From contig CAYYMD010000001.1 in assembly GCA_964472875.1 (NCBI GenBank), positions 11,505-75,504 of the forward strand: DNA of 64,000 bases, in the 5' to 3' direction. The stretch comes from an uncultured Planctomycetaceae bacterium. Lineage in GTDB: Bacteria; Planctomycetota; Phycisphaerae; SM23-33. How positions within the stretch are numbered: position 1 is the first letter of the stretch; every line of letters starts with the position of its first letter. Below the pieces are notes generated by a model. It ran no database searches and was not told the origin of the DNA. It saw only the letters and a program-made list of their open reading frames with translations. A program made the translations under genes and the position numbers. Below are positions 1-64,000 of the stretch, piece after piece.

Positions 1-172
1 CGACGCTCGCACCGCGCGCAATATTCTTTCGCAGATCCACCCGCCTGAACTGAAAACCTGAATCTCGACTCAAACCACGTGTTCAAAAAAAAACAAGGAT
101 CGTATAACAAGAAGGCTGCACTTTCAGCAATGTCACTCTGCCATTTATGTAGCCATTCCTACACCTGAAACG

Positions 173-213
173 TTGAATTGCTCTCCATGGTGCATAGAAT
201 GAAATGGTATAAT
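173..213 (+). promoter_or_regulatory. candidate sigma70-type promoter for nifU (extended -10 TGgTATAAT at ~205-213; weak -35-like TTGAAT at ~173-178 with poor spacing)
   Basis: Motif read directly ~37 nt upstream of the nifU ATG; not validated. Confidence 0.3.
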
Positions 214-249
214 CAGAATTAATGCAGTGAAATCCACGGCGAGAATAAC

Positions 250-1107
250 ATGTGGGAATATACGCAAAAAGTTAAAGATCACTTTCTCAATCCCCGCAAC
301 ACGGGCGAAATTGAGAATCCGGACCTGGACGCCACTGTTGGCAACATGGTCTGCGGCGACGCCCTGCGGATTATGATACGATTGGACGAGGAAGGCAAAA
401 TCGCCGACGCCAAGTTCCAGACGTTCGGCTGTGCCAGCGCCATCGCCTCCAGCGATGCGCTCGTCGAGGTTATCAAGGGCAAAACCGTGGATGAGGCCGC
501 CGAGGTATCCAACGACGACATTGCCGATTATCTCGGCGGACTGCCCAAGGCCAAACTCCACTGTTCTGTGCTTGGCATGGAGGCCCTCCAGAAGGCAATC
601 GCCAAATATCGCGGCCGGCCGTTCGACCTCGAAGAGGAAGGCGAAGTTGTCTGCCAGTGCTTCGGCGTCACGGACCGGCTGATAGAGAAGGTTGTCCGCG
701 AGCACGACCTCAAGACGGTGGACGAGGTAACACACTACACCAAGGCGGGCGGCGGATGCGGGTCCTGCCACGACAAAATCCGTGAGATCATTTCCAGGGT
801 TCAAGGCGAGACAGAAACGGCCCCCGCGCCAAAAGAGCATCCGGCCGGTAAGCCCATGACAAACCTCCAGCGAATCCGTCTTATAGACGAAGTCATCGCC
901 AATGAGATCCGCCCCATCCTGCGCAAGGATGGCGGCGACATCGAACTTGTGGACGTGGACGGAAAGAAGGTGCAGGTCGCCTTTCGCGGAAACTGCGCGT
1001 GGTGCCGCACGCGCGAATTCACAGCAGACAGCACCGTCGGCGCTAAACTGAGAGAACTGGTGGACCCACAGATAGTCGTGGATGACGTGAGCGAACGGCT
1101 TGAATAG
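250..1107 (+). CDS. nifU: Fe-S cluster assembly scaffold NifU, full three-domain form (IscU-like N-domain, central BFD-like [2Fe-2S] domain, C-terminal NifU/Nfu domain)
   Basis: IscU-like N-domain with three Cys (VCGDALRI, FGCASA, LHCSVL); central CQCFG...GGGCGSCHD; C-terminal NCAWCRTRE CxxC; cysteine desulfurase gene follows 19 nt downstream. Confidence 0.85.
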   Translation: MWEYTQKVKDHFLNPRNTGEIENPDLDATVGNMVCGDALRIMIRLDEEGKIADAKFQTFGCASAIASSDALVEVIKGKTVDEAAEVSNDDIADYLGGLPKAKLHCSVLGMEALQKAIAKYRGRPFDLEEEGEVVCQCFGVTDRLIEKVVREHDLKTVDEVTHYTKAGGGCGSCHDKIREIISRVQGETETAPAPKEHPAGKPMTNLQRIRLIDEVIANEIRPILRKDGGDIELVDVDGKKVQVAFRGNCAWCRTREFTADSTVGAKLRELVDPQIVVDDVSERLE

Positions 1108-1125
1108 TTTGAGAAGGTCGGGTAT

Positions 1126-2328
1126 GTGCGTATGAGCGAAGACGTTATATACATGGACAACAACGCCACCACTCGCGTGGCCGACGAGGTCCGAGAAGCG
1201 ATGGCGCCGTTTCTGAGCGAGTATTACGGCAACCCATCAAGCATTCACAATTTCGGCGGGCAGGTTGCCGCCCACGTGGACAAAGCCCGCCAACAGGTGG
1301 CACACCTGCTTGGCTGCCATCCTACCGAGATAATCTTCACCTCTTGCGGCACCGAGAGCGACAACACTGCTATACGAAGCGCGCTGGAGGTAAACCAGGA
1401 CCGTCGGTACATCGTAACCACCCGCATTGAGCATCCGGCCGTTCGGAATCTCTGCTTGAAATTATCCGATTCGCGGGGGCTGACGCCGCAGTATCGCCTC
1501 AGCGAAGTACCCGTCGACAGCCGTGGCTCACTGGCACTGCCGGATGTGGGAGATGCAATCAACAACGACACGGCCGTGGTCTCGGTCATGTGGGCTAATA
1601 ACGAAACTGGAAATATCTATCCTGTAGAAAAGATAGGTGCGATGTGCCGCGACCACGGCGTGCTGTTCCATACCGATGCTGTCCAGGCCGTGGGCAAAGT
1701 CCCAATGAATCTCTCGCAGACGCCCATCGACATGCTGAGTCTCTCCGGCCACAAACTTCATGCGCCCAAGGGCATAGGCGCCCTGTATGTGAGGCGGGGA
1801 GTGCGATTCAGTCCGTTTATGGTCGGCGGGCACCAGGAAAACAACCGCCGTGGCGGCACCGAGTCCGTGCCGCTGATCGTAGCCCTTGGCAAGGCCGCGG
1901 CAATAGCCGCACAACGGCTGGAAGACGAACAGACCCGCGTGCCGGCGCTGCGCGACCGCCTGGAGCGGGAACTGCTCGCACGCTGCCCCGACGCGCGCGT
2001 AAACGGCGACCCGGAACACCGCCTGCCGAACACCTCAAACATAAGTTTCGAATATGTTGAGGGCGAGAGCATTCTGCTGATGCTCAACGAGCACGGCATT
2101 TGCGCATCCAGCGGCTCCGCCTGCACCACCGGCTCGCTGGAGCCCAGCCACGTTCTTCGCGCCATGGGCATTCCATACACGGCCGCACACGGCTCGGTAC
2201 GGTTTTCGCTTAGTGTGTACAACACGGATGAAGAGGTCGACAAGGTCATCAAGGTGCTCCCGCCGATAATCCGCCGGCTGAGGGAAATCTCGCCGTTCGG
2301 GCGGGATTCCGTAAAAGCAAAGGCGTAG
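1126..2328 (+). CDS. nifS: cysteine desulfurase, NifS/IscS class (PLP-dependent)
   Basis: Class V aminotransferase signature: MDNNATTRV, SGHKLHAPKGIGALYVR (PLP Lys), HGICASSGSACTTGSLEPSHVLRAMG (active Cys); 400 aa. Confidence 0.9.
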   Translation: MRMSEDVIYMDNNATTRVADEVREAMAPFLSEYYGNPSSIHNFGGQVAAHVDKARQQVAHLLGCHPTEIIFTSCGTESDNTAIRSALEVNQDRRYIVTTRIEHPAVRNLCLKLSDSRGLTPQYRLSEVPVDSRGSLALPDVGDAINNDTAVVSVMWANNETGNIYPVEKIGAMCRDHGVLFHTDAVQAVGKVPMNLSQTPIDMLSLSGHKLHAPKGIGALYVRRGVRFSPFMVGGHQENNRRGGTESVPLIVALGKAAAIAAQRLEDEQTRVPALRDRLERELLARCPDARVNGDPEHRLPNTSNISFEYVEGESILLMLNEHGICASSGSACTTGSLEPSHVLRAMGIPYTAAHGSVRFSLSVYNTDEEVDKVIKVLPPIIRRLREISPFGRDSVKAKA

Positions 2329-2420
2329 CGGTGTCTAAAATGAAATGTAATCCCCGAAAAAGATGAATTCGTGGGCGGGTGATTGTAACCGGGTGTATAT
2401 CATCAAAGGATGTGATAAAA

Positions 2421-3158
2421 ATGCTCAAACCGCAATGCCCCGGACAGGACAGGAGATACTGGAAAGCCCAGGACGTTGTGGAGGAGCCATGCCCCTTCTG
2501 CGGCGAGGTGCTGGAATTATGGAAGGACGACGCCCGCCGGCGATGCAGCGGCTGCGGAAAGGTCGTCAGGAACCCGCACTTCGACATGGGCTGCGCCAAG
2601 TGGTGCAAGTTCGCCTCGCAGTGCCTGGGCATACCCGACTCGCAGGTCAGGGATGAGTCGCTGTGCGACCTGCTTATAAGGAAGATGCAGAAGGTCTTCG
2701 GTACCGACCAGCGCCGCATCCGCCACGCCTATCGCGTGCTGGATTTCGCCGAGCAGATACTGAACCGGCATGAAGCCGACCCGCTGGTGGTCATGGCCGC
2801 CGCCATTCTGCACGACATCGGCATAACCAAGGCGGAAAAAAAGTATGGATCTTCGGCCGGTAAATACCAGCAGATGGAAGGCCCGCCCATAGTCCGACGT
2901 ATACTCACCGAAGCCGGTGTGGATGAGCAGCGCACGAAACACATTTGCGGCATAGTAGGTGACCACCATTCCGCAGCACACATGAACACGCCGGAGTTCC
3001 ACATCCTGCGGGATGCGGACAATTTGGTGAACCTCTTCGTCGAGGCGGAAAAACCTTCCGCCAGGAATATTGGGGATGTCATCGACCGCGTCTTTAAAAC
3101 TGACGCCGGCAAAGAAATCGCCCGGCGCCTGGCGGACTCAAAACACACTGCGTACTGA
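2421..3158 (+). CDS. HD-domain metal-dependent phosphohydrolase with N-terminal Cys-rich zinc-ribbon region
   Basis: ORF is open from 2379 but ATG 2421 has an AGGA Shine-Dalgarno ~10 nt upstream. N-term CPGQ..CPFCG..CSGCG..CAKWC; HD motif AAAILHDIGI and downstream His-rich GDHHSAAH. Confidence 0.6.
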   Translation: MLKPQCPGQDRRYWKAQDVVEEPCPFCGEVLELWKDDARRRCSGCGKVVRNPHFDMGCAKWCKFASQCLGIPDSQVRDESLCDLLIRKMQKVFGTDQRRIRHAYRVLDFAEQILNRHEADPLVVMAAAILHDIGITKAEKKYGSSAGKYQQMEGPPIVRRILTEAGVDEQRTKHICGIVGDHHSAAHMNTPEFHILRDADNLVNLFVEAEKPSARNIGDVIDRVFKTDAGKEIARRLADSKHTAY

Positions 3159-3181
3159 ATAAAGTTACACATAAGCGGCTT

Positions 3182-3220
3182 GGAGGCATCGAAGGGCGCC
3201 AAAGACCTCCATTTTCTTAT
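3182..3220 (+). terminator. weak candidate stem-loop (ggagg...cctcc) plus T-rich tract after the HD gene
   Basis: Imperfect inverted repeat followed by attttctt; read by eye. Confidence 0.2.
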
Positions 3221-3627
3221 AAAGAAATATGAGCAATGACCATTCTTCGTCAGGACTCCGCCTACACTACAAATAAAAGATTCTATGCCATATAATGCGC
3301 TGCCGCTAGGTGCAATAATGAAAATACGAAAAATCATCCCGGCTGCAGAAACAACCTGGCAAACAGTTCCCGGCACCGCGATCTTGTCGAGAAGCATCGA
3401 AAATCGCTTGAAAAATTTATGCGGGAGACCGAAGATCCTGCTCTTCCTCTCTTTCTCAACCGTCACGACACCGATTTTTGCGAGAAGTTTATGAAATGAT
3501 GAGTGGCCTCTAAAGTTGACCCCACAATCCACCGCACAGCCAGGACAACGGCAAATTATTGCCTTGAGCGGGGGCTTGATTTTAACTACATATAAAAAGC
3601 TAAACACAAAGCAGAAGGGAGTTCCAA

Positions 3628-5058
3628 ATGATAAAGAGAAGAGTCTTTCTGAAAAACTCGATTTTAGCAGGTCTTGCCGCAACGGCTACAAGCAGCTTCG
3701 CGGTCACTGTGAAAAGACCCAATATCCTGTTTATCTTCATAGATGATATGGGTTTTGCGGACCCTTCCTGCTTTGGCAATTTCATGGTCGAAACTCCCAA
3801 CATAGATAAACTCGCCGCAGAAGGTACAAAACTAACCAATTTCTATGTAAACTCCCCTATATGCTCTCCTTCCAGGGTTGCGGTAATGACCGGTCAGTAC
3901 CCTCAGCGCTGGAAGATACATTCATACCTCTGCTCGAAAAAGAACAACGAGAAACGCGGCATGGCGGACTTCCTCTCGACCAGGGCCCCAGCTACTGCTC
4001 GGGAGTTGCAGAAAGTCGGTTACAACACCGCGCACTTCGGCAAATGGCACGTCGGCGGAGGCAGGGACGTGGACAACGCCCCGCTGCCCCAGGAATACGG
4101 ATTCGATGAATCTCTCGTTGCCTTTGAAGGTCTCGGAGACAGATTGATATATGAAGGGCATAGACTTTCTTCGCAAAGCGCAAAGTTGGGAAAAGGCGAA
4201 ATCATCAGGACAAAGAAACACAAGGGGACGAAACACTACGTCGACCGGGCATTGAAATTCATGGAAATGAGTAGCGACAAGGACGAGCCGTTCTATATTG
4301 AGCTTTTTCCGAACGATGTTCACGATAAACACAATCCTGAAAAAGGTTCCGCCGAAAAGTGGGAACAGGTAACTGAAAATCCATGGAAGCAGAAATTTTT
4401 TGCCGTCCTCAAAGAGATGGACCGCCAACTCGGAAGAGTGTTCGACAAAGTCAAGCAACTCGGCATAGCCGACAACACTCTTATCGTATTCACCAGCGAC
4501 AACGGTCCGACGGATTGGCGTTTCTACTATCGCGATGGTTGGTCACCGCCGGGATCCACGGGAAAATTCTACGGCCGGAAATGGAGCCTTTACGAAGGCG
4601 GCATAAGAATGCCGTTCGTCGCAAAATGGGAAGGCAAAATACCAACCGGCGCTATCAATACCAAGGCAATATGCGCGGGTATAGACCTTTCGCCAACATT
4701 CATTAATATTGCGGGCGCCGATGGCTCGGCAAAAAAGGATGGCGAGGATATCATGCCTGCGCTTCTCGGCAAGAAATTCGAACGGGCAAAGCCCATTTGC
4801 TGGCAATATGGAAAACCTTTCGCCAAATTGATGCCCGGTAATAAAGAATTCGTCAGCCCCTCTTTTGCGGCCAGAGACGGCAGGTGGAAGTTGCTTGTCA
4901 ATCCTGACGGGTCACATGTCCAGCTTTACGACCTCAGAGGCGACCCAAAAGAAACTATAAATCTGGCTTCACAAAAGCCGGAAAAAGTGAAACATCTTAA
5001 GAAAGAAATCAAGAACTGGGCACAAAACGTAGGAATTGCAGACAAGGTCATATTCTGA
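3628..5058 (+). CDS. sulfatase (arylsulfatase family, formylglycine-dependent) with twin-arginine (Tat) signal peptide
   Basis: N-term KRRVFLKNSILAGLAATA matches S/T-RRxFLK Tat motif; sulfatase signature SPICSPSRVAVMTGQYP (C-x-P-S-R FGly site); GKWHVGG; AGGGAG SD upstream. Confidence 0.85.
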   Translation: MIKRRVFLKNSILAGLAATATSSFAVTVKRPNILFIFIDDMGFADPSCFGNFMVETPNIDKLAAEGTKLTNFYVNSPICSPSRVAVMTGQYPQRWKIHSYLCSKKNNEKRGMADFLSTRAPATARELQKVGYNTAHFGKWHVGGGRDVDNAPLPQEYGFDESLVAFEGLGDRLIYEGHRLSSQSAKLGKGEIIRTKKHKGTKHYVDRALKFMEMSSDKDEPFYIELFPNDVHDKHNPEKGSAEKWEQVTENPWKQKFFAVLKEMDRQLGRVFDKVKQLGIADNTLIVFTSDNGPTDWRFYYRDGWSPPGSTGKFYGRKWSLYEGGIRMPFVAKWEGKIPTGAINTKAICAGIDLSPTFINIAGADGSAKKDGEDIMPALLGKKFERAKPICWQYGKPFAKLMPGNKEFVSPSFAARDGRWKLLVNPDGSHVQLYDLRGDPKETINLASQKPEKVKHLKKEIKNWAQNVGIADKVIF

Positions 5059-5245
5059 TTACGCCGAGGCATATTTTGGCATGGCATAGAGAGTATTCGC
5101 GAAGGTGCAAATTCTCCTAAGTATGGAAGAACAACATTAATGTCGAATTACGAAACCTGCCCGTCCGCCGTAGACGAAACATAAGGCAAAAATGTAAAGT
5201 ACTATAGAGTTAGGTTTTAGCCCATAGTACTTAATCATCGGAATA

Positions 5246-6526
5246 CTACTTCGTCAGTTCTTTCCAGAGTGCCTGCTCGGCCTCGTCGAATCTGGAAAAA
5301 GTATTTTGTATCTGTTCCTTAATCTTCAGCATCTGCGGATCGTCGGCGGGGATACCTTCCGGATGCGCCTTTATCAGTCCTGCAAGCTTTGCCATCGCCT
5401 GGTCGAGCTCAGATGCCCCGGCCGAGAACGCCCTGGCTGCATCGTGTATATTCTGCGAGCGAAGTTCCTTGTCCTCCGGCCTGTACAGCAACCGCCACGG
5501 ACTTCGGCGGATTTCCTTGCTGGCGGATTTAAGGTTGGCCGAAACCTGGGCCATGTTATCTATAATCTCATCCACGTTGCCACGATGCATCAGAACGATT
5601 TCCTTGGCGTTTTTGGAAACCGTACCGAAGTTCTTGACTATCTGGAGCACCTCGGTGTTGGTCTTTCGAAGTTTTTTGAGGATTTCAGCTACATCATCCT
5701 TGGTATAGGTTTCGATGGCCTTGGTCGTTTTGACTATCGACGTTAGAGACTTGTCTATTTTCGGCCGGGCATCGGTGGTTATTTTTTTTATGTTCGTCAC
5801 GGCCACGTGCACCTTGGCGATGATGGAGTCATCGCTTTCGCGGTCGAGTTCGGTGCGAATCGAGGTGGTTGCTTTGTTTATATCGGCTACACTCTTGCCG
5901 ATTTTGGCCAGCAAAGAATCCACTTTCTCCGGATTAGTCTCGTTTTTAAGCGTCTTGGTGATATCTTTGATATCAGTCATTGCAGTCTTCATGGTGTCGA
6001 CAATTTCATGAATCTTTGCAATCAGCGCATTTTTGACCTTGGGATTCATTTCCTGCTTGAGCGACTTTGAAATATCGTCGAGATTAGCCATAACCCCCGC
6101 GCGCCTGAGTGCTATGGGATGTTTCTCATCAGCCGGGGGTTTTTCGCTGCTACCCCTATCTGTTATTACCAACAGTCCCCCACCAATAGGCGGGACCTTA
6201 GCATGGGCCCGGCCATCAGTGTATATTTCCATTCCCTCCCGCTCTATCCTGGCTACGTAAATTGTTCTGCTGCGGTCAGGATCGAAATAAATTTTCGTAA
6301 TTTTGCCTATCGCGTCATCGTTGACTCTGACTTCGTTACCGACCTCCAGCCCGACCGAACCGGTGGATTCCTCCACGTAAAAGTGCGCCTCGGACGCCGT
6401 CGGCGCGAAAACCTCTGCCACGCCAAGCCATAGCACCACGGCAATGGTTACAAGTAACGCCGCTATAACAAAAATTCCCGCTATCAGTTCATTGTGTTGT
6501 TTTTTCGCCATGATGCTTGTCTCCAA
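5246..6526 (-). CDS. MlaD/Mce-family substrate-binding protein (single N-terminal TM helix, MCE domain, long C-terminal coiled-coil extension)
   Basis: N-term TM LIAGIFVIAALLVTIAVVLWL; MCE-like core GNEVRVNDDAIGKITKIYFD...GGGLLVITDRG; ~280-aa K/E/T-rich helical tail; immediately downstream of the ABC ATPase and permease. Confidence 0.75.
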   Translation of the reverse strand: METSIMAKKQHNELIAGIFVIAALLVTIAVVLWLGVAEVFAPTASEAHFYVEESTGSVGLEVGNEVRVNDDAIGKITKIYFDPDRSRTIYVARIEREGMEIYTDGRAHAKVPPIGGGLLVITDRGSSEKPPADEKHPIALRRAGVMANLDDISKSLKQEMNPKVKNALIAKIHEIVDTMKTAMTDIKDITKTLKNETNPEKVDSLLAKIGKSVADINKATTSIRTELDRESDDSIIAKVHVAVTNIKKITTDARPKIDKSLTSIVKTTKAIETYTKDDVAEILKKLRKTNTEVLQIVKNFGTVSKNAKEIVLMHRGNVDEIIDNMAQVSANLKSASKEIRRSPWRLLYRPEDKELRSQNIHDAARAFSAGASELDQAMAKLAGLIKAHPEGIPADDPQMLKIKEQIQNTFSRFDEAEQALWKELTK

Positions 6527-6537
6527 TGATTAATCGC

Positions 6538-7398
6538 CTAAGACTCTGATACTGCGCCGAGTATATCTTCACGATACCCGGTACTGAGACGTCGGCGTGT
6601 AATAGGCCCGTCAGAGTCGCCTCGCAAAAACTGGCGGATTAGCTCCGTGGTTTCATCATCCGTAGGAGGACCGTCGCGGATTTCTTCGAACTCTTGGCGC
6701 GCTCCTATTTTCAAAATACGGCCGGCGTCGAGCATGGCCATGCGGTTTGCAATGGTGAATGCCGAGTCCATCTCGTGCGTAACGACCACAGATGTAACGC
6801 CAAGTTTACCCGAAAGATCCTTTATCAACTGATCGATTTCGGCCGAGGTCACCGGATCGAGTCCGGCCGAGGGTTCATCGTAGAAAAGTATCTCAGGGTC
6901 AAGTGCTATCGCCCGGGCCAGGCCCGCCCGCTTTTTCATGCCGCCGGAAATCTGGGCCGGCATAAGGTCAACCGCCCGCCGCATGCCCACTAATTCAAGT
7001 TTTATCCGTACGATAATGTCTATCGTGGCCTCGTCGAGGTCGCTGTGCTCCTTGAGCGGAAGGGCCACATTCTCGCCCACGGTCATAGAGTTGAAAAGGG
7101 CTCCGGACTGAAACAGTATGCCGAAACGCTTTCGTAGCGCATCCATCCGCTCTTCATCAAGCGAGGCGATATCCCTGCCGAAAATCTCCACTCTGCCCTC
7201 ATTCGGCACAAGCGAACCGATCATATGCCTCAGCAGCGTGCTCTTGCCGCACCCGGAGCCGCCCATGATGACCATCGTCTCCCCCGGGTATATGTTCAGG
7301 TTAACGCCGTCAAGGACAGGACGTGAATCGAACCGTTTGACCAGGTCGATCACACTTATGACGGGCTCGGGTTTTTGGTTTTCTTCAGGCATATTCAA
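6538..7398 (-). CDS. ABC transporter ATP-binding protein, MlaF-like
   Basis: Walker A GGSGCGKST, ABC signature ISGGMKKRAGLARA, Walker B ILFYDEPSAGLD; typical MlaF-length C-terminal extension. Confidence 0.85.
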   Translation of the reverse strand: MNMPEENQKPEPVISVIDLVKRFDSRPVLDGVNLNIYPGETMVIMGGSGCGKSTLLRHMIGSLVPNEGRVEIFGRDIASLDEERMDALRKRFGILFQSGALFNSMTVGENVALPLKEHSDLDEATIDIIVRIKLELVGMRRAVDLMPAQISGGMKKRAGLARAIALDPEILFYDEPSAGLDPVTSAEIDQLIKDLSGKLGVTSVVVTHEMDSAFTIANRMAMLDAGRILKIGARQEFEEIRDGPPTDDETTELIRQFLRGDSDGPITRRRLSTGYREDILGAVSES

Positions 7399-7471
7399 TC
7401 CACGAATTACATTAGCCGGGCGGATCTCAGGAATTTTTCAGCCCATTAGTGAGATTCGCGTAATTCGTCAA

Positions 7472-8296
7472 TTACAAACCAAACACGTAAAATACCATGG
7501 TAAACACGCACGCGGCGGATATTATCGCAACGATAGAATAAACAACTGTCATCGTAGTGGCCCTTCCGACTCCCTCTGCCCCACCACGGACGCTGAGGCC
7601 CTCGTAACAGGCGATAAGTGAAATAAGCACACCAAACACGCCACCCTGGATCAATCCGGTGTAAAAATCGCGATACAGTATTTGCTCCTGCATCCGCTGC
7701 CAGTAACCGACATACACCCGCGGGCCAAGTACGCCCCAGGCCGTTAGCCAGCCGCCGAAACCTATGACCACATCCGCAACAACCGTCAACAGCACCATCA
7801 CAACCAGCGTCGCCAGTACGCGTGGAACGACCAGGTAGCGGATGGGGTTCATGGCCATTGTCTCCATGGCCTCTATTTCCTCGCCGACAACCATCGTGCC
7901 AAGCTCAGCCGCTATGGACGCCCCCGCGAAGCCGCTTAGAACCACCGCGGTTATTATCGGCCCGAGCATACGGAAGCCCGCCTTGCCGATTATCAGCGAG
8001 ACCTGGTGCTCCTGTCCGTAGACCTTCAGGGGCGGTGTCATCTGAAGTGCCAGTATTACTCCTATGAACACCTGGACCAGCGCTACGATTGGCAGACTTT
8101 TGAGGCCGACCCGCACAATTTGCTTGCTGACCGCTTCACCGCGCAGATGAACCTTCCGCGAGAATATTCCTTTGCCGGCCCATTGAAACGTGGTCCCACC
8201 CAGCAGCGACATTCCACCGGTGTATCGCACGGCCGTTAGGAACCGTCGCCCCACAGCCCGGACAAAATCACCCAACATTCGACCGGAAGAACTCAT
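7472..8296 (-). CDS. ABC transporter permease, MlaE-like
   Basis: Polytopic membrane protein of 274 aa with MlaE-like organisation; sits between the STAS gene and the MlaF-like gene. Confidence 0.8.
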   Translation of the reverse strand: MSSSGRMLGDFVRAVGRRFLTAVRYTGGMSLLGGTTFQWAGKGIFSRKVHLRGEAVSKQIVRVGLKSLPIVALVQVFIGVILALQMTPPLKVYGQEHQVSLIIGKAGFRMLGPIITAVVLSGFAGASIAAELGTMVVGEEIEAMETMAMNPIRYLVVPRVLATLVVMVLLTVVADVVIGFGGWLTAWGVLGPRVYVGYWQRMQEQILYRDFYTGLIQGGVFGVLISLIACYEGLSVRGGAEGVGRATTMTVVYSIVAIISAACVFTMVFYVFGL

Positions 8297-8646
8297 GCAG
8301 TCATCGCCTCGTCAATACTATCGCAAATCTTAAAAATACCGTTAAGTCGTGTTATTTCGAAGAGACTTTTGACCCGAGGATTCAGGCCGGCCAGTACGAT
8401 TTTTGCGCCTGTCTTCCTGCTTCGCGACAGCAGTTTCACAAGCGACGCCAGGCCGGATGAGTCCATGTAGTTCACGCCATGCAGCGAAATCACAATACGC
8501 TGCGGGTTGCTGTTTAGAATTTTCAGCACCTCCTGCTGAAACGCCACACTGGAGGACATGTCGATATCACCTGTTGCGCTGACGATCGCGGTGGCGTCTT
8601 TCCAGTCGACTGACTCTATCGGTTGATTCACTGGAGTCTGGCTCAC
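8293..8646 (-). CDS. STAS-domain protein (anti-sigma-factor antagonist / MlaB-like) with canonical phosphorylatable Ser
   Basis: SpoIIAA-like fold motif VNYMDSSGLASLV (DSSG phospho-Ser motif); 4-nt overlap with downstream permease start and 4-nt overlap with upstream kinase stop. Confidence 0.8.
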   Translation of the reverse strand: MSQTPVNQPIESVDWKDATAIVSATGDIDMSSSVAFQQEVLKILNSNPQRIVISLHGVNYMDSSGLASLVKLLSRSRKTGAKIVLAGLNPRVKSLFEITRLNGIFKICDSIDEAMTA

Positions 8647-9146
8647 TTTAGCTCCTTCGAATCTGATGGTTCAAGCTGCTTTTCCATGGTCAGGACGGTC
8701 CCTCCGCCCTCGGCCGGATTGTATTCCACCCGGTCCATGAATTCTTTCATTATGTGCACGCCGAGCCCGCCGGGACGCACCTCGCCAAGGTCGCGAGATC
8801 GGATACGTTCTGCATCCACGTGTTTGCCGTAATCGCGTATGCGAATCCGCAATCCTCCCGGCGGCGCGGACAGCGGCGCCAGTTCGACCTCGATTCGCCC
8901 GTCGCCGGCACCGTCGTAGGCATGCCGGATAATATTGGTCAGCGCCTCATCCACGCTGACGCTGGCGCCGTGGGCGCCGTCTTCGTCAAAGCCGACCATA
9001 TTGCAGAAACGCCCCACCGCAGCCCTGACTACAGGCAGGTGCTCGGCCACCGACATTATCGTTATGCCAACAGTTTTATCCGCAAGTTCACTCATTTTGT
9101 TGTTTTTCTTTGGCCGGCCGTGTCCGGGGACCGGATGTTTTTTCAA
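8643..9146 (-). CDS. anti-sigma regulatory factor-type serine protein kinase (RsbW/SpoIIAB-like GHKL ATPase)
   Basis: N-box EALTNIIRHA; G-boxes IRIRDYGKHVD and RPGGLGVHIMKEFMD; alternative ATG at ~9095 (MSELADK) would remove overlap with upstream gene. Confidence 0.75.
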   Translation of the reverse strand: MKKHPVPGHGRPKKNNKMSELADKTVGITIMSVAEHLPVVRAAVGRFCNMVGFDEDGAHGASVSVDEALTNIIRHAYDGAGDGRIEVELAPLSAPPGGLRIRIRDYGKHVDAERIRSRDLGEVRPGGLGVHIMKEFMDRVEYNPAEGGGTVLTMEKQLEPSDSKELK

Positions 9147-9468
9147 GCCACCGACGCCAGCGTCTCACGGCCTCTGCCCGTTTGCAGGCGTCTTCATAAT
9201 GACAGTAGCCCATATTCTGCCCGGTAATTTTTCTCAGGGCCATTATTGCAAAAAATCGGACATCCGCCTCACTGTCCGTGAGACGGTCAACGAGAAAAGG
9301 CAAGGCCTTCTTGTCGTCGGTCTTTGCAGCCAGCTTGACGGCCTCGATTCGCCTGTCAGGGTCTTCAGACTGCAGGCCCTTGTAAATATCCATGTTACTT
9401 TCGGCACAACCACCGATTATGCACGTCACGTATATCTGCAAGAAACAAAACTTTCGAAATATGCTCAT
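9088..9468 (-). CDS. HEAT-repeat (PBS-lyase type) lipoprotein
   Basis: Lipobox-like CIIGGCAES after hydrophobic N-term; HEAT repeats DPDRRIEAVKLAAKTDD / DSEADVRFFAIMALRKITG. Confidence 0.5.
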   Translation of the reverse strand: MSIFRKFCFLQIYVTCIIGGCAESNMDIYKGLQSEDPDRRIEAVKLAAKTDDKKALPFLVDRLTDSEADVRFFAIMALRKITGQNMGYCHYEDACKRAEAVRRWRRWLEKTSGPRTRPAKEKQQNE

Positions 9469-9533
9469 GTCCGGGCCCTGCTTATTTCACGAAACGTAAT
9501 TACGGTAAGATTATAACCCACGGGCGTCTGGGT

Positions 9534-10220
9534 TCAACGACTGATGTTATATCGTTTTTTTATTTTCGTAACATATTCGTGTGCCCTGCGCGTCGGCTCG
9601 GGCAATCTTACGCCTTTAGCGGCACGTAGAGTCCAGCGTATTGCGTCCTCAAGCGTAACTCTGTGGCCCACCGAAACATAGACCGGCTTGACCGCCGTTC
9701 TCGTGCGCAGCACCGCTCCGATTACCCTGCGCTCGTGTCGAAGTTGTGTGCGGCAGCGGCGCTTTTGGCCCGGTGGGCGATGTTCACCCACAAGGCGGCT
9801 CTTGGCCACACCTATTGTGGGCACATCCAGCCAAAGTCCAACATGGCTGGCCAGGCCAAGCCCGCGGGGGTGAGCAACACCCTGCCCGTCACACATAAGC
9901 AGGTCGAAGGCGGGCATTTTCTTCAGCGCAGCGATGACAACCGGTGCCTCGCGAAAGGACAGCAGTCCCGGAACATACGGAAACTCACATGGCATGGCCG
10001 CCTCGGCGTCCGAGATTATTTCCATGGAGCCCGCTCTGCACAGCACTGCAGCAGCGATTATTTTTTTGCCGCCCTCGACAAACGCACAATCCACTCCCGC
10101 CACAGTGCTAACCTTTTTTCGCAACGGCGTCACGCGGACCTTCCCGGCCAGTTCGCGCTGAAGCGCTATCGCCTCCTTAGGTGTTACATCCCAGCGATGA
10201 TTTACATTTAGGCCAGGCAC
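9534..10220 (-). CDS. nfi: endonuclease V (deoxyinosine 3' endonuclease)
   Basis: YVPGLLSFREAPVVIAAL, DGQGVAHPRGLGLASHVGLWLDVPTIGVAKSRL, GHRVTLEDAIRW match the EndoV family. Confidence 0.8.
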   Translation of the reverse strand: MPGLNVNHRWDVTPKEAIALQRELAGKVRVTPLRKKVSTVAGVDCAFVEGGKKIIAAAVLCRAGSMEIISDAEAAMPCEFPYVPGLLSFREAPVVIAALKKMPAFDLLMCDGQGVAHPRGLGLASHVGLWLDVPTIGVAKSRLVGEHRPPGQKRRCRTQLRHERRVIGAVLRTRTAVKPVYVSVGHRVTLEDAIRWTLRAAKGVRLPEPTRRAHEYVTKIKKRYNISR

Positions 10221-10250
10221 AATTCTCGACCTGCAATCGGCGTTATCCTG

Positions 10251-11078
10251 CTACTTAATACCCAGCACGTCCTTCATGGAATACAGCCCCGGCTTCTGCC
10301 CGGTCACCCACCCGGCCGCACGAAGGGCGCCTCGGACGAAAACATCCCGCGTGTGGGCCGAATGTCCCAACGTTACAGTCTCGCCCAGCGAGCCGAACCG
10401 AATTGTGTGCTCGCCAACTGTGTCGCCCAGCCGTACGGCGTGCATGCCTATCTCGCCTTTTTTTCGCGGACACTGGCCACCGCGGCCAAAAGTTACGGTT
10501 TCGCCGTACTCCTTATCAGTGGCGCTGCATATGGACTTGGCCAGCGCTGCGGCGGTGCCGGAAGGTGCGTCTTGTTTGAATCGGTGGTGTGTTTCCGATA
10601 TTTCAATGTCGTAATCCTCTCCGAGCGCACGAGCAACATCGGCCACGAGTTTCAAAAGCAGGTTCACCCCGGGCGAAAAATTAGCCGCCTTGACGATGGG
10701 AATCTTTGCAGCGGAGTCGGCAACTTCCGCCTGTTGCGATTCGGTCAGTCCTGTAGTGCCGATAACCATCGCCACTCCGTGTTCCCTGCAAACCTCAAGC
10801 CAGTGCATCGCACCGGCGGGCGTGGAAAAGTCAATCAGCACATCGGGCTGGTCACGAAGAGTTTCGGTAACATCGAGACCGAATGGCCCGACCCCCGCCA
10901 GTTCGCCTATGTCACCGCCTATTGCCTCGTGTCCCTTCTCTTCCAGGGCCGAGACAATATCGTATTGCTCGGATTCTATCGCCAGTGCGGCAATCCGTCG
11001 TCCCATGCGTCCTGCCGCACCGGTAATCGCTATCTTTAACATTATTTGCTCCTGTGAAATTTTGTGTTTGTTGTTCAA
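10251..11078 (-). CDS. dapB: 4-hydroxy-tetrahydrodipicolinate reductase
   Basis: KIAITGAAGRMGRRI NAD(P)-binding N-term; catalytic ETHHRFKQDAPSGTA motif; true start possibly internal Met (MLKIAITG, ~11042). Confidence 0.85.
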   Translation of the reverse strand: MNNKHKISQEQIMLKIAITGAAGRMGRRIAALAIESEQYDIVSALEEKGHEAIGGDIGELAGVGPFGLDVTETLRDQPDVLIDFSTPAGAMHWLEVCREHGVAMVIGTTGLTESQQAEVADSAAKIPIVKAANFSPGVNLLLKLVADVARALGEDYDIEISETHHRFKQDAPSGTAAALAKSICSATDKEYGETVTFGRGGQCPRKKGEIGMHAVRLGDTVGEHTIRFGSLGETVTLGHSAHTRDVFVRGALRAAGWVTGQKPGLYSMKDVLGIK

Positions 11079-11177
11079 TTATACATTTTTCATTACACAC
11101 TCATATCATCGATTCGGGCTTTCTGCAACCGACGGCATTTCGCTATTACTTGCAATTTCGCCATCGATAAATAAACT

Positions 11178-11912
11178 TTGTCCGTTATGGCTGTTTTAAT
11201 AATACCTGCGCGATACTCCTCGAAGCGGCTCCCGGGCAAGGCACTGCTGGCCGAAACGGGCAAACCGCTCATCCAGCACGTAGTTGAGTCGGCGGCCCCC
11301 GCCGAGCGCATCTCTCGCGTAGTGGTAGCTACCGACGACGAACGAATCAGGGATGCTGTAATCGGCTTCGGCGGCGAGGCGATTATGACGGAACAAAAGC
11401 ACCGATGCGGTACCGAACGCGTGGCCGAGGCGGCCGGCAAACTTGACATAGGCGAAGATGAAATTGTTGTAAATCTCCAGGGCGATGAGCCGGATATGCC
11501 GCCGGCGGGCATTGATACGCTGGTTCGGTTGCTGGATGAAAGCGACGCTCCGATGGCGACGCTGGCCTGCCCGCTGCCGGCACAAGAGGTGAATCAGCCA
11601 CACAGAGTAAAAGTAGTCTGTGACATAAACTCCAAAGCGTTATATTTTTCACGGGCGCCGATACCGTTCGACCGCGACTCTTTAGGCGGCGTGCAGCATC
11701 TGCTGCATCTGGGTATTTATGCATATCGCGCGTGGTTCCTGAGGCGTTTGGCGCAATTGGACCAGACCCCTGCCGAGAAAGCGGAGAAACTCGAGCAACT
11801 GCGGGCGCTGGAGAACGGTTTTGAGATAATCGTAGGCCTGGTCGAATACAATTACCATGGAATCGATACTATAGAAGATTACCACATGTTCGTGGCCAAC
11901 CATACTCAGTAA
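11178..11912 (+). CDS. kdsB: 3-deoxy-manno-octulosonate cytidylyltransferase (CMP-Kdo synthetase)
   Basis: IIPARYSSKRLPGKALL, NLQGDEP, ALYFSRAPIPFDRD are characteristic of KdsB. Confidence 0.85.
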   Translation: MSVMAVLIIPARYSSKRLPGKALLAETGKPLIQHVVESAAPAERISRVVVATDDERIRDAVIGFGGEAIMTEQKHRCGTERVAEAAGKLDIGEDEIVVNLQGDEPDMPPAGIDTLVRLLDESDAPMATLACPLPAQEVNQPHRVKVVCDINSKALYFSRAPIPFDRDSLGGVQHLLHLGIYAYRAWFLRRLAQLDQTPAEKAEKLEQLRALENGFEIIVGLVEYNYHGIDTIEDYHMFVANHTQ

Positions 11913-11939
11913 TTAACATTATTTGATGAGGATATAAAA

Positions 11940-12353
11940 ATGGCGGAAAACGAGAATAAAAAACAGGAAAAAGCCAAAATAATCGCCGACGATGATTGGA
12001 AGTCGCAGGCCAAGGCGGAAAAAGAGAAACTGGCCAAGGAAGTGGAATCAAAGCAGGCCGCTGCCGCCCAGGGTAAGGGCGGCACCGGGCAGCAGCGCGA
12101 ACTACCCCCGGCCAGTTTTACGTCGCTGGTCAATTTTCTTGGAGCCCAGATTATGTTCGCCCTGGGCGGCATGCAGGACCCGAAATCGCAAAAACGATAC
12201 GTTGACCTGAACCTGGCCAAGCACTATATAGACACTCTCGAGGTCCTTGAAGAAAAGACCAAGGGCAATCTAAGCGATGAGGAAAAACAGCTTCTCGACC
12301 GCATTCTGTACGAAACGCGGATGAACTACGTGCAGTTGGCACAGCAGATGTAA
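11940..12353 (+). CDS. small conserved hypothetical protein (DUF1844-like; K/E-rich N-term, conserved C-terminal helical core)
   Basis: 137-aa ORF with clean codon usage; SFTSLVNFLGAQIMFALGGM motif; no function inferable. Confidence 0.45.
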   Translation: MAENENKKQEKAKIIADDDWKSQAKAEKEKLAKEVESKQAAAAQGKGGTGQQRELPPASFTSLVNFLGAQIMFALGGMQDPKSQKRYVDLNLAKHYIDTLEVLEEKTKGNLSDEEKQLLDRILYETRMNYVQLAQQM

Positions 12354-12357
12354 ACGG

Positions 12358-13455
12358 CTATTTGCGGCTGGCGATTCTTTTCGTTTCTTCCATGACTGCA
12401 TTGACTATTTCGCCAACCGATATGGTGCGGATTTTTTGGCCGCGTCGGTATAAAACTGCCTTCTCGGCCCCGGCAGCGCAGACTGCTATGTCGGCATTAT
12501 CCGCCTCTCCCGGTCCGTTCACTACGCATCCCATCACTGCTACTGTCAACGGCACCTGCACGTCGGCCAGTGCCTCCTGTACTTTCTCCACTATCGGCAG
12601 CAATTCCATCCGTACCCGTCCACAGGTCGGGCATGCGATAATCTCCGGCCGCAGCCGTGGGCGAAGACGAAGACTCGCCAATAGCTCCACAGCGACACGC
12701 ACCTCCGTCACCGGATCACCCGCAAATGATAGCCGTATCGTATCACCTATGCCTTCGCTCAGCAGTGTTCCCACCGCCGCAGCCGACCTGACCACCGCCG
12801 TTTGAACAGGACCGGCGTGGGTTACGCCCAGATGAAGAGGGTAATCCCACCTCTCGGCCAGCAAGCGATTGGCCGCGACGGTTGTGAATGCGTCACGACT
12901 CTTGGCTGAAAGCACAATGTCGTTAAAATCCGCCCGTTGGAATTCCTCCAGGTATTCTTTAATTTTATCGGCCATGAGTTCCTCCAGTGGCCGGGACATA
13001 TCCGCCGTTCTGCGGGCCGAGTCCTTCCTCTCTACTACAGACCCTTCATTTACTCCAACGCGTATAGCCACCGAGTTATCGGCAGCGGCGGAGATGACTT
13101 CTCGCAACTGAGCAGGGTTAGATATATTTCCCGGGTTGAGGCGTATTTTTGCGGCCCCTGCGCTGATCGCCTCCAGGGCGCGTCGGTAATTAAAGTGTAC
13201 ATCCGCTATTATTGGCGTCGGCGAACGATCGACAATCTGCTCAAGGGCCTTTGTATCGTCCCTCGTGGGGACAGCGACGCGAACCAGATCGGCCCCAGCC
13301 TCTGCCAGCTGCTCAACCTGCGCGCAGGTCGCCTCAACGTCGGTAGTAGCGGTCTTGGTCATACTCTGAACGCTGACCGGTTCTCCGCCTCCGATGGCTA
13401 CCCCCCCAACCTGCACGCAACGGGAATCGCGCCTTTTTATGCGTGGATATTGCAC
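12358..13455 (-). CDS. ispG: 4-hydroxy-3-methylbut-2-en-1-yl diphosphate synthase (MEP pathway, GcpE)
   Basis: RRDSRCVQVGGVAIGGGEPVSVQSMT N-term; IIACPTCGR and MGCVVNGPGE Fe-S ligand motifs. Confidence 0.9.
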   Translation of the reverse strand: MQYPRIKRRDSRCVQVGGVAIGGGEPVSVQSMTKTATTDVEATCAQVEQLAEAGADLVRVAVPTRDDTKALEQIVDRSPTPIIADVHFNYRRALEAISAGAAKIRLNPGNISNPAQLREVISAAADNSVAIRVGVNEGSVVERKDSARRTADMSRPLEELMADKIKEYLEEFQRADFNDIVLSAKSRDAFTTVAANRLLAERWDYPLHLGVTHAGPVQTAVVRSAAAVGTLLSEGIGDTIRLSFAGDPVTEVRVAVELLASLRLRPRLRPEIIACPTCGRVRMELLPIVEKVQEALADVQVPLTVAVMGCVVNGPGEADNADIAVCAAGAEKAVLYRRGQKIRTISVGEIVNAVMEETKRIASRK

Positions 13456-13541
13456 AAAATTATCATACCCCCCTCACGTGACAAATAAAAGAGGCCGCTT
13501 TTGCAGCCCCTTTCGGTGAATCTTTGCTCATCTGGAAGAAT

Positions 13542-13781
13542 CTAAGCCCCGACCAGCTGAGTGCGGGCATGATGGCGGAAAGAAAGAACAAGATTCTTTG
13601 TCGACGCGCCTTCGCCCGAACCGGTGCACAAACGCGGCGAACGGGCTATATGAAGATGGCGGAGGTACTCATCGAGGTCTTCCTGGTCGAATTGAGCCAG
13701 AAATTCCGGCTTAGCCGAACGGTTCATGTTCAGTATCTGATCGATTGTCTGTCGTTTTGTCATTTTAGTATCCTTGCACAC
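13542..13781 (-). CDS. possible small hypothetical protein (79 aa) in the ispG/methyltransferase divergent spacer
   Basis: ORF only; helical-looking TIDQILNMNRSAKPEFLAQFDQEDLDEYLRHL segment; no recognisable family. Confidence 0.2.
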   Translation of the reverse strand: MCKDTKMTKRQTIDQILNMNRSAKPEFLAQFDQEDLDEYLRHLHIARSPRLCTGSGEGASTKNLVLSFRHHARTQLVGA

Positions 13782-13950
13782 TTAGAAAATATTTCAGAGA
13801 ACCACGAATTCTCTGGAATTTATCGGTTCACAGGCCATGATAACTTTAGGCCCAACGATTTCTGTTCACTCAAGTATTACTGGTTTGATGGACGAAATAC
13901 TTGTATACTGAAAGCATCAACAAGGAAGGCAAACCACACCAGGACAAGAC

Positions 13951-14838
13951 ATGAATATTGATACCTCGGATATAAATTTTGAGCGCCACGGGTCTGTTAG
14001 GAAAATTTTAAAGCGCTCGATGGTGAATCCACTGGCCAATTACCTGCCCGCCGGATTACTCAGGGGCCTTCTGCGTTTCGGTAAAAGTGAACTGGCCGCG
14101 GCGAACTGGACCGACCCTGGCGGTTGGAAGAGCATGATAATCAGCTACACCGGCAGGACCAGCCAGGTAGCCGACATACTGCTGCTTGCCGGTGGCACAC
14201 TTCATATGGCCCTGCGAAACCGCAGGCGACTGGCCGGAAAGATGCTTTCGGAACTTATAGACTCCAGCTCCAGCAAAAAACCGCACTTGCTTTCTCTCGG
14301 TGCCGGTCCGGGCCAGATTATCTTAGACGCCCTCTCGCAGGCAAAGTCTCCCGCAGAAGCAACTATGGTTGACCTTAATCCTGAGGCGTCGGATTATGGC
14401 CGCCAGCTGGCCGCGGACGCCGGTCTGGAAGACAGGATATATTACATAGTCGGCGACGTCCGAGATGTATCGGAGATGCTCTCCAAGCCGCCTGACGTAG
14501 TCGTCATGCTCGGGATATGCGAATACCTGACGGACCACCAGATCAGCAGTATCGCCAAAACGGTCTCAGAAGTTATGCCACATGGCTCATCGATTGTGTT
14601 TAACAGCATTTCGCCCGCCCACGGCACTGACAGGTTCTTCAGGCGGATATTCGGTCTGCATATGAATTACCGCACACCACAGGAATTGCAGAAATTGATC
14701 GGAGAGGGGGGATTTGGAGAGTTTGCCTCGATTCCCGAACCCCTCAACGTGTATCATGTTGTTGTAGGCCAGAGGCAGAAAATCTACACGCGGCAAGAAA
14801 ATACTGAACGTTCCCAAAACAGCGTGGTGAGCAAATAA
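13951..14838 (+). CDS. class I SAM-dependent methyltransferase
   Basis: Motif I LLSLGAGPGQ, acidic motif II TMVDLNPE, motif III IYYIVGDVRD, VVVMLGICEYL. Confidence 0.7.
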   Translation: MNIDTSDINFERHGSVRKILKRSMVNPLANYLPAGLLRGLLRFGKSELAAANWTDPGGWKSMIISYTGRTSQVADILLLAGGTLHMALRNRRRLAGKMLSELIDSSSSKKPHLLSLGAGPGQIILDALSQAKSPAEATMVDLNPEASDYGRQLAADAGLEDRIYYIVGDVRDVSEMLSKPPDVVVMLGICEYLTDHQISSIAKTVSEVMPHGSSIVFNSISPAHGTDRFFRRIFGLHMNYRTPQELQKLIGEGGFGEFASIPEPLNVYHVVVGQRQKIYTRQENTERSQNSVVSK

Positions 14839-14872
14839 ATCCACGCACCCTGTTAATAAGGGCGCCCGTCAA

Positions 14873-16207
14873 ATGGCCAACGTATCACTACCCTGGAATA
14901 AAGGCGAAATCACACTGGATCTTCCGCAAAACTGGACGGTTCAGCAGACCGCTACTCCTAACCTGCCCAAGGCGCCTCAGGACTGGCGCGAACGTCTGGC
15001 CAGGGCGTGCGCGCGGGGAGAACCCGGAGATTCTTTGTCCGAACTTGCGACGGAGGCCGCCAGACATAACTGGCCAGTGGCTCTTATCGTCGAAGACCTC
15101 ACAAGACACAGCCCCCTGGCGGATATAATGGACATCCTCATGCGGGAAATGCGTCACGCGGGAGTGAAGGACGAACAGATAGAGATTGTATTTGCCGTGG
15201 GCATGCATCCGCCCATGACACCCCCGCAAGCTCGTGAGAAATTGGGGGCTTCATGTGATGGGGTTAAATTCACCAGTAACCCCTGGAATGACCCGACAGC
15301 ATACAAACACCTGGGGAGAATCGGGAAAACCGAAGTCTGGGTCTATCGCCCAGTGGCAGAAGCACAACTGCGCTTAGTTGTATCTTCAGTCTCACCGCAC
15401 CTACAGGCAGGTTTCAGCGGCGGATATAAAATGATTTTTCCGGGCTGCGCGAACCTGAAAACCATTCGTTCGCTGCATAAACTCGGAGTAAGCTCGACAC
15501 CGCGGCAATTAGTCGGCACGGATGCAGACCGGAATCCGATGCGCGAGACCTTAGACGCCGCCGGCGAACTGCTTGACCGCCACGGTGGTCGTACATTCAC
15601 TGTACAATATCTTCTGGATGATAAGGATATGCCGGCAGTAATCGCCACAGGGGCCGCCACTCCGACCCAGCGTATGCTTGCCAAGCAATGCGCCGTGGGA
15701 TGCGGGACGGTCATGGACGCTCCCTCCGATGTCCTCATTACAAACGCATATCCCCGCAATGTCGACCTGTGGCAATCGTTTAAGTGCATTATAAACACCC
15801 TGTGGGCGCTGAAACCCAATGGTGTGATAATATGCACCACCCCCTGCCCCATGGGTACAAATAACATGGATATCCCGCGCTGGCCTATCAGCGCGGCATG
15901 GACGCGGCGGTTTATACGATTGCTGGGACACGAGGCGCTGTATAACCTGCTTACGCGACTGGTGCCTTCACTGGGCGGAGAAGCGGAATTTTTTGTACGC
16001 ATGGCTCTTCAGACCATACATCGTAACCCCGTATTATTGGCCTCTCCCACCCTTGCCGAACAGCAGCTCCGTTTTCCGGCGATGGAAATTTACGCGCAGC
16101 CCCAGGATGCCGTTGAGGCGGCTGCAAGACTCCTTGGTGACGGCCCGCAGCGTGTATCAGTATTCCCTGCCGGAGGAATTACTTTCCCGGTTATGCCGTC
16201 GCAGTAA
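14873..16207 (+). CDS. LarA-like protein (lactate racemase / DUF2088 family; nickel-pincer-cofactor enzyme family)
   Basis: ~440 aa; VSPHLQAGFSGGYKMIFPG resembles the LarA His...GF-GG-K cofactor-tethering region; substrate unknown. Confidence 0.55.
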   Translation: MANVSLPWNKGEITLDLPQNWTVQQTATPNLPKAPQDWRERLARACARGEPGDSLSELATEAARHNWPVALIVEDLTRHSPLADIMDILMREMRHAGVKDEQIEIVFAVGMHPPMTPPQAREKLGASCDGVKFTSNPWNDPTAYKHLGRIGKTEVWVYRPVAEAQLRLVVSSVSPHLQAGFSGGYKMIFPGCANLKTIRSLHKLGVSSTPRQLVGTDADRNPMRETLDAAGELLDRHGGRTFTVQYLLDDKDMPAVIATGAATPTQRMLAKQCAVGCGTVMDAPSDVLITNAYPRNVDLWQSFKCIINTLWALKPNGVIICTTPCPMGTNNMDIPRWPISAAWTRRFIRLLGHEALYNLLTRLVPSLGGEAEFFVRMALQTIHRNPVLLASPTLAEQQLRFPAMEIYAQPQDAVEAAARLLGDGPQRVSVFPAGGITFPVMPSQ

Positions 16208-16221
16208 AATCAGAAAATACT

Positions 16222-17475
16222 ATGAAGCCGCACAAAACCACAAAAATTCATGACCTGCAGAAGGTTCTGGAAATTACGCGATCGATGGTTGCTGCCGAGG
16301 ATTTGCACTCGCTTCTGCAACTTATTATTGACAGGAGCATGGAACTTCTCGACGCCGAGCGTGCTTCTCTGTTTCTCTACGACCCCGACAATAATGAACT
16401 GTACAGCCGCATAGCCGCCGGCGTTGAGGAAATTCGCGTGCCCGCCAACAAAGGTATCTCCGGCGCTACCGTGAAAACGGGAAACACGATCAACGTCGCC
16501 GATGCATACGGCGATTCGAGGTTCAATCCGGATGTGGACAAACGTACGGGGTACCGCACACGAAACATCCTTTCGACTCCTCTGAGCGACCATATGGGCA
16601 ATCTGGTGGGCGTTCTACAGGTCATAAACAAGCGCAGCGGCAATTTCAGTGACTACGACGAGATGCTGGCAGAAACGCTCGGCGCTCAGGCGGGAGTAGC
16701 TATACAACGCGCTAATCTTATCGAACATTTCATGCAGAAACAGAGGATGCAGCGGTCACTTGAAATCGCCCACGAAATTCAGCAGGGCCTGTTACCGAGA
16801 GGGCAGGCGGCTATATCCGCATTTGACGTATCCGGCATCTGCGTGCCGGCCGATGAAACCGGCGGCGATATATACGACTTTCTCGAACTTCCCGGCGGCA
16901 ACTGGATGTTTATGGTCGCCGACGCTACGGGACACGGCGTCGGCCCTGCACTGATTGTAGTTCAAACCAGGGCCATGCTGCGGGCGGTGAGCATGTGCCA
17001 CGATACGTTACCCGTTGTAATGCAAACCGCAAATAACTTGCTTGTCAGGGACTTGCAATACACCCGCTTCGTGACGTGCTTCATGGGAATCCTGTCGCCG
17101 GATAACAGCCAACTCACGTATGCTTCCGCCGGCCATGGGCCAATGCTTTTCTACAGGCGCTGCGAGGATAAGTTCACAGAGGTTGCGGCTACGGCTCTGC
17201 CGTTAGGGGTGGATGAAGAAACTGCATACGATGAAATGGAATCTTTCAGTTTTACCTCAGGTGACTTCGTTGTAATCACCACCGATGGAGTTTTCGAAGC
17301 CGAGAACCCGGAGGGCGAGCAATTCACTATGGAACGCGTCAAAAAAGTTCTACACGAACACAGGGACTCACCGACGTCCGAGATGATAAGCACGCTTCGC
17401 GACAAAGTTAAGGATTTCACGAAATCTTCCATCCAAGGTGATGATTTAACGGCCCTGATTATTCGTAAAGACTAA
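16222..17475 (+). CDS. GAF-sensor PP2C-family (SpoIIE/RsbU-type) serine phosphatase
   Basis: N-terminal GAF (ERASLFLYDPDNNELYSRIAAG...GISGATVKTG); C-terminal PPM domain SLEIAHEIQQGLLP..GGDIYDF..MVADATGHGVGPAL..TTDGVFEAEN..GDDLTALI. Confidence 0.8.
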   Translation: MKPHKTTKIHDLQKVLEITRSMVAAEDLHSLLQLIIDRSMELLDAERASLFLYDPDNNELYSRIAAGVEEIRVPANKGISGATVKTGNTINVADAYGDSRFNPDVDKRTGYRTRNILSTPLSDHMGNLVGVLQVINKRSGNFSDYDEMLAETLGAQAGVAIQRANLIEHFMQKQRMQRSLEIAHEIQQGLLPRGQAAISAFDVSGICVPADETGGDIYDFLELPGGNWMFMVADATGHGVGPALIVVQTRAMLRAVSMCHDTLPVVMQTANNLLVRDLQYTRFVTCFMGILSPDNSQLTYASAGHGPMLFYRRCEDKFTEVAATALPLGVDEETAYDEMESFSFTSGDFVVITTDGVFEAENPEGEQFTMERVKKVLHEHRDSPTSEMISTLRDKVKDFTKSSIQGDDLTALIIRKD

Positions 17476-17510
17476 ATCCGCTTCACCGCAATTTTTGAGT
17501 TTGGCGGATT
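17475..17510. terminator. candidate bidirectional terminator: inverted repeat aaatccgc...gcggatt between convergent PP2C and folE genes
   Basis: 7-bp perfect inverted repeat with ~21-nt interior, T-rich middle; read by eye. Confidence 0.3.
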
Positions 17511-18087
17511 ATTTGCCCGTGAGCAGTTTGATAGCCTCGGTCCGTGTAGCAAGATTCGTCTTGAACAGGCCCCGCATAGCTGATGTGACCATTGTGGCGC
17601 CGGGTTTGTGCACGCCGCGAATTGTCATACAAGTGTGCGTGGCTTCGACTATCACACCCACACCTTTGGCGTCAAGTTCCTTCATCAGCAGGTCGGCTAT
17701 CTGACTTGTCAGACGTTCCTGCACCTGAGGACGGCGGGCGAAAGACTCCACCACCCGGGCGAGTTTGCTAATCCCCACAACCCTTCCCAGTGGCAGATAA
17801 GCCACATGCGCCTTTCCCATAAAGGGTAGAAGGTGGTGTTCACACATGGAATAAAATGCTATGTCCCGCAGGACTACCATTTCGTCATATTGCTCGTCGA
17901 AATGAGCGACTATGTGCTCAGCTGGCTCCTGAAACAAGCCCACAAAAACTTCGGCGTACAGGTTAGCAACCCGCCTCGGTGTATCCTTGAGACCCTGGCG
18001 AGCCGGGTCTTCGCCCACGGCTTCGAGTATTTGTCTGACCGCCTGTTCTATGGCGGCCGTGTCTATTTTTTGTTCTTTAGATGCCAT
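17509..18087 (-). CDS. folE: GTP cyclohydrolase I (FolE type I)
   Basis: GLKDTPRRVANLY, MCEHHLLPF, VAYLP..VVGISKLARVV conserved FolE blocks. Confidence 0.9.
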   Translation of the reverse strand: MASKEQKIDTAAIEQAVRQILEAVGEDPARQGLKDTPRRVANLYAEVFVGLFQEPAEHIVAHFDEQYDEMVVLRDIAFYSMCEHHLLPFMGKAHVAYLPLGRVVGISKLARVVESFARRPQVQERLTSQIADLLMKELDAKGVGVIVEATHTCMTIRGVHKPGATMVTSAMRGLFKTNLATRTEAIKLLTGK

Positions 18088-18146
18088 CTGCTCACCAAAT
18101 AACTATATCCCGCGATTATTACAAGGTCAAACTTGCGGATTTCCTA

Positions 18147-19190
18147 TTATGTCGTCGTTTGTTGCTCATTCAGTCTTTCCATAGCCCACCGGATAACCTC
18201 ATCGTGATTATGCAGACATAGATCAAGTTTTTTAAGTGCGGGAATTAAAGAAGCATCCTGCGAATTTCCAGCTGCGATGACGGCATTTCGCATAAACATT
18301 TGGTAATTCGCTCTATGGACGGCTGTGCCACGGACGGCAGCTGCATATTCATCCGGCTCAAATCTTAATATTTCCGCCAGTGAAGATTCACAAAGTGCCG
18401 AAGCTTGGCCTGACGATACCAACTCTTCATCGCCGGGCGGAATGTCTTGATTAAAAGGACACACCAGCTGGCACGTGTCGCAGCCGAAGACCCGACAACC
18501 CATCAAAGGCCAGTATCGGTGGTTAATTTTACCGCGGTGCTCCACTGTCAGATAGGAGAAGCATTTATTTGCATCAATAAGACCGGGAGAAACAAACGCG
18601 CCAGTGGGGCACACCTGCATGCACCGACCGCAATCCCTGCATTCTGATTCCATCGGAGAATCCGGCCTGAGAGGCAAATTGGAAACTATCTCGCAAAGGA
18701 ATACGTAACTGCCCACATTCGGCACTATGAGGCATCCGTTGCGACCTATCCATCCCACGCCCGCAGTCGCTGCAACACTCCGTTCAGCCAACGGAGCGGT
18801 GTCTACAAATGCCCTGCCGCTGAATTCAGGCGACAGTTCGCTTATCGCGCGCATGAGACGCCGACACCTATTTTTGAGTACCTCGTGATAATCTCGCCCA
18901 CATGCATATGCGCTTACAAATCTCTTTAGCTGTTGTTCTGTTCGGGCCGGCGCATAACTGACAGCCAGTGATATAATGCTCTTCGCCCCTGGGACTAAGT
19001 CTCTGGGCGAATAACGTTTATGGACGTTGCGGTTCATATAGTACATGCCCGCCTCGTAATTGTGGTCAAGCCACTGACGAAAAACATTTCCACCGGGCAA
19101 TTCTCCTGCCGTGGTTATACCCACGGCCGCAAAACCCGCATCGAGTGCGAGCGTCTTTACCGCATCGGTTAATGTATCGTCGTAAGGCAT
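18147..19190 (-). CDS. queG: tRNA epoxyqueuosine(34) reductase
   Basis: Two 4Fe-4S ferredoxin motifs CRDCGRCMQVCPTGAF and CDTCQLVCPFN; HEAT-like C-terminal region; length and layout of QueG. Confidence 0.8.
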   Translation of the reverse strand: MPYDDTLTDAVKTLALDAGFAAVGITTAGELPGGNVFRQWLDHNYEAGMYYMNRNVHKRYSPRDLVPGAKSIISLAVSYAPARTEQQLKRFVSAYACGRDYHEVLKNRCRRLMRAISELSPEFSGRAFVDTAPLAERSVAATAGVGWIGRNGCLIVPNVGSYVFLCEIVSNLPLRPDSPMESECRDCGRCMQVCPTGAFVSPGLIDANKCFSYLTVEHRGKINHRYWPLMGCRVFGCDTCQLVCPFNQDIPPGDEELVSSGQASALCESSLAEILRFEPDEYAAAVRGTAVHRANYQMFMRNAVIAAGNSQDASLIPALKKLDLCLHNHDEVIRWAMERLNEQQTTT

Positions 19191-19258
19191 ACTAAGAATA
19201 TTTCACGCCAGTATATATGGAGAAATAAACGACAAAAATGTGATTTGGCCTCCGCCGG

Positions 19259-19675
19259 TCAGGTTAGATTTTTGCGAATCTTATCAGCGAGATCCTCTAT
19301 ACGCCCTGATGGATAATTTCCTGCCGGCCAGTTGAAATGGAACTCGTCACCGGCGTTTCGTGGAATAATGTGGAAATGCACGTGCTGAACGACCTGGTGC
19401 GCTACCTGCCCGTTATTCTGTAGAACATTCACTCCCTGACAGCCAGTAACTTCTTTAACGGCCTTGACCAGAGCGGGCAGATGGCCGAGCAAAGCCGCTG
19501 CCTGAGTCGTTGTCATCTGGTCTGCAGTAACCACGTGCTCCTTGGGAATAAGCAATGTGTGGCCTTCGGCCAGCGGACCTATATCGAGGAATGCCACTGC
19601 ATTGTCATCCTCGAATATCTTCGCTGCGGGTATTTCCCCCGCGACAATTTTGCAAAAGATGCAATCTTCAGCCAT
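19259..19675 (-). CDS. HIT-family (histidine triad) nucleotide hydrolase
   Basis: CIFCKIVAGEIP N-term; histidine triad HQVVQHVHFHIIPR. Confidence 0.85.
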   Translation of the reverse strand: MAEDCIFCKIVAGEIPAAKIFEDDNAVAFLDIGPLAEGHTLLIPKEHVVTADQMTTTQAAALLGHLPALVKAVKEVTGCQGVNVLQNNGQVAHQVVQHVHFHIIPRNAGDEFHFNWPAGNYPSGRIEDLADKIRKNLT

Positions 19676-19707
19676 TTCTCTTTTCCTGAAAGTTGGCCGG
19701 CAGACGA

Positions 19708-20403
19708 CTATTCTTTATTTTCCTCGCTCTGCTCGCCGCCCTCTTCCTGTGGCTCTTCCGATTGTTCTTCCTGCGGCTGAGTTTCCGGTTCTGCAGCAGT
19801 CTTTGCTTCGTCCTTTGGCTTTTCCTGCTCCTGTTGGGGCTGATATTCAGCCGTCTCAGTCTCGGCCTCGGTTTGCTGCTGTTCGGTCGGTTTTGTTTCC
19901 TTGACGGCAGTAGCCGACTTGGTGACTGCCGCAGCTACCTTGTGCATCTTTTCAGCGCGGCGCCTGCGGCGCGACTGTCCACGTCTACGACCGCCCTCGG
20001 TTGGAGGAGTCTGCTCCACAAGTTGCAGAACTACCTGCTTGCCGGCATCGCCAATGCGCCTCTCAGCCAGATGTATTATTCGGGTATACCCACCAGACCT
20101 GTCTGCATAGCGTGGGGCAATCTCGTCAAAGAGTTTCTGAATGACTGTGTTCTCGAGCGGTTCTCCCTCGATGTCAAACATCTCCCTGTCGCCAAGGGCC
20201 GATATAATCCTTCTGCGGGCATGCAGTGTGCCTTTCTTGGCGATGGTTATGAGGCGCTCGACGTATCTTCGTAACTCCTTTGCCTTAGCTTCGGTAGTTC
20301 GTATAACCTCGTGCTGAAACAGCGCAACGGCCATATTACGCCGCGTCGCCCTGCGGTGAGGAGTGTTCCTGCTTAATTGTTTGCCTGCCATCCGATGACG
20401 CAT
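19708..20403 (-). CDS. rplQ: 50S ribosomal protein L17 with ~100-aa acidic, low-complexity C-terminal extension
   Basis: MRHRMAGKQLSRNTPHRRATRRNMAVALFQHEVIRTT...GGYTRI L17 core, then E/Q/K/P-rich tail ending ...EQSEENKE. Confidence 0.85.
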   Translation of the reverse strand: MRHRMAGKQLSRNTPHRRATRRNMAVALFQHEVIRTTEAKAKELRRYVERLITIAKKGTLHARRRIISALGDREMFDIEGEPLENTVIQKLFDEIAPRYADRSGGYTRIIHLAERRIGDAGKQVVLQLVEQTPPTEGGRRRGQSRRRRRAEKMHKVAAAVTKSATAVKETKPTEQQQTEAETETAEYQPQQEQEKPKDEAKTAAEPETQPQEEQSEEPQEEGGEQSEENKE

Positions 20404-20434
20404 GGTATATCTTTCCGTCTGCTGGTTAAGTTAT

Positions 20435-21457
20435 TTATTCTTCGCCGCCTGCTGCAGCGCCCTGCTGCTGAGGCACGGGAACATTCATGCCAAGAGATAA
20501 ACCCATTTCCTGCAATTTCCGCTTAATCTCACGGAGCGACGTTTTCCCGAAAGCCCTTATTTGCAACAATTCATTCTCGTTCATATTGACCAACTGCCCG
20601 ACGGTTTCTATGTGCTCCGACTCGAGACAGTTGCTGGACCGTACAGACAGGTCGAGTTCGTGAACGCTCATATTGAGCTTACGGCGCAGTTCGTCGTCCA
20701 ATTCCTTATGCGCGTCCGAAGGCGCCGACTCGATAATCTGCTCGCCGAGTTCGAAATACTCCACGAATGGATTAAGGTGTTTTCTAAGAATCTTGCCCGC
20801 CTCGACCATTGCCATCTCCGGCGTAATGGTGCCGTTGGTCCATATCTCTATAATCAGGCGGTCATAGTTTGTTTTCTGCCCCACACGCGTATCTTCCGTA
20901 CGATATCGCACTCGACGCACCGGTGAGAAAGAAGCATCCACGTTTATTCGACCGGCTTCCTTGGGCGCTTCGGGGTCACCTATTTCTTCCGACGGCAAAT
21001 ATCCACGACCTCTGCGCACACTCATCTCCAAATCGAATTCCACGTTATCCGTCAACGTAGCCAGGAGTAGCTCGCGGTTAATGATTTCTATGGACGGAGA
21101 GGACTCGATCATATCGGCGGTAACAGGCCCTTTGACCTCGCTGTGGACGTGCATGCTTTCGGGGGTCTCTGAAGTTGATTTTATCACGAGACTTTTGACG
21201 TTAAGGATAATGTCTGTAACGTCCTCGAGCACACCCGGCAACGAGGAAAATTCATGCTCGGCGCCTGCTATCTTGACGCTCGTTACGGCCGCGCCTTCCA
21301 GACTGCTGAGCAGCACCCGGCGCAGAGCATTCCCGATGGTTGTGCCGAACCCTCGTTCAAACGGTTCGACAATAAACTTTCCGTAGGTCGGCGACGATAC
21401 CGCCTGATCGCTGACCACCCGCGTTGGCAATTCCAGGCCTCGCCACCTTATACGCAT
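20435..21457 (-). CDS. rpoA: DNA-directed RNA polymerase subunit alpha
   Basis: Strong RpoA similarity (NALRRVLLSSLEGAAVTSVKI; C-terminal domain SVRSSNCL...TVGQLV); position after S4/S11/S13. Confidence 0.95.
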   Translation of the reverse strand: MRIRWRGLELPTRVVSDQAVSSPTYGKFIVEPFERGFGTTIGNALRRVLLSSLEGAAVTSVKIAGAEHEFSSLPGVLEDVTDIILNVKSLVIKSTSETPESMHVHSEVKGPVTADMIESSPSIEIINRELLLATLTDNVEFDLEMSVRRGRGYLPSEEIGDPEAPKEAGRINVDASFSPVRRVRYRTEDTRVGQKTNYDRLIIEIWTNGTITPEMAMVEAGKILRKHLNPFVEYFELGEQIIESAPSDAHKELDDELRRKLNMSVHELDLSVRSSNCLESEHIETVGQLVNMNENELLQIRAFGKTSLREIKRKLQEMGLSLGMNVPVPQQQGAAAGGEE

Positions 21458-21518
21458 TTAACATTGCCTCCAAACTTTAAGCTATTCATATTCATAGTCT
21501 TATATATTCCCTGCAAGT

Positions 21519-22151
21519 TTACTGGCTGCAGAATTCCACGATTAATTCTTCTTCAACCGGAATAGTTATATCTTCTCGCGTAGGCAGCGCCAGAATTTCC
21601 GCAGTCAACGCCGATGCATCCAGCTTAAGCCAGTTCTGCACGTGTGGTTCACCAATTTCTTCCAGGCACGCACGAACGAACCTCTTTGACTGTTCGGAAT
21701 CCTTTACGCTTATCTTATCTCCTACGTCCACTATGTATCCGGCCTTGTTTATTCGCCGGGAGTTGACACGAAAATGGCCGTGAGTAATACTCTGTCTTGC
21801 CGCTTTGCGGGAGGGCGCCATGCCCAACTTATATATCACGTTGTCGAGCCGCCTTTCCAGCAACGTCAGCAGCGCGGCGCCTGTATTACCTTTTTGGCGC
21901 TCCGCCTCACGGTAACATTTCAAAAACTGTCTCTCGAACAATCCATAATAGCGTTTAACCTTCTGTTTTTCGCGAAGGCGCACGCCGTATTCCGAGAGCC
22001 GACGGCCTCGCCAGTGATGCTGGCCAGGGGGGAAATTCCGCCACTGGCGCTCCATCGGACACTTGGCCGTTTCACACCTGGCGCCCTTGAGCATCAGTTT
22101 GATACCTTCGCGCCGGCATAATTTACACGATGGTCCGGTATAACGTCCCAT
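21519..22151 (-). CDS. rpsD: 30S ribosomal protein S4
   Basis: MGRYTGPSCKLCRREGIKL N-terminal Zn-ribbon-like S4 signature. Confidence 0.95.
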   Translation of the reverse strand: MGRYTGPSCKLCRREGIKLMLKGARCETAKCPMERQWRNFPPGQHHWRGRRLSEYGVRLREKQKVKRYYGLFERQFLKCYREAERQKGNTGAALLTLLERRLDNVIYKLGMAPSRKAARQSITHGHFRVNSRRINKAGYIVDVGDKISVKDSEQSKRFVRACLEEIGEPHVQNWLKLDASALTAEILALPTREDITIPVEEELIVEFCSQ

Positions 22152-22185
22152 TATTCAGTATACTCCTTGTGTCGATACAATCAGG

Positions 22186-22575
22186 TCAGACCCGCCTGCG
22201 TTTTTTGGGGCGGCAACCGTTATGAGGTATCGGTGTAATGTCTTCGATTGAGGTTATTTTAAGGCCGGCCGCCTGCAACGCTCTTATGGCGCTCTCACGC
22301 CCACTGCCGGGCCCTTTAACTTTTACTTCCACTTCTTTGACGCCCATCTTTTTAGCTTCACCGGCCACTCTTTCAGAGGCCCTCTGAGCAGCGAAGGGCG
22401 TGCTTTTCCTGGCGCCTTTAAAGCCCATCTTTCCGGCCGACGAACTGCACACCACTTCCCCCTTATGGTCGGTGACCGTTATGAGGGTGTTATTGAATGT
22501 GGCCTTGACGCATACTATCGCCTTGCCGATGCTATGTTTTACTTTTTTGCTTCTGCGACTTTTAGCCATTGTCAA
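22186..22575 (-). CDS. rpsK: 30S ribosomal protein S11
   Basis: [11 protein letters not shown]...[14 protein letters not shown]...[12 protein letters not shown]. Confidence 0.95.
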
Positions 22576-22955
22576 CGCAGCTCCTTGACCGATCTCTTAC
22601 CGGCCACTGTTTTTCGTGGTCCTTTGCGCGTACGAGCATTTGTTCTTGTTCGCTGGCCGTGCACCGGCAAACCCCGCCGATGCCTCATACCACGGTACGT
22701 GTGTATATCACGGAGTCTTGCGATATTCTGCTGCACCTGGCGACGCAACTGACCTTCTATAATATATTCATTCTCTATAACCGAGGCAATCTGCGAGAGT
22801 TGCTCTCCGGTCAATTCTTTTGCCCGCATCTGCGGGTCAACGTCGGCCTTACCACAAATATTATCAGCGCTTTTTGGGCCTATTCCGTAAATATATCTTA
22901 AAGCTATCCTGGTGGGTTTATTATCCGGTATGTCTACTCCAAGGATACGCGGCAT
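22572..22955 (-). CDS. rpsM: 30S ribosomal protein S13
   Basis: [26 protein letters not shown]...[23 protein letters not shown]. Confidence 0.95.
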
Positions 22956-22975
22956 AGTTCACCTCTTATCTATTC

Positions 22976-23089
22976 TCAACCTTGTTTTTGTTTATGCTTT
23001 GGGTTGGTACAAATTACTCGTAACACGCCTTTGCGGCGTATCATTTTGCAATTCTCACAAATTCTTTTGACTGAACTTTTAACTTTCAT
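22976..23089 (-). CDS. rpmJ: 50S ribosomal protein L36 (zinc-ribbon type)
   Basis: Hand translation gives [37 protein letters not shown] (37 aa, C-x2-C-x12-C-x4-H); not in ORF track (below length cut-off); canonical position between map and rpsM. Confidence 0.85.
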
Positions 23090-23136
23090 AATTCAAACTC
23101 CCGCCCCGTAATATGGGCGACAAATTATAATCTATG

Positions 23137-23931
23137 TTAATTAGAAGACGTTAAAACATCCGCACCTTCATCGGTCACAGCAACCGTATTCTCAAAATGC
23201 GCCGACGCCGAATGATCGCGGGTAACTATTGTCCACCCGTCCGCTGCGTATTCTACCGCAGCTGAACCGATGTTAACCATCGGTTCGATTGCCAGCACCA
23301 TTCCTTCTTTTAGAATAATATCGTTTGCTTCAAGCTCTCTCGAAACAAAATTTGGTATCTTTGGCTCTTCATGCATTTCGGCGCCTATGCCGTGCCCGAC
23401 AAACTCCCGGACGACGGAAAATCCTTCATCTTCAACATAATTCTGCAGCGCCCGTGCGATGTCAGACCATTTCCGCTGTGGAGCGACCATGCTCACTGCC
23501 ATGGCAAGTGCGTTTTGGGTAACTTCGACCAGCCGCCGCTTTGCCGCATCGACATTGCCAATCATATATGTATGGGCGGCGTCGCCACACCAGCCGTCCA
23601 GACGAACGCCGAAATCGACACTGACTATGTCACCGTCGCATATTTTTCTGTCCGAAGGTATGCCGTGAACCACCTGCTCGTTGATGGATGCACATATACT
23701 GGCCGGGAACGGTCCGGCTTTGCCGCGGCCGGGGACACCCTTGAAAAGGCATTGGGCGCTGTGTCGCCGGGAAATTTCTTCCGCCTCGGTATTCAACTGC
23801 TCAGTCGTAACGCCCGGGGCGGTCAATTCGCCGAGGCGGTCGAGTACTTCACGGACGATACGGCCGGCCAGCCGCATCTTTTGAATTTCCTCTGAAGTTT
23901 TAAGTCTTATTGCAACCAATTCTGCATCCAA
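23137..23931 (-). CDS. map: methionine aminopeptidase, type I
   Basis: Metal ligands in VSVDFGVRLDGWCGD, HGIGAEMHEEP, EPMV; 264 aa. Confidence 0.9.
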   Translation of the reverse strand: MDAELVAIRLKTSEEIQKMRLAGRIVREVLDRLGELTAPGVTTEQLNTEAEEISRRHSAQCLFKGVPGRGKAGPFPASICASINEQVVHGIPSDRKICDGDIVSVDFGVRLDGWCGDAAHTYMIGNVDAAKRRLVEVTQNALAMAVSMVAPQRKWSDIARALQNYVEDEGFSVVREFVGHGIGAEMHEEPKIPNFVSRELEANDIILKEGMVLAIEPMVNIGSAAVEYAADGWTIVTRDHSASAHFENTVAVTDEGADVLTSSN

Positions 23932-23932
23932 A

Positions 23933-24607
23933 TTATTCGGACGATTCTAAACTTTCCAGCTCGGCCAGTAACTCCCGGCCGACATCTTCTGGTGGCTTAT
24001 TTCCGTCTACTTCGATAATTCTTAGTCCGTTGTTGTCGCCTTCCGAACTACTACGGTAGTACTTTACGACAGGTGCGGTGAGATTTTTATACGCCTCAAG
24101 GCGTTTTTTTACCGCTTCTTCAGTATCATCCTGACGCTGGACGAGTTTTTCGCCGCAGGCATCGCAAATTCCGGGTTTTTCCGGCGGCATATTTTTTACG
24201 TGGTAGACTTTTCCGCAGGCCGGGCATATCCTACGGCCGGTTATTCTATCCACTATCACATCTTGAGCGGCATCTATTATTATCACGGCGTCGAGCGACT
24301 GTCCGGATTCCTGCAGCCGCGAATCCAGTGCCTCGGCCTGAAGAACCGTACGCGGAAAACCGTCCAGTAGCACGCGATCCCCGCCGCTGGTCAACGTTTT
24401 GGCCATAACATCCACCATTATATCATCAGGCACGAGTTTGCCTGCATCCATGTACTCGGCTACTTTATTGCCCAGCGCAGTGCCGCTGGACCTTTCAGCC
24501 CGCAGTATGTCCCCGCTGGACAGGTGCCGCATATCGAACCTGTCGGCAAGCTTCTTGGCCTGTGTGCCTTTACCGGCACCTGGCGGTCCTATCATAACTA
24601 CCTTCAT
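23933..24607 (-). CDS. adk: adenylate kinase (long form with Cys4 zinc LID)
   Basis: P-loop GPPGAGKGTQA; LID CPACGKVYH...CDACG; 4-nt overlap with secY stop. Confidence 0.95.
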   Translation of the reverse strand: MKVVMIGPPGAGKGTQAKKLADRFDMRHLSSGDILRAERSSGTALGNKVAEYMDAGKLVPDDIMVDVMAKTLTSGGDRVLLDGFPRTVLQAEALDSRLQESGQSLDAVIIIDAAQDVIVDRITGRRICPACGKVYHVKNMPPEKPGICDACGEKLVQRQDDTEEAVKKRLEAYKNLTAPVVKYYRSSSEGDNNGLRIIEVDGNKPPEDVGRELLAELESLESSE

Positions 24608-26175
24608 CGGTATGCCCCCCTTATTCTCGTACTGCCGCCTAAAAATCCGCTGTAATTATGCATTAGGAGATTCGCCTCTATCCGTTGAACCAGGTCGAGT
24701 GTCACCGAAACCACGATAAGCAGACCTGTGCCTCCCAGGAATGCCGAGACCGTAGTTGGAATGTCAAGTATAGCGGCGATAACCATAGGGATAACGGCGA
24801 TAACCGCAAGGAACGCCGCACCACAATAGGTAACCCGTTCCATGACTCGCTCAAGATAATCGGCCGTCCTCTTACCGGGCCGCAGGCCGGGTATAAAACT
24901 GCCGTAATCGCGCAACTGGTCGGCCATGTCCTTGGGCCTGAACTGAACAGTAGTCCAGAAATACGCGAAGAAAAATATCAACATAATATAAATCACCCAG
25001 TAGACGTAACTTTGACGCGTGAACGCCTCGTAAAGCATGCGAGTAGTGTTTGACGACCAGGTGTTGTTTATCCATCCAAAAAGTAGGTTGGGGAAAATCA
25101 TCAGCGACGAGGCAAATATAATGGGAATTACACCACCATGGTTCACACGAAGAGGCAGGTAGTGCCTCTGGCCACCATAAACCCTGCGGCCGCGTGTATG
25201 CTTGGCCTGCTGGACTGGTATGCGCCTCTGGGCCTGTGTTATTAAAATAGTGCCAGCCACCACGAACACGAACGCCGCAACCAGGAATAATATGTGTCCG
25301 ATACCGATTTTGCCTGTCTCTCCGGAACTTATCAGTCGCAGATCGGTTATGTCCTGGAGTATGAGTACAGCCTGTGGCAGGCGTGATACGATACCTGCCA
25401 TGATTATCAAACTGATACCGTTGCCGATGCCATATTCGTCTATCTGTTCCCCCAGCCACATCAGGAAAATCGTCCCGGCAGTCAGGCCAAAAATACCCGC
25501 CAGATAAATAATATACGATCCGCGCCATTCCGGATACAGCAGGTTGTTGCGGTTCATAAAGTTCATCCAGAAAGCCGCTTGGACAATACAAAGACCTACT
25601 GTCGCGTAACGGGTATATTCTTGTATTTTTTTCTGCCCGGTGGGGCCTTCCTTTTGAAGTCGCTCAAGCGAAGGCACTACGGTGGTTAGCAACTGGAATA
25701 TAATGGAGGCAGATATATACGGCATAATGCCCAGCCCGAACAGTGTCGCCTGACTAAGCGTGCCGCCGGTAAACATGGCGAAGTAGGTCATGGCCTGGCC
25801 GAGAATGCCCTCTTGTGCCTGGCGCTCCATGAATGTCATCACCTGTTGCTGGTTCAAACCGGGCAGAGGTACATGGAAACCAATCCGATAAATACACAAA
25901 AGCGCGACCGTAAATAAGATTTTTTTGACCAGTTCGGGAATCGAGAAAATATTCTGAAGCACTTCCCGAACACGGGAATCAGCCCAGAGTCCATAATAAT
26001 ACAGACCCAGCAGGATAACGGCCCCCACAAGTTTGATAGCCGGCGCTACCACCGCGCCCGTAATAGTCGCAGCCGATAAAACAGCACTCAGGGATGATAC
26101 ACCGGTGACTATCAACCATATCGCTATGGCCGCCACTATCAATCCCACTGCTGTTCTGAAAATTCGGAAAGCCAT
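24604..26175 (-). CDS. secY: preprotein translocase subunit SecY (with ~70-aa hydrophobic N-terminal extension, if the ATG at 26175 is used)
   Basis: Core begins LQNIFSIPELVKKILFTVALLCIYRIGFHVPLPG (matches SecY TM1/TM2 start); 523 aa vs ~440 typical. Confidence 0.9.
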   Translation of the reverse strand: MAFRIFRTAVGLIVAAIAIWLIVTGVSSLSAVLSAATITGAVVAPAIKLVGAVILLGLYYYGLWADSRVREVLQNIFSIPELVKKILFTVALLCIYRIGFHVPLPGLNQQQVMTFMERQAQEGILGQAMTYFAMFTGGTLSQATLFGLGIMPYISASIIFQLLTTVVPSLERLQKEGPTGQKKIQEYTRYATVGLCIVQAAFWMNFMNRNNLLYPEWRGSYIIYLAGIFGLTAGTIFLMWLGEQIDEYGIGNGISLIIMAGIVSRLPQAVLILQDITDLRLISSGETGKIGIGHILFLVAAFVFVVAGTILITQAQRRIPVQQAKHTRGRRVYGGQRHYLPLRVNHGGVIPIIFASSLMIFPNLLFGWINNTWSSNTTRMLYEAFTRQSYVYWVIYIMLIFFFAYFWTTVQFRPKDMADQLRDYGSFIPGLRPGKRTADYLERVMERVTYCGAAFLAVIAVIPMVIAAILDIPTTVSAFLGGTGLLIVVSVTLDLVQRIEANLLMHNYSGFLGGSTRIRGAYR

Positions 26176-26202
26176 TAATCTTCGCTCGTACAGTGTCTTT
26201 CG

Positions 26203-26655
26203 TTACACCTTTTCGGTTAGTTCTGCCTCACCGCCTGCGGCTTTAATTTTCTCGGATGCAGACGCGGAAAATTTATCCGCCTTTACTGCAAGTTTTTTGC
26301 TCAATTCTCCGTTACCGAGAATCTTTACCGGCTTCTCCGGCGAGTCGATAAGGCCGGCATCGGCCAACGCCTTGGCATCCACGTTCGCACCTTCGTCAAA
26401 TTTGTCCAGGGCCGCCACGTTAACAATCTGGTAGTTCCTGCGGAATAAGGCGTTTGAGAATCCCCTTTTGGGCATCCTGCTCAGGGCGGGAGTCTGTCCG
26501 CCTTCGTAACCATAACGGCGCTTCGCGCCGGATCGCGAGCCGTAACCCTTGTGTCCTCGGCCGCAGGTTTTACCTTTTCCGGTTCCTATGCCGCGACCTA
26601 CACGTTTTCGAGGTTTACGCTTGCTTGCGGATTTTAGAATTTCGTCCAGCTTCAT
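26203..26655 (-). CDS. rplO: 50S ribosomal protein L15
   Basis: MKLDEILKSASKRKPRKRVGRGIGTGKGKTCGRGHKG. Confidence 0.95.
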   Translation of the reverse strand: MKLDEILKSASKRKPRKRVGRGIGTGKGKTCGRGHKGYGSRSGAKRRYGYEGGQTPALSRMPKRGFSNALFRRNYQIVNVAALDKFDEGANVDAKALADAGLIDSPEKPVKILGNGELSKKLAVKADKFSASASEKIKAAGGEAELTEKV

Positions 26656-27164
26656 TGAACCTTGACTCCTCGCAATTCGCTGACGATTTTGGCGTCTCGC
26701 AGCGACCTAAGCGCACTCAATCCTGCCTTGAGCAGATTTTTTGGCGAGGTTGACCCGTACGCCTTGGTCAAAACATCGTGAATTCCGGCCAACTCCAGCA
26801 ATGGCCTGAGGTTCTTGCCTGCAATCACGCCCGTACCTTCTGAGGCAGGTAATAAAACAACTTTGGATGCGCCGCATCGACCGATGACGGGATGTGGAAT
26901 AGTTCTGCCTTTTCTGGTAATCGGTTCGAGTTGCTTTTTCGCATCCGATACACCTTTTTCAACCGCCAAAGGCACACCATTGGCCTTGCCGTACCCCAGA
27001 CCAACGTTTCCGTTGCGGTCGCCCACAACAACCAGTGCGGCGAAACTAAATTTTCGTCCGCCTTTTACCACCTTGGAACAGCGGTAAATCTGGATAACGT
27101 TATCTTCAAGTCCCGACTGGTCGTCCATGTCTCTTGATGATTTTTTACTCGGTCTTCTGGCCAC
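26652..27164 (-). CDS. rpsE: 30S ribosomal protein S5
   Basis: IYRCSKVVKGGRKFSFAALVVVGDRNGNVGLGYGKA dsRBD/S5 motifs; stop overlaps rplO start, so there is no rpmD between them. Confidence 0.95.
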   Translation of the reverse strand: MARRPSKKSSRDMDDQSGLEDNVIQIYRCSKVVKGGRKFSFAALVVVGDRNGNVGLGYGKANGVPLAVEKGVSDAKKQLEPITRKGRTIPHPVIGRCGASKVVLLPASEGTGVIAGKNLRPLLELAGIHDVLTKAYGSTSPKNLLKAGLSALRSLRDAKIVSELRGVKVQ

Positions 27165-27181
27165 CTGTTAACCTCTCAAAG

Positions 27182-27553
27182 TCAAAATTTCAGGCCGGCT
27201 TCACGAGCGGCCTGTGCTAATTGTTGTACTCTTCCGTGATAAACGTATCCGCCCCTGTCTAAGACCGCCTGCTTGATGTTATTTTCGACGGCCTTTTGGG
27301 CCAGGCGCTGCCCGACTACTTTGGCGGCCTGCACGTTGCCGCCCTTACCATTGAGTTCCTTGCGAACATCCTTTTCGAGTGAGCAGGCGGATACGAGCGT
27401 ATTCCCGGATGTATCGTCGATTAACTGCGCATATATGTTATTGATACTGCGGTACACCGACAATCGGGGTCTGTCGGGTGTGCCTATAATCTTCTTTCGG
27501 ACTCTCTTCTTCCGCCTTGCCCGGCGGATTTGTTTTTCCAGTGTTTTCTTCAT
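27182..27553 (-). CDS. rplR: 50S ribosomal protein L18
   Basis: [28 protein letters not shown]...[12 protein letters not shown]. Confidence 0.95.
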
Positions 27554-27568
27554 TGCTGCACCAAATCT

Positions 27569-28150
27569 TTATGCCGTACCTGTCCCGGCGAAGGCCTTTC
27601 CGACTTTACGGTGAACCCTTTCACCTGCGTATCTTATGCCCTTGCCCTTATAAGGTTCGGGTGGACGCGTTTTACGGACCAGAGCGGCGAACTGGCCCAC
27701 ATCGTGTTTATCGGGACCGCTTATGGTAAAACGAGCCGGCTCAGTGTCTCCACGGGCCTGCGGTGTAGTCACATCAACATTCAACCCATCCGGTATGGTG
27801 AACACGGCCGGGTGGCTGAAGCCGCAGTTTACTTTCAGCTGTTTGCCTTGCACCTCGGCGCCATAGCCAACGCCGTAAACTTCCAGCGATCTTGAATACC
27901 CGTTTTTGCATCCTTCGACCATATTTGCGATCAGTTTTCGTGTGAGTCCATGCAAAGAACGCACAAATCTGTCGTTCCTATTGCGGGAGACTTTTATGGT
28001 CTTGCCGTCGTCTTCAAGCTCCACCGACACCTCCGGCCGATGCTCCCATGAGAGTTTGCCTTTGGGGCCTTCAACGTTAACAGTTCTGCCTGAAAGCGTC
28101 ACTTTGACGCCATCGGGCAACTTTATCGGTTTTATTCCTATTCGAGACAT
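27569..28150 (-). CDS. rplF: 50S ribosomal protein L6
   Basis: MSRIGIKPIKLPDGVKVTLSGRTVNVEGPKGKLS tandem L6 domains. Confidence 0.95.
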   Translation of the reverse strand: MSRIGIKPIKLPDGVKVTLSGRTVNVEGPKGKLSWEHRPEVSVELEDDGKTIKVSRNRNDRFVRSLHGLTRKLIANMVEGCKNGYSRSLEVYGVGYGAEVQGKQLKVNCGFSHPAVFTIPDGLNVDVTTPQARGDTEPARFTISGPDKHDVGQFAALVRKTRPPEPYKGKGIRYAGERVHRKVGKAFAGTGTA

Positions 28151-28186
28151 CTTTCGCTTTCTATAACTGAATCATACTGCATGGAT

Positions 28187-28585
28187 TTAACAAACCGAAC
28201 ACAGCACTTCGCCGCCGACGTTCTCCTTCTTGCACTGCCTGTCGGACAGAATGCCTTTTGAGGTCGACACGACCGAAATACCAAGCCCTCCCATTACCTC
28301 GGGCATGTCGTCCACGCCCCGATATACTCTGAGTCCTGGTCTGCTAACACGCTGTATATCCGTTATAATGTCCTGGCCGGTAGGGCCATACTTTAAATAC
28401 ACGCGCAGTATGCCTTGCTTATTGTCATCAACGCGACGGTAGTCTTTTATGTAACCTTCATCCTTAAGCACCTTGCACAGTCCCTCGCACACACCTGAGC
28501 TGCGCACGTTAACGGTGGGCGACTTTTTCACCAAGGCGTTGCGAATCCTGGTCAGCATATCTGCAATCGGATCGGACAGACTCAT
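28187..28585 (-). CDS. rpsH: 30S ribosomal protein S8
   Basis: MSLSDPIADMLTRIRNA...GGLGISVVSTSKGILSD. Confidence 0.95.
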   Translation of the reverse strand: MSLSDPIADMLTRIRNALVKKSPTVNVRSSGVCEGLCKVLKDEGYIKDYRRVDDNKQGILRVYLKYGPTGQDIITDIQRVSRPGLRVYRGVDDMPEVMGGLGISVVSTSKGILSDRQCKKENVGGEVLCSVC

Positions 28586-28600
28586 ATCAAGCGGTCCTCA

Positions 28601-28786
28601 TTACCAACTGGTTTTCTTCATGCCGGGGATCTTGCCCTCATTGGCGAGATTCCTCAGGCATATTCTGCATATACGAAACTTGCGGTAGACGCCTCTTGGT
28701 CTGCCGCACAACTGGCACCTGCGCACTATCCTGGTCGAATATTTCGGCGTTCTGTTTGATTTTGCTATCTGCGCTTTAGTCGCCAT
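28601..28786 (-). CDS. rpsZ: 30S ribosomal protein S14, type Z (zinc-binding, 61 aa)
   Basis: [24 protein letters not shown] Cys4 motif. Confidence 0.95.
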
Positions 28787-28801
28787 TGTTCACCTTATCC
28801 T

Positions 28802-29347
28802 TCATGTACTTCTTATGGGCATCCCCATCAGGGTCAACAGTTCGCGGGCTTCTTCATCGGTTCGGGCGGTGGTGTTAACGGATATATTCATACCCTGAGT
28901 GAAAGACACTTTGCTGGGATCTATCTCTGGGAAAACCGTCTGTTCCACCAGCCCGATACTGTAATTACCCCGCCCATCAAACGCCGACGGACTCAGTCCG
29001 CGGAAGTCCCTGACCCTGGGGATAGCCATCGAAATCAATCTGTCGAGAAACTCGTACATTCTTTCCCGCCGAAGGGTAACTTTCAGCCCTACGATCATGC
29101 CCTTGCGGATCCTGAAGTTGCTGACGGCCTTGCGGGCTTTGGTGGGCAATGGCTTCTGGCCGGTAATAAGGGCCAGTTGCTCCATAACAGTGTTGAACTT
29201 TTCCTGCTCATGTTGCGCATCACCTATACCCATAGACACTATGACCTTGGTAACCCTGGGCACTGCCCATACGTTATCGTACCCGAATCTCTCGGCCATA
29301 GCGGGCATGACGTCATTTCTGTATTTTTCCAATAACCTTGGCGCCAT
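28802..29347 (-). CDS. rplE: 50S ribosomal protein L5
   Basis: LLEKYRNDVMPAMAERFGYDNVWAVPRVTKVIVSMGIG. Confidence 0.95.
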   Translation of the reverse strand: MAPRLLEKYRNDVMPAMAERFGYDNVWAVPRVTKVIVSMGIGDAQHEQEKFNTVMEQLALITGQKPLPTKARKAVSNFRIRKGMIVGLKVTLRRERMYEFLDRLISMAIPRVRDFRGLSPSAFDGRGNYSIGLVEQTVFPEIDPSKVSFTQGMNISVNTTARTDEEARELLTLMGMPIRST

Positions 29348-29351
29348 TTTA

Positions 29352-29693
29352 TTACTGCTTTCCTGCCTTGGTCACCTGTCCCAGTGACTGTCCCGAACGC
29401 TTGGCTATCCGTTCTTTGCTTCCGTCGGAATTAATCTTGAACCCCACCCGTGTGGGCAGGTTTGTCTCGGGGTCTACCGGGAGCACGTTGGAAATATCTA
29501 TTGGCATTTCCTTCTGTATTCTTCCGCCCTGCGGATGCTGCCTCGAAGGGCGCAAGTGCTCATACACTCGGTTTACGCCCTGGACAAGGACCTTGTCCGT
29601 ATCCGAGTCCACTCGCAAAACTTCGCCGGTCTTTCCTTTGTCGGCGCCGGCGATTACCATCACCGTATCGCCTTTTTTTACGTGTCTGGCCAT
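29352..29693 (-). CDS. rplX: 50S ribosomal protein L24
   Basis: MARHVKKGDTVMVIAGADKGKTGEVLRV KOW motif. Confidence 0.95.
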   Translation of the reverse strand: MARHVKKGDTVMVIAGADKGKTGEVLRVDSDTDKVLVQGVNRVYEHLRPSRQHPQGGRIQKEMPIDISNVLPVDPETNLPTRVGFKINSDGSKERIAKRSGQSLGQVTKAGKQ

Positions 29694-29739
29694 CTTTCAG
29701 TCTGCTTCTTTCATTTAACTGCCGCGGTACCTGTTGACT

Positions 29740-30126
29740 CTAAACAACTTCCGAAGCCAGCGAGATGATTTTCATAAAGTTCTTTTCTCGCAGCTCTCTG
29801 GCCACCGCACCGAATATTCTCGTTCCTCTGGGATTGCCGTCTTTATCAATAATCACGCCGGCATTACGGTCGAACCTGACATAACTTCCGTCGGGTCGGT
29901 GAACGGGGTGCGCGGTCCGAACAACCACACACCTTACCACATCCCCGGCCTTGACTTCGCTGCCAGGAAGTGATCGCTTCACTGAACATACGATTATATC
30001 TCCCAGGGAAGCCGTCCGTCGTGTCATACCCTGGCGCCTTGTCGAACCGCCGAGAACGCGAATGCATCCCAGTTCCTGGGCGCCAGTGTTGTCAGCTACA
30101 TCCAGTCGTGTTTCCGCCTGTATCAC
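29740..30126 (-). CDS. rplN: 50S ribosomal protein L14
   Basis: [28 protein letters not shown]. Confidence 0.95.
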
Positions 30127-30158
30127 AACTTAATCCTTCTCAACCATATTTTTATTTA

Positions 30159-30458
30159 TTATTTATTCTCAGGCATTTCGCTCGAGCGGATCACTCGGAG
30201 CAGCCGCCAACTCTTGTTTTTACTTATCCGCCTGCATGGGATAATTTCAACCGTATCTCCCACACCTGCCTCTTCTTTTGGGTCATGCACGCACAGCAAC
30301 GTGCGTTTGCTTATGAATTTCCCGTATAGAGGGTGACGAACCGGCCTTCCGATGGCCACCCTTATTGTTTTGCTGCCGCTTACGTTCTTCACCATTGCGG
30401 TTCTCGATCCGCTAAGAGCGGATGAGGCATTTATGTTCTGTTCTTTTGTATCCGGCAT
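30159..30458 (-). CDS. rpsQ: 30S ribosomal protein S17
   Basis: [49 protein letters not shown]; start possibly internal. Confidence 0.9.
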
Positions 30459-30462
30459 AATT

Positions 30463-30675
30463 TTATTCCGTCGTTTCTTCAGTCTGAGCCAGTTGACGCT
30501 GCCTTGACACGGTAATTATCCGCGCTATGTCGCGTCTGGCTTTGGTTATCATGGACGGATCCTCGAGTTTCTCAGTGACCGCCTGTGCCCTCAGGTCAAA
30601 CAGGTGTCGACGAAGACGAGCCAGTTCCGTCTGCAATTCTTCATCAGTAAATTCTCTGATTTCGTCGATCTTCAT
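30463..30675 (-). CDS. rpmC: 50S ribosomal protein L29
   Basis: ORF is open from 30732, but L29 homology begins at internal Met [31 protein letters not shown]; this start avoids overlap with rplP. Confidence 0.85.
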
Positions 30676-30698
30676 TTCGTTCTCAAATCCGTTAATTA

Positions 30699-31118
30699 TT
30701 ACAACGTTGGTCGACGTTGAATCATTCGACATTTCACCGGCATTTTGTGCGCTATCCGCTGAAAGGCGCCTCTTGCAGTCGGTTCATCGGCGCCTGCTAT
30801 CTCAAACAATACCGTCCCGGGCTTTATAACTGCCACCCATTGTTCGATTTCGCCTTTGCCTTTGCCCATACGGGTTTCCAGCGGTTGAGACGTAACCGGC
30901 TTATCCGGGAATATTCGAATGTACACCCGTCCTTCGCGATGCAGGTAATGGGTGGCCGCCACTCGACCCGCCTCTATCTGTCGTCCGGTTATCCATCCAC
31001 CCTGCGTGGCCTGTATTCCGAACTCACCGAATGCCACAGCGTTGCCTCGGGTCGCATTACCCTTCATGCTGCCACGCTGCTGCTTGCGGTGTTTTACTCT
31101 TTTTGGCATTAAAGCCAT
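30699..31118 (-). CDS. rplP: 50S ribosomal protein L16
   Basis: [23 protein letters not shown]...RMGKGKG; start may be second Met (~31109). Confidence 0.95.
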
Positions 31119-31130
31119 ATCGGCACCTGT

Positions 31131-32084
31131 TTATTCTTTATTCTCAGACTGGTCCTGTTGCTTGTTCTCGCTCTCTCCGGCTGCTTCACTATTGCCCTGT
31201 ACAGGAGGTGATTCTTGTTCCGCTGTCTCCTGCGGTTCTGTTTTCTGTCCGGCAGTATTACGTTTTTCTCGCGGCTGTTTCTTTGCAACTTTTTCAGCCT
31301 TAGTCTCCTGCGGCGACTGCTCGGCCTTTTCGGTGGTTTTCCTCTGTCCCCGCTTTGGCCCACCTTGCCCGGTGGATTTTTTCTGGCGTCGTCGTCGCGC
31401 CCGGGTCATTGCCGATTTGCGATCCGATTCTTCCTCGCTTTCCTGTTCGGCAAACATGCCCTTATAAACCCAAACTTTGACGCCCACAGTTCCGTAAGTC
31501 GTGAACGATGTAGCCCGGCCGTAATCTACGTTGGCCTCAAGCGTGTGGAGTGGAATACTTCCTTCAATCACAGACTCAGTTCGGGCTATTTCGGCCCCGC
31601 CGAGACGGCCTGATATTATAATTTTTACGCCCTTGGCGCCGGCCTGGGTTGCCGATTCGGCACGCTGCCTGATTACTCGCCTGAAGCCCGCCCTACGTTT
31701 CAGCTGTTCGGCTATAGACTCGGCTATCAACTGGGCGTCGAGATCCGGGTCGCGAACCTCTACGATATTAATGTTTACCTGCCTGTCGGTCAGTTCTTCC
31801 AGAGCCGCACGGAGTTTTTCAACTTCGGCGCCCTTGGGGCCTATTACCAGTCCGGGCCTGGCGGCTTTAATTATTATTCGCACCTCTTCGCGGGTGCGCT
31901 CAATCTCCACTGCGCTTATGGCAGCGTAAGGCGGCTGACGGTTCAGCCGCTGATCTATGAACCTGCGAATATGTTCATCCTCTACGATGAACTCTCCGAA
32001 GTTCGCCTTTGGGGCGAACCATCGGCTCTTCCAGCCAATTGTTACGCCTGTTCTGAATCCTATTGGCGATACTTTTTGTCCCAT
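31131..32084 (-). CDS. rpsC: 30S ribosomal protein S3 with ~95-aa basic/acidic low-complexity C-terminal extension
   Basis: MGQKVSPIGFRTGVTIGWKSRWFA KH-domain S3 core (~220 aa), then R/K/E/Q-rich tail ending ...QDQSENKE. Confidence 0.9.
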   Translation of the reverse strand: MGQKVSPIGFRTGVTIGWKSRWFAPKANFGEFIVEDEHIRRFIDQRLNRQPPYAAISAVEIERTREEVRIIIKAARPGLVIGPKGAEVEKLRAALEELTDRQVNINIVEVRDPDLDAQLIAESIAEQLKRRAGFRRVIRQRAESATQAGAKGVKIIISGRLGGAEIARTESVIEGSIPLHTLEANVDYGRATSFTTYGTVGVKVWVYKGMFAEQESEEESDRKSAMTRARRRRQKKSTGQGGPKRGQRKTTEKAEQSPQETKAEKVAKKQPREKRNTAGQKTEPQETAEQESPPVQGNSEAAGESENKQQDQSENKE

Positions 32085-32086
32085 AT

Positions 32087-32416
32087 TTACTCCACTTCCA
32101 CGACTACAGTAATGTGGCTGGTCGGTTTGTTAATGGGATGGGCCCGGCCTCTGTCCTTGGGCCGCCACCTTCGCAAACTTATACCCTGATCGATACGGGC
32201 GTCGTATATATATAACCTGTCCACGTCTGCCTCTGCCTCGTCCGCATTGGCCACTGCGCTGTTGAGCACCTTACTGATCATTCCCGCAGCTCTGTCGGGC
32301 ATGAACTTCAGCATGTTCAGAGCATCCTGAACATCCAGGCCGCGAATCATATTCGCCACCGGCCGCGCCTTGCGCGGGCTTATTCGTGCATATCTGTGTA
32401 TTGCCTGCCAGGGCAT
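32087..32416 (-). CDS. rplV: 50S ribosomal protein L22
   Basis: AIHRYARISPRKARPVANMIRG. Confidence 0.95.
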   Translation of the reverse strand: MPWQAIHRYARISPRKARPVANMIRGLDVQDALNMLKFMPDRAAGMISKVLNSAVANADEAEADVDRLYIYDARIDQGISLRRWRPKDRGRAHPINKPTSHITVVVEVE

Positions 32417-32426
32417 TATTAAATCC

Positions 32427-32705
32427 TTATCGTTTCACTTCGGGCTTTACGCCGCCATGACCGCGGAAACTGCGGGTGGGGCTGAACTCTCCGAGTTTGT
32501 GGCCCACCATTTCTTCTGTTACGAATACTTTCTGGTGTGTTTTGCCGTTGTGGACCATGAATGTATGTCCCACAAACTCCGGCACTATGGTGCAAGCGCG
32601 TGCCCAGGTTTTTATGGGCTGATCGCCTCCGGACTCTTTTATCCTTTGCACCTTCCGGAACAGTTTCTCGTCTACAAACGGTCCTTTTTTAACGCTTCTA
32701 CTCAT
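32427..32705 (-). CDS. rpsS: 30S ribosomal protein S19
   Basis: [15 protein letters not shown]...[33 protein letters not shown]. Confidence 0.95.
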
Positions 32706-32725
32706 CGTTTATGCCTCTCGGCCTG

Positions 32726-33574
32726 TTATAATCTTGTCTGACCGGTTCGGACGTTTCTTCTACGTCTCAGTATCAGCCGGTTGGTGGTTTTATTTCTTTT
32801 TCTGGTCTTACCGCCTTTGGCGAGCTTTCCGGTCGCTGAACACGGATGTCTGCCTCCGGCCCGCCGTCCTTCACCTCCACCCATGGGATGGTCAACAGGG
32901 TTCATCGTCGAGCCGCGAACGTGGGGCCTTCTACCCATATGTCTTTTGCGGCCTGCTTTGCCCCATCTTATGCCTGCATGATCAACATTGCCCAGCCGCC
33001 CTATCGTGGCACGGCACTTTGCGTTAACCATGCGCATTTCGCCGGATGGAAGAACCAGATGGGCGTACGTGCCTTCCCTGGCCACCAGTCTTGCACCGGC
33101 ACCGGCGGACCTCACCATGCTTCCACCGCGGCCGGGCGTCATTTCAATATTGTGAATTTCCATTCCCACCGGTATTTTTGAAAGCGGCATACAATGGCCT
33201 ACTCTCGGCTCGGCCTCGTCACCCGAGCGGATTGTTGCGCCAACCTCCAAACGCTGCGGGGCCAGTATGTAATTCCTCTGCCCGTCCTCGTATTCAATTA
33301 GTGCTATATTGCAGGTGCGGTTGGGATCATACTGAATACTCAGCACCCGGGCGGGCTGGTCATCTTTGTCCCGTTTGAAATCAATAAGGCGATACCTTCT
33401 TTTATGCCCGCCTCCGCGATGCCGGGAAGTAATTTTCCCGTGGTGGTTGCGGCCGCCGGTCTTTTTAACCGTACCCAGTAAATTCTTTTCCGGCTTGCTG
33501 TCTGTTACTTCCGTTCGGATGTTTACCGAACTAAAGCGGCGTCCTGCCGAGGTTTTTTTGTATTTCTTAATCAT
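32726..33574 (-). CDS. rplB: 50S ribosomal protein L2
   Basis: GRNHHGKITSRHRGGGHKRRYR; GGEGR...G C-terminal motif. Confidence 0.95.
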   Translation of the reverse strand: MIKKYKKTSAGRRFSSVNIRTEVTDSKPEKNLLGTVKKTGGRNHHGKITSRHRGGGHKRRYRLIDFKRDKDDQPARVLSIQYDPNRTCNIALIEYEDGQRNYILAPQRLEVGATIRSGDEAEPRVGHCMPLSKIPVGMEIHNIEMTPGRGGSMVRSAGAGARLVAREGTYAHLVLPSGEMRMVNAKCRATIGRLGNVDHAGIRWGKAGRKRHMGRRPHVRGSTMNPVDHPMGGGEGRRAGGRHPCSATGKLAKGGKTRKRNKTTNRLILRRRRNVRTGQTRL

Positions 33575-33602
33575 TGCTTCACTTAACTTAGCTTGGTTTA
33601 CG

Positions 33603-33890
33603 TCAGAATAAATCTATACGGTAATCCGGATGGAGCACCACCACGGCCTTTTTCCAATGTTTTGTCTTACCCCAGCGGTAACCTGTTCTGCGCGGTTTAC
33701 CCTGCTGGTTTGCGGTGCGCACCTGCACGACCTTTACATCATAAATATTCTCTACCGCCTGTTTAATCTGTGCCTTGTTGGCCTGGGGCGTAACCTGGAA
33801 TGCATAGGCATTATACGCAGAGGACTGATGCGTACTCTGCTCTGTAATCAGAGGGCGTATAATCACATTATATATATCTTGCTGTTTCAC
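33603..33890 (-). CDS. rplW: 50S ribosomal protein L23 (GTG start overlapping rplD stop as GTGA)
   Basis: ORF is open from 33992 but would overlap rplD by 100 nt; L23 homology starts at VKQQDIYNVIIRPLITEQS; GTG at 33890..33888 confirmed by hand. Confidence 0.8.
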   Translation of the reverse strand: MKQQDIYNVIIRPLITEQSTHQSSAYNAYAFQVTPQANKAQIKQAVENIYDVKVVQVRTANQQGKPRRTGYRWGKTKHWKKAVVVLHPDYRIDLF

Positions 33891-34516
33891 CGGTTCAAAC
33901 TCCGATTTATCAGTTCCTGCATTGCCTGGGTTGTTATGATCATTTTCTGGCGAATAGCCACGTCGTATGCATTCAATTCTTCCGCTGAGCACACCGCAAG
34001 ATCCTGCACGTTCCTGGCGCTCAGGTATACATTTCTGTCATGCTGCGGAAGGGCAAGCAGGCAAGAGCGATTTATGCTCAGTTTCTCGAGTACATCCGCT
34101 ATTCGTGAGGTTTTCGGCTGTTCAATCTTCAATTCATCGAGTATCAGCAGGTCGCCGCCGATTATCTTGGCCAGCAGCGCCGATTTTAGGGCGGCTTTCC
34201 TCATCTTCTGCGGCATTTTATTGCGGGGCGGCCTTGAGTTTTTAGCAAAAGCCACGCCGCCGCCTCGAAGAATGTTTGTCCTTTTTGACCCTCGCCGAGC
34301 AAAGCCGGTGCCCTTCTGACGGAACATTTTATGCCTGGAGCCTTTTATTTCACCCCTACTGCGGGTCTTGGCGGTGCCCTGGTGCCTTTGGGCGTGGTAG
34401 GCGACCACAGCCTGCTTTAAAAGATCCGCGTTCACCTTCGAGCCGAATACGTCGTCATCCACCTTGAAGGTGTCAACCTCACGGCCTTCCATATTGTAAA
34501 CAGGTACTTCCAGCAT
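33887..34516 (-). CDS. rplD: 50S ribosomal protein L4
   Basis: NADLLKQAVVAYHAQRHQGTAKTRSRGEIKGSRHKMFRQKGTGFARRGS. Confidence 0.95.
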   Translation of the reverse strand: MLEVPVYNMEGREVDTFKVDDDVFGSKVNADLLKQAVVAYHAQRHQGTAKTRSRGEIKGSRHKMFRQKGTGFARRGSKRTNILRGGGVAFAKNSRPPRNKMPQKMRKAALKSALLAKIIGGDLLILDELKIEQPKTSRIADVLEKLSINRSCLLALPQHDRNVYLSARNVQDLAVCSAEELNAYDVAIRQKMIITTQAMQELINRSLNR

Positions 34517-34534
34517 ATTCTCTTCTACATTCGC

Positions 34535-35194
34535 TTAGGATTTTCCCGGTGCGCCGACGGCCGGTCTTATAACCAGATATCCGCCGTTGGCGCCCGGAAC
34601 TGCGCCTTTAATCAGCAGCAGATTATTCTCGCTGTCGATTCTGACCAGGGTATTGTTTTTAGAAGTTCTTCGTTCGCAGCCCATGTGTCCGGCCATGCGC
34701 TTACCTTTTTTCAGTCCGCCGGTTTTACCGGCATTGCTGGCGTGCCCCGCAATAGACCCGGGTGAACGGTGCTTTCGTTCGACGCCGTGTGTGGCCAGCT
34801 GCCCTTTAAATCCATGCCGTTTCACTACACCGGCGAACCCTCTGCCCTTGGTGGTCCCTATTACGTCAACCTTGGAAACACCTTCGAGACATTCGACCGT
34901 TATACTCTGGCCGGGTTTAACATCTTCCGCCGGTGAAGGCAGGCGAATTTCGCGAACAAAATTTTTGGGAGCGGTTCCGGCCCTGGCAGCATGGGCGATT
35001 TGTGGCTTAGTTGTACGGTGCGGTTTAACGTCCCCAAAGCCAAGCTGGACTGCGTCGTATCCGTCGGACTCGGTATTTTTTACCTGCAACACAGTGCAAG
35101 GTCCGGCCTGCACGACGGTCACCGGGTGCAAACGACCCTCATCGTCGTATACCTGCGTCATGCCTATTTTTTTTCCCAGTATCGCCTGCAGCAT
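34535..35194 (-). CDS. rplC: 50S ribosomal protein L3
   Basis: ILGKKIGMTQVYDDEGRLHPVTVVQAGPC...GTTKGRGFAGVVKRHGF. Confidence 0.95.
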   Translation of the reverse strand: MLQAILGKKIGMTQVYDDEGRLHPVTVVQAGPCTVLQVKNTESDGYDAVQLGFGDVKPHRTTKPQIAHAARAGTAPKNFVREIRLPSPAEDVKPGQSITVECLEGVSKVDVIGTTKGRGFAGVVKRHGFKGQLATHGVERKHRSPGSIAGHASNAGKTGGLKKGKRMAGHMGCERRTSKNNTLVRIDSENNLLLIKGAVPGANGGYLVIRPAVGAPGKS

Positions 35195-35204
35195 GGTTTA
35201 CTCG

Positions 35205-35513
35205 TTATGCCTTAATCTTGATGAATACACCGGCCGGAACCACCAGGCGGTTCAGTGCCTCTACGGTCCGTACGGTCGGCTCGTAAATATCTATTATTCT
35301 TTTGTGTGTTCGTATTTCGAACTGCTCACGCGATTTCTTGTCTACGTGCGGGCTACGGAGCACAGTATATCTGCCTATGCGGGTCGGCAGCGGAATAGGC
35401 CCTCTAACGCGTGCGCCGGTGCGTGTAGTGTGATCGACGATCTCTTTCGCCGAGGAATCCAGGGCCCTGTGGTCGTAGGCCTCCATCCGTATTCTTATCT
35501 TATCTTGCACCAT
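35205..35513 (-). CDS. rpsJ: 30S ribosomal protein S10
   Basis: [40 protein letters not shown]. Confidence 0.95.
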
Positions 35514-35731
35514 CTCTATCGCATTACCTTAAGGAAATTAATGAGGCTAAAGTATTCCGCCTTTTAATGCGCGCAGTTACACTACCCACGCGTCGAGCAT
35601 AAAGTCCTATTAGGATATTAATTCTGACCATAAAGTCAACGTTTAATGGGAAATTTTTTAAGAATTTATGCATATTTTTCGATTCTTCGATAATTCTCAT
35701 CAATTCAATATTCATTTCGCCGTTATTCTTT
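35514..35731 (-). promoter_or_regulatory. AT-rich 218-nt fusA-rpsJ spacer; probable internal promoter/leader of the S10 operon
   Basis: Sharp drop in GC relative to flanking genes; the 63-aa ORF inside is AT-rich and non-homologous; no defined motif assigned. Confidence 0.3.
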
Positions 35732-37798
35732 CTATGATACGGCCACGTTTTCCGGTACTGGAGCGTATCTTTTGGGCTCCATTGTGCTGCTGCCGCGACC
35801 TCTGGTAATCGAACGCAGCCGCGTGGTGTAACCGAACATCTCAGCCAGCGGCACCTCGGCCGCTATAAGGCGGTATTTGCCTTTGTTCTGCAGGTGTTTG
35901 ATCTCTGCACGTCTGGAGTTCAAATCCGCCGTGACTGCGCCGAGATATTCCTCAGGAACAGTTACCTGAAGCAGCATCAGCGGTTCAAGATATACAGGAG
36001 AGGCCTTTTTTACGGCCTCGTTGAAGGCAATGCTTCCTGCCTGCTGGAAAGCCACGTCGCTGCTGTCGACTGGATGGTGTTTGCCGTCCAGCAAAGTGAT
36101 TTTTATGTTTTCCATCGGATATCCCGATAGCGGTCCGGCCGTCGCGGCGTCGCGGATGCCCCGCTCCACTGACGGTATAAACTCCTTGGGAATTACCCCC
36201 CCCTTGGTTTTGTCTTCAAAAACCAGCGTTTGTTCATCTTCTTCAGGGTCAGGTTGGTGCGGTTCAATACGAATCTCCACCACGCCAAACTGGCCTCGCC
36301 CTCCTGTCTGCCGAACAAATCTGCCTTCGGCTTCTGCCGGCTTACGGATCGTTTCTTTATAAGCAACCATGGGTTTGCCAACTCTAACGTCAAGTCCCAT
36401 CTCACGCAGAAGCTTGTTTCGTACGATCTCAAGATGCAGTTCACCCATACCTGATATTACCGTCTGGCCCGTTGCTTCGTCATAACGGAAGCGGAATGTG
36501 GGATCCTCCCGCTGTAGAGATACAAGCGCCTCGGAGAGCTGCTGTTTCTCTGCATTTGTATGGGGCTCTATCGACATCGTTACGACCGGCTCGGGAAATT
36601 TCAATTTCTCGAGTAACACTGGCTCATGTGAATCGCACAGCGTATCGCCCGTCAGAGAGTTTTTCAGGCCCACCACCGCTACGATGTCCCCCGCCACCGC
36701 TTGGTCTCTCCTGATACGCTTATCGGCGTGCATTTCCCATATGCGGGATACGATTTCTTTTTTGTCCTGGCTGCTGTTTAGTACGCGGGTCCCGGCCTTC
36801 AGGGTACCGCTGTATATTCGGATAAAATGAAGGTCGCCGTGTTGATCGGCTGTAATCTTGAAAACAAGTGCGGCAAATGGTGCTTCGGGGTCCGCTTTGC
36901 AGCTTATTTCCTGCGAGTTGTCAGAAATTTTCCTGCCCTGGACCGGCGGAACTTCAGGCGGAGAGGGAAGGTAGTTGACTATAGCGTCCAGAAGCGGGCG
37001 TACGCCCATGTGATTAAGCGCTGAGCCGCATAGTACCGCATGAAGCCGTCCGGTCAGCGTTCCCTGTCGAACCGCCGCGATTATATCATCTTCGGAAATT
37101 TCCTCGTCGTGGAGATACTTTTCCATAAGACGATCGTCGTATTCCGCGGCCTTTTCCAGCATTTCCATCCTCGCGGTTGCAACGGCGTCTTCGTACTCAG
37201 CAGGTATGTCCTCTATTCTCATGGTAGTGGCGACTTTTTGCGGATCATAATAATATGCCTTTTGACGGATAAGGTCTATCTGTCCCCGAAAATCTTCACC
37301 GCTGCCGATCGGCAACTGGAGTATTATCGGCTGGGCCCTGAGCCGGGAACTGATGTCTTTGACCGCCATTTCGAAGTCCGCTCCCGGACGGTCCATTTTA
37401 TTTATAAAGCACAGTCGCGGCACTTTGTATCTGTTGGCCTGCGCCCAGACCGTCTCTGACTGCGCCTCCACACCCCCAGTGGCGCAGAAAACCACCACCG
37501 CCCCGTCAAGTACGCGGAGCGAACGTTCCACTTCCACGGTAAAATCCACGTGCCCCGGCGTGTCTATCAGGTTGATGGTGTAGTCTTTCCAATTCAAGGT
37601 TGTTGCGGCCGAGGTTATGGTTATGCCGCGCTGCTGCTCCTCGGCCATGTAATCCATGACCGCTGTTCCTTCGTGCACCTCACCGATTTTGTACGTGCGC
37701 CCGGCGAAATACAGCACACGCTCGGTGACCGTAGTCTTGCCGGCGTCTATGTGTGCGGCTATGCCGATATTCCGAATTTGTTTAAGATTCTCTGCCAT
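35732..37798 (-). CDS. fusA: translation elongation factor G
   Basis: ORF track starts at TTG 37810, but ATG at 37798 gives [23 protein letters not shown], matching the EF-G N-terminus; G1-G5 GTPase motifs; 688 aa. Confidence 0.95.
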
Positions 37799-37969
37799 AT
37801 TAATAATCAACTTGCGGATAGTTCCGCAGGAAATACGAAATTACGATGTCGTGAAGACAAACTCCTCACAAACGACATTTACTACAATTTGCCGACCTTA
37901 GAGCAGGTCGCCCGGATTGTTCTTACCTCTTTGTTCCCCCGCTGACAAAAGTCCCGGTGGTCGATGCGA

Positions 37970-38446
37970 CTACCAGGCAAAGTGTGCAAAGGCCTTGTTC
38001 GCCTCCGCCATCCTGTGCACGTTCTCTCGTGTCTGCATAGCGGCGCCTTCGCGTTTGTAAGCGGCGATGAGTTCGTCGGCCAGTCGCTGGCACGTTCTGT
38101 TTCCGCCCCCGGCGTAGATGGCCTGTTTAATCCATCTAATAGCCAGCGAAAGTTTACGTTTCTCACTGACCGGAGTGGGAACCTGATAACTGGCACCGCC
38201 GACACGCTTTGAACGAACCTCAATCATCGGCTTAATGTTCTCTATCGCCTTTTCGAATACTTCTATTGGTTCGGCGTCCTTGACCTTCTTATCAATTATA
38301 TCCATTGCATCGTAAAACACACGCTGCGCCACGGCTTTTTTGCCGTCGCTCATGATGCAATTGACGAATTTGCTCACGAGTTTGCTTTTATACCTCGGGT
38401 CGGGCTTTAACTGTATCGTCGATGCTGTCCACTTTTTGTATGCCAT
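37970..38446 (-). CDS. rpsG: 30S ribosomal protein S7
   Basis: [30 protein letters not shown]...[10 protein letters not shown]. Confidence 0.95.
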
Positions 38447-38498
38447 AATATTTTACTTACTCTCCGCTACCTGCGTTCAACGCGGCGGTGCATCCGTG

Positions 38499-38870
38499 TC
38501 ATTTCGGTCTGGTAGTTCCGTACTTACTCCTGCCCTGCTTGCGTTCCTCGACACCAAGAGTGTCCATAGTTCCGCGGACGACATGGTACCGAACGCCGGG
38601 AAGGTCTCGCACCCTGCCGCCACGCACCAGGACGATGCTGTGTTCCTGAAGGTTATGATCTATGCCGGGAATATACGCAGTAACTTCCCGGCCGTTACTG
38701 AGCCGCACACGCGCCACCTTTCTAAGCGCAGAGTTCGGCTTCTTGGGCGTCACCGTCTTAACCGCAAGGCACACGCCTCGCTTCTGGGGAGATTCCTCCA
38801 GCGCGACGTTCTTTTTCTTTACTCGCTGTTTCTTTCGTTTTTTCCGAACTAACTGATTTACAGTAGGCAT
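38499..38870 (-). CDS. rpsL: 30S ribosomal protein S12
   Basis: [14 protein letters not shown]...[29 protein letters not shown]. Confidence 0.95.
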
Positions 38871-38960
38871 AAATACCTCGAATCTTTCCTTACAGTTATA
38901 TTTTTACAACCGCCCGTAGTCTCGGACAACTCGAATACGCGTATAGTACGGCTCCGACGG

Positions 38961-41900
38961 CTATTTATTCCCAGCCAGAGCCTGCTGAACTGCACGTGTA
39001 ATCTCTGCTTCGGTAAGTTCTTCTTTCTCGGTCGGGGCTTCGGGAAGTTCCACTTTCCGCTTGGTCCGCATTTCCTGATAAGGACGGAAACTGGTTCCGG
39101 CAGGTATCAGGTGGCCAAGTATAACGTTTTCCTTAAGGCCACGCAGTCTATCTACTTTACCAGCTAATGACGCTTCCGTAAAGACTTTTGTGCTTTCCTG
39201 GAAGCTAGCCGCTGACAGGAAGCTTTCTGACTGCAATGACGCCTTGGTGATGCCGAGCAGCAGCGTCTTGGCTGTTGCGGGTTTCGGCCGCCGTGTTTTC
39301 GGTGGCTGGCCATCTTTTTCTTCGACATCGGCCACTGCATCCTCGATCTTTTCGCGGGGGACAACCTGGCCTTCGCTGAAGCTGGTATCCCCCGGATCGA
39401 CTACTTTCAGGCAGCCGGCCAACCGGGAATTCTCCTGCCTGAACTTGAACTTGTCGATTACCTCACCGGGCAGCAGTTCGCTGTCGCCGACGGTCTGGAC
39501 ATTCACCTTACGCAGCATCTGGGAGAGTATCACCTCGACGTGCTTGTCGTTGATGGTGACACCCTGGCCGCGATAAACGGTCTGAACCTCGCCCAGCAGG
39601 TATTCCTGGAGTGCCTCTTCACCCCGAATGCCCAGTATGTCCTGCAGGATAAGCGGGCCCTCCGTCAGTGGTTGTCCGGCCTCGACGTTATCACCGGTGT
39701 GAACGAGCAGGTGTCTGTCGTGTGGCACATGGTGCTCGCGCTCCATGCCCGATTCACTTCTGACGATGATAGTCATCTTTCCACGGCGCTTGTCTGTCCG
39801 CAGTTCCACCTGGCCGGAAATCTCAGCCATGGCGGCCGGCTCTTTGGGTTTGCGGGCCTCGAATATCTCCGTGACCCTGGGCAGACCGCCGGTGATGTCC
39901 TGCGTACCACGGATTTCCCTGGGCTGACGCGCCAGTAACTCTCCCGGCTCGACCGCCTGGCCTTCGTTCACCTCGATGCGGGCCTTGGCCGGAAGGTAGT
40001 GGAAGTCCAGGATTTTGCCGTTTTTATCTTCTATTACTATGCGCGGATGCTTTTCGCCCTTGTGCTCGACGACCACGTAACTGGCATCCTGTCGCTCGGA
40101 TTCCAACCTGACGGTCTCGCCTTCTTCGATATCCTGGAAGCGGACATTGCCGGCAACCTCGGCCAGTATCGGCACCCTGTGGGGGTCCCATCTAACTGTG
40201 CATTGCCCCGGTTTGACTGTATCGCCTTCCCGGACAAGGACCAGTGCCCCGTAAGGCACCCTGTGACGCTCGAGTTCGCGCTCCTTCTCGTCCTGAATGA
40301 TAATTTCGCCATTACGCTTAAGAGCGATAAGAACGGTTTCCGAGGTCGGCTTGGCCTTACGACCGCGGGCGCTGCGGTCGGCGGCCAGCAGGTACTCGTG
40401 CCACTTTTTATCCGACTTGGGCGTCTCCACGGCTATGAGGTTATGATACTTGGCCTTGCCTTCCACCGAAGCCCGCATGTCGGACTGCACGATAGCCCTG
40501 GTGGCCACGCCGCCGGTGTGGAAAGTACGCATCGTCAGCTGTGTGCCGGGCTCGCCGATAGACTGGGCGGCGACTATTCCTACGGCCTGCCCTTCCTCTA
40601 CGAGTTTGCCTGTGGAAAGGTCGGTGCCATAGCACTTTGCACAAACACCCAACGGAGAGTCGCACGTCAGCGGACTGCGCACGTGGATGGTCTCAAGGCC
40701 CATTTCCTCAATCTTATCCGCCGCCTCTGCGGTGATTATTTCGTTTTCTTTTACGACGGTTTCATCTGTCACCGGATTGACTATATTTTCGCGCGCGATG
40801 CGCCCGACGACCATTTCCTTCAACGGCACTTCCACTTCTTCGCCCTTGTAGATGGCTGATTTCGGCAGACCCTGAAGTGTTCCGCAGTCAAGTTCGGTGA
40901 CAATTACATTCTGGGCCACATCCGCCAGTTTACGCGTGAGATAACCGGAGTCGGCCGTCTTCAATGCAGTGTCGGCCAGACCCTTGCGGGCTCCGTGCGT
41001 TGAGGAGAAATATTCCAGCACCGTCAGGCCCTCGCGGAAATTGGCGCGAATGGGCGTTTCGATAATCTCACCGGACGGCTTACTCATAAGCCCTCGCATG
41101 CCCGCCAACTGGCGTATCTGGTCCACGTTTCCGCGGGCGCCCGAATCGCTCATCAACCACACCGGGTTAAGGTAATTGGGAATATCCTCTCTGCGGTCGC
41201 TGGATAGACTCGCCAGCAGCGCCTTGGTAACCTGCTCGCGGGCGTGAATCCACACGTCAACCAGCTGGTTATAACGTTCACCCTCGGTGATGGCGCCTGC
41301 CTGATAACTCTTTTCAACGCGGTCCACGAACGCCTGGGCCTGGGAAATAATCTTTTCCTTGGCTTCTGGAATCCGCAGGTCCGTAACTCCGAAGGAAATA
41401 CCCGCCAGAGTCGAATACCTGAATCCCAAATCCTTCATATCGTCCAGAAGATTCAGCGTTTCCCGCTTGCCAAGCCGTTCATTACAGTCGCTGATGACTC
41501 GCCCTGCGCCCTTCTGGCTCAGCGGATAGTTATAGAACGGCATACCTTCGGGAAGCACATCGTTAAATACGCATCGCCCCGGCGTGGTTACCACCCTGCC
41601 CTGCTCAGCTATGCTGGAACTGTTTTCTTCGATTACCTCGCGTCCTTTTTCGATGCGAACGAGAATTTTTGCATGCGTGCCTATTCGCCCCAGTTCGTGG
41701 GCGGTTATCGCCTCGTGCGTGCTCGAAAATGCGGGATACTCGGCCCCGTCGTACTGCACCTTGCGCACCTCTGGCAGGGTGAATTCCGAACCGTGTTCGC
41801 TGGTCAGATAGTACGTGCCAAGCACAATATCCTGCATGGGCGACATAATCGGCTTGCCGTTTGAAGGCGAAAAGACATTGTTTGTGGCAAGCATAAGCGT

Positions 41901-43328
41901 GTGCGTCTCGGCCTGTGCCTCCACCGACAGCGGCAGATGCACCGCCATCTGGTCACCATCGAAGTCGGCGTTGAAGCCGCGGCAGACCATGGGGTGAATC
42001 TTGATGGCGTTGCCCTCGACCAGCACCGGCTCGAAGGCCTGAATGCCCATGCGGTGAAGCGTGGGGGCACGGTTCAGCATAACCGGATGCTGGTATATGA
42101 CTTCTTCCAGCACGTCCCAGATTTCATCTTCCCTTCGCTCCAGCATCCGCTTTGCGGATTTGATGGTGTCGGCCAAACCACGATCTTTGAGCCGACGTAT
42201 GATAAACGGCTGGAAGAGCTCCAGTGCGATTTTCTTGGGCAGGCCGCACTGGTGAAGTTTGAGTTCCGGGCCAATAACAATAACGCTTCGCCCGGAGTAG
42301 TCCACTCTTTTGCCCAGTAGATTCTCGCGGAAGCGCCCCTGCTTGCCCTTTATCATGTCCGTCAATGATTTCAGCGGACGGTTTGCTGTGCCCTGAACCG
42401 GACGACGGCAACGATTGTTGTCGAAAAGGGCATCGACCGCCTGTTGTAGCATACGCTTTTCATTGCGGATGATGACCTCAGGAGCGTTTAAGTCCAGAAG
42501 TTTCTTGAGACGGTTGTTTCGGTTTATGATTCGTCTGTAAAGGTCGTTAAGGTCGGATGTTGCGAAATTGCCGCTCTCCAGCAGCACAAGCGGACGAAGG
42601 TCAGGCGGAATCACCGGAACGACCTCCATGACCATCCACTCGGGCTTGTTGTCCGATGTGCGGACGCTCTCGACCAGACGGAGGCGCTTTGAAAGATCCT
42701 TGGTCTTCTGCTTGGAGGAGGTCTTTTTAAGTTTCATACGGATGTCGGTAACCAGTTCATCCAGGTTGAGATTTCCAAGCAGTGTGCGAATCGCTTCGGC
42801 CCCGATATCGGCCTGGAAGTCCATGCCGTACTTTTCACGCGCGCCGCGGAATTCATCCTCGGTAAGGACCTGTTTGTATTTCAGCGGAGTTTCACCCTGG
42901 TCCGTTACAACATAACTCTGGAAAAGGATGACCTTCTCCAGGTCGGCGGTCTTCATGGCCAGCAACGTGCCCAGGCGCGACGGCAGGGACTTAAAGAACC
43001 ATATGTGCACAATCGGCGCGGCCAGGTTAATGTGGCCCATCCGCTTGCGCCGCACGCGTGAGTGTGTAACTTTCACGCCGCAGCGGTCGCAGATAATACC
43101 CTTGTGCTTGGTGCCTTTGTACTTGCCGCACGCGCATTCCCAGTCGCGTTCGGGCCCGAAGATCCGCTCGCAGAAGAGACCGTCCTTCTCCGGCCGGTAT
43201 GTTCGATAGTTGATTGTCTCGGGTTTTTTTACCTCTCCGAACGACCAGCTGCGTATGTCATTGGGCGAGGCAAGGTTGATTTTTACCGACCCGTAGTCGT
43301 TTATTCTGTCGTATACGTTTTCAGCCAT
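38961..43328 (-). CDS. rpoC: DNA-directed RNA polymerase subunit beta'
   Basis: 1455 aa; Zn-finger CACGKY..CDRCGV; catalytic [12 protein letters not shown]; trigger-loop and clamp regions. Confidence 0.97.
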
Positions 43329-43381
43329 ATCTTTTAAGCTCCGCGTTTATGGTTAATTAACCTTACGCGCCTAATTAAACT

Positions 43382-46300
43382 CTATAGAAGTTTCTTTTTT
43401 TCCATCTGGATGTTCAGGCCAAGGCCTCGCAGTTCGTTGCACAGCACGTCGAAACTGATAGGCGTACCGGCCTCGAGTGTGTTGTTGCCTTTGACCATCG
43501 ACTCGTAAATCTTGGTTCGGCCTTCCACATCGTCGCTCTTTACGGTAAGCATTTCCTGAAGGGTGTAACTGGCGCCGTAAGCTTCGAGCGCCCAAACCTC
43601 CATTTCGCCGAACCGCTGTCCGCCTGTCCGGGCTTTTCCGCCCAGCGGCTGCTGCGTAATCAGCGAGTAAGGACCGGTCGAGCGGGCGTGAATCTTCTCA
43701 TCCACCAGGTGGTGGAGTTTATTTATGTAGATATAGCCCACGGTAACCTTCTGCTCGAACGGCTCGCCTGTGCGGCCGTCGTACAGGTTTATTTTGCCAT
43801 CTTCCGGCATCTCCACCAGCAGTTCCCGCGTTTGCCCGGCTTCCTGAAGGGATGCGGTATCCGCCTGCCGGCTGCGGACGTGCTCGTTGGCCTCGCGGAT
43901 GCATTCGAAGATTTCCTTTTCCTTCGCGCCGTCGAAGACTGGCGTGACCGCTTGGAAGCCCAGCACGGCGGCGGCCCAACCCAGATGCGTTTCCAGAATC
44001 TGTCCGACGTTCATTCGGCTGGGCACACCAAGAGGATTAAGCACAATGTCGATGGGTGTGCCGTCTTCCAAAAACGGCATGTCTTCTTCAGGTAGTATGC
44101 GGGCGATAACACCCTTGTTTCCGTGGCGGCCGGCCATCTTGTCGCCCACGCCAAGTTTCCGCTTGGTGGCCACGGTCACCTTGACTTTCTCGAGCACGCC
44201 GGAGGGCAATTCGTCTCCTCGCTTCATCTGCTCGAGTTTGCGCTTCATTTCCTTTTCAATTTCTTCAATTTTCGGCCAGTATCGTTCATAAATGGCCTCG
44301 GCCTGTTTTTTGGCCTCGGCTTTTTTGGCCTTTATCCACTTAAGCGTGAAGTTTTCTATCTGCTCGAGGATAATCTCATTGTCGTCGCTGGCGCCCACCT
44401 TTTGCCGCGTGGTGGGGTCGATCATGTCGGAGCCGATGACATCGTTGATTTCCTGCGCCATTTTTCTGAACGTATCGGCCATCCTGCCGCGCATGTGCTT
44501 GCGGTACTCACGCACCTGCTTGTTCAGTTCTTTCTTGCGCTGGTCCGACATGTGCGCCTTGCGGGCGAAATGTTTGGTATCTACCACTACGCCCTCTTCG
44601 CCGGCGGGCAGTTCGAGAGAATCGTTTTTGACGTCCTCCCCCGCCTGTCCGAATATGGCGTGCAGAAGTTTTTCCTCGGGGGTCAGTTCGGTCTTGGACT
44701 TGGGAGTAACTTTACCCACCAGTATATCGCCAGGGCCGACCTCCGTGCCCACGCAAACTATACCGTGTTCGTCCAGACTTGACAGGGCCTTCTCCGAAAC
44801 ATTCGGGATATCGCGACTGAACTCCTCGCGGCCGAGTTTCGTCTCACGCACCTCGACCTCGTATTCCTCCATGTGGATGGAGGTAAAGGAGTCGTCCTTT
44901 ACCAGCCGCTCTGAAACGAGTATGGCGTCCTCGAAGTTGAATCCGTCAAAAGGCATGAATGCGGCAAGCACGTTACGCCCAAGCGCCAGTTCTCCGTTTT
45001 TTGTGGCCGAGCCGTCGGCAATTATCTGACCCTTCTTGACGCGCTGTCCCTCTGTAACGATGGGCTTTTGGTTCAGGCATGCCCGTTCGTTAAGTTTGTG
45101 GAACTTGCGAAGATGGTATTCGTCGGTATCGTTGATGACTATTTTTTGCGCATCGGCATAGGTAACCGTGCCTGCGTTTTCGGCCCTGATTACCATGCCG
45201 GAGTTTTCGGCCACTGGTTTTTCCATGCCGGTGGCTACCACCGGCGGTTCGGTCTTGACAAGCGGAACCGCCTGACGCTGCATGTTTGCGCCCATCAGTG
45301 CGCGGTTGGCATCGTCGTGCTCAAGGAACGGGATCATCGCCGCCGACACACCCACCGTCTGCTTGGGCGATATGTCAACGTAATCCACATCCTTGGAATC
45401 GACGAGTTTCACCTCGCCCTGCGCCCTTGCCAGAACCTGGCCGTCGGGCAGTTTTTCCGGGCGGGGCGAGCCGTTTGTCTGCAGCACATCCGGCGGGGCC
45501 TGTATGGCCTCCATCTCCTCGTCGGCGCGAATCGACACCACCTCGCCTGTAGTCTTGCCCTTGTCCACCTTGCGGTACGGTGTGGTCAGGAAGCCGTACT
45601 CATCCACGCCTGCATAAATGCCCAGCGATGTAATCAGGCCGATGTTATTGCCTTCCGGCGTTTCAATGGGGCATATTCGGCCGTAGTGGCTTATATGGAC
45701 GTCGCGAACCTCGAAACCCGCGCGCTTTCTGTTCAGCCCACCCGGGCCTAACGCCGAAAGGCGCCTTTCGTGGGTCAGCTGACTAAGCGGGTTCTGCTGG
45801 TCGACAACCTGGCTCAGTTCGCCGCGGCCGAAGAAATAGTCTATACTCGAGGAGACCGCCTTGGAGTTTATCAGTTCGGCCAGTTTCCTCAGTTCCTTGG
45901 CATCCTTGAGCGACATACGCTCCTGAACGGTGCGGCGAAGTTTCAGCAGGCCCTTGCGGATTTCATCGGCGGCGAGTTCGTCTATGGTTCTCAACCGCCT
46001 GTTGCCCAGGTGGTCGATGTCGTCAACATAACCCTCACCGGAACGAAGTCTCACGATGTACTTCAGCGTGTTGAGGAAGTCCTCCACGGTAAGGGTCATC
46101 TCTTTTTCGGAGGTATCCTGTTTGAACTTGCGGTTTATGCGAAACCGTCCGACCCTGCCGAGACGATAGCGATTCTCGTCGTAAAACTTCTCCTGGAACA
46201 GCGTCTTGGCCTTTTCCAGCTGAGGCGGGTTGCCCGGCCGCAGACGCATGTAAAGCCGCAGCAGTGCGTTTTCATGGCTGTCGGCGTTGTCCTCGGCCAG

Positions 46301-47155
46301 TGTATGAAGTATCAGTGGATCATCTACCTTTTCGATCACCTCGATTTTTTTCTTATCGCCTGTCGCTATAGTGGTTCTGGCCTCGCCGACTTGGCCGCCG
46401 GGCGGGACAATTTCCTCGCCCGTGTCCGGGTCAACATAGCCCTCGACCAGGTGAGTTTCCGGCTGAAGCTTGTCGACCGGTATCTCTTTAGTGTCGTAGA
46501 ATGCGCGGATTATGGCCTCGGTGGTGCTGAACTTTTCGTCCATCGCCCGCAGATAGGTGGTTACCGGTATTTTACCGGACTGGTCTATCTTCATGGTGAG
46601 GACGTCTTTTTTACTCACCGCAAGCTCAATCCAGCTGCCGCGTTCGGGGATTATCCTGGCCCCGTGCAGCGGACGGTCGGACTCGGGCATGTCCACATTG
46701 AAGTCCACGCCGGGCGAGCGGTGCAGCTGCGATACTATCACCCGCTCGGCGCCGTTTATTATGAACTCTCCGCCGCCCATCATTATGGGCATTTCACCGA
46801 TGTATACTCCGTCCTCGACGACTTCTTCTTCGCCTTTTCTGTGCAGGCGACAGTGCACGCGCAGCGGCCGACCGTATGTCAGACGCAAATCGCGACATTC
46901 CTGATCGGTATATCGTGGTTCGTCCAGTTCGTAGTAGAGGTACTCCAGCTTGTTCTGCCCGTCATAGCTTTCTATAGGAAAGACTTCGCGCAGCAGCGCC
47001 TCCAGGCCGAGGTTCTTCCGCTTTGTCGGCTCGACGTCGAGCTGGAGAAAGCGGTTATAATTGGCCACCTGAATGTTGCTCAGGTTCGGTATAGGTGCAC
47101 CATCTCCGACCTTGGAAAAGTCCCGGACTTTTTCCATCTTCAACATAGTCTTCAT
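43382..47155 (-). CDS. rpoB: DNA-directed RNA polymerase subunit beta
   Basis: 1257 aa; rifampicin-cluster region [33 protein letters not shown]; C-terminal catalytic motifs. Confidence 0.97.
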
Positions 47156-47227
47156 TCCTTATATAGGCGCCTTCAAAGACGTATCGCGCCCACCCGATGC
47201 GCCGATCTCACCTTTGCTTCAGCCAGT

Positions 47228-47764
47228 CTACTTGACTTCGACTGTCGCGCCGGCTTCTTCAAGCGACTTTTTCGCCTCGTCGGCTTCTTCTTTGGCTATG
47301 CCTTCCCTGACAGGTTTGGGCACGCCTTCGACGAGTTCCTTGGCCTCTTTCAGGCCGAGGTTTGTCAGCGCCCGGACGGCTTTAATTACCTGTATCTTCT
47401 TGTCGCCAACGTCTTTAAGAACGACGTCAAATTCCGTTTGCTCTTCTTCTTCGCCGGCTTCTGCGCCTGCGGCCGCGCCGCCTGCGCCGGCCATCATTAC
47501 TGCTCCGCCTGCGGCCGGTTCTATGCCGTGTTCTTCCTTGAGATAATCCGCAAGGTCAACCGCCTGCTTTAGTGTAAGATCCGCTATCTTGTCGCCGAGG
47601 GTCTTTATCTCCTTGGCGAATTCTTTGGCGGGACCCGCCGCAGCTTCTTCTTTGGCTTCGGTGGCGGCTTCTTCGGCCTTTTCTTCTTTAGTTTCTTCCT
47701 CTTTGGCCTCTTCCTTTTTGGCCTGCTCTTCCTGCTTTTCTTCTTTTGCTTCTTGTTTAGCCAT
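47228..47764 (-). CDS. rplL: 50S ribosomal protein L7/L12 with ~45-aa K/E-rich N-terminal extension
   Basis: C-terminal domain [36 protein letters not shown]; N-terminal dimerisation region [23 protein letters not shown] preceded by [19 protein letters not shown]...; GGAG SD 10 nt upstream of ATG 47764 and no alternative internal start. Confidence 0.9.
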
Positions 47765-47902
47765 TATTTAAACTCCGTAATCTAAACGACCACGCCGGCC
47801 TGATAGGTGACCGCCCCTGTGGCGATCATTTAATCCCGACAAATCGGGACCAATCCGCAGCCGACACGAATTTTTCCATGTTTGTTTTTGAATACGATTA
47901 TC

Positions 47903-48448
47903 TCAGGCGGCCTGAGATTCGCCTTCCTGTTGTTCCATCGCTTTTAAAGCACCGCCCAGCGACCGGCCCGGACCGAGCATTGCGCCGCCTATGTTCGCCC
48001 CGGCCGACAGTATGCTCGTTACAACCTTGGCAACCGCCTCTTCGCGGGTGGGATAGTTGCTCAGTTCCTTGATTTGCTCGTCGCCTATGTAATCGGCGCC
48101 TTCGAGCATGGCCGCCTTAACCGTAAGCGCCGGCGACTCCTTGCCTATATCCAGCAGTTCGCGAACCATGGCCACCATGTCCATCTGCTGGGGGTCTTTG
48201 GGGTATGCAACGGCCGACGGACCTTCCAAAAGCGATGCGGCTTTATCGAGGCCTATGTCCTTGAAGGCCTGCCTGGCAAGAGAATTCTTCACCACCGTCA
48301 TGGCAATATTCTTCTCCTGCAGGCGAGCCCGCACTGCAGTAGTGGCCTTACCATCCAGTCCGGTAAAGCCCACCACCGCCAGCGACTCCAGACCTTCAAA
48401 CCGCTTCGCGAATTCTTTACGCATCAGTTTCTTTACGGGTTTGCTCAT
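47903..48448 (-). CDS. rplJ: 50S ribosomal protein L10
   Basis: Length, position and helical C-terminal L12-binding region consistent with L10. Confidence 0.9.
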   Translation of the reverse strand: MSKPVKKLMRKEFAKRFEGLESLAVVGFTGLDGKATTAVRARLQEKNIAMTVVKNSLARQAFKDIGLDKAASLLEGPSAVAYPKDPQQMDMVAMVRELLDIGKESPALTVKAAMLEGADYIGDEQIKELSNYPTREEAVAKVVTSILSAGANIGGAMLGPGRSLGGALKAMEQQEGESQAA

Positions 48449-48465
48449 TTTTTACACTTTCCGTT

Positions 48466-49149
48466 TCAGCGTATTTCCAGTTCCACCGAAGGAGACATTG
48501 TCGTGGACAGACACGCTCTTTTTATGTACATGCCCTTGGTTGTCTGCGGTCTCATTTTCTTTATCTGTGCGATAAAGTATTCGATATTCTCAACGAGCTT
48601 TTCGGTGGGAAAACTTGCTTTACCTACGACTACGTGCAAATTCCCGCCGTCGTCGTTACGGAATTCCACTTTACCGGCACTGTATTCCTTAACGCCCGTC
48701 GCCATATCTTCGGTCACTGTCCCGGCCTTGGGAGATGGCATCTTTCCCTGCGGGCCGAGAATTCTTCCCAGTTTCGATACCTTTTTCATCATAGCGGGCG
48801 TGGCCAGGGCAACGTCAAAATCAGTCCATCCGTCTTCAATCTTCTGTATAAGTTCATCTCCACCGGCTTCTGCGGCACCGGCACTTTTTGCCTGCTCGAC
48901 ATCCTGACCTTCGCAGAAGGCGATTACTGTGCGGCTTTTGCCAATTCCGTTCGGCAACGATATCGCACCTCGAAGCTGCTGATCACTTTGCTTGGGGTCA
49001 ATGCCCATTTGCATGGACAGTTCAACGCTTGCATCGAACTTGGCCGGCGGGAAGCTTTTTATCACTTCTACCGCCTCTTTGACGCCCTGCTTTTCTTCAG
49101 GCACCTTCTTTTGGCACTCTGCATATCTTTTACTTCGTTTGCTCGGCAT
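48466..49149 (-). CDS. rplA: 50S ribosomal protein L1
   Basis: KRSKRYAECQKKV...KFDASVELSMQMGIDPKQSDQQLRG. Confidence 0.95.
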   Translation of the reverse strand: MPSKRSKRYAECQKKVPEEKQGVKEAVEVIKSFPPAKFDASVELSMQMGIDPKQSDQQLRGAISLPNGIGKSRTVIAFCEGQDVEQAKSAGAAEAGGDELIQKIEDGWTDFDVALATPAMMKKVSKLGRILGPQGKMPSPKAGTVTEDMATGVKEYSAGKVEFRNDDGGNLHVVVGKASFPTEKLVENIEYFIAQIKKMRPQTTKGMYIKRACLSTTMSPSVELEIR

Positions 49150-49213
49150 ATCTGTTTCCTTTTAGGATTGCCTTCCACTGTTTTCGCCCGTGGTCAGGCC
49201 TTTGTTTTATCCG

Positions 49214-49636
49214 TTATTCCACCGTTATGCCCATACTACGTGCGGTACCTTCGATAATTTTGCAGGCCGCATCCGTATCCTGGGCATTTAGGTCTTTCAT
49301 TTTACGCTCCGCTATCTGGCGAACCTGGTCGGCTGTAACCGTAGCCACCTTTTCCTTGTTCGGCACGCCGGAGCCCTTGGCTATCTGCGCCGCCTCTTTC
49401 AGCAGCGCTGCGGCAGGGGGACTTTTGACGTGAAAAGTGAAGGTCCTGTCGCCGTATACGGTAATTTCAACTGTTACCGGCATCCCGCCAAGGTCCTTGG
49501 TCTGCTCGTTAAACTGGGACACGAACTGACCTATATTCACGTTATGCTGTCCCAGCGCGGGACCTATGGGCGGGGCCGGAGTCGCCTGACCACCCGGCGC
49601 CTGAAACTTAATTGTGGCTGCTACCTGCTTTGCCAT
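49214..49636 (-). CDS. rplK: 50S ribosomal protein L11
   Basis: [36 protein letters not shown]. Confidence 0.95.
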
Positions 49637-49709
49637 GTCATTTCTCGCTGATTATCTGAATTTAACGTCCCGCCATGCGGCGGTATACCCACTCGTCTCT
49701 GCGGATTGT

Positions 49710-50261
49710 TTAGGTCTTCTCGACCTGCCAGTACTCCAGTTCCACCGGAGTGGCCCGGCCGAATATCATCACTGTCACGCGTACAAGTCCCTTGTCTACA
49801 AGAACTTCGTCCACGGTCCCTTCGAAATTCTCGAAGGCGCCTTCTTTGATTTTCACCTGGTCGCCTTTGGCGAAATCCACGGCCACAGGAGCGCCTTCCT
49901 GGGCCTTCTCCACCTGCATGAGCATTTTCTGCACGTCTTCTTCCTTCATCGGGATCGGTTTCCCGGAAGTCCCGATAAAATCACCCACGCCGGTTGTTTC
50001 CCGGATAAGGAACCATGCCTTTTCGGGAATTCGCCCGTCTTCCTGCGGCTCCATTTCAATAAAGACATAACCGGGATATAGTTTTCGGTCCACGGTCTTG
50101 GCCGCGCCTCGGCCGCGTGGGGCCGGGCGACGCTCGGTGGGCACGAGAATCTGACCGATAGTATCCTCGAGCCCTTCTATCTTTACCTTGCGTTCCAGGG
50201 CATCGCGAACCTGGGATTCCTTGTTGGAAGCCACTCTCAATACGTACCATTGTTTAGCCAT
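49710..50261 (-). CDS. nusG: transcription termination/antitermination factor NusG
   Basis: MAKQWYVLRVASNKESQVRDALERKV NGN domain; C-terminal KOW GDQVKIKEGAFENFEGTV. Confidence 0.95.
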   Translation of the reverse strand: MAKQWYVLRVASNKESQVRDALERKVKIEGLEDTIGQILVPTERRPAPRGRGAAKTVDRKLYPGYVFIEMEPQEDGRIPEKAWFLIRETTGVGDFIGTSGKPIPMKEEDVQKMLMQVEKAQEGAPVAVDFAKGDQVKIKEGAFENFEGTVDEVLVDKGLVRVTVMIFGRATPVELEYWQVEKT

Positions 50262-50331
50262 GTAATTCTGCCTGTTTGAAACAACCGGCCAACTCTTTAA
50301 TTCGGGCGTGAAGCATAATTATTTTGTATTA

Positions 50332-50748
50332 TCATTTCGGCGGAGCCGGCATTACACCCGCCCACTGAAAGAAAATCTGAAAGATAAGATCCACCACGAA
50401 AAGTATTATGGCAAACATAAAGGTGGTAATAATAACCACTTTGGTAGATCCTATAACTTCCTTTCTGCTCGACCAGGAGACCTTTTTCATTTCGCTTTCA
50501 GTAGCGATTAGAAAGTCCGCCGTATTCTGCCGGTTTACCATCCAGAACATAAAGAGACCTGCCGCTATTACCAGCAGGGTGGGTATGCCGTAGCTCAGGT
50601 AAATACCGATACTCTCAAGGCCCCGGAGCTTATCGCCCAGAAGGCCACTGAGGCGGACGGCCCCTATCGTAATTATAACCATCACACCGATGAACGTGAT
50701 GATTCGCACGTATTTGCCCTGTCCTTGTTTGTATACGTTTAGTTTCAT
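50332..50748 (-). CDS. secE: preprotein translocase subunit SecE (three-TM form)
   Basis: 138 aa, three hydrophobic helices, conserved position between tRNA-Trp and nusG. Confidence 0.8.
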   Translation of the reverse strand: MKLNVYKQGQGKYVRIITFIGVMVIITIGAVRLSGLLGDKLRGLESIGIYLSYGIPTLLVIAAGLFMFWMVNRQNTADFLIATESEMKKVSWSSRKEVIGSTKVVIITTFMFAIILFVVDLIFQIFFQWAGVMPAPPK

Positions 50749-50875
50749 TAATCTTTAATGTTTGTTGGGCGAAACTAATCCGGACCTTTTAAGATTCTCT
50801 CTACACTCGCTTGTTCGACTTCGCCCTTTTCGCCGGCGATTTCATGCATCCTTCCCGCCCGCCACCAGGGCTCAA

Positions 50876-50948
<73 letters not shown>

Positions 50949-51031
50949 TTGCCGGGTGTTATTCTGGGGTTTTGCGTTATTAGTATTGCGTTGGAATACA
51001 GCAGACACAACCGAACAGCAAACGCCGGGGG

Positions 51032-51199
51032 TTATTTTCTTTTTATCTTGTGGCTGGTGTGCTTCCGCTCCCGCGGGCAATACTTGCTCAGTGTCAGCTT
51101 CGGCATCCCACCGAGCGTACGCACTTCGGTGCGATAGTTCAGGTCCTTGCACTCGCTGCACTGCAGCCACACATATTCTCTTGCTTTGGCTTTTGCCAT
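51032..51199 (-). CDS. rpmG: 50S ribosomal protein L33
   Basis: Hand translation gives MAKAKAREYVWLQCSECKDLNYRTEVRTLGGMPKLTLSKYCPRERKHTSHKIKRK (55 aa); below ORF-track size cut-off; classic position between tuf and tRNA-Trp/secE. Confidence 0.85.
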   Translation of the reverse strand: MAKAKAREYVWLQCSECKDLNYRTEVRTLGGMPKLTLSKYCPRERKHTSHKIKRK

Positions 51200-51232
51200 A
51201 TTCGGAAAGCGTTTTTCTGTTTTCTAAGTGTT

Positions 51233-52441
51233 CTACTCGAGTATCTTGGTCACAACGCCTGCGCCGACGGTCCTGCCGCCTTCGCGAATGGCGAATCGCA
51301 ACCCTTCTTCCATGGCGATGGAAGTATTCAAAAGCTGCACTTCCATGGTGATGTTATCGCCGGGCATGCACATTTCCGCGCCGCCGAGAAGTTTAATCGT
51401 ACCGGTAACATCGGTTGTACGGAAATAGAACTGCGGCCGGTATCCGGTGAAGAACGGCGTATGGCGGCCACCTTCTTCCTTGGTCAGCACGTACACCTCG
51501 CCCTCAAACTTATGGTGCGGGGTAATGCTGCCGGGCTTGGCCAGTACCTGGCCTCGTTCGAGATCTTCCTTCTCAACACCTCGCAGCAGACAACCGACGT
51601 TATCGCCGGCCTGCCCCTGCTCAAGGGTCTTATTGAACATTTCAACACCGGTCACCACGGTCTTACGCGTATCGCCGAGACCGACGATCTCAATCTCGTC
51701 GCCGACGTTGACCATGCCGCGTTCGATGCGGCCAGTGCCGACGGTTCCGCGACCCTTAATTGAGAACACATCCTCCACCGGCATCAGGAACGGTTTGTCG
51801 ACGTCCCTCTCCGGTTCGGGGACGTACTCATCCATCGCTTCGATGAGTTCCATTATGGGCTTGGCGGCTTCTTCGTCTTCCGGATTGTTAAGGGCATTCC
51901 AGGCAGAGCCCTTGATTACCGGGACATTATCACCGTCGAACTCGTACTTGTTCAGCAGCTCGCGAACCTCAAGCTCCACCAGTTCCAGCAGTTCCTCGTC
52001 GTCGACGAGGTCGCACTTGTTGAGGAACACCACCAGCGCGGGCACATTTACCTGCCTCGCCAGCAGAACGTGTTCGCGCGTCTGGGGCATCGGGCCATCG
52101 GCCGCCGATACCACCAGTATTGAACCGTCCATCTGGGCGGCGCCGGTGATCATGTTCTTGACGTAATCGGCGTGACCGGGACAGTCCACGTGCGCATAGT
52201 GGCGCTTCTGCGACTCGTATTCAACGTGCGCGGTGGCGATGGTCAGAATCTTGGTCTGGTCACGTCTGCCCTGAGATTCCGACGCTTTCGCTATATCGTC
52301 GTAACTTCTGAAACTGGACAATCCCTGTTTTTCCAGTACCTGCGTCATCGCCGCAGTCAGGGTGGTTTTACCGTGGTCCACGTGTCCGATGGTTCCGATA
52401 TTTACGTGCGGTTTAGTCCGTTGAAAGACTTCCTTGGCCAT
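51233..52441 (-). CDS. tuf: translation elongation factor Tu
   Basis: [31 protein letters not shown]...; 402 aa. Confidence 0.97.
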
Positions 52442-52562
52442 CAGTTATACTCCTTGTACGTTTGTTTCGCGACTTTTCGCTTTATTCCTTTTAACTTTAG
52501 TTTCCCGTTTAATTCTGTAATCGTCCTCGGCATGCCATTTAAAGACAAGGTCAGGCGACCCA

Positions 52563-52634
<72 letters not shown>

Positions 52635-52760
52635 ATTACATGACTTACGACATAGTATGCTGCCGTGGTCATTATAAAGATACACTTCAACTGCCGCCGA
52701 GGACAAGATTAATAATAATATATATTATCAAAATCAAACGTCAAATAAAAATTTTCAGGA
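52635..52760 (-). promoter_or_regulatory. AT-rich promoter region for tRNA-Thr-tuf (exact TATAAT at 52676..52671 ~40 nt upstream of tRNA; TTGACG at 52744..52739 with AT-rich -10-like region)
   Basis: Motifs read directly on the minus strand; marks the head of the co-directional ribosomal superoperon. Confidence 0.35.
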
Positions 52761-52818
52761 TTTTTGGATAAATTTTAAAAGAATGTGATTGCGACAAATT
52801 CCCCAAACCGCCGTTGCT

Positions 52819-54036
52819 TTATTGCGCAACTACGTTTGAGAGTTTGAACACCGGCAGAAGCAGCGCTATGGCTATGCCACCGACTATAAGCCCCATTATG
52901 ATTATCATAGCAGGTTCTATAAGAGATGTGATGGCCTTGACCGACACAGACAGTTCCTCCTCGCAGAAGTCCGCCGCCTTCTCCAGCACTCCGGACAGTC
53001 GGCCGGTGCGCTCCCCCGCGTCTATCATTTGAGTCAAGGTCCGTGGAACCAGTTCATATTCGAAGAGCCGCTCCGAAAGCGTCGAGCCGGTCTTGACCTG
53101 TTCGGACAGGTCCGTCCACATCTGTGAATAATAATAGTTACCCGAAACCTCCGCGGTAATCTGCAGCCCTTCCAGGATTCCCACATCCGTAGAAACCATC
53201 GTGGCCAAAGTACGCATGGATCTGGCAAGAGAGGCCTTCCGGTACATAGGTCCTATTATCGGCATGTTAATTTTAATCTTGTCCAGCAGGATGCTTCCTT
53301 TTTGCGACCTGAAGTACATGTAAACGCCTACTATTATGGCAGCTACCGCCGGAATAAGCAGATACCAGTAATCCGTCATGGCGTGGCTGATGTATAGAAG
53401 GATTTGTGTCGGTGCAGGCAAAACGGCGCCTTTGCCGCTGTAAATTTTCTCGAAACGAGGCAGCACCAGCGTCAGCAGCGCAATGATGACTATGGTACAG
53501 AAACTCAACATACATATCGGATACGTCATGGCGCCTTTTATCTGTTTGCGGGTCTTTCTCTCCGACTGCATGTACTGGCTGGCCCGCTGAAGCATCTGCC
53601 CCATTGTTCCCGAGGCCTCGGAGGCCCGCACCAAAGCAACGAAAAGTTTCCCGAACACTTTGGGATGACTCTCCATCGCCGAAGATAGTGTCTGCCCGGC
53701 CTTAACCTGCTCGGACAGGTCGCCGACCACCTCCGTAAGCTCCGGCTTGTCCGACTGCTGGGCGATGGCGTCCAACGCCTCATCCAGCGGGACTCCCGTA
53801 TCAACCATAACCGCCAGTTGGGTGGAAAAGAATATGACCTGGTCGCGCTTTATCTTTTTTCTTCGGCCAGTGGTACCGGTGGTGTCCGATGCCTGTTCTT
53901 GATGCGGGCGAATTGAAACTACGGACTTGCCCTCTCGCCTGAGCATACCGGCGGCTTCGTCCTTGTCCCTCGCGGCCAGGACACCGGCGTCCATTCTTCC
54001 TCCTCCCATACGTGCGTGATAAGCAAATTTAGGCAT
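52819..54036 (-). CDS. type II secretion / type IV pilus platform protein (GspF/PilC family)
   Basis: 405 aa inner-membrane protein with two T2SS-F repeats; adjacent to GspE/PilB ATPase. Confidence 0.85.
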   Translation of the reverse strand: MPKFAYHARMGGGRMDAGVLAARDKDEAAGMLRREGKSVVSIRPHQEQASDTTGTTGRRKKIKRDQVIFFSTQLAVMVDTGVPLDEALDAIAQQSDKPELTEVVGDLSEQVKAGQTLSSAMESHPKVFGKLFVALVRASEASGTMGQMLQRASQYMQSERKTRKQIKGAMTYPICMLSFCTIVIIALLTLVLPRFEKIYSGKGAVLPAPTQILLYISHAMTDYWYLLIPAVAAIIVGVYMYFRSQKGSILLDKIKINMPIIGPMYRKASLARSMRTLATMVSTDVGILEGLQITAEVSGNYYYSQMWTDLSEQVKTGSTLSERLFEYELVPRTLTQMIDAGERTGRLSGVLEKAADFCEEELSVSVKAITSLIEPAMIIIMGLIVGGIAIALLLPVFKLSNVVAQ

Positions 54037-54085
54037 TTTCAGACATTCCGTGTTTGCACATAGCTTATTTAGGCGAGTCCTGCGG

Positions 54086-55882
54086 CTAAGCCGCCGTGGC
54101 CCTGAATACCTCCTCCACAGTGGTTATACCGGCCGCTACTTTAGACATGCCGTCCTGTCGGAGAGTTACCATACCGCGTTCTATCGCAGCGGCCCGGATT
54201 TCGTCCCGCGTAGCCCCGGCATTGATTTTTTCAGTTATCTCGTCGTCCGGAACAAGCAGTTCGTAAATTCCTATTCGTCCTCCGTAACCGGTGCTGCGGC
54301 ATTTCTGGCATCCTGCGCCCCTGTAAAATTTTTCCACTTGCCCCACTTCCCGTTCGACTGCGCGTCGTATGCCCGCCGAGGGTTCGTAGGGCTCCTTGCA
54401 ATTGGTGCAGATTTTTCTGACCAGCCGCTGGGCCAGAACCGCCTCCGTGGAAGCGGCCACGAGGTAGGGCTCCACACCTATATTAACCAGGCGAGTGACC
54501 GCACCGGGCGCGTCGTTGGTGTGCATTGTGCTGAAGACCAGGTGACCCGTAAGCGCCGCCTGCACTGCAATCCGGGCCGTCTCTTCATCGCGTATCTCGC
54601 CCATCATTATAATGTCCGGGTCCTGTCGAAGCAGCGACCGCAGCGCCGAAGCGAACGAGAAACCGATACGCTCGTTAACCTGGAACTGGTTAACGCCGGT
54701 GAGATTGTATTCGACCGGGTCCTCCACAGTGCATATGTTCACCTGCTCGTTGCACAATTCATTAAGGACGCTGTAAAGGGTGGTGCTCTTGCCGCTTCCG
54801 GTCGGGCCGGTTACCAGGACAATTCCGTTGGGCACAGTTATCACCTTCCGCCAGGTCTTGAGCGTCTCATAGGCGAAACCGAGTTTCTCAAGATTCACGA
54901 GAACCCGGCGGTTGTCGATTATCCTGATGACCACTTTTTCGCCGTGCTGGCCGGGCATGGTGCTTACGCGCAGGTCGATAGGCCGGCTGTTCATCAGCAC
55001 GTGTATGCCGCCGTCCTGCGGCAAACGCCGCTCGGAGATATCCAGGCCCGCCATAATCTTAATCCGGCTGACAATAGCGGGAAGCATTTTGTAGGGTGGC
55101 TTCAGTTTCTCGAATAAAATACCATCCACCCTGTATCGCACGCGCAAAGAATTTTCATCCGGTTCGATATGTATGTCGGAAGCCCCCTCCCTGACGGCGT
55201 TGAACAGCAGATAATTTACCAGTTTGACCACCGGCGAACCTTCCGCCGCCGCCTCCAGGTCTGTTATGTCCTCTATCTTGTCTTCGACTATGGATACCTC
55301 ATCCGGCATCTCATCTTCGAATATATCGTCTATGACAAATACATTTGCCGAGGGAAGGTGAGTCTCCAGGGTGGCCTTTATATCGTTGCCGGTAGCGCAT
55401 ACCACCAGCACTTCACATCCGGTCAGACGAGCCACTTCTTCCATAAGGAATACATTGGCTGGCTCGTTAACGGCCAGTGAAAGGCGGTTTCTGACCTTGA
55501 ACAGCGGAAGTACAGTATGTTTGTCGAGAAATTCCCGGGGCAGCACATCGATAATTCTCGGGTCGGCCAGTCTTGGAGATATCCTGGCAAACGGAACGCC
55601 ATACCCAGCCGCCAGCGCCTGCATGATTTGCTCTTCGGTACATATCTCGAGTTTCTGAAGAACTTCGCCGAGCAGCAGATTACTTCCTGAATTTCGCTGA
55701 TAGTCCAGTGCCTCTGCGAGCTGCTCCTCGTTCAAGGTACCCTGCCTTATGAGCAACTGGCCCAGAGGCAGGGCGGACTTGGAGCCGGGACGCACTGGCC
55801 TGTTCGCTTCCTGAGAAGAACCCTCAGAAGCCACATGGACCTGCTCCGGGTCGGCGTTATTGTCTTCTGCTTTTGAAATCAT
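54086..55882 (-). CDS. type II secretion / type IV pilus assembly ATPase (GspE/PilB family) with N-terminal MshEN-like domain
   Basis: Walker A GPTGSGKST, Asp/His boxes, Zn tetracysteine CTNC...CQKC; N-terminal T2SSE_N with tandem LGxxLIxxGxLxxxxLxxALxxQ-like motifs. Confidence 0.9.
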   Translation of the reverse strand: MISKAEDNNADPEQVHVASEGSSQEANRPVRPGSKSALPLGQLLIRQGTLNEEQLAEALDYQRNSGSNLLLGEVLQKLEICTEEQIMQALAAGYGVPFARISPRLADPRIIDVLPREFLDKHTVLPLFKVRNRLSLAVNEPANVFLMEEVARLTGCEVLVVCATGNDIKATLETHLPSANVFVIDDIFEDEMPDEVSIVEDKIEDITDLEAAAEGSPVVKLVNYLLFNAVREGASDIHIEPDENSLRVRYRVDGILFEKLKPPYKMLPAIVSRIKIMAGLDISERRLPQDGGIHVLMNSRPIDLRVSTMPGQHGEKVVIRIIDNRRVLVNLEKLGFAYETLKTWRKVITVPNGIVLVTGPTGSGKSTTLYSVLNELCNEQVNICTVEDPVEYNLTGVNQFQVNERIGFSFASALRSLLRQDPDIIMMGEIRDEETARIAVQAALTGHLVFSTMHTNDAPGAVTRLVNIGVEPYLVAASTEAVLAQRLVRKICTNCKEPYEPSAGIRRAVEREVGQVEKFYRGAGCQKCRSTGYGGRIGIYELLVPDDEITEKINAGATRDEIRAAAIERGMVTLRQDGMSKVAAGITTVEEVFRATAA

Positions 55883-55950
55883 ATCGTGGTCAACCTATTA
55901 AAAAGTTTTCTCCAAGCCGGCGTCTGACCAACCGAAACTGCCTGTTTGCC

Positions 55951-56334
55951 TCACGTCGGCAAGCGCTCTTTAATCGCCTCCTCGCTGTTTTTATAGGTCT
56001 CAAAGGCCGAATCCAGTCGCGTGATTTCAAGTATCTTGCTTATGTTCTCATCACATCCGCACAACCTGAGGCGTCCCATGCGTTCGGCCAGTGTGTCCTG
56101 CAGGTCCAGAAAATATTCCAGCGCCGCACTATCAATGGCAGGAACGTTATGGAGATCCAGAACTATGTCGATTATCCACGGCTCTGCTCCGGCATTTTCC
56201 GGCGAAGATTGCCCCCTATCCTCCTCCAGTTGATGTTCGACCGTTCGGATAAGCTGTTCCAGCGAATCCTCGGTAAGCTCTCCTTTAATGGAAAGTATGG
56301 CCGCATGACCATATGTCTCTGTAGTTATGTTCAT
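55951..56334 (-). CDS. STAS-domain protein (anti-sigma-factor antagonist-like)
   Basis: SpoIIAA-like fold; HNVPAIDSAALEYFLDL motif; 4-nt overlap with upstream HD-GYP gene stop. Confidence 0.75.
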   Translation of the reverse strand: MNITTETYGHAAILSIKGELTEDSLEQLIRTVEHQLEEDRGQSSPENAGAEPWIIDIVLDLHNVPAIDSAALEYFLDLQDTLAERMGRLRLCGCDENISKILEITRLDSAFETYKNSEEAIKERLPT

Positions 56335-58022
56335 ATTTCACTCTCCGAGGCAGCACCAGCTATTCCCTCCAGTTCACACGGAGCCCCTGAGCCGATTTTA
56401 AAGGAACTTCTTCGGCCGATATTGCTGACGAATTCGCTCAAATCTATTGAAAGCAGCCTTTCGGCCAGGGCCGGGTCGAACTGTGTGCCCGCATGGCTTT
56501 TTATTTCTTCTATGGCCTCTTCCAGCGGAAGTGCTTTGCGATAGGTTCTGTCGGTAATCATCGCATCGAGACAATCCGCCAGACCTACAATCCTGCCCTC
56601 TATGGGTATCTGTTCTCCGGCCAGTTGCCGGGGGTATCCTTTGCCGTCAGGACGTTCGTGGTGTGTCAAAATTCCCCTGGCCACGCCCCGCCATTGGCGA
56701 AAACCACCAATGATTTTGGCGCCGGTGACGGGATGCTGTTTAATCTTTTCGAATTCGGCTCTGCTCAGTCGGTTCGTCTTTCGCAGCGTCTCTTCGGGCA
56801 CTCCAATCTTTCCTATGTCGTGCAGCAGCCCGGCGAGATAAACCTGCTTTACCTTCTCAGCATCCAGGCCGGATTCTTCGGCCAGCCGTTTGGATATAAG
56901 CGCCACTCGCTGTGAATGGCCGCTGGTGTACGGATCCTTGGCGTCAATCGAGGCAGTCAGCGCGTGCAGTACGCCTATAAGCAAATCCTGCAGGTCGGCA
57001 TAAAGCATGCTGTTGGCCAGGAACACGCCGGTCTGATTGGCAATGGAACTGAGCAACTGGAGGTCGGCGCTGTTAAAGTCGCCGGATAGTTTTTCGGCAC
57101 CTATTAACAACCCGACCTGTCTGTCCTCAGCAACAATAGGCACGGCCACCAAACCGCGCCTGGGTTCTTCGACGCCCTGGGCCGTTGGTATAGGAAACTG
57201 ATTATCCAGTAAAACGCGACGGCCTGAATCCATTCTCCGGTTTATCTCCTCCGCCAATCGCAGTATTTTTTCATCGGAGACCTTTTCCTGACCTGCCCTG
57301 ACCACCATGTTTTCTTCCCGTCGCTGTCGCTGGGGGTGAACAACAGCCCACGCGGCCGATATGTTCATTACCTCCAGCAGTTCGTTACATGCGTTCTGAA
57401 GGAAATCCCCTACCTGCTGGGTCACCTTTATGGAACCGCTTATTCTATATACCAGCGATAGTTCTTCATAAGTTCTGGCCAGGTTGGTGCTCATCGTGGC
57501 CAGTTCATCATCGGCGATTTGTTCGTTTAGCAGGTGCTCCAGCAGCCAACCCAATATACTGATGATATGTTCGGCCTGGGATGCGCTGTGTCGGCAGTAT
57601 TTTTCGGCGGCATTTCTGGTCGCCTGGCGGTCAAGATGGAGATGATCGCACATTCGCGAAAAATGTTCTTCTTCAAGAATTTCAAGGGGCGGGAAACACG
57701 CCACCACCGCGCCGGCTATACGTCTTCGCCGACGGACAGGCACGCCCAGCTGAAAACAGCCCGTCCGGCATTGATTTATGATGTTATTTCGCTGGGCCAT
57801 CGCCTTTTCAGCGACATCCTGAGCGCTTTGCCTGCAGGGCGCTTCGGCGCCGAGCATGAAGCGGCAGAACCTGCCGGAGGGACAGAAACCTTCTGCGCAT
57901 CTGCCGGTTTCGTCCCATGTCGAAAGATGCAGGCCCAACCGCTCCATGCGGGCGCGTAGCTCCTCGGCTACCGCTTTGGGAAGCGGTAGAATCCTCTGTG
58001 AGGCCGTTTCCAGTCTACTCAT
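56331..58022 (-). CDS. multi-domain HD-GYP c-di-GMP phosphodiesterase (Cys-rich N-terminal region + GAF + HD-GYP)
   Basis: HD-GYP signature LHDIGKIGVPEE...HHERPDGKGYP; preceding GAF-like domain; N-terminal CxxxCPSGRFCRF...CRQ...CRTGC. ORF is open to 58223 but ATG at ~58022 (MSRLETAS) overlaps the receiver stop as ATGA. Confidence 0.8.
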   Translation of the reverse strand: MSRLETASQRILPLPKAVAEELRARMERLGLHLSTWDETGRCAEGFCPSGRFCRFMLGAEAPCRQSAQDVAEKAMAQRNNIINQCRTGCFQLGVPVRRRRRIAGAVVACFPPLEILEEEHFSRMCDHLHLDRQATRNAAEKYCRHSASQAEHIISILGWLLEHLLNEQIADDELATMSTNLARTYEELSLVYRISGSIKVTQQVGDFLQNACNELLEVMNISAAWAVVHPQRQRREENMVVRAGQEKVSDEKILRLAEEINRRMDSGRRVLLDNQFPIPTAQGVEEPRRGLVAVPIVAEDRQVGLLIGAEKLSGDFNSADLQLLSSIANQTGVFLANSMLYADLQDLLIGVLHALTASIDAKDPYTSGHSQRVALISKRLAEESGLDAEKVKQVYLAGLLHDIGKIGVPEETLRKTNRLSRAEFEKIKQHPVTGAKIIGGFRQWRGVARGILTHHERPDGKGYPRQLAGEQIPIEGRIVGLADCLDAMITDRTYRKALPLEEAIEEIKSHAGTQFDPALAERLLSIDLSEFVSNIGRRSSFKIGSGAPCELEGIAGAASESEI

Positions 58023-58429
58023 GCTCCCTCCGCAATTTTTTTGACACCGGCTGTAATAAGTTCGTCGACCTTCCCAAGTACCTGGCGTGGCGAGAACGGT
58101 TTGGCCAGGACCCCCACAATGCCGGCGGCTGTCATTTCCGCCGGCTCGAGGTCGAAACCGCGTGCGGTAAGCATAATAGCCGGTATCCCCTCCGTGCGTT
58201 GTTCGGCTCGCAGACGCTGGCAAAGTTCCAAACCGGTAATCACCGGCATCTGGTAATCGGTGATAATAAGGTTCGGCCGCTGTTCCCGGGCCAGTTCAAG
58301 CGCTTCCTCACCATCTACGGCCGTGAGCACATCGTAACCGGCATTTTTTAGCTTTAGCGAAAGAACGTTGAGAATGTGGGATTCATCATCGGCGATTAAT
58401 ACTTTTCCGCGGTTATGCGACATATTCAT
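58019..58429 (-). CDS. stand-alone response-regulator receiver domain protein (CheY-like)
   Basis: DDESHIL...LIITDYQMP (phospho-Asp), MLTAR, LAKPF; no output domain. Confidence 0.85.
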   Translation of the reverse strand: MNMSHNRGKVLIADDESHILNVLSLKLKNAGYDVLTAVDGEEALELAREQRPNLIITDYQMPVITGLELCQRLRAEQRTEGIPAIMLTARGFDLEPAEMTAAGIVGVLAKPFSPRQVLGKVDELITAGVKKIAEGA

Positions 58430-58520
58430 CTCCCTTTAAACCTCCCTGCCGAGTCAGTCCCTCCTGCTGCGGCAGGCATAAGCTACTCCTTTTATTTATC
58501 GTTACAATACGGCGGCGTCT

Positions 58521-59963
58521 TTACTTGGTAAGTGGAAGTTCGAATGCAAACGTGCTTCCTTCGCCTTCTTTGCTGGCCACATCCAGTTTGCCGTTGTGAA
58601 CCGTCTCGATAATACGCTTTACGAGGGCCAGGCCCAGACCGGTGCCCTTGGCAACCTTTGTGCCTGCCCCGACGCGATAGAACTTGTCGAACACATGCGG
58701 CAGGTCGTCGGCGGAGATACCCATGCCGGTGTCGCGGACCTCGCAACGCACAATACTTGTACGTTCGTCCACCTCGACGGTGACAGCAACCTTCCCGCCA
58801 TTCGGGGTATACTTGACCGCGTTGGACACCAGATTCATCACCGCCTGGTAGATTAAATCATGATCGGCCTCGACCTGGTAATAAACCGGCGCCAGGGAGT
58901 GCTCTATGGTGATATCCTTGGCTCTGGCCTGAACTCCGGCCACATCCAGCACCTGCTTTACGATACCGGCAAGACTCATAGGTTTTCTGGCGACCTTTAT
59001 AACGCCCGATTCTATGCGAGAGATATTCAGTATGTTTTCTATGAGGCGGTGGAGACGGTTCGTCTCGGTGGAAATAATCTCGTAAAATTCCTGCTGCGTT
59101 TGCTTGTCCTGCGCCTCGTCGTCCAGCAGCATTTCTATATAGGCCTTGATGGAGGCCAGCGGCGTTTTCAGTTCGTGCGAGACATGCGATACGAAGTCGG
59201 TTTTCATATCAGCTATTTCTTTCTCGTGCGTGATGTCGTGAAGCACCGCAACCACACCGGAAATCTCATCGTCGGGCGTGACGACGCATCCCAGCGTGGC
59301 GTTGAAGGTCCGCTGTTTACCATCAACCGTTATCGTGTGTTCGACCTGCTTGCGGTCGACATGTTCGCCATGACTGCGGACATCGCAGATAAGATCAACC
59401 AGTCTACTGTCAGACAAAACCTCGGAGATATTGCGACGGTGATCGCGGGAAAAATCGAATCCCAGCAGTTTTTCGGCGGCCTCGTTGGCCAGCAGCAACT
59501 CGTCGAAACGGTTGGTCACAATCACTGCGTCGGAAATAGAGAATATAATGGCTTCGGTGTTTCTCTTTTCCCCAGAAATTATTCTGCGTTGCAGCTGCAG
59601 GTCGCGGTTTTCGGCCTCCAGTCGTTCTATCCTCGTTTTCACCGAATCGAGAAACTCGTTAAGCGACCTGGTAATCTGGGCGGGCTGACCGAAAGGATAA
59701 GTCCCCGTCAGATGCACTCGCCCGCTTCTGGTCATTTCGCGCAGTTGCGAGGATATCTGCGAAATTGTCCTGTAGAAATTCTGCCTGAACACAAACAGCG
59801 TCAGAAGCGCTACCCCCAGCACGAGCCCCAGCAGTGCGTGATTTATCGAATCATCGAGGCCCCAGTTGCTCTGCACCACCCTCATGCAGGCATAACTTGC
59901 CACGCCCGCTCCTATCGATAGCAGAATCTTTCCCACCAGCGGAGTGCTTTTAGTAAGCGTCAT
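58521..59963 (-). CDS. membrane-anchored PAS-domain sensor histidine kinase
   Basis: Two N-terminal TM helices; PAS segment; H-box FVSHVSHELKTPL; N/G-boxes NLVSNAVKYT, DTGMGI, GTGLGLALV. Confidence 0.9.
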   Translation of the reverse strand: MTLTKSTPLVGKILLSIGAGVASYACMRVVQSNWGLDDSINHALLGLVLGVALLTLFVFRQNFYRTISQISSQLREMTRSGRVHLTGTYPFGQPAQITRSLNEFLDSVKTRIERLEAENRDLQLQRRIISGEKRNTEAIIFSISDAVIVTNRFDELLLANEAAEKLLGFDFSRDHRRNISEVLSDSRLVDLICDVRSHGEHVDRKQVEHTITVDGKQRTFNATLGCVVTPDDEISGVVAVLHDITHEKEIADMKTDFVSHVSHELKTPLASIKAYIEMLLDDEAQDKQTQQEFYEIISTETNRLHRLIENILNISRIESGVIKVARKPMSLAGIVKQVLDVAGVQARAKDITIEHSLAPVYYQVEADHDLIYQAVMNLVSNAVKYTPNGGKVAVTVEVDERTSIVRCEVRDTGMGISADDLPHVFDKFYRVGAGTKVAKGTGLGLALVKRIIETVHNGKLDVASKEGEGSTFAFELPLTK

Positions 59964-60010
59964 TACCTTGGTTGCCTCCTGTGGGCCTCTTTTCCGTCGA
60001 CGGCTGAGAT

Positions 60011-61246
60011 TTATCGGCCGCCCAACGGCGCCATAGAAACCTCCTGCGACGAAGCTGCGGCATCGTCGTCCTGACGCAGTTTATCGAGCAACGCGCGGGC
60101 AAGTTTGCTGTCGGGGTCGATTTCGAGTGCCTTGGCGTAACACCTGGCCGCCTCAGCCCGCTCATCCCTGGCCGTATTCACCATACCAAGCAGACACAAA
60201 AGGGGCGCATCGGGTTCCCCAAGAGCCAAGGTTCTGTTGAGCACCTCGTCGGCCTGCGAGACACGGTCGGTCTTCAAGAGTGCATAGCCGAGCAACATAG
60301 CGGCATTGCTGTTTGCAGGTTTTTTTGACAGCGCCTTCCTTGTAGAGACAACAACACCTTCCAAATCGCCGCAGGCCAGTTCAGCCCTCGCCAGTTTCTC
60401 GTAGAGTTTGGCGCTGTCCCCTCTCTTTTTGACCGCTTTTTGGTAAGCGTTGCGGGCCTTGATGGGTTCGCCTGTGGCCATGTGACAATCGCCGAGCATC
60501 GCGAACACCCATGCCGGAGAATCCGCACTGGCGGCCAGTTCGTCAAGATGGCGCCTCGCTTCCTCATAACGGCCGGAAAGATATTCCGCCTTGGCCAGTG
60601 CCCGCAGATAACCCACATTTTCAGGGTCGAGATCGCAGGCCTGACTGTAGTATTCGGCTGCGGAATCGTATTCATCGCGCATCATTGCAATGCGGCCGCC
60701 AAGCTCGTACATGGAGGGGTCGTCATCGGCCTGCGATATATGGCTCTCCACCTGCAACTGCGCTTCACGGATGCGTCCCATCGCCACCAGAACCTCCGTA
60801 ACTGCATGCACGGCGTCCATATTGCGGTTATCCAATGCATAGGCCTGGCGGTAACTGTGAATTGCCTGTTGAAGGTTATCCGCTTTTTCCTGTGCAACGC
60901 CGAGGAGATACCATACCCGCGCAGAATTCGGCCGGTTGCTTTTTACCTGTTCAAACTGTTCTATCGCCTCTTGATAGCGGCCCTGTTCGATGCAGACTTT
61001 ACCCAGCAACATCCTTGCGTCTACAAAGTTCTCATCCAGTGCCAACGCACGAGCGGCATTGCTGTGGGCCTGGTCCAGTTCGCCGACCTTCAGATGCTCC
61101 TTGGCCACCTTGAAAACCACTTCTGCCCGGGCTTTGTGCCACTTTTCGTATACTTCCTTCTTATTGTCCTTTTTGAACAAAGCGACGTTTTGGCATCCTG
61201 ATGTCACTGCAAGGATTACTGCCGCCGCTATTATATATTTTTTCAT
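60011..61246 (-). CDS. TPR-repeat lipoprotein (PilF/PilW-like candidate secretin pilotin/assembly factor)
   Basis: Signal + lipobox AVTSGC; ~9 TPR repeats across 411 aa; sits between the secretin and sensor kinase genes. Confidence 0.6.
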   Translation of the reverse strand: MKKYIIAAAVILAVTSGCQNVALFKKDNKKEVYEKWHKARAEVVFKVAKEHLKVGELDQAHSNAARALALDENFVDARMLLGKVCIEQGRYQEAIEQFEQVKSNRPNSARVWYLLGVAQEKADNLQQAIHSYRQAYALDNRNMDAVHAVTEVLVAMGRIREAQLQVESHISQADDDPSMYELGGRIAMMRDEYDSAAEYYSQACDLDPENVGYLRALAKAEYLSGRYEEARRHLDELAASADSPAWVFAMLGDCHMATGEPIKARNAYQKAVKKRGDSAKLYEKLARAELACGDLEGVVVSTRKALSKKPANSNAAMLLGYALLKTDRVSQADEVLNRTLALGEPDAPLLCLLGMVNTARDERAEAARCYAKALEIDPDSKLARALLDKLRQDDDAAASSQEVSMAPLGGR

Positions 61247-61340
61247 GGTTTTGCTCCCGGCGACTCTAAGCCGCCAAATTCAGTATCTTTCTTAGAACTC
61301 CCTAATTAACGCGCAAGTCTAAAATTTTTTACGTGTGAGA

Positions 61341-63407
61341 CTATTCTTGCTTGCCGGACTGGCTCATCTGGCCGGTATTTTTCGCCTCATCCTGTCCGGC
61401 ATTGTTGCTCTTGCCGGCCGGTGTGTCTGTTCGGCCTTGCGGCCGCGGCTTCATATCCGGACGTTTCGGTCCTGGAAGAGGATCAACATACCTCTTCTGG
61501 AAACCGAAAGTATCCCTGACTTTCTTATCTTTAATCATGCCCGCATCACGTGGACGATTCGGAGGAACTACTCGAGGATAAGGTTTGCCGAGATCGTGCA
61601 TCATAATGTGTTTGATTAGATATTTGATGCTGGAGTGGCGAAACTCATCCGCCCAGTACGCCTGTTCTGTAAGACGTTCTTTCAGGCGGACCGCCTGTAT
61701 CATCCTCGGCTCCAGTGACAGGGCGTTATCCACATACCACAGGGCCTCCTGCGGCCTTCCGGCCCGCATCGCCTTTCTTGCCTTGCGCATGTAGCCCTGA
61801 GCGATGCGCTCGCGGGCCCACCACTGGACACCCTTGCGGCTGCCGATGTAATAACGGTAAACGTTGCCTTTCATCTGTTCTCCGACCGCTTCGGCGGCGT
61901 CCTGCTTGATTATGTGCGGGGTGATAAGGACGATTATTTCTCTTCGGGTAGTTTCATCCTTTGTACCGCGGAAGGCGGCGCCAAGGTATGGCACATCACC
62001 AAGCATGGGTATCTGGTTGCGACTCGTTGTTGTCTTTTCGCGGAACAGCCCGCCTATTACTATGGTCCTTCCGTCACGAACCATAACGTTGGAGGTCACT
62101 TCCGTGGTCTCCTCACTGGGCAGGGCCAGTTCACCCTGAACCTGCACGCTGCCTATTGAATCTTCGGGGTGGAGCTCCATCCGGACGTAGCCGTCCTTGC
62201 CCACGTAAGGCCTGACCACCAGCCGCGTGCCCGTTTCCAAGAATTCGACGGTCTGCGTGGCTGTGGTTTCGGTTATAGTCGTGGTTATGTAGCCGTCGCG
62301 GTTGCCGACCATCACCTCGCCCCGCTGCTTGTTGACCACGAGTATTTTTGGATTGGCCAGAACAGTAACGTCCGTTACGGACTCCAGCGCTCGAACGAAA
62401 AATGACACGTCATTGCTGAGAAAGCCAATGCTGACACCGCCCTCGGGTACTATGCCCGAGAAATCCGTTCCAACCTGACCGGCCCGGACTCCGCGTAGAG
62501 CGTCGCTTTCGAGGCCGCCGGTGGTCATGTCGCCGATCCCGCCGTTGCTCGTGGCCGAGCCGATGCTCTGGAAGTCGATGCCGGCCAGCGTATTCATGTC
62601 TATGCCGAGATAGTTTTTCTCGGTGAGCTTGGCGCTAAGAATGGTGGCCTCTATGAGCACCTGTTCTGGTTTGACGTCGAGGCGCTGCACGATTTTGCGG
62701 ACTTTCTCGATATTCTCCTTGTAATCACGGACAACCAGGACGTCATCGGTCGCGTAGGAGTTGCCGCCGGCCTCAGTGTCCGAGGTCTCGATGCCCATCT
62801 CAGCTTCCGGAGTAAGCGCTATGGCGCCCTGGTCCGAGAGAACCGGCTCTATAAGCGTCTTGGCGTCCTTGGCGGTAACGTATGAAAGGTGGAAAACCTC
62901 CACGGAGACCTTTCTTTGGGCCTTGCGGATCTCCTGGAGTTGTTCGGGCGTATATACGTAAATGAAATTTCCCTTCTCTACGTAAACGTATCCGGTGGAT
63001 TTAAGGACCGCCTCCAGGGCCTCATCGAACGTCACGCCGTAAAGGTCAGCCGTAACCTCGCCGGCAACCTCTTTGGTGGCGATTATATTCTTGCGTCCCT
63101 GCGTGCTGAGCATCTGTAATACGCCGCGAAGGTCCGCTCCCTGGACGTGTATTTCGAAAGTGCCCGGCCGGGTCATCTTTACAGGGCCGCTTTGTTCACC
63201 GGCCGGCTTGGCGGCGCCGGCGCTGTCATCCCCCTCGGCGGGGCCTGTGGTAGTCGTTTGGCCACCATCCGAAAATAGCCGTCCCAGAAAGGTGTCTTCT
63301 CCCGGGGCGACACCCGCAGATATAAATACAACCAGGACCGCTGCCACCGCAATCCGGGCACCAATGCCCTTGAATCCATTCATTTTTAAACTCCTCTTAT
63401 TTTTCAT
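61341..63407 (-). CDS. secretin (GspD/PilQ family) with ~190-aa C-terminal extension
   Basis: N0/secretin_N domains (ATKEVAGEVTADLYGVTFDEALEAVL), secretin core (VLIEATILSAKLTEK...GDVPYLGAAFRGT..EIIVLITPHII), then extra C-terminal region with TPR-like segment. Confidence 0.9.
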   Translation of the reverse strand: MKNKRSLKMNGFKGIGARIAVAAVLVVFISAGVAPGEDTFLGRLFSDGGQTTTTGPAEGDDSAGAAKPAGEQSGPVKMTRPGTFEIHVQGADLRGVLQMLSTQGRKNIIATKEVAGEVTADLYGVTFDEALEAVLKSTGYVYVEKGNFIYVYTPEQLQEIRKAQRKVSVEVFHLSYVTAKDAKTLIEPVLSDQGAIALTPEAEMGIETSDTEAGGNSYATDDVLVVRDYKENIEKVRKIVQRLDVKPEQVLIEATILSAKLTEKNYLGIDMNTLAGIDFQSIGSATSNGGIGDMTTGGLESDALRGVRAGQVGTDFSGIVPEGGVSIGFLSNDVSFFVRALESVTDVTVLANPKILVVNKQRGEVMVGNRDGYITTTITETTATQTVEFLETGTRLVVRPYVGKDGYVRMELHPEDSIGSVQVQGELALPSEETTEVTSNVMVRDGRTIVIGGLFREKTTTSRNQIPMLGDVPYLGAAFRGTKDETTRREIIVLITPHIIKQDAAEAVGEQMKGNVYRYYIGSRKGVQWWARERIAQGYMRKARKAMRAGRPQEALWYVDNALSLEPRMIQAVRLKERLTEQAYWADEFRHSSIKYLIKHIMMHDLGKPYPRVVPPNRPRDAGMIKDKKVRDTFGFQKRYVDPLPGPKRPDMKPRPQGRTDTPAGKSNNAGQDEAKNTGQMSQSGKQE

Positions 63408-63478
63408 CCGGCCGCTTCCTGAGCTGCCGGTACCGGCGCGCCCTTCATAAGCTGCCGGAATTACCTCATACGTATTCG

Positions 63479-63985
63479 TTATCGGCTTTTCATGGTAAGG
63501 ATTATACTAACGCCTTCTTTTTTTACCTCGCATGATCGGGCTGTTATGTCGACTACCTTGAAACCGCTAATCCATTCGCCTTCGCGCAGCACCTTCCCGT
63601 TGATAATGGCGATGGGAACATCCGACACCACCGTGCTCTGCAGTGAAAGCGCCTTGGACTGGGCAAGCACCATCTGCCTGTGGGCCTCGATGCGCTGCTG
63701 CTTCTGATTGCTGCTTTCCTTCTGCTGAGCATCGGTTTTTGTATCTTTCTTTACGCGAGGTGGAAAGTATTGTGGATCCGGTTTGAATATGTCCCTGTCA
63801 ATCCTGGGACGCTCCTTTTGAGCGGAATCTTTTTCACGTGAAAGAGCCCTTGCCATTTGCACCGGGTCATTTGGCAAACTTCTAATTGAGGAATCGGACG
63901 ATTGCGCCGGCGCGGCGGCAACCGTGCGTGGGCGCGCCGGCGAGCCGCCCTTTAATACCGTTTTCAAAACCACTACAAGCGCCAC
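63479..63985 (-). CDS. PilP/GspC-like pilus/secretion assembly protein (secretin-interacting C-terminal domain)
   Basis: C-terminal beta-domain VVSDVPIAIINGKVLREGEWISGFKVVDITARSCEVKKEGVSIIL resembles the PilP/GspC HR domain; N-terminal part K/Q-rich; function inferred. Confidence 0.45.
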   Translation of the reverse strand: MALVVVLKTVLKGGSPARPRTVAAAPAQSSDSSIRSLPNDPVQMARALSREKDSAQKERPRIDRDIFKPDPQYFPPRVKKDTKTDAQQKESSNQKQQRIEAHRQMVLAQSKALSLQSTVVSDVPIAIINGKVLREGEWISGFKVVDITARSCEVKKEGVSIILTMKSR

Positions 63986-64000
63986 GATAACGAGAATACC

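Follow-up and report, generated by a model that had tools for sequence, protein, structure and literature searches.

Within a 64-kb window of a Phycisphaerae bacterium (the whole stretch of DNA that was analysed, 64,000 nucleotides), we found a type IV pilus assembly ATPase whose N-terminus is an MshEN/GSPII domain according to an HMM, sequence alignments and the predicted fold, and whose gene follows genes for a receiver (REC), an HD-GYP protein and a STAS protein. The order REC / HD-GYP / STAS / pilB is invariant in the relatives. Judged from its sequence, the N-domain is a distinct MshEN subtype, with a canonical half-site I and with a half-site II that starts with Leu, follows a 7-residue spacer and has no terminal Gln. 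The best explanation overall, and in our judgement a probable one, is a PilB which binds c-di-GMP and is served by a dedicated local HD-GYP/STAS switch. It builds on observed homology, predicted fold, residue conservation and synteny, from which we infer the binding of the ligand, the direction of regulation, and the contacts of REC with HD-GYP and of the STAS protein. The features are located in Table 1.

Table 1. Location in the window of the ATPase gene, the elements of its N-domain and the neighbouring genes.
Feature	Position	Strand	Remarks
PilC/GspF platform protein	52819..54036	minus	Pfam T2SSF twice, E=3.6e-57; downstream of ATPase
PilB-type type IV pilus assembly ATPase	54086..55882	minus	598 aa; disordered N-tail, MshEN/GSPII N-domain, T2SSE ATPase core
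Whole GSPII/MshEN N-domain (predicted)	55355..55774	minus	four-helix bundle + alpha/beta subdomain; AF2 model, Foldseek, Pfam
MshEN motif II, variant half-site, LLGEVLQKLEICTEEQIMQALAAG	55604..55675	minus	ATPase residues 70-93
Spacer RNSGSNL	55676..55696	minus	7 residues between motifs I and II; MshE has 5
MshEN motif I, PLGQLLIRQGTLNEEQLAEALDYQ	55697..55768	minus	ATPase residues 39-62
STAS (anti-sigma-antagonist-like) protein	55951..56334	minus	127 aa; Pfam STAS E=1.8e-15; directly upstream of pilB
PocR-GAF-HD-GYP phosphodiesterase (predicted)	56331..58022	minus	563 aa; Pfam HD_5 E=3.5e-40, GAF_2, PocR
Stand-alone receiver (REC)	58019..58429	minus	136 aa; Pfam Response_reg E=1.7e-25
Membrane PAS histidine kinase	58521..59963	minus	480 aa; Pfam PAS, HisKA, HATPase_c
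TPR protein	60011..61246	minus	lipoprotein-like N-terminal signal (AVTSGC); Pfam TPR families; kept in most relatives
Secretin (PilQ-like)	61341..63407	minus	Pfam Secretin E=1.5e-40, Secretin_N, STN

Residues 213-594 of the ATPase match Pfam T2SSE (E=1e-135), and the Walker A and B motifs, the Asp and His boxes and the tetracysteine motif are all present, the readable core motifs being Walker A GPTGSGKST, DPDIIMMGEIRD, GHLVFSTMHTN and the tetracysteine CTNC...CQKC. An NCBI protein (P0001) is 100% identical to it. The PilB model TIGR02538 gave 617.6 bits over residues 40-597, under its equivalog cut-off of 675.65, and the GspE model TIGR02533 gave 616.7 bits, under its cut-off of 630.25; by these scores the protein represents a divergent lineage, intermediate between what the PilB and GspE models describe.

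The initial annotation had called the protein a GspE/PilB-like ATPase. The superfamily stands, but the gene context identifies it as PilB of a type IV pilus and not as GspE of type II secretion, because pilC follows it and a secretin gene precedes it in the window, and because a relative has pilMNOP ahead of its secretin gene. The upstream side of that relative (L033) contains PilM_2, PilN, PilO, a 202-aa gene at the PilP position and the secretin; a second relative (L116) has the same upstream pil gene set, and the window and these two loci together supply pilC and pilMNOPQ. As a part of the explanation favoured here, the machine served by the ATPase is probably a type IVa-like pilus, with the protein as its PilB-type extension ATPase. 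Translation could also begin at a GTG at codon 30, without the N-terminal tail, but this start was rejected because a 90%-identical relative (L001) also begins with MIS and has a comparable tail.

Two tandem MshEN motifs had been placed at 55630-55770. Both were located, but the span is too short, since motif II extends from 55604 to 55675 and its last nine residues are cut off. Two positions of motif I do not follow the strict consensus, P standing in place of R at position 1 and T in place of I/F at position 11. The published relaxed motif constrains 11 positions, of which motif I matches 10; this relaxed form permits R, K, P or N at position 1 and hence allows P. The LG pair, G10, L17, L21 and Q24 are present, and only 6 of the 67,671 six-frame 24-mers of the window score so high. 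Motif II, described as a second degenerate copy, gives just 7/11, and about 4% of random 24-mers do as well: LLG, I17 and L21 are kept, but E stands in place of G10 and G in place of Q24 (G93 of the ATPase, aligned to Q61 of MshE). Validation of the motifs by pattern only was rejected; transmembrane segments and non-coding frames of the window also score 10/11. Given the low information of the relaxed 24-residue pattern, HMM and structural homology were used instead, and it is homology, not the pattern, that validates the second copy.

The initial annotation had proposed that the N-terminus be scored against an MshEN HMM and aligned with MshE, and both steps bore it out. NCBIfam NF053729 ('c-di-GMP_motif, MshE-related') matched residues 39-91 with 48.1 bits (cut-off 38; E=7e-13), and alignments of the N-domain to the solved N-domains of MshE (5HTL), PilF and Geobacter and Myxococcus PilB gave E=1e-9 to 7e-23. 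Pfam PF05157 ('MshEN') matched residues 94-176 only, that is the C-subdomain; being silent on the motifs, it was set aside as evidence for them. The AF2 model of the N-domain (pLDDT 84) has helices at 4-10, 16-28, 35-41 and 47-57 followed by an alpha/beta unit, which is the two-subdomain GSPII fold, and its top Foldseek matches were 5HTL, 8PDK, 8PFA and 7LKM (probability 1.00). The TM score was 0.82 (rmsd 2.4) against ligand-bound MshEN (5HTL) and 0.81-0.84 against GSPII-B of Thermus thermophilus PilF (8PDK/8PFA). A profile of the N-domain found 18,289 related cluster representatives. That a leucine-rich helical segment unrelated to MshEN resembles the motifs by chance, as the uninformative pattern and the low score of motif II could suggest, is refuted by the NF053729 match, the alignments to solved domains and the fold match, and with so many profile relatives its probability is negligible.

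A single-protein search of genome contigs returned three close relatives only; the census was obtained from a metagenome search with the N-domain alignment. In the 76 clade members motif I has invariant G3 and Q24, and G10 in 70; Q stands at position 1 of 59 members, the others having R (8), P (6), K (2) or H (1). Motif II has L1, L2, G3, E4, C12, L21 and A22 in all 76, keeps the Gly turn at position 10 in just 36, and ends in G (46), A (25), S (2) or N, V or T (1 each), never in Q. Both LG pairs and the leucine-triangle positions are also conserved in the clade, and Q24 of motif I was found in 52/52 members of the wider subtype. The conserved Leu, Gly and Gln positions, whose loss on proper alignment would have told against the initial annotation, are thus intact in motif I, but the terminal Gln is missing from motif II. 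The spacer does not have the 5 residues of a 53-residue unit: it has 7 in all parsed clade loci and in 109/109 homologues parseable by motif pattern, and a G-N/H within it is conserved. Spacer length is not strictly defining for MshEN, since Geobacter PilB also has 7. In the wider family, the 7-residue spacer co-occurs with the Leu start and non-Gln end of motif II in 57 of 58 cases.

The NF053729 match is evidence of homology and not of function. When known binders and a non-binder were scored as a control, the present ATPase gave 53.9 bits, MshE 83.7 and the proven non-binder GSPII-A of PilF 53.1; because the non-binder passes as well, the match was rejected as proof of binding. GSPII-A restored to a perfect consensus still does not bind, and sequence alone does not predict c-di-GMP binding by MshEN/GSPII domains (PMC12002112). 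Binding therefore cannot be read off the MshEN motif.

The same results would also agree with an N-domain that is a GSPII scaffold and has lost nucleotide binding, in the manner of PilF GSPII-A, XpsE or Xanthomonas PilB. Its conserved surface would be a docking site at which the STAS protein, phosphorylated REC or the HD-GYP protein as a trigger enzyme binds PilB; such protein contacts would regulate PilB, and HD-GYP would serve other targets by its action on the c-di-GMP pool of the cell. The absence of Gln from motif II in every clade member fits this possibility, as does the N-domain of Xanthomonas PilB, which binds the protein PilZ and not c-di-GMP: 7LKM, which with 7LKO represents the X. 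citri PilB-PilZ complex, is among the top fold matches (TM 0.72-0.74). However, XpsE, for which 8 changes are listed, and Xanthomonas PilB have lost most of the key residues, whereas the present clade shows no variation in either LG pair, in either leucine triangle or at Q62; a stable fold does not require an invariant, solvent-exposed Gln and Leu at the positions that contact the ligand. The model is also nearer to the conformations of binders than to those of the non-binders GSPII-A (TM 0.60) and XpsE (TM 0.56-0.67). We give docking without nucleotide binding a minor, though appreciable, probability.

Comparison with the solved domains shows which features of the ligand site are shared. Vibrio cholerae MshE has the same architecture of MshEN followed by a T2SSE ATPase, the same two-subdomain fold and a tandem pair of 24-residue motifs that share LG, the leucine triangle and, in motif I, the Gln with the present domain. 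It differs in its 5-residue spacer, in having Arg as the first residue of each motif and in the Gln at the end of motif II; at these points the present ATPase and its clade have 7 residues, Pro (in the clade mostly Gln) and Leu, and Gly/Ala, respectively. The terminal Gln of motif II makes two hydrogen bonds to the ribose-phosphate of c-di-GMP.

In PilF GSPII-B (8PDK), motif II starts with LLG, as it does here, and the site has no Arg. There, the first Leu is stacked on the guanine and makes binding tighter (PMC11731258). The leading Leu that had been taken as a sign of degeneracy is the residue which gives GSPII-B its Kd of 6 nM. A Gln-to-Glu change in motif II of GSPII-B makes binding 77-fold weaker, with a Kd of still 460 nM (PMC11731258). 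Unlike the present domain, GSPII-B keeps both terminal Gln residues and the 5-residue spacer; PilF has three tandem GSPII domains, and HD-GYP or STAS neighbours are not reported for it. GSPII-A (9G1W), with its near-equal HMM score, resembles the present domain in a degenerate motif II that has no terminal Gln, but it has H33 in place of the Gln of motif I, A41 in place of the Gly in the second LG pair, and Ser at position 1 of motif II; those positions are intact or favourable in the present ATPase, and the fold match of GSPII-A is the poorer one.

Taken with the predicted fold, these residues make binding of c-di-GMP by the N-domain likely. Counted against the favoured explanation are the failure of NF053729 to separate binders from non-binders, the missing Gln and the four of 11 relaxed-pattern positions missed by motif II, the insufficiency of a perfect consensus in GSPII-A and, from the gene neighbourhood, the absence of a visible cyclase in the window and one relative without HD-GYP.

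An HD-GYP gene had been noted two genes upstream of the ATPase. It is there on the same strand, with the STAS gene in between, and the linkage proved much stronger than could be known from one locus. In the relatives, STAS is upstream of the ATPase in 79/79 informative loci, HD-GYP is present in 54/54 and REC in 51/51; the PAS histidine kinase is present in 42/45 loci and a PilC/GspF gene lies downstream in 41/43. The REC/HD-GYP/STAS module also accompanies 5/5 distant members of the same motif subtype, and HD-GYP is absent from 28/28 out-group PilB/GspE loci. This specific link of HD-GYP to the present motif subtype is a further point against docking without nucleotide binding. One relative (L120) has the STAS-pilB pair and no HD-GYP, which favours docking; part of the linkage may therefore be independent of c-di-GMP. 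REC and HD-GYP, and HD-GYP and STAS, overlap by 4 nt each, and in the STAS protein the F-[IV]-D-S motif has a conserved Ser. A promoter/terminator scan of the cluster gave nothing beyond shuffled expectation.

The HD-GYP protein is a predicted phosphodiesterase with all catalytic motifs intact: LLHDIGK, HHERPDGKGYP and ADCLDA (HD, HHExxDGxGYP, DxxDA) align to PmGH (4MCW) and to V-cGAP3 (5Z7C). Its best PDB match by whole-chain E-value is the cGAMP-specific V-cGAP3 (5Z7C, 7.8e-41). This match, the 57/58 covariation that marks a distinct subtype, and weak binding of cGAMP by MshEN, as stated in a figure legend of Wang et al. 2016, would agree with an asymmetric site, Gln-less in half-site II and with a longer spacer, that is tuned to another ligand, 3'3'-cGAMP or linear pGpG, with HD-GYP as the matching hydrolase. 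On per-domain scores, however, the c-di-GMP enzyme PmGH ranks higher (124 bits vs 108 for V-cGAP3); MshEN reads guanine through the backbone amides of the conserved LG-x residues, both half-sites retain these residues, and no cGAMP synthase is indicated by the data. We regard another ligand as improbable.

The ATPase and HD-GYP had been described as a self-contained input-output pair. This was an overstatement, since no cyclase is encoded nearby (no GGDEF motif was found in the 64-kb window, nor in the out-group loci) and since a PAS kinase and a receiver, which belong to the module together with STAS, supply input.

Parts of this arrangement are known from other systems. In Xanthomonas, too, an HD-GYP is under two-component control (RpfC/RpfG) and a c-di-GMP input reaches the PilB N-domain (FimX-PilZ-PilB), but Xanthomonas PilB has no MshEN motifs and senses c-di-GMP indirectly via FimX and PilZ. 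The Xanthomonas genes do not share an operon, and their REC and HD-GYP domains form one protein, whereas here REC is separate and translationally coupled and the motifs are on PilB itself. For MshE, no dedicated phosphodiesterase is described in the literature searched. MXAN_2809 of Myxococcus xanthus (MshEN-HD-GYP-REC-DUF4388) and, in the supplement of Wang et al. 2016, natural REC-MshEN-T2SSE, GAF-MshEN-T2SSE and MshEN-HD-GYP-REC fusions draw on the same set of REC, GAF, HD-GYP, MshEN and T2SSE domains; here these domains are separate proteins of a conserved operon, with a STAS protein in addition. Their occurrence in single polypeptides supports a functional coupling.

For the STAS protein, the likeness is to the Hmp system (HmpU/V/W) of Nostoc punctiforme at the level of the STAS fold: its STAS protein HmpV is the output that regulates type IV pilus-dependent motility (PMC6495340), a precedent which again favours docking. 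The present operon differs in having no such kinase or phosphatase, and Hmp has no known c-di-GMP link. A GAF-PP2C phosphatase of the type matching Hmp is encoded at 16222-17475 of the window. No description of a STAS-PilB pairing was found in the literature searched.

According to the explanation that we favour, a c-di-GMP-binding PilB with its own local switch, the N-domain would bind one c-di-GMP across the four-helix bundle, like MshE and PilF GSPII-B, and binding would license or tune PilB activity and so pilus extension and adhesion. In MshE, c-di-GMP binding promotes pilus extension (PMC7096442), and the N-domain and ATPase domain of PilB communicate allosterically (PMC6957770). The translationally coupled REC, PocR-GAF-HD-GYP and STAS genes would provide a dedicated local messenger sink. 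The PAS kinase would phosphorylate the receiver, and the receiver, together with GAF and PocR inputs, would control HD-GYP; as separate proteins, REC and HD-GYP would represent a split version of RpfG-type REC-HD-GYP enzymes. HD-GYP activity would empty the PilB site and turn assembly down, and the STAS protein may be an extra PilB-proximal adaptor.

A further suggestion, made tentatively and in our view rather doubtful, is that the 7-residue-spacer, Leu-start, Gln-less MshEN is a separate receptor subtype that has co-evolved with the REC / HD-GYP / STAS module. Phosphodiesterase and ATPase would be held, possibly by STAS, in one local-signalling complex, and the altered half-site II would confer another affinity window or ligand preference (e.g. 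3'3'-cGAMP, pGpG).

Only two c-di-GMP receptors are truly widespread, and MshEN is one of them; its prediction from motifs is unreliable, and MshEN-PilB is already known in most phyla. New here are the subtype with a 7-residue spacer and no Gln at the end of motif II, and the HD-GYP/STAS module dedicated to it. We know of essentially no studies of c-di-GMP signalling or pilus regulation in Planctomycetota. A large natural subtype that has dropped one ligand-contacting Gln and kept the rest would test which MshEN residues are truly required. The gene arrangement points to a putative hard-wired local second-messenger switch for pilus assembly, and the invariant operon is a clean candidate for local c-di-GMP signalling, with sink and receptor encoded, and probably made, together. 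The STAS-PilB pairing could give STAS-type partner-switching outputs that control type IV pili an effector.

The T2SSE secretion/pilus ATPase domain occupies the C-terminal two thirds of the 598-aa protein (Pfam E=1e-135), and its core contains Walker A, Walker B, His box and tetracysteine motifs. Scores with the two equivalog models were nearly the same and under both cut-offs (PilB, 617.6 against 675.65; GspE, 616.7 against 630.25). The gene context identifies the protein as a PilB-type type IV pilus ATPase: pilC is located 3' of the gene; the regulatory genes are preceded by genes for a secretin and a lipoprotein-like TPR protein and by one that occupies the PilP position; and in relatives pilM-pilN-pilO are found just upstream of these three. 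NCBI holds an identical protein and about 120 homologues of 73-79% identity, from Phycisphaerae/Planctomycetota MAGs.

Ahead of motif I there is a low-complexity tail of approximately 38 residues (window 55769-55882, minus strand); in most homologues, which are about 570 aa long, this stretch is only about 10 residues. Since the 90%-identical protein of the related locus L001 (positions ~9895-10021) starts with MIS... and has a similar tail, translation probably does begin at the upstream ATG.

Coordinates of the ATPase, its N-terminal motifs and the genes of interest in the window
Feature	Position	Strand	Basis
ATPase ORF, 598 aa	54086..55882	minus	ORF reading
Motif I, PLGQLLIRQGTLNEEQLAEALDYQ	ATPase residues 39-62	minus	ORF translation
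Spacer, RNSGSNL	ATPase residues 63-69	minus	ORF translation
Motif II, LLGEVLQKLEICTEEQIMQALAAG	ATPase residues 70-93, end at 55604	minus	ORF translation
STAS (anti-sigma-antagonist-like) gene, directly upstream of pilB	55951-56334	minus	
PocR-GAF-HD-GYP gene, 563 aa	56331..58022	minus	Pfam, gene call
GAF-SpoIIE (PP2C, RsbU-type) phosphatase gene, ~40 kb from the STAS gene	16222-17475	plus	

By homology, the N-terminus of the ATPase is an MshEN domain. The NCBIfam model NF053729 ("c-di-GMP_motif, MshE-related") matched residues 39-91 with 48.1 bits (cut-off 38; E=7e-13), and the N-terminal 190 residues aligned to the solved N-domains of Geobacter PilB (E=7e-23), Thermus PilF, Myxococcus PilB and V. 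cholerae MshE (1.5e-9), the last placing G93 opposite MshE Q61. Modelled with AlphaFold2, residues 37-192 (pLDDT 84) showed a four-helix bundle and an alpha/beta subdomain; the closest structural matches of the model were c-di-GMP-bound MshEN (TM 0.82, rmsd 2.4 A) and GSPII-B, a c-di-GMP-binding N-domain of PilF (TM 0.81-0.84), and the non-binders PilF GSPII-A (TM 0.60) and XpsE (0.56-0.67) matched more poorly. A chance resemblance to MshEN was excluded.

The initial annotation had placed two tandem motif copies within 55630-55770, a span which covers motif I but misses the final nine residues of the second copy. Motif I was convincing by pattern: it fits 10/11 constrained positions, and 6 of the 67,671 six-frame 24-mers in the window score as high. 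Motif II was not, its 7/11 being reached by approximately 4% of random 24-mers. The second copy is accepted because of its position in the homologous domain and not because of its pattern.

c-di-GMP binding is not readable from the motif, because the non-binder GSPII-A scored 53.1 bits with NF053729, compared with 53.9 for the window ATPase in the same control, and GSPII-A still failed to bind after its motif had been returned to the full consensus (PMC12002112). Known binders scored higher (GSPII-B, 63.4; GSPII-C, 62.2; MshE, 83.7 bits). On alignment of 76 distinct clade members, both LG pairs, the leucine-triangle positions, the terminal Gln of motif I and the Leu at motif II position 1 were invariant, which argues in favour of binding, but the terminal position of motif II was Gly, Ala or another small residue and never Gln (76/76), and its Gly turn was present in only 36/76, which speaks against it. 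In GSPII-B, the Leu at motif II position 1 stacks on guanine and adds to an affinity of 6 nM; the consensus start has been widened to (R/K/L)LG; replacing the terminal Gln of motif II by Glu lowered affinity 77-fold, with 460 nM remaining; and binding was abolished only in a double mutant (PMC11731258). On balance, the N-domain rather likely binds c-di-GMP at physiological concentrations. It is possible, if somewhat doubtful, that it has lost nucleotide binding and serves instead as a docking site for a protein (STAS, REC or HD-GYP), in the way that Xanthomonas PilB does for PilZ; that the asymmetric site prefers a different nucleotide (cGAMP or pGpG, for example) is very improbable.

The missing Gln belongs to a distinct form of the domain. 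A profile search with the N-domain returned 18,289 cluster representatives; among the best 150, the 7-residue spacer, Leu-start motif II and non-Gln end co-occurred in 57/58, and Gln was mostly retained where spacers had 4-6 residues with Arg/Lys. This subtype comprised 52 of those 150 (at the 50% identity level), all 52 retaining the motif I Gln, and no experimental work on any member was found in the literature. The Cys at motif II position 12 (ATPase residue 81, window 55640-55642, minus strand) was invariant in 76/76 clade members; more distant subtype members have V, A, I, L or T there.

As initially annotated, an HD-GYP gene lies two genes upstream of the ATPase gene, with the STAS gene between; its HD, HHERPDGKGYP and DxxDA motifs are present and align with those of the active enzymes PmGH and V-cGAP3. 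Overlaps of 4 nt between a stand-alone receiver (REC) gene and the HD-GYP gene (58019-58022) and between HD-GYP and STAS (56331-56334) suggest translational coupling of the three genes and, possibly, a stoichiometric complex of their products. A PAS histidine kinase gene is located farther upstream of the receiver gene.

The neighbourhood was surveyed in 83 non-duplicate loci (ATPase identity 55-90%), counting only those with enough flank. STAS was directly upstream of the ATPase gene in 79/79, HD-GYP upstream of STAS in 54/54, REC upstream of HD-GYP in 51/51, the PAS kinase upstream of REC in 42/45, and pilC downstream of the ATPase gene in 41/43. HD-GYP and STAS had the same place in all five more distant subtype members inspected (P0132, P0136, P0151, P0179, P0198), and no HD-GYP or GGDEF motif occurred within the flanks of 28 out-group PilB/GspE loci. 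No PAS kinase gene stands upstream of REC in L077, L088 and L091, all from one metagenome (Ga0123353), and in L003 and L089 the PilP-position gene and the kinase gene have no secretin or TPR gene between them; the REC/HD-GYP/STAS/pilB core block is intact in all five.

At the related locus L120, where the spacer has 6 residues and motif II ends in Gln, a STAS gene (5663-6004) overlaps pilB by 4 nt, and HD-GYP, REC and kinase are absent, which makes the pairing of STAS with PilB look older and more widespread than the link to HD-GYP. The phosphorylatable-type Ser of STAS is conserved. A 13-residue insertion, RGQSSPENAGAEP, at STAS residues ~40-52 (window ~56180-56220, minus strand) was absent in all aligned relatives, L001 included. 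In partner-switching systems, STAS proteins are dephosphorylated by phosphatases of the GAF-PP2C/RsbU type, which makes the GAF-SpoIIE phosphatase a candidate partner of the operon's STAS protein. T4P motility in Nostoc is controlled by a system whose output, a STAS protein, acts through an unknown effector (PMC6495340).

The TPR protein encoded between secretin and kinase (60011-61246, minus strand) has the N-terminus MKKYIIAAAVILAVTSGC, a lipoprotein-type signal, and may be a PilF/PilW/Tgl-like secretin pilotin. The operon adjoins tRNA-Thr, tuf (EF-Tu), tRNA-Trp, secE and nusG (window 49710-52634), followed downstream by what we take, from ORF sizes and order, to be the ribosomal-protein and rpoBC cluster. 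The same junction occurs in the close relative L001, with an EF-Tu that is 97% identical; in other relatives the place is taken by dnaJ or by genes for polysaccharide export. L116 is one of the more distant subtype members, and there pilB is followed not by pilC but by a Wza-like polysaccharide export gene, a gene coding for a TPR protein of 1638 aa, and an AAA_31 (tyrosine-kinase-like) gene (9691-17731), which hints at a link between the subtype PilB and exopolysaccharide export.

The best reading of this arrangement would be a local c-di-GMP circuit around PilB. The PAS kinase would phosphorylate the receiver; the receiver, together with GAF and PocR inputs, would control HD-GYP, like a split RpfG; HD-GYP would lower c-di-GMP near PilB; and the MshEN-type domain would read that level and adjust ATPase activity and pilus extension. 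Such an adjustment is proposed because c-di-GMP binding to MshE promotes pilus extension (PMC7096442) and the N- and C-domains of CtPilB are allosterically coupled (PMC6957770). The HD-GYP and ATPase genes had been viewed as a self-contained input-output pair, which does not hold: no c-di-GMP cyclase was found in the 64-kb window, and the source of the messenger must therefore lie elsewhere.

MshEN-T2SSE proteins have been reported in "most bacterial phyla", Planctomycetes included, along with the fusions REC-MshEN-T2SSE, GAF-MshEN-T2SSE and MshEN-HD-GYP-REC (Wang et al. 2016); the parts are alike, but those fusions are single polypeptides whereas the operon encodes separate proteins. Literature searches found no paper on Phycisphaerae together with c-di-GMP or pilB, or on STAS together with PilB or HD-GYP. 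A PilB-like ATPase with an MshEN domain is a fresh example of an already well-known arrangement; the Gln-less, 7-residue-spacer subtype and the clade-wide operon with REC, HD-GYP and STAS go beyond the known kind. Though no surprise in kind, the finding offers c-di-GMP or pilus biochemists a sound lead.

Follow-up and report, generated by a model that had tools for sequence, protein, structure and literature searches.

In Xanthomonas, the RpfC/RpfG system uses a phosphorylated receiver to govern an HD-GYP domain, and its output includes type IV pili. RpfG carries the receiver (REC) and HD-GYP domains in a single polypeptide, and RpfC is a hybrid kinase (HisKA-HATPase-REC-HPt). RpfG acts partly via complexes with GGDEF proteins and an adaptor, PilZ, that touches the pilus ATPases PilT/PilU (PMC3749722). 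Regulation of PilB in Xanthomonas relies on an adaptor connecting this ATPase with a degenerate c-di-GMP enzyme, in a PilB-PilZ-FimX complex (PMC8389850). V. cholerae MshE and M. xanthus PilB are regulated through an N-terminal MshEN domain. This c-di-GMP receptor consists of two tandem 24-residue motifs of the relaxed form [RKPN]hGxxhhxx[GAS]hhxxxxhxxxhxx[QNKRYWST], separated by a spacer of ~5 residues (PMC5013675). Small STAS or STAS-like proteins with a phosphorylatable Ser regulate co-encoded diguanylate cyclases by direct binding, as in HsbA-HsbD, BgrV-BgrR and SiaC-SiaD (PMC8457831).

The DNA considered here (the window, a stretch of 64,000 nucleotides) is from a Phycisphaerae bacterium. 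It contains a four-gene signalling cassette for a sensor kinase, a stand-alone receiver, a PocR-GAF-HD-GYP protein and a STAS protein, located inside a type IVa pilus operon, with PilB as the next gene downstream. A search of the literature on HD-GYP proteins with type IV pili in Planctomycetes, on STAS with HD-GYP, and on c-di-GMP and pili in Phycisphaerae found nothing relevant to such a cassette, and no database names or accessions are on record for the REC, HD-GYP and STAS proteins of the window.

Gene content and synteny of the pilus operon

All genes of the cassette and the operon are read from the minus strand, in the order PilQ, TPR lipoprotein, PAS kinase, REC, HD-GYP, STAS, PilB, PilC:

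61341..63407, minus strand: PilQ-like secretin (Pfam Secretin, Secretin_N and STN), the first cluster gene visible in the window
60011..61246, minus strand: TPR lipoprotein, PilF/Tgl-like candidate pilotin (many TPR families match)
58521..59963, minus strand: sensor histidine kinase (Pfam PAS 137-244, HisKA 253-320, HATPase_c 367-479)
58019..58429, minus strand: stand-alone receiver, a single-domain response regulator of 136 aa (Response_reg only, residues 10-121, E 1.7e-25)
56331..58022, minus strand: PocR / S-helix / GAF / HD-GYP protein of 563 aa, a predicted cyclic-dinucleotide phosphodiesterase (Pfam)
55951..56334, minus strand: single-domain STAS protein, SpoIIAA-like, 127 aa (PF01740, E 1.8e-15, 57 bits)
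54086..55882, minus strand: PilB, type IVa pilus extension ATPase with an MshEN-type N-terminal domain (Pfam MshEN and T2SSE)
52819..54036, minus strand: PilC platform protein (T2SSF; PF00482, E 3.6e-57)

Orthologous loci were collected in two scans. The first, of genome contigs with alignment of the full-length HD-GYP protein, yielded ~7 true full-length orthologues and mainly unrelated HD-GYP proteins, because the search patterns were derived from the HD-GYP domain. The second, of metagenomes, relied on alignment of the N-terminal half only (pattern NL[ATS][TSR]TYEEL) and gave 76 specific loci. The order PilQ-TPR-HK-REC-HD-GYP-STAS-PilB-(PilT-like)-PilC was found in 72 non-redundant Phycisphaerae loci, and the cassette is kept in ~70 related genomes; more distant Planctomycetota have variant versions of the order. 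In the orthologous loci the secretin gene holds the same position, there after PilM/N/O, and the TPR lipoprotein gene likewise lies between secretin and kinase. The N-terminus of the lipoprotein, MKKYIIAAAVILAVTSGC, resembles a lipobox as judged by eye. A consensus scan of the intergenic gaps in the cluster revealed no terminators on the coding strand, which is a weak hint of co-transcription. The pilus-operon setting, the main context of the cassette, was absent from the sequence-only reading of this DNA.

Kinase, receiver and the REC/HD-GYP junction

The sensor kinase has two hydrophobic segments at the N-terminus, ahead of PAS. Its best NCBIfam matches are PnpS, WalK and PhoR, every one under its cut-off, and no HPt or REC domain was found in it by Pfam or NCBIfam. 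In nearly all orthologous loci reaching that far, the kinase gene lies directly upstream of REC, and the kinase is presumed to be the phosphodonor for the receiver. The receiver was described earlier as lacking an output domain, and Pfam indeed gives Response_reg alone. Its phospho-acceptor pocket is intact, with D14/D15, D58, T88 and K110 conserved to 90% or more across 67 orthologues.

Two features mark the junction of the receiver gene with the next gene:

58019..58022, minus strand: ATGA stop/start overlap of REC and HD-GYP (plus-strand TCAT), in which the REC TGA overlaps the next ATG
58024..58031, minus strand: SD-like GGAGGGAG for the HD-GYP gene, read from the sequence, within the last REC codons and just upstream of the ATG

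The bases at 58019-58022 thus confirm the ATGA overlap proposed before. The same proposal held that the HD-GYP ORF is open farther upstream in a frame other than that of REC, and it does extend to a TTG at 58223, giving a 630-aa ORF. Among 69 loci, 19 have a gap of -4 nt between REC and HD-GYP, 13 one of -1 nt and 30 one of +2 to +10 nt, so that 62 of the 69 fall within -4 to +10 nt. Recurring in this way across 72 non-redundant orthologous loci, the tight junctions of the cassette are more than chance. Nearly all REC/HD-GYP gaps measure 10 nt or less, but the exact ATGA is confined to those 19 loci. The two proteins may be made in stoichiometric amounts.

It could be argued that the split is an artefact, either of a recent frameshift or assembly error in a fused REC-HD-GYP gene, or of a mis-called start, the true one being the TTG at 58223. 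Upstream of the ATG the HD-GYP frame stays open for 201 nt, and fused orthologues occur in other lineages (see below), as this explanation would have it. Against it, separate genes with varied short gaps or overlaps are found at 69 independent loci, and the arrangement is identical in an independent assembly of the same organism. The comparative data therefore rule out a frameshift or assembly error. As to the start, the upstream 67 codons are an Arg/Gly-rich overlap-frame sequence without counterpart in 29 orthologues, and the strong SD-like site precedes the ATG. The TTG extension is considered unused, because the public call of an identical protein is 563 aa and the 29 orthologues start within a few residues of its Met. 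An upstream start, which the sequence-only reading had regarded as fatal to its proposal, is thus contradicted by both the orthologue starts and the public gene call, and taken as a whole an artefact is hardly credible.

Split and fused forms

Unlike RpfG, the window has separate REC and HD-GYP genes, which overlap by 4 nt in different frames, and the HD-GYP protein has its own PocR and GAF sensors. A profile search revealed three independent relatives (P0149, P0164 and P0166; 651-709 aa) with REC, PocR-like, GAF and HD-GYP domains in one in-frame ORF. In both their REC and HD-GYP parts the three are orthologues of the window genes; for P0164, identity is 57% between its REC part and the window REC, and 40% between the remainder and the window HD-GYP protein. 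Two of the three fused proteins adjoin pilus genes. The fused orthologues have no adjacent kinase and STAS genes; hence the four genes need not act as one obligate unit. In one rearranged locus (L023) the order is REC, HD-GYP, HK, so that REC and HD-GYP have stayed adjacent though the kinase gene moved.

The three single-frame fusions support the description of the locus as a split RpfG-like module, as far as a split REC-HD-GYP is meant; the identities of P0164 and the adjacency of the two genes at 69 loci agree with it. The resemblance does not extend to an RpfG/RpfC system, since the adjacent kinase is a simple PhoR/WalK-like PAS kinase (PAS-HisKA-HATPase only) and not a hybrid with HPt or REC as is RpfC. 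Neither an RpfC-type hybrid kinase nor an rpfF-like/DSF synthase gene is present in the cluster.

Given the fused relatives and the conservation in ~70 genomes, the receiver and the phosphodiesterase most likely work together. An arrangement in which they are independent would have the receiver, as the kinase output, act directly on pilus proteins in the manner of PilG, PilH and CheY, and the HD-GYP protein be a separate PocR/GAF-gated enzyme that shares the operon. Direct binding to motors is a common mode of action of single-domain receivers, the REC gene adjoins the kinase gene as well as the HD-GYP gene, and the ATGA overlap is seen in just 19 of 69 loci. This arrangement is nevertheless judged unlikely, as it leaves aside both the three independent in-frame fusions of REC with PocR-like, GAF and HD-GYP domains and the REC/HD-GYP adjacency that survived relocation of the kinase gene in L023. 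Operon adjacency taken alone would also fit a receiver acting directly on the pilus machinery.

The PocR-GAF-HD-GYP protein

More than 120 full-length orthologues of the 563-aa protein were found, the majority in Phycisphaerae. Its nearest solved structures are PmGH (PDB 4mcw, E 7.5e-40), V-cGAP3 (5z7c) and PA4781 (4r8z). The protein is composed as follows:

57522..57935, minus strand: PocR sensory domain, residues 30-167, with conserved Cys53, Cys63, Cys89, Cys109 and Cys125
57423..57584, minus strand: long signalling helix from PocR to GAF, modelled as one helix of residues ~147-200, with signature NLxxTYEELSL(L/V)Y
57018..57413, minus strand: GAF domain, residues 204-335 (GAF_2, E 4.7e-11), from residue 289 on aligned with the PmGH GAF-like N-domain
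56466..56948, minus strand: HD-GYP catalytic domain, residues 359-519 (HD_5, PF13487, E 2.7e-40, 138 bits)

Pfam assigns PocR, GAF and HD_5/HD-GYP to these segments and no REC, as had been read from the sequence alone, and the GAF domain follows the Cys-rich segment as described there. The N-terminal cysteines listed in that reading are present, and the segment, in which a PocR-like domain had been suspected, is a PocR domain (PF10114) with a score of 41.9 bits against a cut-off of 23.9, over profile positions 20-160 of 162. The Cys signature is general to the PocR family and not particular to this protein, and the metal or redox role suggested for it is putative.

Salmonella PocR, MtaR, PocR-GAF histidine kinases and PocR-GAF-GAF-HD-GYP proteins (e.g. 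P0177) have in common with the window domain a PAS/GAF-like fold, which in the window domain is of alpha/beta type, as well as the cysteines of FC and C-x2-S. The ligands proposed to date for PocR domains are small alcohols or diols. The canonical signature FC, C-x2-S, C(H/R)aGL is found in P0170, P0177, P0186 and P0194, and C53 and C63 align to its first two cysteines. The third aligns to C85 of the window protein, whereas the family-conserved residue is C89, four residues on. C53, C63, C89, C109 and C125 are conserved in at least 90% of the HD-GYP protein family. Compared with other PocR sensors, the window domain is very divergent: the Pfam match was obtained for 20 of 30 family members at E <= 0.01. 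With this displaced third Cys, the family also has two extra conserved Cys. A search of the PDB with a sequence profile for a solved PocR structure gave nothing significant (best E 0.065, spurious).

The stretch NLxxTYEELSL(L/V)Y in the signalling helix is the most conserved non-catalytic part of the family. A syntax in which an S-helix joins a PocR domain to an output domain was described with the S-helix concept (PMC1592074), and the PocR-GAF-HD-GYP architecture occurs elsewhere too.

PmGH, a GAF-like and HD-GYP protein of Persephonella marina, is the best solved relative over the GAF end and HD-GYP. Both PmGH and PA4781 have the same HD and HHExxDGxGYP motifs as the window protein, in which H369, H401-D402, H430, H454-H455, D483, G460-G462-Y463-P464 and the motif HHERPDGKGYP are invariant in 30 orthologues. 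The metal ligands align to those of PmGH, and the set for a binuclear site is complete. In place of the third-metal ligand of PmGH, E185, the window protein has Tyr365, invariant in the family and part of a motif DPYTSGHS as in V-cGAP3; hence a binuclear site is predicted. The window protein differs from PmGH also in the extra N-terminal PocR domain and signalling helix.

The STAS protein and PilB

The STAS gene follows the HD-GYP gene with a second overlap:

56331..56334, minus strand: ATGA stop/start overlap of HD-GYP and STAS (plus-strand TCAT), a 4-nt overlap of the HD-GYP stop with the STAS ATG

This overlap, too, had been pointed out before and is confirmed by the bases. It measures -4 nt in 41 of 49 orthologous loci and is better conserved than the REC/HD-GYP ATGA. 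In rearranged loci the STAS gene remains directly upstream of pilB. The STAS protein scores 53.2 with TIGR00377, slightly below the cut-off of 53.45. Its Asp68-Ser69 motif is conserved in 47 orthologues, Ser69 being a putative phosphorylatable residue. As in HsbA-HsbD, BgrV-BgrR and SiaC-SiaD, a small STAS protein with such a Ser is encoded beside a predicted c-di-GMP-metabolising enzyme. The targets in those systems are diguanylate cyclases, and each STAS protein is accompanied by its kinase and phosphatase. In the window the STAS protein would instead partner an HD-GYP phosphodiesterase and/or PilB, and the cluster, there and in orthologous loci alike, encodes neither an anti-sigma kinase (HATPase_c_2) nor a PP2C phosphatase that might act on the STAS Ser. 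A GAF-PP2C gene is present at 16222..17475, ~40 kb from the cluster.

PilB matches Geobacter PilB (5zfr) over its full length (E 3.2e-160, residues 36-598) and has a pilM/N/O/Q/C neighbourhood. Its N-domain is of MshEN type as in V. cholerae MshE and M. xanthus PilB, but both 24-residue c-di-GMP motifs are degenerate in the window lineage. In the window protein, one position fails in motif I, PLGQLLIRQGTLNEEQLAEALDYQ, and about five defining positions fail in motif II, LLGEVLQKLEICTEEQIMQALAAG; the spacer between them is 7 residues. Motif I of this lineage usually begins with Q, not R/K. The relaxed MshEN pattern found no match in the window PilB and most orthologues, against 1-2 matches in GGDEF-carrying relatives. 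In the latter (loci L059, L071 and L078) an extra gene of the cassette encodes a degenerate GGDEF protein that has an RxxD site, and the MshEN c-di-GMP motifs of PilB are canonical, which ties the module to c-di-GMP control of PilB. Since the motifs are degenerate in the window lineage, a simple route from the phosphodiesterase via c-di-GMP to the MshEN domain of PilB is unsupported there by the motif test, and it is kept as one possibility.

A further likeness to RpfG is seen in relatives of the window cassette, where a degenerate GGDEF protein and a STAS protein of adaptor size are encoded beside PilB. The window differs from RpfG in that the adaptor would be STAS, not PilZ, and the neighbouring motor is PilB, not PilT/PilU; the cluster has no gene for a PilZ or FimX homologue. 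PilB is the likely target of the cassette.

Substrate of the HD-GYP domain

The invariant catalytic ligands argue for an active enzyme, which most likely hydrolyses c-di-GMP. The substrate is uncertain in that V-cGAP3 (E 3.6e-39), a 3'3'-cGAMP-specific phosphodiesterase, is nearly as similar to the HD-GYP domain as are c-di-GMP enzymes, and the PYTxGHS variant is common to both. The protein might therefore degrade another cyclic dinucleotide, e.g. 3'3'-cGAMP, or be mainly a scaffold that contacts partners via the GYP surface, as RpfG does with GGDEF proteins. Degeneration of the c-di-GMP motifs of PilB in the window lineage would suit either role, and so would the degenerate GGDEF partner encoded in related cassettes. 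RpfG controls pili by protein contacts for which c-di-GMP turnover by the partners is not needed (PMC3749722). That the domain is something other than a c-di-GMP phosphodiesterase is still rather doubtful, because all catalytic ligands are invariant, and because relatives with a GGDEF neighbour retain a PilB with canonical MshEN motifs. Moreover, the best structural relative is PmGH, a c-di-GMP-hydrolysing enzyme.

Proposed role of the cassette

The four genes are a conserved part of the type IVa pilus operon of Phycisphaerae, and it is fairly probable that they constitute a signalling cassette that works from the kinase via REC to HD-GYP and has an output from STAS to PilB. The membrane-anchored PAS histidine kinase would phosphorylate the adjacent single-domain receiver, which, made together with the PocR-GAF-HD-GYP protein, would act on it in trans, on the model of the covalent REC of the fused orthologues and RpfG-type regulators. 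The HD-GYP domain, with its complete binuclear-type metal site, would then hydrolyse c-di-GMP. PocR, with its Cys triad and PAS/GAF-like fold, and GAF may provide a second, cytoplasmic input via the long signalling helix. Most probably the adaptor to the PilB extension ATPase is the STAS protein, coupled translationally to HD-GYP and always encoded directly before pilB. If it relays the state of the module to PilB, the cassette would tune pilus assembly; the likely output is that PilB is controlled by c-di-GMP and/or STAS.

Planctomycetota, especially Phycisphaerae, are abundant in sediments, soils and bioreactors, and the regulation of their surface organelles is almost unstudied. The cassette would be a regulator of the type IV pilus motor that is embedded in the operon throughout the phylum, and it supplies concrete, testable genes. 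Current concepts are not overturned; known c-di-GMP and pilus logic is extended to a new lineage with its parts newly arranged. The split and fused forms are a natural pair in which to study receiver control of an HD-GYP domain, and the STAS protein is a candidate first case of one working with a c-di-GMP phosphodiesterase or PilB.

A bolder proposal, which we regard as speculative and improbable, is that in the window lineage a protein relay of kinase, free receiver, HD-GYP, STAS and PilB has replaced direct c-di-GMP binding by PilB. It would account for the decay of MshEN there and for the canonical motifs in sister cassettes, where a GGDEF-type partner is still encoded. The case would then be the first in which STAS controls a phosphodiesterase and a pilus motor, and the cysteine triad of PocR would serve for metal or redox sensing. 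The PilB proteins with canonical and decayed MshEN motifs form a natural comparison, and the PocR-GAF-HD-GYP proteins are a compact family for the roles of the conserved PocR cysteines.

Organisation of the cassette

The regulatory genes lie within the type IVa pilus operon in the order secretin, TPR lipoprotein, kinase, REC, PocR-GAF-HD-GYP, STAS, PilB, T2SSF:

63407..61341, minus strand, secretin (Pfam)
61246..60011, minus strand, TPR lipoprotein (Pfam)
59963..58521, minus strand, PAS-HisKA-HATPase kinase (HK) (Pfam)
58429..58019, minus strand, receiver (REC), 136 aa, Response_reg as the sole Pfam domain
58022..56331, minus strand, PocR-GAF-HD-GYP protein, 563 aa
56334..55951, minus strand, STAS protein, 127 aa
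55882..54086, minus strand, PilB ATPase, full-length match to Geobacter PilB (5zfr, E 3.2e-160)
54036..52819, minus strand, T2SSF (PilC) (Pfam)

Plus-strand 58019-58022 reads TCAT, i.e. a coding-strand ATGA common to the TGA stop codon of the receiver gene and the ATG of the next, and an SD-like GGAGGGAG is located at 58031..58024 within the final REC codons. A second ATGA (56331-56334) is shared by the end of the 563-aa gene and the STAS gene. No output domain was detected by Pfam in the receiver, and no terminator-like sites were found on the coding strand in the intergenic gaps of the cluster. The reading frame of the 563-aa protein stays open upstream to TTG at 58223. This codon was rejected as the start, as public gene calls give the identical protein a length of 563 aa, 29 orthologues start within a few residues of its Met, and the 67 added codons give Arg/Gly-rich overlap-frame sequence; the start therefore stays at the ATG. 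The sequence-only reading, as to its description of an output-less receiver, 4-nt overlaps at both junctions and an HD-GYP frame open further upstream, is confirmed in every detail. What it missed was the decisive context: within the type IV pilus operon of Phycisphaerae, these genes make up a conserved regulatory cassette.

Conservation of the cassette

A metagenome scan using an alignment of the N-terminal half only gave 76 loci, which together with earlier loci provided 72 non-redundant orthologous loci. As far as the contigs reach, these share the order secretin, TPR, HK, REC, HD-GYP, STAS, PilB, (PilT-like), PilC, except for a few without detectable STAS or PilB after HD-GYP. Longer contigs from orthologous loci show pseudopilins and PilM/N/O upstream of the secretin. 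The junctions are conserved: between REC and HD-GYP, 19 of 69 loci have a gap of -4 nt, 13 of -1 nt and 30 of +2 to +10 nt, and HD-GYP and STAS overlap by 4 nt in 41/49. REC retains D14/D15, D58, T88 and K110, and STAS the Asp-Ser motif found in SpoIIAA-type proteins that can be phosphorylated. Homologues bearing names are annotated as Phycisphaerae, and the same or rearranged cassettes also occur in more distant Planctomycetota.

The cassette directly precedes pilB, and STAS is the gene immediately upstream of pilB even in rearranged loci. The order is REC, HD-GYP, HK, STAS, PilB at locus L023, where REC/HD-GYP adjacency is kept though the kinase has moved, and REC, HK, STAS, PilB with a divergent HD-GYP gene at locus L054.

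Between PilB and PilC, many orthologous clusters, including L082 (13771-14832) and several other loci, have a gene for an extra PilT-like ATPase of about 353 aa, which is missing from the window cluster. The window STAS protein has a ~13-residue insert (EEDRGQSSPENAG...) at residues about 37-50, absent in nearly all 46 aligned orthologues.

Fused relatives of the receiver and HD-GYP protein

A profile of the PocR-like domain found only 86 hits among 1.84 billion representative proteins. Three of these, P0149 (707 aa; locus L162, 1109-3232), P0164 (651 aa; L163, 119-2074) and P0166 (709 aa; L164, 10001-12130), include Response_reg at 5-116 followed by PocR-like, GAF and HD-GYP domains, with the REC and HD-GYP parts in a single frame on all three contigs. 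Over 125 residues, the P0164 receiver shares 57% identity with the window REC; the rest of P0164 and the window HD-GYP protein share 40% identity over 517 residues. P0149 adjoins a pilin gene. P0166 closes a PilB, PilC, PilM/N/O and pilin cluster in L164, where neither a kinase nor a STAS gene lies near the fusion. The N-terminus of a fourth protein, P0157, is degenerate and pseudo-receiver-like. The in-frame fusions, together with the adjacency that persists when the kinase moves, are good comparative evidence from which we infer that the HD-GYP protein is a target of the free receiver. The finding is real, and the proposed "split RpfG-like" module, the central claim of the earlier reading, is supported.

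The module would work like an RpfG-type regulator, yet lies outside that family. Unlike in the RpfG system, the window REC is unfused, its neighbouring kinase is of a simple PAS type resembling PhoR/WalK, and the cluster is without DSF genes.

Domains of the 563-aa protein

Pfam places PocR at residues 30-167 (41.9 bits; cut-off 23.9), GAF at 204-335 and HD_5/HD-GYP at 359-519. The Cys-rich segment, previously noted ahead of GAF and HD-GYP as a possible metal or redox sensor, is a divergent PocR domain, a match that the earlier reading had proposed to check; Pfam detects the domain in 20/30 family members at E <= 0.01. No solved PocR structure was found by sequence profile against the PDB. The AlphaFold model of residues 25-229 (pLDDT 80) shows a beta-alpha-alpha-beta-beta-beta core, then helices and one very long helix. 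The PocR-GAF linker helix bears NLxxTYEELSL(L/V)Y, which is the best-conserved non-catalytic motif in the family, and fits the described "signalling helix" syntax (PMC1592074).

C53, C63, C89, C109 and C125 are each at least 90% conserved in the Phycisphaerae family. The family was aligned to canonical PocR proteins from the profile search: P0170 (PocR-GAF-kinase), P0177 (PocR-GAF-GAF-HD-GYP), P0186 (PocR-GAF-PP2C), P0189 (scanned for its PocR-like N-terminus only) and P0194. Cysteines in FC and C-x2-S characterise PocR domains generally. Window C85 is the counterpart of the third signature Cys, C(H/R)aGL, and the Phycisphaerae family conserves C89, four residues later, instead; C109 and C125 are family-specific. 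As the cysteine signature is general to PocR, a metal or redox role, which is possible, would concern all PocR domains and not just this one. Other proteins share the PocR-GAF-HD-GYP architecture of the window protein.

The catalytic domain is intact: H369, H401-D402, H430, H454-H455, D483 and HHERPDGKGYP are invariant among orthologues and match the metal-binding residues of PmGH in the alignment (4mcw, E 7.5e-40). The third-metal Glu of PmGH is replaced by an invariant Tyr (DPYTSGHS), and a binuclear site is therefore expected. The predicted substrate is likely c-di-GMP. This assignment is not certain, because V-cGAP3, a 3'3'-cGAMP phosphodiesterase, has the same Tyr variant and matches nearly as well (E 3.6e-39).

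STAS, PilB and the likely output

In three loci of more distant Phycisphaerae/Planctomycetota, a TM-GAF-GGDEF gene (L059, 10794-12379; L071, 11103-12700; L078, 10968-12820) lies between HD-GYP and STAS. The encoded proteins have a degenerate GGDEF signature (SDERF or ADDRF) and keep the RxxD site. The STAS start overlaps the stop of the gene before in L071; STAS and PilB overlap by 4 nt (stop/start) in L078 and are separated by 15 nt in L059. PilB of these loci has canonical MshEN c-di-GMP-binding motifs, e.g. KLGQILLDEGLVTEDDLRRALEAQ-SKDNK-RLGEQLIDLGVLSPQAMISALAKQ. Since the GGDEF-carrying loci have a canonical MshEN PilB, there is a clear link, over the wider group, between the cassette and PilB control of the c-di-GMP type.

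The window ATPase is a true PilB that failed the MshEN motif test. In the window and its close orthologues the motifs in the N-terminal MshEN_N region (PilB residues about 38-95) are degenerate. Window motif I is PLGQLLIRQGTLNEEQLAEALDYQ, with Q at the first position in most orthologues; motif II, LLGEVLQKLEICTEEQIMQALAAG, departs from the relaxed published motif at five positions, and 7 residues instead of 5 form the spacer. Such degeneration is seen in about 40 orthologues. Direct c-di-GMP binding by PilB is doubtful in this lineage, and a reasonable alternative would be a protein relay through STAS to PilB. Each element has a precedent: RpfG acts in complexes with GGDEF and PilZ proteins through which PilT and PilU are contacted (PMC3749722), Xanthomonas PilB is controlled by a PilZ-FimX adaptor complex (PMC8389850), and the STAS or STAS-like HsbA, BgrV and SiaC switch on diguanylate cyclases by direct binding (PMC8457831). 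No STAS partner for an HD-GYP enzyme or PilB was found in the literature searched. The cassette has no cognate kinase or phosphatase for STAS nearby. A GAF + SpoIIE (PP2C) gene about 40 kb away (16222..17475, plus strand) encodes a possible candidate phosphatase for STAS-type proteins.

All parts of the cassette are from known families: membership was upheld for HD-GYP (binuclear subtype predicted), PocR (divergent), GAF and SpoIIAA-type STAS. The arrangement of a free receiver, PocR-GAF-HD-GYP and STAS between pilQ/TPR and pilB is, as far as found, undescribed; its first two parts are occasionally fused and a degenerate GGDEF protein is occasionally inserted. Such a cassette is unsurprising in principle, but it is widespread and cleanly testable, and informative for HD-GYP regulation, PocR function and the control of pili in a phylum that has received little study.

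Other genes in the window

The pilus cluster abuts a core translation/transcription gene block (20435..52634, minus strand). Directly downstream of pilC are tRNA-Thr (52563-52634), tuf (51233..52441) and tRNA-Trp (50876-50948), followed by rpoB/rpoC-sized ORFs (43382..47155 and 38961..43328, assigned by ORF size alone) and, further along, secY (24604..26175), adk, map and rpoA. The plus-strand genes at 250..3158, for a NifU-like scaffold (250..1107), a class-V aminotransferase or cysteine desulfurase (1126..2328) and a small HD-domain protein (2379..3158), represent an Fe-S assembly context, unrelated to the cassette as far as checked. MlaD/MlaF/MlaE-like ABC lipid-transport genes are located at 5246..8296 on the minus strand.
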